Assembly (NCBI GenBank): GCA_964347045.1
Contig: CAYFXC010000005.1
Location: 1-27,216, forward strand
Direction: 5' to 3'
DNA: 27,216 nt
Source: an uncultured archaeon
GTDB taxonomy: Archaea; Asgardarchaeota; Hermodarchaeia; Hermodarchaeales; Hermodarchaeaceae
Shown: positions 1 through 27,216 of the stretch, piece by piece
How the letters are laid out: the number at the start of each line of letters is the position of its first letter
Position numbering within the stretch: position 1 is the first letter of the stretch
Notes under the pieces: generated by a model
What the model was told of the DNA's origin: nothing
Database searches by the model: none
What the model saw: only the letters and a program-made list of their open reading frames with translations
Position numbers and translations under genes: made by a program

Positions 1-451
1 AGGTACTTATGCCTAATAACTCCCATGCTGCGAATAGGATGATGAGATCATTAGCTAAAGACACCAGCATCATCCCGAGTAATGCTAGCGGAAGCAGTGA
101 ATAGTATGCTTCTTGATTTGGGTTGTCTTCAAGATACTTTATAGATGAAATTGTTACCCAATACCCAATTGCAATAAAAAGTATGACAAAAAAAAGAGCG
201 AAAGAATCCCAGGATAGAACATTTGAAAAAAGATAGGTTTCACTCGGGGGCGGCCATCGAAATGGGAGAATTAGTAATAAAACAGTTAAATTTACTAGGA
301 GCCAGTAGGAAGTAATCTCACGCTTCAATAATCGTTTCCCAATTCTATTAATTGCAGGACTAATCATACCAAAAAAAGCAAAAATAGCTAAAGGAATCAA
401 AGGTTCTCCAAGTAGAGATAGAAACCAATTGGCAAGTTCGAATATCTGCAT
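1..451 (-). CDS. nuoN: Complex I-like subunit N (antiporter-like), 5' part; runs off the window edge
   Basis: Not in the ORF track. Manual translation from the ATG at 451, directly after the nuoM TAG (452-454), gives MQIFELANWFLSLLGEPLIPLAIF...DSFALFFVILF...EAYYSLLPLALLGMMLVSLANDLIILFAAWELLGIST, open to position 1. It is hydrophobic, has the NuoN-type 'NDL...WEL' TM5 Glu motif, and follows nuoM. Confidence 0.85.
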   Translation of the reverse strand, partial: MQIFELANWFLSLLGEPLIPLAIFAFFGMISPAINRIGKRLLKREITSYWLLVNLTVLLLILPFRWPPPSETYLFSNVLSWDSFALFFVILFIAIGYWVTISSIKYLEDNPNQEAYYSLLPLALLGMMLVSLANDLIILFAAWELLGIST

Positions 452-1915
452 CTAAGGACCTCCTGTTGGTAGCAATTGTAGACATGCTGGAGTTATTCTA
501 TCCACCATCATCGCTGGAAATAAACCCAAAAGAATGATGGGCAAAATAAGAAGGACTGCTCCAAAGATTTCTACGCCCTTTGCACGTTTCATAGAGGCGC
601 CAGGTAATGGGTCACTGAGAATTGTCCGGTCAATTGTCCAAATGAAATATGCTGAAACAAGTCCTGGTGATAAAACAACTATCGCCATTAATGGATAGAT
701 GGTGATGGTTGCGGTGATAATCATGAATTCACTGACAAAATTCGAAAGAAAAGGCAATCCCATTGCTGCAAAAGAACCAAAGACAAATAATCCAGATGTC
801 AATGGCATATGGGTTCCCATGCCTGAAAGTTTGTCAATGGCTCTGGAACCTGCATTTTCCTTAATAATCCCTGAAAGCAGAAATAGGAGGCCAATCGCAC
901 AAGCGTGGTTAAACATTTGAAAAACGGCACCAGATATGCCAATTAAACTGCCCGAAAAGGTACCTAATAGGACGAATCCCATGTGATTGATACTTGTTAA
1001 AGCAATCATCCGTTTCATATCACGTTGAATTAGTGCCACAAAGGCACCATAGAATATTGTAAAGATAGCTAATATCATGAAAACCAATGAGAAAGCAATT
1101 GAAACTTCTCCGAACAAAGTTAGGTTAATTCTTAGGAATCCATATCCTCCCATCTTTAGAAGGACTCCCGCGAGAAGTACACTGATTGGTGCTGGTGCTT
1201 CCACATGTGCATCTGGTAGCCATGTATGAAGGGGAACAACAGGTAGTTTTACAGCAAAGCCTAGAAATGTCATGGTCATTGCAATAAATTGTACGGAGAT
1301 CGGTAGTGAGGTTTGCATGAGAGTAACCAGGTCAAACGTATGCGGTGATACACTGAGATAGATTACAATAAAGCCAAGAAGCATGATAGCGCTTCCGACA
1401 TGTGTGAAGATAAGAAACTTCATTGCCGCATACCGCCGATTCGTTCCTCCCCAGACACCAATGAGAACGAACATTGGAATTAGGACTAGTTCCCAAAATA
1501 TGAAAAACACAGCTAAATTAAGCGAAATAAAAACACCAATTAAACCTACTTCGAGAAGCAATAATGTACCATAATACTCCGAGATATTTTCAGTAATTAA
1601 TGTATTAGATCCGATGGCGGCGACCATGGTTAATAGAGTCGTGGCTAAAAGAAGTGGAAAGCTGATCCCATCAACACCAAGTTGAAAAGTAATTCCGATT
1701 GTCTCTGCCCACGATATATTTTCAAGAAATGAAAAACCTGTTTGGGATGGATTAAACCATAACCAAAGAAGAGCTGAAAATACGAATAGTATTGTTGGAA
1801 ATCCAATACCGAGAATTTTAGCAACTCGTAAGTTTAATCGTCCGACGGTGTAGGTTAGAAGTGAACCTATTAACGCTCCGAGTAAAAGCCATGTTAAAGG
1901 TGATAGTATTAGCAA
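452..1915 (-). CDS. nuoM: Complex I-like subunit M (canonical copy, 'M3')
   Basis: LGVDGIS, FWELVLIP (TM5 Glu), AVKLPVVPLHTWLPDAHVEAP (TM7 Lys), LLKMGGYG (TM8 Lys), FVSEF (TM12 Glu). TTG start with GAGG upstream. Confidence 0.93.
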   Translation of the reverse strand: MLILSPLTWLLLGALIGSLLTYTVGRLNLRVAKILGIGFPTILFVFSALLWLWFNPSQTGFSFLENISWAETIGITFQLGVDGISFPLLLATTLLTMVAAIGSNTLITENISEYYGTLLLLEVGLIGVFISLNLAVFFIFWELVLIPMFVLIGVWGGTNRRYAAMKFLIFTHVGSAIMLLGFIVIYLSVSPHTFDLVTLMQTSLPISVQFIAMTMTFLGFAVKLPVVPLHTWLPDAHVEAPAPISVLLAGVLLKMGGYGFLRINLTLFGEVSIAFSLVFMILAIFTIFYGAFVALIQRDMKRMIALTSINHMGFVLLGTFSGSLIGISGAVFQMFNHACAIGLLFLLSGIIKENAGSRAIDKLSGMGTHMPLTSGLFVFGSFAAMGLPFLSNFVSEFMIITATITIYPLMAIVVLSPGLVSAYFIWTIDRTILSDPLPGASMKRAKGVEIFGAVLLILPIILLGLFPAMMVDRITPACLQLLPTGGP

Positions 1916-1925
1916 TGCCTCGACC

Positions 1926-3977
1926 TCATATCCAAAATTGAGCTATTATGAAAATAATGAACGCAATAATTCCCAAAATGAAAGCAACAACATAATTCTC
2001 GATAATCCCAGTTTGTAATTTACGAATCAAGTTGGATGTTTTTTTTCCAAGTAAGGCGATAGAATTGATTGTTCGATCAACAACTTTGTCGTCGAAGAAT
2101 TGGCTTGCTTTCGATGAAAGAATTGTTAATTGTGCAAAAAGCGTGTTTATCCGTTCAAACCCTTGGTTTTCAAAGTAGTGATGAGCGCTTCTACTTCCTT
2201 GGATGGCTTGGGGAGAGAGAATATAGTGTGATCGGTCAATTGCGCCAATCTCAATCCTATTGAAGAGCGCATTGAAAAGCCAAAGCGAACCTTTGACAAA
2301 GATTTTGTCATAAAGAGCGTCAAAATAGTATCCATTGGTCAAAATTTTTTGAATGCCTTGTGTAAATTGACTCCTACCTATTCTCTCAGATGAGGGTTTG
2401 CGAGCTAAATAAACAATTGACACAGGAAATGCACCGATTATTAGAGCCGACAATGAAAGGAGAATGGGAATTAATTCGAATTCGAATAGGTGTTCGGTAT
2501 GAAGAAATAATCCCAGTAATCCAGAAGGTATGAGGAATCCAGAGAAACAAACGGTGCCTGCTAGTATTACAAGCGGAACAGTCATTGATTTAGGACTTTC
2601 ATGAACTCCTTGGGTTAGACTATTCGATCGGGGAACCCCTAAAAATACTAATATCAACCAGCGAAAGCTATAGGCCACTGTAAAGACTGAGGCAAGCCAG
2701 ACCATCATTAATGGAATGTAGGCTTCTGTATGCCATACTGCTGCGAAGATGAGATCTTTACTCCAAAAACCGTTAAGCGGAGGCACTCCTGACAAAGCCA
2801 GTATTCCAATAATACTTGTAGCGAAAGTTATCGGCATTTTTTGTCGCAGACCCCCCATTTGAGTAATATCAGATGTTCCTATTGCGTGTAAAACGGAACC
2901 TGCACATAGAAAGAGAAGTGCCTTAAACAATGCATGACTGAGAACATGAGCCTGACCAGCGAACCAGCCAAACGAAGATCCGATGCCTAGCCCCGTTAGA
3001 ATTAGACCTAATTGGCTTATTGTTGAATAGGCGAAAACGCGTTTTAAGTCATTGGAGGCTAAAGCCATGGTCGCAGTGAGCAGGGCAGTTATTGCACCCA
3101 CATAGATTGCTGTGGTAAGCCAGATTTCGATATTTTGGAAGATTACAAACGTACGACTAACTAGATAGATGCCTGCTTTAACCATGGTTGCCGCATGGAT
3201 TAGTGCGCTAACCGTACTGGGACCCTCCATCGCATCTGGTAACCAGACATGAAATGGAACTTGCGCTGATTTGCCCATAGCGCCTCCGAGAGTGAGAAGA
3301 GAAACCAGGCCTAGTGATTGTAATCCAATTTGCCCAAATTGCACAGCTTCATGCAAGTACAAGAAATCGAAAGAGCCAGTTAGAGTGAACAAGAAGATTA
3401 TGCCAATCAATAATGAAATGTCACCTATACGAGTGACAACGAATGCCTTCATTCCTGCTCGGGCTGCGGATGCTTTTTGATACCAGAAACCAATGAGTGC
3501 ATAAGAACACACTCCCACTACTTCCCAGAAAATAAAGAGTTGTAAAAAATTGTCAGCAAGAACTAGCCCAACCATGGCTCCAATAAAAAGTAAAATCAAG
3601 GCATAATAGCGAGTTTGGGCTTTGTCCTGGTGCATGTATCCTATCGAGTAGAATATAATTAGCAAGCCTATGATTATGGCTATATTAGCCATAAATACGC
3701 TCAGTGGATCAGCTAGCACTCCTATGAAAAGACCAGGTGGTGATGGAGGCGAAATTGGTTGGATAAGGGAAATTGGAATCCAAAGATATTGTTCATGGAT
3801 TGGAATTGTTTGATATAGAATATCAGGAATTAATGATATTGAGAAGAGTGCTGTGATCACACCAAAGACGATGGCCAATGTTTTTGGTAACTCCTGGTGA
3901 AGTCTACCAATAATAGTGATTAATAGTGAACCTAGTATAGGAATGAGCCAAACTAACCAAAGAGCAAAGGGGAGCAC
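1926..3977 (-). CDS. nuoL: Complex I-like subunit L with elongated C-terminal lateral helix
   Basis: FWEVVGVCSYALIGFWY, AFVVTRIGD, GKSAQVPFHVWLPDAMEGPSTVSALIHAATMVKAG, GFWSKDLI (TM12 Lys), YYFD...QTG lateral helix plus terminal TM. GTG start after GGAGGT. Confidence 0.95.
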   Translation of the reverse strand: MLPFALWLVWLIPILGSLLITIIGRLHQELPKTLAIVFGVITALFSISLIPDILYQTIPIHEQYLWIPISLIQPISPPSPPGLFIGVLADPLSVFMANIAIIIGLLIIFYSIGYMHQDKAQTRYYALILLFIGAMVGLVLADNFLQLFIFWEVVGVCSYALIGFWYQKASAARAGMKAFVVTRIGDISLLIGIIFLFTLTGSFDFLYLHEAVQFGQIGLQSLGLVSLLTLGGAMGKSAQVPFHVWLPDAMEGPSTVSALIHAATMVKAGIYLVSRTFVIFQNIEIWLTTAIYVGAITALLTATMALASNDLKRVFAYSTISQLGLILTGLGIGSSFGWFAGQAHVLSHALFKALLFLCAGSVLHAIGTSDITQMGGLRQKMPITFATSIIGILALSGVPPLNGFWSKDLIFAAVWHTEAYIPLMMVWLASVFTVAYSFRWLILVFLGVPRSNSLTQGVHESPKSMTVPLVILAGTVCFSGFLIPSGLLGLFLHTEHLFEFELIPILLSLSALIIGAFPVSIVYLARKPSSERIGRSQFTQGIQKILTNGYYFDALYDKIFVKGSLWLFNALFNRIEIGAIDRSHYILSPQAIQGSRSAHHYFENQGFERINTLFAQLTILSSKASQFFDDKVVDRTINSIALLGKKTSNLIRKLQTGIIENYVVAFILGIIAFIIFIIAQFWI

Positions 3978-5579
3978 TCAAAGACCTCCTAAGAGCGTTA
4001 GTATAAGTTGCTGTGCAAATGGGTAAATGACTTGTAAAATGAGCCATGGGAAGATACCGAGAAAAACGACTAGAAAAGCTACCAGAAGCATAGGTCCTGT
4101 CATTATGGTTGGTGATTCATGAACATCCTCGAAAAGGCGAGGAATGCCCTCAGGTGGGATTTCTAGCCCCTTTTTGTAGCGTTCAAAAAGTTCGTCTAGT
4201 GCTTCGGAGGGTGGTCCGAAAAAGATACGTCGAATTGTCCATAGATAATAAGCTGCTGTTAGAGCCGTTGAAGCGATTCCTACTACTCCTATGATAATGA
4301 ACCATGGATTAAGGATACTTGCCTGAAAGACTCCTAAGAAAATGAGAACCTCACTGGCGAAGGTTCCCATTGGAGGCGTTCCTGCTATCGCTAATGCCCC
4401 AACAAGACCAATTGTCGCTGTTACAGGCATCTTTACAGCGACCCCGCCCAATTTATTGATGTATTTAGTTCCTGCTGAGTGAACAAGGGATCCTGCACAA
4501 TACAATAAAATACCTTTTGCGAAGCCATGGGTTATTACATGAAAAAGACTACCTGCAATGCCGATTTCAGTCATCGTACTGAGACCTAGAAGAATATACC
4601 CGATTTGATTTGCTGAGCTGTAAGCTAGGACTCGTTTGAAATCAACTTGTACAAGTGCCATTGCTGCTCCCCAGATCATTGTGGTCAGTGCAAGAACTGC
4701 AAGTAGAAAGTTGCTCCTCAAAATGACTTCTGGAAAGAAAAAGTACGAAATTCGTACAAAGCCGTACGCGCCAGTCTTAATCATTACTGCGCTAAGAAGT
4801 GCATGGATCGGAACGGGGGCTTCTCCATGAAAATCAGGAAGCCAAGAATGAAGGGGAACAATTGCCATTTTCACAAAAAAGCCTACAGACATTAGGAAGC
4901 AAATGCTTTGTACAATCAAAACCCCGCTCGTACTAATTAGCGCAAACTGACTGGGCAAATCGTAGATGTCAAATGTTTGGGTTAAGCCAAAGGTCCATGC
5001 GATGCCTGCTAAAAGACAAAGTGCACCAACAACTACATAGAGAATGTATTTGAGTCCAATTGTCTTTGCACGTGGGGTTCCCCAATTTGATACCAAAAAG
5101 TAAGCCGGAATGTTCATACCCTCGAAGAAAATGAAGAACTGAATCAAATTTGTCGATAGAGTAACACCTACCATTCCCACTGCAAACAAAAGCAGCAAAA
5201 AGTAATACATAGCAAAATCATGCTTTTCCTTAATGTATTCGATGCTGTAGATGGATGAAATGGTGGCTAGACCCAAAATCGCGAGTGAGAGGGGTAGGCT
5301 CAGGAAGTCTGAGAGTAGGGAGAAACCTACTGTTAAAGACCCAATTGAAAACCATGGATACTCTTCATGTAATGGCTGTCCGGTGATGAGTACCTGGTTA
5401 AAGACGATTAATAAAAGGAAGAATGATGTGCCTAGTGCCAGTGAAGAAAAGATACCTGCACTTTTCCGGTCGAGTGGCTTCCCAAAGATTACTGTAGCCA
5501 AGATGATTAGAGCAACGATTGTTGGCAGCAAAAGTGCAAAAAGCATTAAAGGTGTTGTCGAAGGTGTTCCGGGAAGCAA
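3978..5579 (-). CDS. nuoM: Additional NuoM-type antiporter-like subunit ('M2')
   Basis: FFEGMNIP, FVKMAIVPLHSWLPDFHGEAP, MIKTGAYG, KRVLAYSS, FASEVLIF (TM12 Glu). Start re-called to the TTG at 5579, which follows GGAGGT and the previous stop. The track start at 5771 overlaps the upstream gene. Confidence 0.85.
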   Translation of the reverse strand: MLPGTPSTTPLMLFALLLPTIVALIILATVIFGKPLDRKSAGIFSSLALGTSFFLLLIVFNQVLITGQPLHEEYPWFSIGSLTVGFSLLSDFLSLPLSLAILGLATISSIYSIEYIKEKHDFAMYYFLLLLFAVGMVGVTLSTNLIQFFIFFEGMNIPAYFLVSNWGTPRAKTIGLKYILYVVVGALCLLAGIAWTFGLTQTFDIYDLPSQFALISTSGVLIVQSICFLMSVGFFVKMAIVPLHSWLPDFHGEAPVPIHALLSAVMIKTGAYGFVRISYFFFPEVILRSNFLLAVLALTTMIWGAAMALVQVDFKRVLAYSSANQIGYILLGLSTMTEIGIAGSLFHVITHGFAKGILLYCAGSLVHSAGTKYINKLGGVAVKMPVTATIGLVGALAIAGTPPMGTFASEVLIFLGVFQASILNPWFIIIGVVGIASTALTAAYYLWTIRRIFFGPPSEALDELFERYKKGLEIPPEGIPRLFEDVHESPTIMTGPMLLVAFLVVFLGIFPWLILQVIYPFAQQLILTLLGGL

Positions 5580-5581
5580 TT

Positions 5582-7108
5582 TTATGAACCTCCCAGGGTG
5601 AGCGTCATTATCCATTGAGAGATTGGATTGAGGACGAGATTGGGCCAAAATCCAAGGAGAATAGCAAGAAACGCGAGAAAGACAAGTGGGATCGTAAAGG
5701 ATAACGGTTGGTTTGTCGAATGTGATGAGGTTACACTTGAAGGAGCCACGAATAAGCGAAAAAGAAGCCACAACAGATAACTGAAGGTCAAAACAACCGA
5801 AAGAACGGCTGGAATAGCAATGATAATCGACCCCGGAACTGTGAAAACCCCGGCAAATATGAGAACTTCACTAACAAAGCCATTGAGTGGAGGTATGCCA
5901 GCTAAACCAAGTGATCCCACAAGTAAAGCCGAACTGGTTATTGGTATTCGGCGTCCAAAGCCACGTAAATCGTCTAATTTGGAAGTATTGGCTAGTTTAA
6001 TGAAAGATCCCGAACAAAGGAAAAGAAGACTCTTGAGAATCGCATGATTAACAATATGGAACGCAGCGCCACCTAGCCCGATAACCGAAACCGAAACAGC
6101 TCCCAGGAAAATGTAACCCGCTTGACTAATGCTTGAATAGGCGAGAAGTCGTTTTAGCTCAGATTGTCCTATTGCCAAATACCCGCCATATACTATTGAA
6201 ACAAATCCTATGAAGCTTAATGGTATAGTCCATAGAATCATTATAGATGGGAACCAACTAGAAATCGCTCGAACGAGTCCGTAGGCACCAATCTTTGCCA
6301 TTAAACCTGAGATAATTGCGGATACAGGAGTTGGTGTGTGTACGTATGTGTCAGGTAGCCAACTATGCAAAGGGACAAGACCTAGCTTTACACTAAATCC
6401 TAAAATCATGGCAATGGCTGCAAAACGTAATAGATCCGCAAATGTGCCTACATTCATTAGAGCGGTTGGCAGTTCTATCAAACTACTAGTACCTGCTAGC
6501 ACAACAACTTGAATAATGCCAATAAGCAGAAAAAGAGCTCCAATGTGAGTATATAGAAAGAATTTCAATCCAGTCTTTCTAACAGCAGCCCGTTCAATGC
6601 CTGGTTCGCTCCAAAAAATTAGTAGTAAAAAAGCAGGTATGAGAGTTAATTCCCAAAAAAGATAAAAGAAGAAAATATCTGCTGCAGCGAAGACACCTTG
6701 TGTTCCAACATAGAGAAGCAATAATTTTGCATAAAAGAAACCTGTTTTTTTATCTTCATCAATATATGCTCCGCCAAATAACAAAATGAGAAAAGTTACA
6801 ATTGCAGTTATAACCATTATGGGCAGACTTAGGCCATCCAGCATGAAACCAAATTGAATATTCAAAACAGAAAGCCAAGGCAAAATCTCTACAACTATTC
6901 TGCCACTTAGTATCTCACTACTTTGAACCAATAGGGCAATCAGAGAAAATAAAATAGCTATCATACTAGCAATCTGTGCACTCTTTCTTCCGCGTCGATT
7001 AAGTAAGAGAACCAATGGAATAGCAAAAGTGGGAATTAAAATCGATAGAGTGAGAGAATATGGCATTAGATAAAACTGAATAAATGCCCACAATATTTCT
7101 AATACCAA
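5582..7108 (-). CDS. nuoM: Additional NuoM-type antiporter-like subunit ('M1')
   Basis: FMLDGLS, FWELTLIP, SVKLGLVPLHSWLPDTY, MAKIGAYG, LKRLLAYSSISQAGY, FVSEVLIF (TM12 Glu). Confidence 0.85.
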   Translation of the reverse strand: MVLEILWAFIQFYLMPYSLTLSILIPTFAIPLVLLLNRRGRKSAQIASMIAILFSLIALLVQSSEILSGRIVVEILPWLSVLNIQFGFMLDGLSLPIMVITAIVTFLILLFGGAYIDEDKKTGFFYAKLLLLYVGTQGVFAAADIFFFYLFWELTLIPAFLLLIFWSEPGIERAAVRKTGLKFFLYTHIGALFLLIGIIQVVVLAGTSSLIELPTALMNVGTFADLLRFAAIAMILGFSVKLGLVPLHSWLPDTYVHTPTPVSAIISGLMAKIGAYGLVRAISSWFPSIMILWTIPLSFIGFVSIVYGGYLAIGQSELKRLLAYSSISQAGYIFLGAVSVSVIGLGGAAFHIVNHAILKSLLFLCSGSFIKLANTSKLDDLRGFGRRIPITSSALLVGSLGLAGIPPLNGFVSEVLIFAGVFTVPGSIIIAIPAVLSVVLTFSYLLWLLFRLFVAPSSVTSSHSTNQPLSFTIPLVFLAFLAILLGFWPNLVLNPISQWIMTLTLGGS

Positions 7109-7123
7109 ATTCTGAATTGGAAC

Positions 7124-7432
7124 TCACCCCTTTAATTTTCGAACTTCTCCAACGTCAATAGTTCGATGCACTCGTGAAACCAAGATCAAAATTGCAAGCC
7201 CAACGGCGGCTTCTGCTGCTGCAAATGCAATCGTGAATAGAACAATACTCTGCCCTGCTAAAGGGGAAGGGAGGTGAAATCTTGAAAAAGCCACCAAACT
7301 CAGATTCGCTGCATTCATCATTATCTCTGCACTGAACAGAATTCGCATAGCGTTGCGCTTACTCGCAAGACCATACATTCCAATGCAAAAAAGCACAATC
7401 GCGATTGTGAGATATATACCGAGTGTTGCCAT
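7124..7432 (-). CDS. nuoK: Complex I-like subunit K
   Basis: True start is the ATG at 7432, overlapping the nuoJ stop (TAATG). 102 aa with KRNAMRILFSAEIMMNAANL and AAAEAAVGLAI. Confidence 0.93.
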   Translation of the reverse strand: MATLGIYLTIAIVLFCIGMYGLASKRNAMRILFSAEIMMNAANLSLVAFSRFHLPSPLAGQSIVLFTIAFAAAEAAVGLAILILVSRVHRTIDVGEVRKLKG

Positions 7433-7944
7433 TAATCGGATTCCTCCTTCTTGATAAGTGTCAAGGCACCCATGAGCGCAGATGTAAGAATCAAACCTAA
7501 AATCAGTAGAGCCACTCCATACTCTTGAAAAATCAACAATGCCAGTTCTTCGATGGACCAACTCCAAGGCTGGGATGAAACCTCGAATAAGCCGGATGTA
7601 ACAAAAGATAGACTTACAAAAGTAAGGAGCATCGAAGTAATAACTAGGGGAACTGCCCACTCATATGTAGGGCGTTTGATTTGGTGTCTCCACTGCTCTA
7701 ACGGGACAACCATAATTGTAAACAGAATCAGAACGACAATAGCTCCTATGTACACAGAAATTTGCCACATTGCCACATATGTTGCCTCTAAAAGAATGAA
7801 AATCCCGGCAATTCCTAGAAACATGGCTCCCAGCGAAACTGTGCCATATACGATTTCTTTTGCTTCCAGTGATGTGATTGCAGCTGCAATGGTCAGAATT
7901 GCGATAATAACAAGAGTTAGATCAAGTAGAGAAAATTCAAGCAA
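7432..7944 (-). CDS. nuoJ: Complex I-like subunit J
   Basis: Five predicted TM segments, LEATYVAMWQISVYIGAIVVLILF motif, position between nuoI and nuoK. Confidence 0.9.
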   Translation of the reverse strand: MLEFSLLDLTLVIIAILTIAAAITSLEAKEIVYGTVSLGAMFLGIAGIFILLEATYVAMWQISVYIGAIVVLILFTIMVVPLEQWRHQIKRPTYEWAVPLVITSMLLTFVSLSFVTSGLFEVSSQPWSWSIEELALLIFQEYGVALLILGLILTSALMGALTLIKKEESD

Positions 7945-7948
7945 TGAT

Positions 7949-8371
7949 TTATTCTTCCCCTAAATTATTCGATTTAACGATGGTTTCATTCTTGAGATTT
8001 GGTTGCATTCCAAGCGCATCGGCCGAGTAAACTAAGGTCTCTATGTGCCTTGTTGATAGGTGGAAAAAGTTCGTATGTTCAAGTGCATTCTTAGGGCATT
8101 TATCCACACAAAATCCACAGAAGATGCAAAGCCCATAATCTATTTTTGGATATTTTTTCTTCTCGTCACTAGCTATCTCTTGCTCTATCATTTCGATTGC
8201 ATCGGCTGGACAGCTCTTAGCACAAAGCCCACAACTGATGCAAAGGTCCATGTGGAAAAGATGGCGCCCTCGGTATCGATTTGAAAGAAGAAGTTCTTGG
8301 GTTGGATATTTCACAGTAACTCTTCTTTTGAAGAAATTTTTGATTCCTGAATATGCAGCTCGAAAACTCAT
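7949..8371 (-). CDS. nuoI: Complex I-like subunit I (2x[4Fe-4S] ferredoxin-like)
   Basis: TVKYP...RYRGRH, CISCGLCAKSCP and CIFCGFCVDKCP. The ATG at 8371 overlaps the nuoH stop (TAATG). Confidence 0.93.
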   Translation of the reverse strand: MSFRAAYSGIKNFFKRRVTVKYPTQELLLSNRYRGRHLFHMDLCISCGLCAKSCPADAIEMIEQEIASDEKKKYPKIDYGLCIFCGFCVDKCPKNALEHTNFFHLSTRHIETLVYSADALGMQPNLKNETIVKSNNLGEE

Positions 8372-9411
8372 TACGGTAAGCCTCCAAAGATTGTCATTTT
8401 GAGAAAAATGGCGATGAATAGGTTCAAAATGGCTAGATACAACAATCGGTTCCATCCGATACGTAACATATCCGAAAGTCGTACACGGGGGAGAACGGCT
8501 CTGGGGAAAATGAGAAGAACTAATACAATTGATGTTTTGATAAAGAACCAGACAAATGGTGGGAGGAGATCTTGGACAATAGCAGGGACTATCCAGCCTC
8601 CCAGAAATAGGGTTGTAAAGAGCATTGCTCCAACATACAGCTTAAGGTACATGGATACCATTAGAATACCAAAATACATTCCTGAGTATTCGCTCATCCA
8701 ACCAGTTACAATTTCGGGTTCTGCTTCTGGTAAGTCAAATGGCACACGTTCAATCTCGGCTAATAGAGCTATGAAAAATGCAATTGCGCCTAACGGTTGT
8801 AATACTATTAACCAAAAGCCCGATTGAAAATTGACTATTTCAGTTAGATTCAACGTGTTCGCTAACATGACAAGACCAACGGTGGAAAGCCAAAAGGGAA
8901 CTTCGTAGGCGATTTGTTGAAAGAGGGCACGTAATCCTCCTAGGAAAGGATATGTGCTATGGCTTGCCCATGCAATGATTACAGCCATGGTGGGATAAAT
9001 TGCCATTATAGCGAAAATAAAAAGAAGGCCAAACTCTAAATTTGAAATTACTAGACCAGGACCTACAGGAATAATCGTGACGGTGGTTGCGGCAAGAGTC
9101 AGGGCAATTATAGGGGCGATTTGGAAGAGTTTTTTGTCTGCGCGGTCAGGAATAATTGGTTCTTTAAACATGAGCTTCATAAAGTCTGCAACAGGTTGCA
9201 GGATACCACCAACCTTCCCAGCATATTGGGGACCCACACGGAGTTGAACCTTAGCCATGAATTTTCGTTCAAACCAAATGATTACCGCTGAAGCCAGCAG
9301 CATTGTAATCATTCCTGGAAAGATTACGATTTTTAGAAAAAGCTCTGAAGTGAGAAATGTCATGAGCGTCCAAAACAGGTTGTTGATGAATTCCAGAGGG
9401 TTCACTATCAA
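8371..9411 (-). CDS. nuoH: Complex I-like subunit H
   Basis: WFERKFMAKVQLRVGP, GILQPVADFMKLMFKE, AEIERVPFDLPEAEPEIVTGWMSEYSG, PRVR. Confidence 0.95.
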   Translation of the reverse strand: MIVNPLEFINNLFWTLMTFLTSELFLKIVIFPGMITMLLASAVIIWFERKFMAKVQLRVGPQYAGKVGGILQPVADFMKLMFKEPIIPDRADKKLFQIAPIIALTLAATTVTIIPVGPGLVISNLEFGLLFIFAIMAIYPTMAVIIAWASHSTYPFLGGLRALFQQIAYEVPFWLSTVGLVMLANTLNLTEIVNFQSGFWLIVLQPLGAIAFFIALLAEIERVPFDLPEAEPEIVTGWMSEYSGMYFGILMVSMYLKLYVGAMLFTTLFLGGWIVPAIVQDLLPPFVWFFIKTSIVLVLLIFPRAVLPRVRLSDMLRIGWNRLLYLAILNLFIAIFLKMTIFGGLP

Positions 9412-9414
9412 TCA

Positions 9415-10494
9415 CTACCGATCAGAATCAGGTGCCCAATAGTCAAGACTCCAATAGATTGTGGGAACATCAGCAAGTGCACAATTTCTTAGGAGAAAAG
9501 GAAGAATAGGTAGATTGCGAAAGGAAGGTGTGCTAATCTTTACGCGGCTTGGTTTATTGCTGCCATCGCCTTGTATATAATATCCAAGCTCACCTCGTGC
9601 CGCCTCGACGCGTGAATAGCTATATCCTGACGGAACACGTGTTGGAACTTTTACTTGAATTTCACCTGAGGGGAGATAATCAACAGCTTGTTTTAATAAA
9701 AGACAACTAGTTCGCATCTCTTCTAGGCGCACCATTGCTCGAGAATAACTATCGCCTTCGTCAAAGACTGCGGGTTCGAAATCTAAATCGGGATAAGCTG
9801 CATAAGGTTCAATCTTACGAATATCATAGTTGGCACCTGAAGCTCTAAGAACAGGTCCTGTTGCACCCAGCTGAATTGCATCATTTCTGTTCAGAATTCC
9901 TATTTCTTTAGTGCGCTGCTTGAAAATTGGATTCTTGAAAAAAATTCTTTCATAATCTTGAAGGCGTTTCAGAAAATTGTGAATTATCTTATTTAATCGA
10001 CTAGAGAATTTTTCGGGAAGAGAATGACGGACTCCGCCAGATAGAATATCAGAGTAAGTCATTCGGGCTCCGCTTATTTCTTCTGCTAACTGGATGAATA
10101 ATTCCCGATCACCAAAGGGCCACATAAACATTGTTGAATGACCCAAGAAGATCCCGTAGATGGCAATCCAGTATAAATGGCTCATTATTCGATTCATCTC
10201 AGCAAATATCACGCGAATATACTGTGCACTCGGAGGGGGGGTAATATTCAGTAGCTTCTCAATTGCCAGAACAAAGCCTAGGCTCGCTGCACTAGTATCT
10301 GGCAAGCAAACTCTTTCTACAAGAGGAATATTCTGAACAAAATCCTTACTTTCACATAACTTCTCAGTGCCTCTATGAACATAGCCAGGGTCTGGTATTA
10401 TTTCGCGCACAATATCTCCGGATAATCTCACTCTCATTCTAAAGTGTCCAGTTCCAGGATGTTGGGGTCCCGCACTGAAAAATATCTCAGACAT
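9415..10494 (-). CDS. nuoD: Complex I-like subunit D (49 kDa family; not a [NiFe] large subunit)
   Basis: GPQHPGTGH, GYVHRGTEK, EMNRIMSHL, GATGPVLRASG, EAARGELG, C-terminal SLDYWAPDSDR. Both NiFe CxxC pairs are absent. Confidence 0.92.
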   Translation of the reverse strand: MSEIFFSAGPQHPGTGHFRMRVRLSGDIVREIIPDPGYVHRGTEKLCESKDFVQNIPLVERVCLPDTSAASLGFVLAIEKLLNITPPPSAQYIRVIFAEMNRIMSHLYWIAIYGIFLGHSTMFMWPFGDRELFIQLAEEISGARMTYSDILSGGVRHSLPEKFSSRLNKIIHNFLKRLQDYERIFFKNPIFKQRTKEIGILNRNDAIQLGATGPVLRASGANYDIRKIEPYAAYPDLDFEPAVFDEGDSYSRAMVRLEEMRTSCLLLKQAVDYLPSGEIQVKVPTRVPSGYSYSRVEAARGELGYYIQGDGSNKPSRVKISTPSFRNLPILPFLLRNCALADVPTIYWSLDYWAPDSDR

Positions 10495-10500
10495 TTGTGT

Positions 10501-10962
10501 TCACTCATTAGACGTTCGAAAATCTTTTCGTAATGGGTAACCTTGATCCCAGGATTCGGGAAGTAGTAGGCGTTCTAGTTTAGGATGGCCTTCGAATTCC
10601 ACACCAAACATCTCCCAGCTTTCACGTTCATGCCACTCAACACTTGGATAAACGTGAATGAGGGTTGGAATTCTAGGTGTGTTTCTGTCAATGAAAACCC
10701 GAATTGTGAGGATTATTCCTTTCAACTGGGATTGTTCGACTGAACAAAGATGATAGTTCACGCTGAATTGATTCTGTTCTATTAGATCTATCACAGAAAC
10801 TGAAATCGCATGATCAAATCCAAGGATTTCCTTAACATATTTAGCAAAAGTAATTAGAAGTGTGTGAGGGATAATGATAGTCATTTCCTTCTTGCCTGAG
10901 GAAACCACCTCCAAACCATCGATCTCAAATTTTTTTTCAAGCTTTGATGAGATGTCAACCAA
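10501..10962 (-). CDS. nuoC: Complex I-like subunit C
   Basis: [41 protein letters not shown]. Probable start is the TTG at 10962 after a GGTGA RBS (track start 11016). Confidence 0.92.
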   Translation of the reverse strand: [153 protein letters not shown]

Positions 10963-11055
10963 CGTTATCACCACTTTGAATATAGCCAATCCACGATGTA
11001 ACAAAATATTCAACAATTAATTCTTGGATTATCGAGGAATACATGATTAATCATC

Positions 11056-11310
11056 TCAACTAGAATTCCTCATCCAGCCCATTGCTGATTGCACAAAAAC
11101 GCATATTTCTGTAAAATGGAGAAATGGCATTCGGTAGAAGTTTTGATTAATGCTTCTTCTTTTGACAAAGTCCTTAGATTTTATAATTGGAGGATGGTTT
11201 GACGTTTCAGATGAACTACGTCCTAAGGATTTTGAAATACCAAAAATAGATCGATCATTTCCCGTTCGTAAATCAGATTTTTTAATCCGTTCGCTATTTG
11301 TTAAGTTCAT
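11056..11310 (-). CDS. Hypothetical 84-aa protein between nuoB and nuoC (may be non-coding)
   Basis: The ATG lies 7 nt after the nuoB stop, on the operon strand, filling an otherwise unexplained ~350 bp gap. No recognisable motif. Confidence 0.3.
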   Translation of the reverse strand: MNLTNSERIKKSDLRTGNDRSIFGISKSLGRSSSETSNHPPIIKSKDFVKRRSINQNFYRMPFLHFTEICVFVQSAMGWMRNSS

Positions 11311-11317
11311 ATCAAAA

Positions 11318-11863
11318 TCACCCTATTATTCCTTGAGCTTCTTGTACACTTCTCGAACTCGCCTTTGATTTTCTAATTTTATCTTGAAGAAGAAGAATGG
11401 CGTCAATCAACATCTCCGGTCTCGGAGGGCATCCGGGTACATAAACATCGACCGGGAGAATTTGATCAACTCCGTGAACTATATTGTAGGACCCTCGAAA
11501 AATACCTCCAGAGATGGCACAAGCTCCCATTGCAATAACATAGCTAGGTGATGCCATCTGATGATGAACTCGGATAACTCGTTCAGCCATTTTGTTTGAT
11601 ACAGTTCCTTCAATTATGAGCAAATCGCATTGTCTTAGCGATCCAAGTGGCATTACACCCATACGTTCTGCGTCGAAACCAGGACCCATGGTTGCGCCGA
11701 ATTCAACGCTGCAACAAGCTGTTGTCAAGTGTACGGGCCAAAGCGAGTAGAGCCGTGACCAATTCACGACATAGCTGATTACTCCCAAATCTATTATTCG
11801 TGCAATGGCGCTTCGTAGTTTACCTATGAAGGCACGTCCAATCGAGCTCAGCGCTAATACCAC
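11318..11863 (-). CDS. nuoB: Complex I-like subunit B (N2 cluster)
   Basis: TACCSVE tandem cysteines, RQCDLLIIEGT, VIAMGACAISGG, PVDVYVPGCPPRPE. Confidence 0.95.
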   Translation of the reverse strand: MVLALSSIGRAFIGKLRSAIARIIDLGVISYVVNWSRLYSLWPVHLTTACCSVEFGATMGPGFDAERMGVMPLGSLRQCDLLIIEGTVSNKMAERVIRVHHQMASPSYVIAMGACAISGGIFRGSYNIVHGVDQILPVDVYVPGCPPRPEMLIDAILLLQDKIRKSKASSRSVQEAQGIIG

Positions 11864-12222
11864 CTTCTTTTCTTTGAAGCCAAGTTGATTGCAATTGCTA
11901 GCGGAGGCAAAATAGTAAGGAGAAAAGCAACTACTATTACGTGTAAATTAAAACCCAATGTAGCTGAGGCTGTTGCCCATGCAAAAAGGAACATAGACGT
12001 CACATCAAAAACCAAGAATAGTAGGAGGTAGGGATAATAGTGGAAAACAAATTGGTTTCTGCCTGCTCCACTGGGCTCTTCTCCACATTCAAAACTTACG
12101 CCTTTATCCTTGTGCGGGCTTCGAGGACTAACCAGCTTTGAGATGATGATGCTTAAAACAAACGAACTTGATACTACTGATTGAAAGAGCAGGATAATGC
12201 CAAAGTCTTCAAATGCCGTCAA
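11854..12222 (-). CDS. nuoA: Complex I-like subunit A
   Basis: FECGEEP loop, YYPYLLLFLVFDV, three TM segments. TTG start preceded by AGGAGGT. Confidence 0.93.
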   Translation of the reverse strand: MTAFEDFGIILLFQSVVSSSFVLSIIISKLVSPRSPHKDKGVSFECGEEPSGAGRNQFVFHYYPYLLLFLVFDVTSMFLFAWATASATLGFNLHVIVVAFLLTILPPLAIAINLASKKRRWY

Positions 12223-12775
12223 AGAGACCTCCTTGATATTTTATATCTTTGAAAAGCGAGAAACTTGCCACATTCTTTTGATCATAACTATCGATTCGCT
12301 CAAAGTATGGTCAAATCATCTGCTAAAAACAGTATAGTGTTTAAAATAGAATAAAATGAACAAAATATTATTTGTCTAGAGAAAAGTCTTTGAGGCATTG
12401 TTCATGGCCGTAGATTCTTAAAGAGATACTCAATTTAGGTGTGGCAACTAGGATATACAAATGCGTGTTTCTGTCATCACTACAATGAACATCCAATTAG
12501 TTCTTTTCTTGATAAAATTTCTCGAAAATTTATACCATAGGTTCACGCCATTGTAAGAACTCGAACAACGCTATTATTTAGAAAAAAGTGGTTCACTGGA
12601 ATGACTCCTTAGATAGCCTTTCTTTGAGGATGTACACAGGAATCTCTGTTGAGTAGAAATTAAATTTCCACAAATTATTACCATCTGCTTTTTTAAAAAC
12701 AAGTTTTTGTACAAGCTCTTTCTTTATCTGGGGCGAAGGGTGTCAAAATACTCTTCAAAATCAATTAAAAACGAA
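12223..12775. promoter_or_regulatory. AT-rich divergent promoter region between the nuo operon and the GGR-prenyl synthase-menA cluster
   Basis: Head-to-head gene arrangement. Imperfect palindromes ATAAAATTTC-TC-GAAAATTTAT (12512-12533) and ACAAA-ATATTA-TTTGT (12360-12375). Confidence 0.5.
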
Positions 12776-13990
12776 ATGAACTTCATGGCTAAACCATTAT
12801 ATGATGTTGCAGTTGTTGGTGCTGGACCTGCTGGTTGCGTTGCTGCTCGCGTTGCCGCAAAATCTGGATTAGATACAATCATATTTGATAGTCGAAAGCA
12901 GATTGGCATTCCCGTTCAATGCGGCGAATACTTACCCACACCCGAAGAGATGCGTAATTTACTTCCAAGTTCCCCACGAGTTAGTAGGCTTGTCGATGTT
13001 CCCAAAGACGTGATAACAAATCGAAGTTCACGTCTTTTGCTCGTGTCTCCATTCAACAATAAATTTGAATTCAGTCTAATTTCTAATATTATTGATCGTG
13101 CCAAGTTTGATCAATATCTCGCACAGCAAGCTGAAAATGCAGGAGCTCAAATTCAATTAAAAACCACAGTCTTAAATCGTACTAATTCGAACCAACTTAT
13201 TATTCGAGATAAGACTGGACGACGGAAAATCTCAGCCAAAGTCGTAATTGGGGCTGATGGTGTTCAATCTCGGATTGCTCGTTCGATTGGGTTGCATTAC
13301 GAAAATAGAACTCGTGATTTGTCACCTTGTATACAATATGTTATGACTTCTATCGATTGTGACCCAGAGACCACTGAAATGTATTTTGGCAATCAGATCG
13401 CTCCTGGTGGGTATGCCTGGGTTATTCCAAAAAATGAGGAGACCGTAAACATCGGACTTGGGTTTCGTGGAATATATTCAAAGCATTCTGAAACTGCAAT
13501 CTCCTATTTGCGACGGTTCATTCATTCGCATCCCTCTGTTGCTCATAGGATGAAAAAAGGGAAGATTATTCGTAAAACTGGAGCGTTAGTGCCAGTAGGA
13601 GGGCCAAGGGCTAGAACCTATTCTGATTCGGTGCTTCTGATTGGTGATGCTGCAGGGCATGTTATGGCATCCAATGGAGGTGGTGTACCAACTGCTCTTG
13701 GGGGAGGAGAAATAGCTGGAATTGCTACTGTCCAGCACCTTCAAGATGGTAGTTCATTGAGCTGGTATGAAAGAACTTGGAAGAAAGAATTCGGGAAAGA
13801 GCTTATCTCAGCCTTAGATATCCTCCGGATTGCAGATGTTATTATGGCTTCTGATAGTCTCACCGATCAATGTATGCGACTTGCTGGCCCTCGTTATCTT
13901 CGTCATTTAATTAGATGTAGGCTCCCTTTTCCTGTCAAGTTTGCATCAAAAACACTTGTTAGATTTCTTAGACTCCTCTCGCCGATATAG
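12776..13990 (+). CDS. Geranylgeranyl reductase family FAD-dependent oxidoreductase
   Basis: YDVAVVGAGPAG, PVQCGE, IDRAKFD, VIGADG, GYAWVIPK, IGDAAG...NGGG. Start probably the ATG at 12776 or 12785 rather than the TTG at 12707. Confidence 0.9.
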   Translation: MNFMAKPLYDVAVVGAGPAGCVAARVAAKSGLDTIIFDSRKQIGIPVQCGEYLPTPEEMRNLLPSSPRVSRLVDVPKDVITNRSSRLLLVSPFNNKFEFSLISNIIDRAKFDQYLAQQAENAGAQIQLKTTVLNRTNSNQLIIRDKTGRRKISAKVVIGADGVQSRIARSIGLHYENRTRDLSPCIQYVMTSIDCDPETTEMYFGNQIAPGGYAWVIPKNEETVNIGLGFRGIYSKHSETAISYLRRFIHSHPSVAHRMKKGKIIRKTGALVPVGGPRARTYSDSVLLIGDAAGHVMASNGGGVPTALGGGEIAGIATVQHLQDGSSLSWYERTWKKEFGKELISALDILRIADVIMASDSLTDQCMRLAGPRYLRHLIRCRLPFPVKFASKTLVRFLRLLSPI

Positions 13991-14256
13991 TACAAAATTA
14001 GGTTTGGATGTAAGTTTAGGGCTCGGAAATCGCTTATTGCAGCACTTCGATTTGTTGATTTTAGATTTTTCATTTTGTTCAATTAATTATAAATATAATA
14101 GTGATATTATTAAAAGGCGAAATCCGATTGGAAAATGATGACACTTTATTAGGTGGCGTTTTCTCCCTTATGGACAAAAATAGTAAAAAAGTTTCAGCTA
14201 CCTTTTGTACTAGTATATGTATGAAGTGTGAATACTCAACAAAGGAGTCACAGTGA

Positions 14257-15315
14257 ATGGTTAATAACAATTCAACAACCAATACCCCTCATTTGCAGCG
14301 TTCCTCCAATTCAAATTCAACTGCTAAACTTCCTACCGCAGTGACTTCCACGATTTTTAAATCTGAGGATATCCAAGAAAAAATGCTGCTCATAAATGAA
14401 GCACTTCAAGACTTCCTAAAAACACTAACAGGCGAACCCAAAATTTTGTATGAAGCTGCTCGGCATTTAATTTTAGCAGGCGGCAAGCGATTACGGTCTT
14501 TGGTTACTCTTCTTTGTTGCGAAGCTGTTGGTGGTTCTGTCAAAAAAGTTCTACCCATCACCGTCGCAGCTGAATTATTACAAACGGCGAGTCTTATACA
14601 CGATGATATCGTCGATAAAGATGATCTTCGGAGAGGGGTTCAAACCGTCCACAAGAAGTTTGGACTCGACATAGCAATCCTCGCTGGTGATTTACTTATT
14701 GCCCAGGCATTCAAACTCATCGGTGAGCACGGATCTCCCGAACTCATAGCAAATGTGGGTGCAAGCGGCATCCGTATGTGTGAAGGAGAAGTAATTGATC
14801 TCTTCATCACCCCAGAAAATGAAGAATCCTTTACTAAAGAACAGTATTTGAACATGGTTGAACGAAAAACTGTTGCTTTTTTGGAAGAGGCCGCGAGAAC
14901 AGGAGCAATTGTTGGTGAAGCCACACCTGAACAATGCAAGGCACTTACCAAGTATGGTGCCATGATTGGGTATGCTTTTCAACTCCGTGATGATATCCTC
15001 GATATAAAAGCGACAAGACAAATCGTCCAAAAAACCACATTATCTGATTTACGACTGAAACGTGGGAATTATCCTTTGATTTTTGCCCTTGAAGCTTGTT
15101 CTGATGATAAACGGAACGAATGCCTTGAAGCTTTAAATAGCCGTCAATGGAAAAGGGTTCTTGATATAATTTCCGAAACCAATGCTATCCAACAAACCTC
15201 AAAATTAGCCCAAAGCTATAGTAAACGAGCAAAGAGAGCTCTTCAAGGAAATAATTTCGTGAATAAACATGTCCTTGAACAACTGGCTGACTTCACATTA
15301 CAAAGAGAATTCTAA
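14257..15315 (+). CDS. Trans-polyprenyl diphosphate synthase, probably medium/long-chain
   Basis: GGKRLR, FARM ASLIHDDIVDKDDLRRG, RKT, SARM FQLRDDILD. AAGGAG RBS before the ATG. Confidence 0.92.
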   Translation: MVNNNSTTNTPHLQRSSNSNSTAKLPTAVTSTIFKSEDIQEKMLLINEALQDFLKTLTGEPKILYEAARHLILAGGKRLRSLVTLLCCEAVGGSVKKVLPITVAAELLQTASLIHDDIVDKDDLRRGVQTVHKKFGLDIAILAGDLLIAQAFKLIGEHGSPELIANVGASGIRMCEGEVIDLFITPENEESFTKEQYLNMVERKTVAFLEEAARTGAIVGEATPEQCKALTKYGAMIGYAFQLRDDILDIKATRQIVQKTTLSDLRLKRGNYPLIFALEACSDDKRNECLEALNSRQWKRVLDIISETNAIQQTSKLAQSYSKRAKRALQGNNFVNKHVLEQLADFTLQREF

Positions 15316-15338
15316 TTAATAATTTCAATGCTGGTGAA

Positions 15339-16406
15339 TTGGCATTGACTGAAAACCCAAACAAAGATATTAGTAAAGTCCGAGCATGGTTTAATGAACT
15401 TCGTCTTCCATTTGCAACAGCTTCAATTATTCCCATCTTATTAGGCTCCGCAATTGCATGGGCTACAACTGGGATGTTTCTTTGGGATACTTTTTTGCTT
15501 ACACTCATTGGTGGAGTTTGCATCCATTTGGGCGCTAACATTGCCAATGACTATTGGGATTATCGCCAAGGCTCAGATAATATCAACGTCGAATATATTC
15601 GACCTTTTACTGGTGGAAGTCGAATGATCCAACAAGGATTGCTTTCTCCGCGAGAAGTCTTAACAGGTTCAATTATTTTTTTTAGCCTTGGTGCTATTAT
15701 TGGTCTTTATTTAGCATTTACTCGTGGCTTCATAATTTTGGTTATTGGGGTTCTGGGCGTATTTTTAGCATTTTTTTATACAGCACCACCCTTCAAATTT
15801 GTGAGTCGTGGAATCGGAGAAACAGTCATTGGAATCTGTTTTGGGCTACTCCTTACACTAGGTGCTTTTTACACTCTGACTCAAATCATTACTTGGGAAC
15901 CGATTATACTCTCTATCCCCATTGCTCTTTTGGTTGCTGGAATTCTGTATATTAACGAATTTGCAGATTTCAAAGCTGATCGCGATGCGGGCAAACACAC
16001 TTTAGTTGTGCGGTTAGGACGAAAACGAGCATCCTACCTCTATGTTGCCATTTTGGTTTTTGTATATCTAGTCGTCATTCTTGCCATCCTATTTAATATC
16101 ACAAACAATTATACACTAATGGTCTTTTCCACAATTCCATTAAGCCTACTCGGAGCTAGATATGCTCTCAAGTGGTATGATCAACCAATGGCAATGATTC
16201 CTGCCAATGTAGCCACTGTGGTCAATCATTTGGTTACAGGCATTATGCTAACTCTCGCGTATATTTTCTTTGGACTCAGTTTCCTATTTTCCCCTGGTCT
16301 AATCTTGCCCTGGGTTATTTTGACAGGTATCATCTGTTTCATAATTGCAATATACTTTACTCGTCGAGTGCATAAACAAGCACAAGCTATGATGAAGAGT
16401 AATTAA
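15339..16406 (+). CDS. menA: 1,4-dihydroxy-2-naphthoate polyprenyltransferase (MenA/UBIAD1 family)
   Basis: RLPFATASIIPILLG, ANDYWDYRQGSD, FYTAPPF...GIGE, NEFADFKADRDAGKHTLVVRLG. Multi-TM protein. Confidence 0.87.
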   Translation: MALTENPNKDISKVRAWFNELRLPFATASIIPILLGSAIAWATTGMFLWDTFLLTLIGGVCIHLGANIANDYWDYRQGSDNINVEYIRPFTGGSRMIQQGLLSPREVLTGSIIFFSLGAIIGLYLAFTRGFIILVIGVLGVFLAFFYTAPPFKFVSRGIGETVIGICFGLLLTLGAFYTLTQIITWEPIILSIPIALLVAGILYINEFADFKADRDAGKHTLVVRLGRKRASYLYVAILVFVYLVVILAILFNITNNYTLMVFSTIPLSLLGARYALKWYDQPMAMIPANVATVVNHLVTGIMLTLAYIFFGLSFLFSPGLILPWVILTGIICFIIAIYFTRRVHKQAQAMMKSN

Positions 16407-17731
16407 GTGTAAATTGGTTCAATTTGTAAAATTTCACACAAATCAAACAATTCGTCCATTACATCACCGTAGACCATATGCATGTGATTTGAACGTAGGT
16501 GTTGTAAGAAAAGATCAGGATCCCCCTCTAAGGTTACAAATGCATGAGGCCATCGATCACGGGCCTCCTTGAAAATCTCTTTATCTTGAACGAAAACAGT
16601 TCCTTTAGCTATCTGCATCACATATTCGCCACCTACGCGAGCTAGTCGTGCAAGAGTTACTAGTCCTTCTTTACAGCTGAAAGTTGGACAAGCACCTCCT
16701 GCTTTTCCCATATACTCGTATTGTGGGTTCCATTCCACATCCTTTGAAGATGTTGCCATATCGGTGGCAATTGTCCCACAATTTACTAGCCGCAATATAC
16801 CCGTGTTCATGTCTAAATCGTTAACATCAGCAAATAAAACGGGTTGTCCACATAACAAATTTAGTATGCGCATAGTGAATGCTGCGTTCATATCCGCTTC
16901 ACACGACATCATGATGCCTTCATTTATTAACCACGAAATTGGCATACATCCACTTACGTAATTGTCTATGAATTCTGGCTGGCATTTGAACCCACCAAAT
17001 GCATATCCATCTGTTTCCATCATGTCTTTCATTGCAAAATACAATCGAACGCTTTTTTCTAATATTTCATTTGAGACGTTTACTGACCCATAGGTTTTTT
17101 TCGCCCATGCCATTTTCGCCTTTACCTTTTTCATCGGTACCTTCTGTGCATCTAAATACAATCGTAACATATCGACATGTTCGATTTCTGTTCCAAAGAT
17201 GTCTTTCATTTGACTAAAATCAACTGCTGATGTCACCATCCCCATCGTTTTTCCTCCAATAACAACAGCCTTAGTACGGCTTAGACTATCAAAAGTCATA
17301 GCAGCCCGACAGTAGCTTTTGATTGCCGAGAGGACATCTGGTGAATCTGGTTCCCCATAGACAAATCGGTGTAAAAGGTTGAGCTCATCTAAGCTGCCAT
17401 GCGTGATAGCCGCTCCCACAAGACTGAACGCTGCTGGGCTACGATAACCATAAACAATACTCGGTAATCCTGTGGCTTGTACCGCAGAGACCACCATCGG
17501 AGCATAGACCCATGATCCAATATTATAAATGATACACTGGATATGGTCATGCGCCATGTCTTCAGAGACTCGAACTGAGTCTTCCATTGTCAATACGAGT
17601 TCGTTATATGGGGTAACTTCGAGGGGCTGCTCTTTCAAAGCTTTGAGCAGCTCCTGATGAGCTTTCTTCGCGAGATCAGTTCTCTCACGGGCTAAAGAAA
17701 GGGTAATGAGTCCGACTTTTGGCTTTTGCAT
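16403..17731 (-). CDS. L-fucose/L-arabinose isomerase family protein
   Basis: KCQPE, SCEADMNAA, VTLARL, C-terminal SNHMHMVYGD. Its stop overlaps the convergent menA stop (TTAA at 16403-16406). Confidence 0.8.
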   Translation of the reverse strand: MQKPKVGLITLSLARERTDLAKKAHQELLKALKEQPLEVTPYNELVLTMEDSVRVSEDMAHDHIQCIIYNIGSWVYAPMVVSAVQATGLPSIVYGYRSPAAFSLVGAAITHGSLDELNLLHRFVYGEPDSPDVLSAIKSYCRAAMTFDSLSRTKAVVIGGKTMGMVTSAVDFSQMKDIFGTEIEHVDMLRLYLDAQKVPMKKVKAKMAWAKKTYGSVNVSNEILEKSVRLYFAMKDMMETDGYAFGGFKCQPEFIDNYVSGCMPISWLINEGIMMSCEADMNAAFTMRILNLLCGQPVLFADVNDLDMNTGILRLVNCGTIATDMATSSKDVEWNPQYEYMGKAGGACPTFSCKEGLVTLARLARVGGEYVMQIAKGTVFVQDKEIFKEARDRWPHAFVTLEGDPDLFLQHLRSNHMHMVYGDVMDELFDLCEILQIEPIYT

Positions 17732-17780
17732 GATCTTCCCTCAGATGGATTGAGTCTTTGCTACTCGGGAACCCGTTCTG

Positions 17781-17792
17781 ATATAAGCCTTT
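17781..17792 (-). promoter_or_regulatory. Candidate archaeal BRE-TATA promoter for the isomerase gene
   Basis: Minus-strand AAAGGCTTATAT about 50 nt upstream of the ATG at 17731. Confidence 0.45.
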
Positions 17793-17824
17793 CATTCATT
17801 CGGTGGATTACTATTGCAAACTTT

Positions 17825-18644
17825 TTAGACTTCTTTGTCAAAGCTTCCGAAGCGATATCCATTCAAATCTACAATAACAAATTCATAGTCTAAGCTAGTT
17901 AGCTGATTGACAATTCGAGAAGACACTTCTGCTTGAAGTATCATTGACACTTTTTCGAGAGCGACCTCGATCCGTGCTAGAGGACCATGATCCCGAACCC
18001 GTAAAATACCTATCCTGTTATCTCTTTAACATCTTTTTCAGCTGCCGCAATTCGTGTAAGACGTTCTATTGTAAGTTGTTCACCATATGGAATTCGAGTG
18101 GTCAGACAACTATTCGATGGTTTATCTGCAACAGGAAGCTTTAGGTCATGGGCAATCATTCGTGCTTCCTCTTTGGTGATGCCTGCGTCGAGAAGTGGAG
18201 AAACGATGCCTGGTTCCTCAGTCGTTTGTAAACCTGGTCGATGTTCACCAATATCACTTGCTGAAGTCCCATCGACCACCACTGATAGCTGTAGTTTATT
18301 AGCCAGAACTTGTGCTTCATGAAAACGATGAAGCTTGCAATGATAACAACGATCTGAAGAATTTGGGATAATCGAGGCCACATTAAGCTCATTCAGAGTT
18401 TGAATATCCTGTCGAATTCCTATTGCTTTAGCCACTGCTTTTGCATCTTCAATTTCCTCTGGAATCATGAGTGGTGAGTCAAATGTGGTTGCAACGGCTT
18501 TTTCTTGGAGGGCTTCAAAAGCAAGCGCTGCTACAACCGCGCTATCAACACCATCTGATACGGCTACCAAAAGCTACCTAATTTCTTTAGGTGATTAATA
18601 GCTTGAACGCGTTTTTCTTCCAGTAACGAAATCTTAGCTAGCAA
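17825..18644 (-). pseudogene. larE: Frameshifted LarE (PP-loop sulfur transferase of nickel-pincer cofactor synthesis)
   Basis: Three segments separated by two frameshifts. First, TTG 18644 LLAKISLLEEKRVQAINHLKKLGS. Second, after a shift at ~18571, LVAVSDGVDS...RCYHCK...DGT...HRPG...SPL...SCLTTRIPYG...EITG. Third, after a shift at ~18010, ILRVRDHGPLARIEV...DLNGYRFGSFDKEV to TAA at 17825-17827. Confidence 0.85.
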
Positions 18645-18648
18645 TATA

Positions 18649-19491
18649 CTAACCTTCCTCTGATAGTGCTTTAGCATCATTTTCCAGTTTTGGTTTTCCG
18701 AGAACTAATCGAAGAAGGTTTGGAATATCTGGTAATTCTCCCGTTCCTGCTCCATACCCGACAGCTAGTGGATAGAGTTCAGGAAATACCTGCTTTGAAA
18801 TAGGGTTCAAAGCTGCAACAAGTGAAGCTCCCGTTGGAGTTGCAAGCTCACAGAATTGAGGTCCTCCTTTGAAGAAAATTTTATGCTTTGTCAGGATGTT
18901 CATTACAGCAGGTCCGGGAGCGGCCAATCGGCCATGACCACTAGGAAAAGTTCCTCCGCCCACTGCGATGGGGAGAATATAGTATTTAGTAATTTTAGGG
19001 TCAGCAATATTGAGGTTCTCAAGGGCTATTGCGGCTCCCATCACATCAAGTACCGTGTCTACCGAACCTGCTGCATGTAAGTGGACTTTTTCAAGCGGTT
19101 GCCTGTGAACAGCGGCTTCAGCTTCAACGAGTGTTCGGATTGCACGATTCGCATAGGCTGCAGCAGGTTCTGAGAGTTTGAAATCCTTTGTCATTTTTTG
19201 AACTGCATCTATGAGGACTTTGCCTGGACGTGTTGTATACGTTTCTTCGATATCTATTTCTAGATATAATCCATTGATATGGCTTCGTGTAACAGGTTGT
19301 GGTTTGACTACTACTTTGTGGCAATTTGGTACGTAGTTAACCGATGCTTCCATTACCTCAACAACGACGTTCGAATTGGCTCCCAAGTCTAAGAGTGCAG
19401 CGACAAACATATCCCCGGCAATACCCGCGAGCTGCGGATCAATGACTAAAATCTTAGAATCCGGCACGAATGTATCCCATAGTGTTGTCAA
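18649..19491 (-). CDS. larC: LarC nickel insertase, N-terminal domain only
   Basis: AGIAGDMFVAALLDLGA, AEAAVH...VHLH, HGRLAAPGPA, ELATPTGA, GYGAG, PNLLRLVLG. It ends where the C-terminal LarC domain would begin. Confidence 0.85.
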   Translation of the reverse strand: MTTLWDTFVPDSKILVIDPQLAGIAGDMFVAALLDLGANSNVVVEVMEASVNYVPNCHKVVVKPQPVTRSHINGLYLEIDIEETYTTRPGKVLIDAVQKMTKDFKLSEPAAAYANRAIRTLVEAEAAVHRQPLEKVHLHAAGSVDTVLDVMGAAIALENLNIADPKITKYYILPIAVGGGTFPSGHGRLAAPGPAVMNILTKHKIFFKGGPQFCELATPTGASLVAALNPISKQVFPELYPLAVGYGAGTGELPDIPNLLRLVLGKPKLENDAKALSEEG

Positions 19492-19544
19492 ATCTTCAAC
19501 CTTTAATATACTTGGTTCTTCTATGAGAAACTGGTGTAGGAGTT

Positions 19545-20321
19545 ATGACAGAGCTTCGAGATATTCTACAAAAAGTAGCTCAAGGCGATTACACTATTGA
19601 GGAAGCGGAAACCAAACTTCGCATCTTCAATATCGTTGAAGTTGCCCAGTTAGCAAAGCTTGATGTGCAACGAGAAACCCGTAAAGGAATTCCTGAAGTC
19701 ATTTTTGCCAAGAATAAAACCGTCTCTGATCTTATTGAAATAATCAAGGCTGGAATAAATGCAAAACCAATTCTTATTATAAGTAAAATATCAAAAGAGC
19801 AACAAAATGCTGTTAGAAACGCAATTGGGGATGACTTTGTGTTTGATGTCTTCGGTGAGGGGGAAATTGCAGTTATTCATGGACGTAATTATCAACCACG
19901 ACAGACAGGTGGAAAAATCGGAATTATCGCCGCTGGTACTTCCGATCGACGGGTTGCAGAAGCCGCTCGTGTAATGGCTGAACAGATGGGCTGTCAGGTT
20001 TTTACCGCACACGATGTAGGAGTCGCAGGTGTTCATCGGTTGTTCCCTGAACTTGAAGAGATGGTGGAACAGGGGATAGACATTCTGATCATCGCCGCTG
20101 GAATGGAAGGCGCTCTTCCATCTTTAGTAACCGGCCTCGTTGATCTTCCTGTCATCGGTCTTCCTATCTCAACTGGGTATGGATTAGGTGGCGAAGGGCT
20201 TGGTGCACTCATTTCTATGCTTCAATCATGTTCGCTCGGGTTGGCTGTAGTGAATATTGATAATGGAATAGGTGCAGGAGCCATAGCAGCTTTGATTGCA
20301 AACAAAATTGCACGAAAATAA
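19545..20321 (+). CDS. larB: LarB (PurE-like carboxylase/hydrolase of nickel-pincer cofactor synthesis)
   Basis: AKLDVQRETRKGIPEVIFAKNK, AGTSD, DVGVAGVHRL, AGMEGALPS, PISTGYG, MLQSCS.GLAVVNIDNG.GA. Confidence 0.92.
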   Translation: MTELRDILQKVAQGDYTIEEAETKLRIFNIVEVAQLAKLDVQRETRKGIPEVIFAKNKTVSDLIEIIKAGINAKPILIISKISKEQQNAVRNAIGDDFVFDVFGEGEIAVIHGRNYQPRQTGGKIGIIAAGTSDRRVAEAARVMAEQMGCQVFTAHDVGVAGVHRLFPELEEMVEQGIDILIIAAGMEGALPSLVTGLVDLPVIGLPISTGYGLGGEGLGALISMLQSCSLGLAVVNIDNGIGAGAIAALIANKIARK

Positions 20322-20510
20322 TTCAACTGAATATTTACAGAAAATCGCAATATTGGCTCCTGAAGAGATGAAGGCTGAACAGACTTTAAGAAGACCCAAT
20401 CGGCATTTAGATGTACTCATCGTTCCGGCTAGCCTTATCATTGAGAATGGATGAGACAATAAACCAGCGGGAAAATAAAGGTAGCCAGAAGTATCGTCGG
20501 GGTCAAAAAT

Positions 20511-21098
20511 ATGCAACCAAGCCCAGTTGGGTGGGTTTCAACAGGGGATGCAAGTCTACCTCGGAAAGCAGTTTTGAAAATGATAATCGTGGGGGATGGT
20601 GGTGTCGGAAAAACCACCCTCATTCATCGATACTTAACAGGTAACTATCTAGACCAACGTATGACAGTCGGTTCAGGATTCGCCACACGAGATCTTGAAA
20701 TGGATGGTGTGATTATCACACTGACGATTTGGGATTTTGCTGGAGAAGAGCGGTTCCGTTTTCTTTTGCCGAGCTATTGTCGGGGCTCGCTTGGTTGTAT
20801 ACTTGCATTTGATTTAACTCGTCCACCAACATTCTACCATCTTGATGAATGGCTTAATTTAGTTCGAAAAAATACTAGCAACATTCCCATTCTTCTTATA
20901 GGTACTAAAAGGGACGTGGGAATGCAAAATAGTGATTTGGCAATAGACTATGCGAAAATAAACAACCTTTCAGGATACTTAGAGACGAGTTCTAAGGAAG
21001 AACTCAATGTTTCTGAAGCATTTAACACCATTACCAATCTCATGTGGACTCGAATCACAACTGCTGACCCTACTTCGCTCATCAAAATTCCTGTTTAG
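20511..21098 (+). CDS. Rab/Ras-superfamily small GTPase (Asgard-type)
   Basis: G1 GDGGVGKT, G2 MTVG, G3 WDFAGEERF, G4 GTKRD, G5 ETSSK. No C-terminal cysteines. Confidence 0.92.
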   Translation: MQPSPVGWVSTGDASLPRKAVLKMIIVGDGGVGKTTLIHRYLTGNYLDQRMTVGSGFATRDLEMDGVIITLTIWDFAGEERFRFLLPSYCRGSLGCILAFDLTRPPTFYHLDEWLNLVRKNTSNIPILLIGTKRDVGMQNSDLAIDYAKINNLSGYLETSSKEELNVSEAFNTITNLMWTRITTADPTSLIKIPV

Positions 21099-21117
21099 GA
21101 ACATCCTTGAGTAACAA

Positions 21118-21136
21118 ATTTCTCTTTTTTTTCCCC
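21118..21136 (+). terminator. Oligo-T tract, candidate archaeal intrinsic terminator
   Basis: Pyrimidine run with an 8-T tract about 25 nt after the GTPase stop. Confidence 0.45.
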
Positions 21137-21230
21137 TAAAATCTCGAATTAGAGAAATACACTTAACTTCCTCACCGAACCGTTCAAACCCCCTCTGGAG
21201 GGGAATTACACATCATCGAGATGCATATAA

Positions 21231-22592
21231 ATGAATCAAGCTGCAAAACCACCAACGAAAGAAGAACTCCTCGAGAAAGCCAAACAACCGGCTAAAGAAG
21301 CCATGAAATTGCACCCCTACTATAAGGGAAAGATCCAAACCATCTCCAAATGCATCATCCGGGGCTTCGAAGACTTTGCCATATGGTACACTCCCGGCGT
21401 CGCCGCTCCTTGCCGTGATATCCATGCTAACCCAGAAAAAGTCTGGGAACACACCAACAAAGCAAACACAATCGCCGTCGTCACTGACGGAAGTCGTGTC
21501 CTTGGTCTTGGCAATATAGGTCCAGAAGCTGCGATGCCAGTCATGGAAGGAAAGGCTCTGATTTTCAAATATTTAGGTGGGGTTGATGCCGTCCCAATCG
21601 GTTTGAATACACAAGATCCAGAGAACTTCATTCGAGCCACAAAACTCCTTGAACCTGGTTTTGGTGGAATAAACCTTGAAGACATCTCGAAACCGAAATG
21701 CTTCAACATCTTACACCGCCTCCGAACTGACATGAATATTCCAGTGTGGCATGATGATGCACAAGGTACTGCCGCCATTATTTTAGCAGGACTACTCGGG
21801 GCCCTCCGCTTTGTTGGAAAAGGATTAGATCAAGTACAAATTGGTATGCTTGGAGTGGGTGCTGCGAATACAACAACCGCTGAGATCCTAATTGAAGCGG
21901 GCGTTCCTGCAGGGAATATCATTCTTTGTGATCGTGATGGGCTCCTTTACAAAGGTCGGGAAGATATGAGGGAGATGAAAGATAGTGAACACGAAAAATA
22001 CGACTTGGCAATTTTAACAAATTCTGAACAACGCACAGGTAATTTTGGAGAAGCGCTTCGCGGCGCAGATGTTTGCATAGCAGCTTCTGCTCCTATACCC
22101 GGACTTATCAAAAAGGAATGGGTAGAGAAGATGGCATCTGACTCGATTGTGTTTGCGTGTGCAAATCCACTGCCTGAAATCTGGCCTTGGGAAGCCAAAG
22201 AAGCAGGCGCAAAGGTTGTGGGCACTGGCCGTTCTGACTTTGATAACCAAATCAATAACAGCCTAGGGTTCCCTGCGATTTTCCGTGGCGCTTTAGATGT
22301 TCGCGCTACCACAATCACCGATGAGATGTGTATAGCAGCTGCCGAAGCTCTAGCCGATATTGCAGAAGAAAAAGGGCTTCGTGAAGACTATGTGATTCCG
22401 AGTATGCAAGAATGGGAACTATACCCCCGCGAAGCTACAGCTGTAGGTATGAAAGCGATTGAACAGAAAGTTGCCCGGAAAGAATGGGAAGCTGAAGAAC
22501 TACTTAAACACGCAACAAGAATAATCAAGCAAGCCATCGATGTTACCCAATCATTAATAGATAATGGGTTCATTCCCAAGCCTCCTATTTAG
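21231..22592 (+). CDS. NAD(P)-dependent malic enzyme
   Basis: YTPGVA, AVVTDGSRVLGLGNIGPEAAMPVMEGKA, GGINLEDI, WHDDAQGT, GVGAA, ANPLPEI, TGRSDFDNQINN. Confidence 0.95.
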   Translation: MNQAAKPPTKEELLEKAKQPAKEAMKLHPYYKGKIQTISKCIIRGFEDFAIWYTPGVAAPCRDIHANPEKVWEHTNKANTIAVVTDGSRVLGLGNIGPEAAMPVMEGKALIFKYLGGVDAVPIGLNTQDPENFIRATKLLEPGFGGINLEDISKPKCFNILHRLRTDMNIPVWHDDAQGTAAIILAGLLGALRFVGKGLDQVQIGMLGVGAANTTTAEILIEAGVPAGNIILCDRDGLLYKGREDMREMKDSEHEKYDLAILTNSEQRTGNFGEALRGADVCIAASAPIPGLIKKEWVEKMASDSIVFACANPLPEIWPWEAKEAGAKVVGTGRSDFDNQINNSLGFPAIFRGALDVRATTITDEMCIAAAEALADIAEEKGLREDYVIPSMQEWELYPREATAVGMKAIEQKVARKEWEAEELLKHATRIIKQAIDVTQSLIDNGFIPKPPI

Positions 22593-22710
22593 ACATCAGA
22601 TGCCTTTGAGTCTCTTTATGGAAAGAATGAATCTGCAAAGGTAAAGCTTTAACAGCTAGACTCCGCTCTCAGGCTGTAATAGGTCGACACTTCTTCGGAG
22701 AGTTATTTGT

Positions 22711-23385
22711 GTGCCAATTCTGATATCCGATTTAGATGGAACACTTCTCGATGTCCGAGACCGGTTCATCTATGCTCAAGTCAATGCGCTCGCGGAATTT
22801 GGTTATACCGTAACAGCTGATCAAGTTTATCCATTAGTAGAATACACAGTGGACTATGACCAATTTCTTGGCGGATTGGATATTTCCTTCTCCCAAAAAG
22901 AACTCATCCAATATTTCCTTTGCGTTGAACAGGAATTCTACAAAGGATGGCAATACTCTTTCGTTGTACCAGGAGCCATTGAAGGATTAAAGCTGGTCCG
23001 TCCTAAAGTTGACGCTCTGCGACTAATAACTTCTAGGGCATGGATTAAAGAAACCCGACAAGAAGTCAAGCATTTTGGACTCGACCAAGTATTCGATCGT
23101 CTTATTTGTACTCGCGGAGATTTAGCTCAATCTGAAGGAGTAAGTGAAGTTCCATTATACCCCTTTAATGATCATAGGCAACGACTAATTCAGCTTGCAA
23201 TTTCAGACCTAGAAAATCATAACGATGTCTGGGTAATTGGTGATTCACCCAATGAAATGGAAGCGGCAAAAGGACTTAACTACACAACTGTAGGAGTCTT
23301 GACAGGTCTACACACCACAAAAGCCTTGAAACCTTTCTGTACATACATCCTTTCATCCGTTGCTGAAATTGATAGCCTTTTTTAA
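22711..23385 (+). CDS. HAD-superfamily hydrolase (paralog 1)
   Basis: Motif I DLDGTL, motif II ITSR, motif IV IGDS, GVLTG. GTG start after GGAGAG. Confidence 0.85.
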   Translation: MPILISDLDGTLLDVRDRFIYAQVNALAEFGYTVTADQVYPLVEYTVDYDQFLGGLDISFSQKELIQYFLCVEQEFYKGWQYSFVVPGAIEGLKLVRPKVDALRLITSRAWIKETRQEVKHFGLDQVFDRLICTRGDLAQSEGVSEVPLYPFNDHRQRLIQLAISDLENHNDVWVIGDSPNEMEAAKGLNYTTVGVLTGLHTTKALKPFCTYILSSVAEIDSLF

Positions 23386-23451
23386 TCAATATTCAAACCG
23401 GTAAATAGTCAAGCTTTTAACGGGACCAAACCTCCATTTCCTTAATCTAAA

Positions 23452-24129
23452 ATGAAGTTGAAGGCTTTCTTATCTGATCTTGATGGTACTCTCATTGATA
23501 CACGAGAAAGAGCAATCCAATCCCACGTTCGAGGACTAGAAACCATTGGATGCTCGGTAACGCCTGAACGAATCCGTTCCCTCTACCGGCATTCATTTGA
23601 TGCACGAGGTCTTCTTAAGAGCCTAAACATCCATCTCTCTGATCCTGATTTCATTAAATATATCCTGGGTTTTCGTAAATACTTCTTTTCCCACGCTGGA
23701 CTTTCTCAGGTCTTTTCAGGCACATTTGAAGCGTTGGAACAGATTCACCCTCTCACTGAGCATATGAGAATAATCACATCACGTCAGGATAGTCTACAAG
23801 CACAGCAAGAAATCAAGCGATTTGGTCTTCACAAATGGTTTGAGAGAATCTTCACACGAGAAGATTTAGCAAAAGCCGAAGGAAAAGACCATATCCCGCT
23901 TTTTCCATTTGTTCCACATCGACGACGAATAATCCAGTTAGCGCTTCATGATATCAAATCGAAAGGCACCGTATGGGTCGTTGGAGATTCAGCAGGAGAA
24001 CTAGAAGCTGCGAAAAATTTAGGCTGCGTAACTATAGGTGTACTTACTGGTTTCGGGACAAATGAAGACCTAGCTCCTTTTGCAAGTCATTTACTCAAAT
24101 CGTTTAAAGAAATTGTGCAACTTATCTAG
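23452..24129 (+). CDS. HAD-superfamily hydrolase (paralog 2)
   Basis: DLDGTL, ITSR, VGDS, GVLTG. Collinear with paralog 1. Confidence 0.85.
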   Translation: MKLKAFLSDLDGTLIDTRERAIQSHVRGLETIGCSVTPERIRSLYRHSFDARGLLKSLNIHLSDPDFIKYILGFRKYFFSHAGLSQVFSGTFEALEQIHPLTEHMRIITSRQDSLQAQQEIKRFGLHKWFERIFTREDLAKAEGKDHIPLFPFVPHRRRIIQLALHDIKSKGTVWVVGDSAGELEAAKNLGCVTIGVLTGFGTNEDLAPFASHLLKSFKEIVQLI

Positions 24130-24147
24130 TTAGTTCCTATAAGGTAT

Positions 24148-25623
24148 GTGAATATGTCCCCTTCTCCCCCTCGCTCAATATCGCCGGGCTGCGATTCTGA
24201 TGCCCCCCGATTTGATACACGACAATACCAAGAGCATATTCTAAAACGAATCAAGGCAAATAGGAATCGTAACCTATTGGTGGAACTCGATTGTGGACTT
24301 GGTAAACGTGTTCTAACTTACAAACTTGTGACGGAGCAATTTCCTGATACCAGATTCGTTATTACAGTTAACTCCTCGTCGTCGCTCCAAGAAACTGCTC
24401 AGTACCTCAAAGAAGAATATGGCGGAGTTGAGGGGCTTGGAGTTCTCTCACAACGTGTCCAAGGAATCAAGCGTGAACAATTCCTTCGTGAATATCGTGT
24501 TATTTTGTGTACTCCCCGTGTGCTTGCTAACATTCTCAGGAAGGGAACTCTAACATCAGCAAATTTTGAAGGGCTTCTTATCAACGAGGTCGATACCATC
24601 CTCCGACGTGTTGGGTATGATCGGGTTTTAATCCAGCCTTGGACCTATCTCCTTGAGTTCTTCAAAGATAATTGGATTATTGGCTTTAGTGGAACACTTA
24701 GAGATGACCATGTGGTGTTTGATCAAGCCCAGGTTCATATTCGTGATGAGCTTCAAACACTCGCCGAGTTTTTAACTAACGTTGAACTAATCAGCATGAA
24801 CGAGCTCATCGGTACTGATTTGGAAGAATATATTAAACCCACAATCCTCGATGTCGCCCCTGTTTCTGATTCCGTTATTCGAGCTTTTTCACTCATCCTT
24901 GACGAGCTCATCCAATCTACTCGTGAAGAAATCTTCAGAGTCGTCCGGGAAGAATCTAACGAATACATCGGGGAAATCCCTGAATCCACCCGAATGCTTC
25001 ACCTGGTTCTCCAACAACTCCCTATCTCAGAGGAGTTAGCTCAACAATATAGTAGCCTCCTCATGATGCGCAAATACCTCTACGGTATGGCATCTAAAAG
25101 TTTTCGTCGCTATCTTCATCATCCTATCATCAAATCCCAAATTGATGTCAAGCGGATGATGCAAGACTGGCCAAAAATCACACCAAAATCCTTGATTGCT
25201 CGGGAGTTGGCTCTAAATGCAAATAAAATTGTCATCTTATCATCATATCTCAATGTTGTAAGCGAAATTGAAGATTTACTCAAAGAAAATGGCATTCGCG
25301 CATTTTTACTCACAGGGCGAACACAAGACAAACAAGCTGTGTTAGCTGATTTCAAAAAAGTCAATCCTCCTGGTGCTCTCATCCTTTCCCCAGTTGGTGA
25401 ACGTGATCTTGACCTGCCTGATGCCGATTTACTCATAATCTGTGATACAGTCAATACAACCAAAACCATCTACCAGAAAATGAAACGTAGCCGGGGTGGA
25501 CGTGTCGTCTTTCTTGTCTATGCTGATACATCCGAAGTAGGAAAACTACGACGGCTCTTGGACAATATTATGAATCGATATCCTTGGTCAACACGACTTC
25601 GAGATACAAAAGCTCTGGAATAA
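24148..25623 (+). CDS. SF2 helicase-like protein (Hef/ERCC4-like) with degenerate ATPase motifs
   Basis: RQYQ (Q motif), LDCGLGKR (Walker A), CTPRVLAN (Ib), LINEVD (Walker B), FSGT (III), LLTG, SPVGERDLDLP (V), YQKMKRSRG (VI). Start is GTG 24148 or ATG 24154. Confidence 0.78.
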   Translation: MNMSPSPPRSISPGCDSDAPRFDTRQYQEHILKRIKANRNRNLLVELDCGLGKRVLTYKLVTEQFPDTRFVITVNSSSSLQETAQYLKEEYGGVEGLGVLSQRVQGIKREQFLREYRVILCTPRVLANILRKGTLTSANFEGLLINEVDTILRRVGYDRVLIQPWTYLLEFFKDNWIIGFSGTLRDDHVVFDQAQVHIRDELQTLAEFLTNVELISMNELIGTDLEEYIKPTILDVAPVSDSVIRAFSLILDELIQSTREEIFRVVREESNEYIGEIPESTRMLHLVLQQLPISEELAQQYSSLLMMRKYLYGMASKSFRRYLHHPIIKSQIDVKRMMQDWPKITPKSLIARELALNANKIVILSSYLNVVSEIEDLLKENGIRAFLLTGRTQDKQAVLADFKKVNPPGALILSPVGERDLDLPDADLLIICDTVNTTKTIYQKMKRSRGGRVVFLVYADTSEVGKLRRLLDNIMNRYPWSTRLRDTKALE

Positions 25624-25762
25624 CTAGGGTAGCTTTCTATACCACACAATCTGGTTTCGTGGATTTTATGGCAATCATTCATACCTGCATGAATAATCAA
25701 AATATTTGCGCGTATCACTCAAACTTAACTACTTGCACTACTGCATCAATGGTTAGATTACG

Positions 25763-26353
25763 ATGCCCATACAACCTGTTTACCCTGTCTATATATTTGA
25801 GAGAACCTGTAAAGACATTTTTAATTATTGTGTGGAGAAAGCCACAGGAGATTCACCCCGTGAAGCACTAGGTGTAATTCTTGGATTTCGCCGATCATGG
25901 CAGGGAGAAAACTACATTCGAGTCACTGATTGGGCGACAGGACGTGTGGAAGCGACCATTGCACATGCCCGGTTCACTCCTGAAGGTATTCTTGAATATC
26001 GCCTTGCACTCCATGATCGATACGGTACCAATCCTCATTCACCCCGCATCGTAGGTCTCTGGCATTCTCATCCCTTTGGAGGAGATCCACACTTTTCATC
26101 GACGGATTTGCGTACGTTTTTTAATACACCCTATTGTGCTGAAGGAAACGTGTTTTTTCTTATTGACCCACTAAGCCGCATTTTCAAAGTCTACATGCTG
26201 CGTCCTCGTTCTGATGAATCAGGTCTTCAACTTGAACAGGTAGATTGGTGTACCTATCGTCCATCTGTACCTTTTGGTGATGTTCCACCTTTGGACGAAG
26301 TGGAAGTTTATGAAGAGGATGAAACTTACAATGACGAAGCCCACCCCACTTGA
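25763..26353 (+). CDS. JAMM/MPN+ metalloprotease (Rpn11-like)
   Basis: EALGVILG, VGLWHSHPFGGDPHFSSTD (HxH...SxxD), LIDP, acidic tail. Confidence 0.88.
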   Translation: MPIQPVYPVYIFERTCKDIFNYCVEKATGDSPREALGVILGFRRSWQGENYIRVTDWATGRVEATIAHARFTPEGILEYRLALHDRYGTNPHSPRIVGLWHSHPFGGDPHFSSTDLRTFFNTPYCAEGNVFFLIDPLSRIFKVYMLRPRSDESGLQLEQVDWCTYRPSVPFGDVPPLDEVEVYEEDETYNDEAHPT

Positions 26354-27191
26354 TCTTCATTTTTTTGAAAAAGATCATCATGATCGAACTAGGCGCTGGT
26401 TAGGTGCAAACAATCTCGAAACTATTCGTCAGTCAACAATACTAATGGTTGGTGCGGGGGCGGTGGGCAATGAAGTGTGTAAGAATCTTGGGTTACTTGG
26501 CGTTGGGAAAATACTACTTGTCGACCCTGATAGAGTTGCCAAATCGAATTTAAATCGGTGTGTGTTCTTCCGCCCTGAAGACCATTATATCAAATATAAA
26601 GTCGATGCGATCGGAGAACGACTCCCCGAACTAGCCACTGATACTGTTGTGGAGCCTTATCCTGTGACCATTCAACAAGCTCCAGATTCTATCTGGAATG
26701 TGGATCTTGTTCTTGTTGGCGTCGATAATCACTATGCACGATACTTGTTGAATGCAAAAAACCTGGGTTTAGATGCTCCGCGACCAATTATTAATGGGGC
26801 TATGGGTAAAGATTTTGTGTCTGTTGAAGTGCTCGCACCTCCCCAAACTGCCTGTATGGTATGTTCATGGAGTAAAGATTTCTTGGATGGAGTCATTGCT
26901 GGTGAGGTTCGAACGCGTTGTGATCCTTTCTTTGTCAATACCCTTCCACGCTTTCCTATGATTAGCTTCGTGACCTCAGTCGTCGGGGCTGTCATAGCCT
27001 GGGAAGCTACTCGTGTTCTCGTCGGATTAAAACAATGGCGGAAAACAGGGCAATGGCAGAAAGGATTGGAACCTGCTCTTGGCCGGTTCATTCATTACGA
27101 TTTACAACGCCATGAAACGATGACAGGAGCTATAATGCCAAATCCTCGATGTGGTGAAGCTTTCTGTCGTGACAAACGGAAACATCGCTAG
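26319..27191 (+). CDS. E1-like ubiquitin/Ubl-activating enzyme (ThiF/MoeB/E1 family)
   Basis: GAGAVGNEVCKNL, DPDRVAKSNLNR, GVDNHYAR, TACMVC and PNPRCGEAFC Zn ligands, candidate catalytic Cys in RTRCDP. Start is ATG 26319 or 26331, overlapping the 3' end of the JAMM gene. Confidence 0.88.
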   Translation: MKLTMTKPTPLDLHFFEKDHHDRTRRWLGANNLETIRQSTILMVGAGAVGNEVCKNLGLLGVGKILLVDPDRVAKSNLNRCVFFRPEDHYIKYKVDAIGERLPELATDTVVEPYPVTIQQAPDSIWNVDLVLVGVDNHYARYLLNAKNLGLDAPRPIINGAMGKDFVSVEVLAPPQTACMVCSWSKDFLDGVIAGEVRTRCDPFFVNTLPRFPMISFVTSVVGAVIAWEATRVLVGLKQWRKTGQWQKGLEPALGRFIHYDLQRHETMTGAIMPNPRCGEAFCRDKRKHR

Positions 27192-27216
27192 CCCTAGGAA
27201 GGATCAAAAGTTACAA

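Follow-up and report, generated by a model that had tools for sequence, protein, structure and literature searches.

The operon at the start of this stretch (27,216 nucleotides in all, here called the window) carries three NuoM-type genes beside nuoL and nuoN, and the question that it raises is whether all five antiporter-like subunits are built into one membrane arm and, if so, whether each of them pumps. We think it fairly probable that the operon encodes a real complex I of the 11-subunit kind, without the NADH module, whose arm would hold N, M3, M2, M1 and L at once.

Operon layout and family of the extra M subunits

An ORF listing combined with Pfam and NCBIfam matches gave the order nuoA-B-(small wHTH gene)-C-D-H-I-J-K-M1-M2-L-M3-N, all on the minus strand at positions 2-12222 of the window, with all eleven complex I core genes (A, B, C, D, H, I, J, K, L, M, N) in this one operon. 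The first gene, nuoA (11854-12222; 122 aa), is 60-66% identical to the A subunits of sister operons and its orthologues match PF00507; nuoB follows (11318-11863; 181 aa; orthologues with PF01058). The interval between nuoB and nuoC holds an 84-aa wHTH-like ORF (11056-11310) that had no Pfam match. In a pairwise comparison it showed 34% identity (E 1e-12) to an HTH_5 gene at the equivalent place in L054, a Logan contig with the same operon, and it is a diverged homologue of an ArsR/HTH_5-type gene. Next come nuoC (10501-11016; PF00329, 122 bits; start uncertain), nuoD (9415-10494; 359 aa), whose best match among solved structures is T. thermophilus Nqo4 (E 3.6e-76), nuoH (8371-9411; 346 aa; 59-62% identity to sister-operon H subunits, which match PF00146), nuoI (7949-8371; two [4Fe-4S] ferredoxin-type clusters, Fer4 family matches), nuoJ (7432-7944; 170 aa; PF00499, 86.6 bits) and nuoK (7124-7429; 101 aa; PF00420, 93.8 bits), in the translation of which both membrane Glu, E36 and E74, are present.

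The pump genes make up the remainder. M1 (5582-7108; 508 aa) and M2 (3978-5579; 533 aa), the two supernumerary NuoM-clade subunits, and M3 (452-1915; 487 aa), the canonical NuoM, scored 324.5, 294.8 and 468.2 bits respectively against TIGR01972 (NDH_I_M), all above its cut-off of 263.8 bits. Between M2 and M3 lies nuoL (1926-3977; 683 aa; TIGR01974, 518 bits), and the first 150 codons of nuoN occupy positions 2-451. A TTG start was set for M2 from an alignment of orthologue N-termini. The sequence-only reading had described the order K-M1-M2-L-M3-N with gaps of 0-15 nt, and the ORF calls, profile matches and measured junctions bear this out (K/M1 15 nt, M1/M2 2 nt, M2/L 0, L/M3 10, M3/N 0). 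A GGAGG-like, Shine-Dalgarno-like motif precedes every start across the K-to-N junctions. A direct repeat bracketing M2 was considered, but in the window it found no support beyond a common GGAGGT motif: compared locally, the M1/M2 junction resembles the M2/L junction (score 10) no more closely than junctions paired in other ways resemble each other (5-10).

Using E. coli NuoM (E144/K234/K265/E407) as the reference for residue alignment, M1, M2 and M3 each present E/K/K/E, with the TM12 Glu in FVSE, FASE and FVSE respectively, and L and N present E/K/K/K, the L motif being WSKD; all of the charged residues claimed earlier for the three M copies, and the TM12 Lys of L, were found. The feature by which 2M enzymes are recognised, a supernumerary NuoM-clade subunit with a TM12 Glu, is present twice, as M1 and as M2. 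In maximum-likelihood trees M1, M2 and M3 form one NuoM clade with E. coli NuoM (SH-aLRT 99). Within it M1 is a separate clade, M2 groups with M subunits of Asgard NiFe-hydrogenase-type complexes and with the first M (Ma) of an adjacent second nuo operon, and M3 clusters with the NuoM of E. coli and S. meliloti. A 68-row mixture-model tree was also built, and the AU test on 37 rows under LG+G4 rejected a relationship of M1 and M2 to MrpD (p 0.0017). The phylogenetic check proposed with the sequence-only reading thus places all three copies inside NuoM.

The copies had been called divergent, undecayed and no product of assembly duplication. M2 shares 37% identity with each of M1 and M3, their order is found in independent genomes, the four key residues are intact in all three, and dN/dS is 0.03-0.15 across all five pump genes. 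For M2 the values are 0.03-0.05.

Presence in an arm does not by itself make each module a pump. All five subunits might assemble with one or both extra M serving as a spacer, a regulated leak or a secondary cation/proton exchange module like the Mrp part of MBH, which would hold the net ratio at about 4-5 ions per two electrons; this we regard as possible but rather unlikely. M1 is the fastest evolving subunit (46-48% identity between species groups, versus 59-66% in the others), and its TM8 Lys is replaced by Asn in five genomes (G003, G004, G008, G009 and L054) as well as in the first extra M of Geothermarchaeales; because of these replacements, M1-type modules may not pump in every lineage. 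The adjacent operon's Ma has Gly at the same position. However, M1 and M2 of the window retain all four key residues, the dN/dS of M1 (0.09-0.14) is similar to that of NuoN, and E. coli NuoL has no Lys at the TM8 alignment column and pumps regardless, the pumping by NuoL being well established.

The lateral helix of NuoL and assembly of the arm

Alignment and an AlphaFold2 model both give NuoL a lateral helix (HL) and an anchor, TM16. The model has a mean pLDDT of 81.9, lower (43-68) in the HL region, and predicts helices at residues 552-604 and 610-655 followed by a transmembrane helix at 659-682, that is, about 100 helical residues ahead of TM16. The HL region (positions 2007-2258, minus strand; residues 574-657) consists of three repeat units of 26-27 aa each. 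In alignments it is about 53 residues longer than in E. coli NuoL and in the L subunits of single-M Asgard operons, which corresponds to two extra units, and its self-similarity peaks at offsets of 26-27, above all 300 shuffles. The 2M enzymes are described as carrying one 26-aa HL insertion per extra subunit (PMC9040806; PMC6606698), and the gain here is twice that. The same lengthening of about 53 residues is found in the L orthologues of the window operon and in the L of Geothermarchaeales, and three-M content and the two-unit extension coincide in three lineages. A helix longer by two subunit-sized units is the signature that would be expected of a five-module arm. HL length is nonetheless no simple count of subunits, because the adjacent operon (K-Ma-L-Mb-N, of the 2M type) has an equal 53-aa insertion with one extra M only, and the Borrarchaeum three-M operon has an L without the insertion.

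The Borrarchaeum case, with M1-M2 beside an L helix of normal length, would suit an arrangement in which M1 and M2 sit distal to L at the tip of the arm, or form a separate Mrp-like antiporter that is merely co-transcribed. The rhizobial 'green' complex I (locus L045) can be cited for this, since PMC9040806 assumes that an MrpD-like subunit is placed there farther out than the subunit carrying the HL. Against this, M1 and M2 are NuoM-clade subunits and not MrpD, and the operon was found to contain no MrpB, C, E, F or G-type small subunits (or MbhA-G), its small membrane subunits being NuoA, J and K. Considering also that the longer helix accompanies the three-M content in three lineages, we hold such a placement to be improbable.

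A slightly poorer case can be made for M1, M2 and M3 as interchangeable isoforms, with one (or two) per complex depending on conditions. The genome does hold three complex I-like gene sets, and where an organism has more than one nuo operon its paralogous complexes are believed to be used differentially, as discussed in PMC6606698. Here, however, the three M genes are in one operon with junctions of 0-10 nt and no internal regulatory space, they represent three old, distinct subclades retained together in several lineages in the ML trees, and a two-unit gain in HL would be purposeless in a three-module arm. It is improbable that the copies replace one another. Co-assembly, with N, M3, M2, M1 and L in this physical order, is what we infer.

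A search of archaeal genomes for the K-M-M-L-M-N arrangement, suggested with the sequence-only reading, was successful. The 13-gene order is present in five further species of the genus and was found in G003, G004, G008, G009, G007, the Logan contig L054, an ENA contig and a Ca. Borrarchaeum sp.; K-M-M-L-M-N also occurs in a Geothermarchaeales MAG. Two loci of the Borrarchaeum family (G310 and G312) stop before nuoL. The M2/L junction of Borrarchaeum was considered as a possible chimera and this was rejected, since two assemblies agree exactly at that point and the L has hydrogenase-type character from its first residue. These two assemblies may derive from one population. Querying genome contigs with M2 returned unrelated Bacteroidales NuoM-like matches only.

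The truncation of nuoN is a contig end and the gene itself is intact in the genome: contig C52 overlaps the start of the window (contig C5) by an exact 55 bp and supplies the remainder, giving a joined NuoN of 495 aa. Beyond it follows the second, 2M-type nuo operon, on contigs joined by exact 55-bp overlaps (C5-C52-C2), and in G007 a single contig carries N and then the next operon, reproducing the junction. That the locus is an assembly chimera or a set of decaying duplicates, for which its start at a contig end within nuoN and the nature of the source genome (a MAG of 83 contigs, 3.8% contamination) could be cited, is effectively refuted by the recurrence of this gene order on contigs from eight or more further assemblies, by these joins and by purifying selection on all of the genes.

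Following these analyses, the claim of two extra pumping modules stands in part. Two intact NuoM-clade subunits are encoded and conserved, next to an HL two units longer; the assumption that each of them pumps is weakened by the loss of the TM8 Lys from M1-type subunits in sister species and Geothermarchaeales, and by an HL length that does not count subunits.

Electron donor and acceptor

NuoB carries the tandem-Cys motif ACCSVE; a tandem CC, as ligands of cluster N2, is of the complex I type and CxxC of the hydrogenase type (PMC7684303). The group 4 [NiFe]-hydrogenase motifs RxCGxCxxxH and DPCxxCxxR are absent from NuoD, which has ERVCLPDTSAAS and LDYWAPDSDR instead, whereas its single-M Asgard relatives retain both. 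Three of the four NiFe Cys are gone in the motif alignment, and the one left over, in the first motif (ERVCLPD), is kept in the orthologues and in Borrarchaeum. NuoD also lacks the canonical quinone-ligand Tyr, with Leu at the position of Nqo4 Tyr87; the His of the beta1-beta2 loop (Nqo4 His38) is present, shifted by one residue with a one-residue deletion.

NuoF was not found in the genome (88.9% complete). A prenyl cluster on the plus strand (12707-16406) runs divergent to nuoA, and consists of a geranylgeranyl-reductase family gene (12707-13990; TIGR02032, 237.8 bits), a polyprenyl diphosphate synthase (14257-15315; IdsA/GGPP-synthase-type NCBIfam matches) and a MenA-like DHNA prenyltransferase (15339-16406; TIGR00751, 126 bits against a cut-off of 102). 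Equivalent neighbours flank the three-M operon in L054. HdrD-like and DoxD genes are near the operon in G000 and directly downstream of it in L054. The absence of NuoF and the cluster of MenA-like, polyprenyl-synthase and prenyl-reductase genes would fit a ferredoxin- and quinone-linked enzyme. However, a search for menaquinone head-group genes recovered neither MqnA/D (PF02621) nor, when E. coli proteins were used in tblastn, MenD, MenF, MenC or MenH, and the electron acceptor is therefore uncertain. MenB-like matches (38-41% identity) were seen, which could equally be BadI- or crotonase-type enzymes. For the proposal of a ferredoxin:quinone enzyme, the missing NuoF and the adjoining prenyl genes count in its favour, and the Leu at the Tyr87 position of NuoD and the head-group genes that were not found count against it.

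Known relatives and a putative five-pump enzyme

The 2M complex I was reportedly described by Chadwick, Hemp, Fischer and Orphan in 2018 (ISME J 12:2668). Such enzymes have one or more additional subunits of the NuoM clade and a NuoL with a longer lateral helix, and their operons are often without nuoEFG; it has been proposed that they serve to raise the H+/e- ratio or to drive electrons in reverse to ferredoxin (PMC6606698, PMC7117926, PMC7300363, PMC9040806); archaeal forms are known from heterotrophic marine Thaumarchaeota (PMC7300363). The window operon shares the NuoM-clade extras and the lengthened HL, but has two extra M in place of one, an insertion of about 53 aa in place of about 26, and its extra M genes between nuoK and nuoL; the adjoining K-Ma-L-Mb-N operon has 2M gene content.

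For Complex_I_3 of Ca. Manganitrophaceae, Yu, Chadwick, Lingappa and Leadbetter (mBio 2022, PMC9040806) have already published a single operon with five ion-pumping-type subunits, for which a ratio of 6 ions per 2 e- and the reverse transfer of electrons to ferredoxin are proposed. Both systems combine five antiporter-like subunits (M1, M2, L, M3 and N in the window) with an HL insertion. The bacterial complex, as that paper describes it, has two MrpD-like subunits replacing NuoL, two NuoM, a NuoN and one 26-aa insertion, whereas the archaeal operon has a true NuoL, three NuoM-clade subunits with MrpD affinity rejected, and a two-unit insertion. The suggestion that a complex with three M subunits is undescribed thus holds for the 3M+L+N form, which was not found in the literature searched, and not for five pumps as such; what appears to be new is only this composition.

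Two further systems are also close. The Asgard complex I-like group 4 [NiFe]-hydrogenases (PMC11291895; bioRxiv 10.1101/2024.07.04.601786) come from the same phylum, have a J-K-L-M-N arm with a full lateral helix, and possess in their single M subunit the closest relative of M2. They carry the NiFe Cys motifs and at most three antiporter-like subunits; the window operon has lost the motifs, has a tandem-Cys NuoB and encodes five. In MBS, the membrane-bound sulfane-sulfur reductase of Pyrococcus furiosus (6U8Y; PMC7684303), MbsL is matched by NuoD along its whole length (E 8e-73), and both lack a Tyr87 equivalent and keep a remnant of the NiFe Cys ligands. MBS differs in its Mrp-type module, its three-Cys proximal cluster, its two remnant Cys and the lack of a NuoA/J/K/L/M/N-type operon, compared with the complex I tandem Cys of NuoB and the single remnant Cys of NuoD in the window.

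In the five-module complex that we favour, N, M3, M2, M1 and L would be present together, with L displaced two positions outward and the lateral helix, grown by two tandem units of 26-27 residues, keeping its link to the base of the arm. Electrons, most likely from reduced ferredoxin, would travel via NuoI and NuoB into a hydrophobic pocket that NuoD/NuoH provide for the acceptor, probably a prenylated quinone whose synthesis involves the adjoining MenA-like cluster. A conformational and electrostatic wave would then travel along the conserved Glu/Lys chain across all five modules. If every module pumps, up to 6 ions could be moved per 2 e-, a figure that is purely our inference and that would suit an energy-limited anaerobe living near equilibrium; alternatively, the ion gradient might drive electrons from quinol to ferredoxin. 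Perhaps K-M-M-L-M-N represents an ancient archaeal type of ferredoxin-linked complex I, spanning Asgard lineages and Geothermarchaeales, with five modules, about 6 ions per 2 e- and near-equilibrium, reversible operation. Its NuoD, with a single remnant NiFe Cys, no Tyr87 and a NuoB of the complex I type beside it, would then survive as an intermediate between ancestors that reduced sulfur or protons (MBH, MBS) and quinone-reducing complex I, although we consider this broader scheme doubtful.

A five-module arm found in nature, with a clamp helix lengthened in proportion, would be a direct test case for two questions of mechanism: over what distance the coupling signal can act in complex I, and whether further pump modules can simply be strung on, bead by bead. 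The operon is shared by several archaeal lineages, and in this genome a four-module paralogue adjoins it. It is relevant, too, to how complex I evolved out of hydrogenase-like ancestors, and to the ways in which energy is conserved by Asgard archaea, which are starved of energy and stand closer to eukaryotes than any other known relatives.

The gene set and its phylogeny

The large ORFs of 2-12222 are all on the minus strand and make up one operon, in the order nuoA, nuoB, an 84-aa ORF, nuoC, nuoD, nuoH, nuoI, nuoJ, nuoK and five genes for Proton_antipo_M (PF00361) proteins. These five were named with NCBIfam models, using the cut-offs of TIGR01972 (NuoM, 263.8 bits) and TIGR01974 (NuoL, 407.5 bits). 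M1 (508 aa, 324.5 bits), M2 (533 aa, 294.8 bits) and M3 (487 aa, 468.2 bits) all exceeded the NuoM cut-off, L (683 aa) scored 518 bits with the NuoL model, and the 150-aa N fragment had NuoN-type models as its top matches, under cut-off. M2 starts at a TTG codon two bases past the M1 stop, a start set by the MLPG that its orthologues share at their N-termini. The junction gaps are 15 nt (K/M1), 2 nt (M1/M2), 0 nt (M2/L), 10 nt (L/M3) and 0 nt (M3/N), and a GGAGG-like motif is found at each junction from K to N. At the positions of E. coli NuoM E144/K234/K265/E407, alignment gave E/K/K/E in M1, M2 and M3, and E/K/K/K in L and N. The sequence-only reading had proposed an operon of five antiporter subunits, and ORFs, NCBIfam models and alignment confirmed every checkable detail of it, including the order, the gaps of 0-15 nt and the charged residues.

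The ORF between nuoB and nuoC (11056-11310, minus strand) is homologous, though diverged to 34% identity, to the ArsR/HTH_5-type regulator gene that occupies this position in a related operon with two extra M genes (3M), on Logan contig L054 (5803-6117); sister species have a gap of about 310 nt there instead. A regulator gene within a nuo operon is unusual.

Maximum likelihood trees were built with E. coli NuoL/M/N and HyfB/D/F, S. aureus MnhA/D, Tateyamaria MrpA/D and rhizobial 'green' complex I subunits. M1, M2 and M3 all fell within one NuoM clade (SH-aLRT 99). M3 clustered with bacterial NuoM, together with Mb, one of the two M subunits of a second nuo operon next door (op2); M2 clustered with the other, Ma, and with the M subunit that Asgard complexes of the NiFe-hydrogenase type have in single copy. 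M1 formed a separate clade. The AU test did not reject M1 and M2 as sisters (p 0.38) and rejected placing them together with MrpD (p 0.0017). Because of this result and the position in the NuoM clade, a grouping of M1 and M2 with MrpD or HyfB, which would have told against the five-pump proposal, is not supported. The five-pump enzyme of Manganitrophaceae, which has been called unique, has two MrpD-like subunits (PMC9040806), whereas the extra subunits here are of the NuoM clade.

Conservation and neighbouring sets

Five other genomes of the same genus have the whole A-to-N order, M1-M2-L-M3-N included: G003, G004 and G008, then G009, where the contig end cuts it, and G007, where it is in pieces, 88-93% identical. 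Two further contigs, L054 (58 kb) and one of 114 kb from ENA, carry the same 3M order, as does Candidatus Borrarchaeum sp. (L055, GCA_019058535.1). Of 400 Asgard species genomes, 9 have an M1 orthologue, spread over two families (6 of 15 genomes of the window's genus and 3 of 5 of the Borrarchaeum genus). An Asgard origin is supported by the named relatives of M1, which carry the labels 'Promethearchaeota archaeon', 'Candidatus Borrarchaeum sp.' and 'Candidatus Baldrarchaeia archaeon'. Between species, dN/dS is 0.03-0.15 for M1, M2, L, M3 and N, similar to NuoD and NuoH. The recurrence of the order and these ratios bear out the view that the operon is neither an assembly artefact nor decayed. 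In G007, the closest sister species, M3's counterpart is broken into two overlapping ORFs (L031 2596-3985; 273 + 275 aa), by a frameshift or else by an error in sequencing.

The source MAG (2.58 Mb, 83 contigs) is 88.9% complete and 3.8% contaminated, and the window covers the first 27 kb of its contig C5. One end of the 3.4-kb contig C52 shares an exact 55 bp with the start of C5, and the other end an exact 55 bp with the start of C2. Joining the three gives a full 495-aa NuoN, followed directly by op2; in the sister species G007, N is followed by A-B-C of the next operon on a single contig, which confirms the join. The order of op2 is A-B-C-D-H-I-J-K-Ma-L(766 aa)-Mb-N (C52 and C2; L011; L009 1-9776), and by gene content it is of the 2M type, with one extra NuoM. 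In Ma, Gly takes the place of the TM8 Lys. Perhaps op2 lost M1, or it may hold two copies of Ma. A third set, a hydrogenase-type J(split)-K-L-M-N, lies on C4 at 128.7-137.7 kb (L010), and the A-B-C genes there run on the other strand. The N-like gene of this set falls into two ORFs (290 + 300 aa), and its M carries Ala in place of the TM8 Lys.

The lateral helix of NuoL

The L tail, measured from a conserved (Y/W)xFDxxY motif onward to the C-terminus, has 73 residues in E. coli NuoL, 75-91 in single-M Asgard L subunits and 131-132 in the window's L and its orthologues. The surplus of about 53 residues consists of two more repeats of a unit of 26-27 residues with the pattern hydrophobic-[ED]-x-x-G/x-hydrophobic-[DE]-x-x-N-...-S, and self-similarity of the tail peaks at offsets 26-27, above all 300 shuffles. 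An AF2 model of L (52-sequence alignment, mean pLDDT 81.9) has helices at 552-604 and 610-655 ahead of the last TM, at low local confidence. In 2M enzymes this helix carries a 26-aa insertion believed to bridge the extra subunit (PMC6606698; PMC9040806), so an arm of five modules, with two extra subunits, would be expected to have two such units, as here.

When the L tail was compared, without a profile, against 1.84 billion representatives, further L subunits with equally long tails came up. One, with a 135-residue tail, comes from a Candidatus Geothermarchaeales archaeon MAG (L061, GCA_046758885.1) with the operon nuoA-H-JK(fused)-M-M-L-M-N, and another contig carries an M2-like gene, then L (718 aa), M and N. 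The K-M-M-L-M-N synteny sought in archaea was thus matched in the same genus, in Borrarchaeum and in Geothermarchaeales, and the design is not limited to Asgard archaea and crosses archaeal phyla. In this Thermoproteota lineage nuoB, C, D and I are located elsewhere.

Helix length and gene count do not match everywhere. The window's operon with its orthologues and Geothermarchaeales combine two extra M genes with an insertion of about 53 aa; op2, with one extra M, has a homologous insertion of about 53 aa plus an extra C-terminal hydrophobic stretch, and Borrarchaeum, whose L, M3 and N are of hydrogenase type, has two extra M genes and no insertion. Asn occupies the TM8 Lys position of M1 in the group of G003, G004, G008, G009 and L054, and of the first extra M in Geothermarchaeales. 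Given these mismatches and the Asn, helix length is strong but not simple evidence for a five-module arm, and M1-type modules may not be competent pumps in every case.

The redox end and the standing of the complex

NuoD (9415-10494, minus strand) is nearest to T. thermophilus Nqo4 (E 3.6e-76), with MbsL of the sulfur-reducing MBS nearly as near (E 8e-73, whole length). The NiFe motifs, still present in its single-M Asgard relatives, are gone from it except for one Cys (ERVCLPD), and it has Leu at the Tyr87 quinone-ligand position and a displaced loop His; Borrarchaeum and L054 share this pattern. MbsL still has two of the four Cys and is without His38 and Tyr87, and all four are gone from complex I (PMC7684303), which places the window's NuoD, with one, between the two. 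The tandem Cys of complex I is present in NuoB, and both Glu in NuoK. No NuoF was found in the source genome, and likeness to other NuoEFG-less archaeal complexes (PMC9723677) makes ferredoxin the probable electron donor.

Genes for a protein of the geranylgeranyl-reductase family, a polyprenyl diphosphate synthase and a MenA-like prenyltransferase (the last exceeding the TIGR00751 cut-off) are divergently oriented to nuoA (12707-16406, plus strand), and this trio also flanks the 3M operon in L054. In that related species, SQR-like, TusA and DsrE genes lie upstream (2685-4662) and HdrD-like, 242-aa protein and DoxD genes downstream (18170-21098), an arrangement suggestive of an electron transport island linked to sulfur and quinones. 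The source genome has HdrD-like and DoxD genes 14 kb past op2, and tblastn found no SQR-like or DsrE genes in it. No naphthoquinone head-group pathway (MqnA/D, MenD/F/C/H) was found in this genome. Overall, a prenylated quinone is a likely but unproven acceptor. Homologues of LarE, LarC and LarB (nickel-pincer cofactor biosynthesis) are clustered at 18010-20321.

Asgard complex I-like arms have been described as shorter than that of complex I (Appler et al.), and 2M forms are already known, Thaumarchaeota included (PMC7300363). In our full-text literature search no paper described three NuoM subunits in complex I, or supernumerary pumps in Asgard complex I. The operon represents a genuine and conserved variant of complex I in archaea, with five modules. 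It is probable that all five subunits assemble together, and the 6 ions per 2 e- predicted from the gene set would be plausible for such an enzyme.

Follow-up and report, generated by a model that had tools for sequence, protein, structure and literature searches.

The NuoL encoded in the window, by which we mean the whole 27,216-nt stretch of Asgard archaeal DNA analyzed here, carries a triplicated docking module in its lateral helix (the strap), and the operon in which it lies encodes five antiporter-like subunits: M1, M2, L, M3, and N. The new element is this five-pump case, in which module and pump number match at plus two. Across related operons, the module count does not track the number of antiporter-like genes; straps of three modules occur with five, four, or three pump-like genes.

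The complex I operon, which lacks NuoEFG, runs along the minus strand between 12222 and 1, in the order A-B-C-D-H-I-J-K-M1-M2-L-M3-N; NuoK is thereby encoded upstream of nuoL, and NuoM and NuoN downstream (Table 1). Pfam agrees with the NCBIfam calls in assigning L to NuoL and M1, M2, and M3 to NuoM. A sequence-only reading of this DNA had matched two extra strap modules to two extra M subunits, and both counts are supported: two additional modules of ~26.5 aa accompany three M-type genes, and the channel residues TM5 Glu, TM7 Lys, TM8 Lys, and TM12 Glu are kept in each of M1, M2, and M3. The longest open frame for M2 covers 3978-5771 on the minus strand (597 aa from a GTG at 5771) and overlaps the end of M1 by ~190 nt; the start is likely the ATG at 5546, 35 nt past the M1 stop. 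Two further features of M2 are a "HESP" loop resembling that of L and ~40 inserted residues ahead of its last TM helix. The remainder of nuoN (residues 133-495) lies elsewhere in the same assembly, at G000:C52:2296-3384 on the minus strand, the split reflecting an assembly break; both nuoN pieces are ~89-91% identical to the orthologue in G007.

The window protein is a bona fide NuoL. It scores 518 bits against the NCBIfam model TIGR01974 (NDH_I_L; cut-off 407.5) and 552.2 bits against NF005141, slightly below the cut-off of 556, and contains PF00662 (43.6 bits) and PF00361 (270.9 bits) domains. Comparison of its predicted model with solved NuoL chains (VIA-align) returned Z scores of 51.8 for 8e9g_L and ~51 for E. 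coli chains; the match covers model residues 3-607, corresponding to chain residues 1-590 and including the start of the lateral helix, and is uninformative on the strap past residue 607. The TM15, lateral helix (HL), and TM16 extension is present, and the YYFD...QTG frame aligns with that of E. coli NuoL.

Table 1. Pump genes of the window operon and segments of the NuoL C-terminus (window coordinates)
Feature	Position	Strand	Description
M1, extra NuoM-like subunit	5585..7108	-	508 aa; NDH_I_M 324 bits
M2, extra NuoM-like subunit	3981..5546	-	~522 aa from ATG at 5546; NDH_I_M 295 bits
nuoL	1926..3977	-	683 aa; GTG start; stop codon 1926-1928
TM15, before strap	2406..2474	-	residues ~502-524; AF2 helix, pLDDT about 90
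Proximal strap	2256..2369	-	residues 537-574, conserved YYFDALYDKIF motif; AF2 helices 537-547 and 550 onward
HL unit 1	2175..2255	-	residues 575-601, IEIGAIDR..., anchor D581; closest to canonical unit
HL unit 2, extra module	2097..2174	-	residues 602-627, FENQGFER..., anchor E608
HL unit 3 and canonical tail	2007..2096	-	residues 628-657, FDDKVVDR ... IRKLQTG, anchor D634
TM16 anchor helix	1929..2006	-	residues 658-683; hydrophobic after QTG; AF2 helix; aligns with E. coli TM16
M3, orthodox NuoM	455..1915	-	487 aa; NDH_I_M 468 bits
nuoN, first 150 residues	2..451	-	contig end cuts gene

Triplication of the strap module

The interval from Y551-F552-D553 to Q655-T656-G657 of the window NuoL is 107 aa long (window 2007-2327), and its three acidic anchors, D581, E608, and D634, are spaced by 27 and 26 residues. 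The span, the three related units, and the anchor positions are all as first described from the sequence alone. The same interval measures 54 aa in a canonical paralogue from the same genome (on contig C4 of G000) and 49 aa in E. coli K-12 NuoL. An insertion of ~52-54 aa had been expected; it measures 53 aa against the in-genome paralogue and 58 aa against E. coli. In a multiple alignment, the inserted residues line up as a single block that follows the first canonical unit and precedes the RKLQTG tail. A common pattern, hydrophobic-[D/E]-x3-hydrophobic-[D/E], recurs in each module and is followed ~14 residues later by a conserved Ser.

Repeat structure was assessed on a gapless family alignment (A1) of nine NuoL C-termini, 26-45% identical to the window sequence in this region, across which the 107-aa span is free of indels. 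A plain lag autocorrelation of the family profile has its top peak at lag 27, with competing minor peaks at 15-16 and 42; in its place, we used a register search with unequal lags, in which every start position and every lag pair between 20 and 35 was scored for the best three-fold self-match. The optimum recovered the proposed lags of 27 and 26, with units starting at 575, 602, and 628 and a score of 26.8, as compared with −21.9 ± 6.9 (maximum 0.36) in 300 column shuffles, or z = 7. A 24-position HMM of the canonical unit clearly matches unit 1 (10.8 bits); its matches to units 2 and 3 are weak, near zero bits, yet fall in the expected register, at offsets of ~27 and 53. Within the window protein alone, the units share ~15-20% pairwise identity, so the significance of the repeat comes from the family profile.

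The low pairwise identity, the near-zero HMM scores of units 2 and 3, and the minor lag peaks would each be compatible with a chance resemblance of three "units" inside a generic amphipathic helix, with no true repeats. We consider this very improbable: none of the 300 shuffles came close to the observed score, the insertion amounts to exactly two unit lengths (53 aa), and strap spans among the best 150 profile matches in a wider search (below) fall in one-unit steps, with near-identical units in some of these proteins. Chance resemblance was accordingly rejected by the unbiased register search, and the triplication of the docking module in the window NuoL strap is real.

The wider HMM search covered 1.84 billion representative proteins, and the spans of its best 150 matches cluster near 54, 80, 107, 137, and 157 aa, so module number varies widely in nature. 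One NuoL C-terminal fragment (P0056) has four units and a span of 137 aa; another (P0023) has five near-identical units and a span of 157 aa, and this near-identity could reflect either a recent duplication or an assembly artefact. A word-indexed search of a 5.8-billion-protein set with residues 540-683 returned the window protein and two close relatives, a method too insensitive to describe the distribution.

Strap length and pump number among relatives

Sixty loci around NuoL homologues in same-phylum genomes plus eight metagenomic contigs were compared by counting pump-like genes and measuring the strap span (Table 2). All M1-M2-L-M3-N operons with an assembled L C-terminus have the 106-107-aa span, in three L lineages; the g1 genomes among them are G000 (which contains the window), G003, G004, G008, and G007, the last with its operon split over C147 and C83. 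No five-pump operon with a shorter strap was found among the loci compared, and the five-pump operons share one origin. Among 400 genomes, M1 orthologues were identified only in g1 (6/14 genomes, including the window's own) and g18 (3/5), and M1-bearing genomes with an assembled matching NuoL C-terminus always have three strap units. A distant metagenomic relative, L059 (an 11.5-kb Logan contig from SRR30965922), also has an M-M-L-M-N layout and a 106-aa strap; in its operon, nuoA is followed by nuoH without intervening nuoB, C, D, or I, then by a fused nuoJ/K and the pump genes.

Table 2. Strap span, unit number, and pump-like genes at the loci compared
Strap span	Units	Gene layout	Pump-like genes	Loci
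26-27 aa	0	L plus one	2	three loci
53-54 aa	1	L-M-N	3	many loci
80-81 aa	2	L plus one	2	genus g69
about 80 aa (estimate)	2	L-M-N	3	one locus, L052
106-107 aa	3	M1-M2-L-M3-N	5	five g1 genomes, G311 (g18), L059
107 aa	3	M'-L-M-N	4	contig C2 of the same genome and three congeners
106 aa	3	A-B-C-D-H-I-J-K-L-M-N	3	13/13 g32 genomes with locus examined
	3	K-L-M-N	3	metagenome loci L055 (107 aa), L057/L058

Three-module straps also occur with fewer pump-like genes. A second long-strap operon in the window's own genome (G000:C2:3010-9773, plus strand) has the order K-M'-L-M-N, and its strap, designated type B, aligns to that of the window without gaps; the NuoL of this operon has a 47-aa tail past QTG, leaving room for two TM helices. 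A third complex-I-like cluster in this genome (G000:C4:128696-134256, minus strand) is an L-M-N arrangement with a one-unit strap, whose N-like gene falls into two frames (292 and 377 aa), owing perhaps to a frameshift, to misassembly, or to a genuine split of the gene.

In g32, the 106-aa strap is found beside L, M, and N alone. These three genes are whole at 11 of the 13 loci, the other two loci being cut, and the complete one-contig genome G100 contains three PF00361 genes in total. The G100 locus (L064; G100:C1:4872784-4892284) and those of 12 other g32 genomes consist of an 11-gene nuo operon whose strap has a conserved Trp/Asp/Cys periodicity, with a geranylgeranyl-reductase-like gene downstream of nuoN. 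Three units are likewise present at metagenome loci L057/L058, for which the scripted span of 123 is a mis-measurement. In genus g69 (L071, L072, and L080), an 81-aa two-unit strap occurs in a cluster of NuoL with one pump-like gene, unlike a nuo operon.

Two strap modules thus occur with two or three pump-like genes, and a rule of one module per M is valid only for the 0-unit, 1-unit, and M1-M2-L-M3-N cases. Module number therefore does not follow the count of pump-like genes across the related operons. The sequence-only reading named single-nuoM relatives with a helix of equal length as the case that would count against it; such relatives essentially do exist at phylum level (g32), the K-L-M-N metagenome clusters also have three units, and an equal strap accompanies two M genes (M'-L-M-N) within the same genome. 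The proposed molecular ruler fares better in part, in that the strap measures 106-107 aa in all M1-M2-L-M3-N operons, a length that fits three M subunits; the equal span with four or three pumps speaks against it. Because the strap is equal in operons with five, four, and three pump genes, its length is permissive rather than diagnostic. The five-pump layout may require three strap modules, but their presence is clearly insufficient evidence for that layout; since one strap serves all three operon types, pump number cannot be inferred from strap length by sequence. The claim that strap length independently shows three M subunits to sit in a single arm is consequently unsupported, as four- and three-pump operons share it.

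Quick trees of NuoL and of the M subunits, with modest backbone support, place the NuoL of five-pump and four-pump operons separately, nest one-unit sequences among three-unit ones, and set the g32 lineage at a distance, beside bacterial-like sequences. These scattered positions suggest that the strap was lengthened at least twice. In the M tree, M1 forms its own clade and M3 groups with E. coli NuoM, while M2 and M' (the latter without the TM8 lysine) fall in a class that acts as the sole "M" in the ordinary L-M-N operons of relatives. Taken together, the placements of M1, M2, and M3 favor a chain L-M2-M1-M3-N.

Predicted strap structure and proposed arrangement of the arm

An AF2 monomer model of the window NuoL, built from a 35-sequence alignment, is confident in the core, with pLDDT of only 36-57 over residues 528-683. 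DSSP assigns helices to 502-524, 537-547, 550-603, and 611-682; the break at 604-610 falls where unit 2 begins. The strap of a g32 NuoL monomer model has pLDDT of 39-58; confident intramolecular strap packing was observed in neither model, and monomer models with strap confidence this low do not discriminate between an extended and a folded-back strap. Model residues to ~606 already span the entire canonical strap (to ~590 in E. coli), and ~51 residues plus TM16 extend past the canonical strap path.

The family-averaged hydrophobic moment is moderate (0.3-0.6), and its phase plateaus jump by ~130 degrees from unit to unit, the product of a 26.5-residue repeat in an ideal helix. Since the hydrophobic face turns by this angle with each unit, the strap cannot be one straight rigid helix, and keeping one face on the membrane would need re-phasing at the unit junctions. 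The continuous amphipathic helix of the sequence-only reading is not borne out by the low pLDDT, the break at 604-610, and these phase jumps; the strap is best described as three amphipathic segments rather than one rigid helix.

We tentatively place this three-module array on a five-pump arm; the most likely arrangement, which we regard as just short of probable, has L forming the distal tip and N the proximal end, with the three M-type subunits lined up between them. The strap consists of three amphipathic docking modules of ~26.5 aa in tandem, which would have arisen by duplication of the single canonical one, and, if helical, it would be ~80 Å longer than in three-pump complex I. One module would dock on and overlie each M-type subunit, and all five pumps would belong to one arm, with TM16 held at the M3/N end as it is in canonical complex I. 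M2 would lie beside L because the M2 class adjoins L in ordinary L-M-N operons, and M3 beside N because M3 is the orthodox NuoM; with the extra M genes upstream of nuoL, gene order does not mirror this proposed physical order. The insertion size, the three-fold repeat, the fixed strap length, the residues past the canonical strap path, the intact channel residues, the clade positions of M2 and M3, and the published precedent of a 26-aa strap insertion beside an added pump in 2M complex I and Manganitrophaceae Complex_I_3 (PMC9040806; PMC6606698) argue for the arrangement. Against it stand the 107-aa strap with four pump-like genes, the 106-aa strap with L, M, and N alone, the three units of the metagenomic K-L-M-N clusters, the two-unit strap of g69 with a single further pump-like gene, the low AF2 strap confidence, and the hydrophobic face that rotates with each unit. 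It is possible, if somewhat doubtful, that the operon encodes a true "3M" complex I, with L, M2, M1, M3, and N in one arm under the three-module strap, evolved independently of the bacterial 2M and Manganitrophaceae solutions; if so, this would be an archaeal (Asgard) enzyme moving perhaps six ions per two electrons.

Alternatively, the long strap may be constant, inherited in this NuoL lineage, with the extra pumps added elsewhere: M1 and M2 might lie distal to L (physical order M1-M2-L-M3-N) or in another assembly, and the surplus might reach over N toward the NuoK/J/A/H end or bind lipids or another partner. Such an inheritance is suggested by the identical length (107 aa) in five- and four-pump operons of one genome and the 106-aa strap of three-pump g32; because the length is equal in all three operon types, distal addition leaves the same two-module surplus in each. 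The position of the extra M genes upstream of nuoL is also in line with distal addition, the canonical gene order L-M-N being the distal-to-proximal order, and NuoL strap insertions have been reported in complexes without an extra NuoM (Yu et al., PMC9040806). However, the M2 class sits proximal to L, beneath the strap, in ordinary L-M-N operons, and in the five-pump lineages the three units are conserved and the length is fixed. The surplus modules, moreover, have no known partner. On balance, we hold a constant strap with pumps added elsewhere to be unlikely, though far from negligible.

The coexistence of three-unit straps with L-M-N operons would also be accounted for if the two extra modules doubled back along the membrane surface, in a zig-zag or as an antiparallel pair of helices (a hairpin), adding little net length, so that the strap would work as a canonical one irrespective of pump number. 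The even number of extra modules, the AF2 helix break at the start of unit 2, the presence of P590, G594, and G606 in or near junctions, and the phase jump at every unit boundary are all consistent with folding back. However, it would leave unexplained the odd extra-module counts seen elsewhere (spans near 80 and 137 aa), and the AF2 models of the window and g32 proteins contain no confident packing of the strap on itself; we judge it improbable.

Comparison with known complex I variants

Most descriptions of complex I give it three pump subunits. Five pump genes together with a strap longer by exactly two modules would extend the known complex I series, and the window operon would offer a natural test of the role of the lateral helix.

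One of the closest known parallels is 2M complex I (Chadwick et al., 2018, ISME J 12:2668), which, as described in papers citing that work, is defined by a fourth pump together with one 26-aa insertion in the strap (PMC9040806; PMC6606698; PMC7419157). The window operon resembles 2M complex I in the lengthening of the strap via duplication of a ~26-aa module and in the presence of additional NuoM-type genes, and it resembles some 2M clades in lacking the NuoEFG input module. It differs from 2M complex I in having two extra modules (53 aa) rather than one ~26-aa insertion, two extra M-type genes rather than one additional nuoM, extra subunits that belong to two other clades and are not recent duplicates of the orthodox NuoM, and an archaeal (Asgard) host. 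Gene order also differs: in Chloroflexi 2M operons, the order is nuoL-M-M-N, with the extra M between nuoL and nuoN, whereas the extra M genes of the window lie upstream of nuoL, as K-M1-M2-L-M3-N (PMC7117926).

Five pumps have been described in Complex_I_3 of Manganitrophaceae, in which two MrpD-like subunits replace NuoL and the strap has a single 26-aa insertion (Yu et al., 2022, PMC9040806). The window cluster likewise encodes five ion-pumping subunits and a lengthened strap; however, it has a true NuoL (518 bits, Z about 52), two insertions, and three NuoM-like genes plus NuoN, and M1 and M2 score best as NDH_I_M. Full-text searches of the accessible literature turned up neither a case of three nuoM genes combined with a NuoL lengthened twice nor any mention, for Asgard archaea, of three nuoM genes or of an additional NuoM.

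In Manganitrophaceae, Complex_I_1 and Complex_I_2 combine a lengthened NuoL strap with a single nuoM (PMC9040806). Modular lengthening of the strap is common to these complexes, the single-nuoM clusters of g32, and the window, and three-unit straps of 106-107 aa occur among such clusters. Unlike these single-nuoM clusters, which have long straps and no extra pump genes, the window operon has as many strap modules as M-type subunits.
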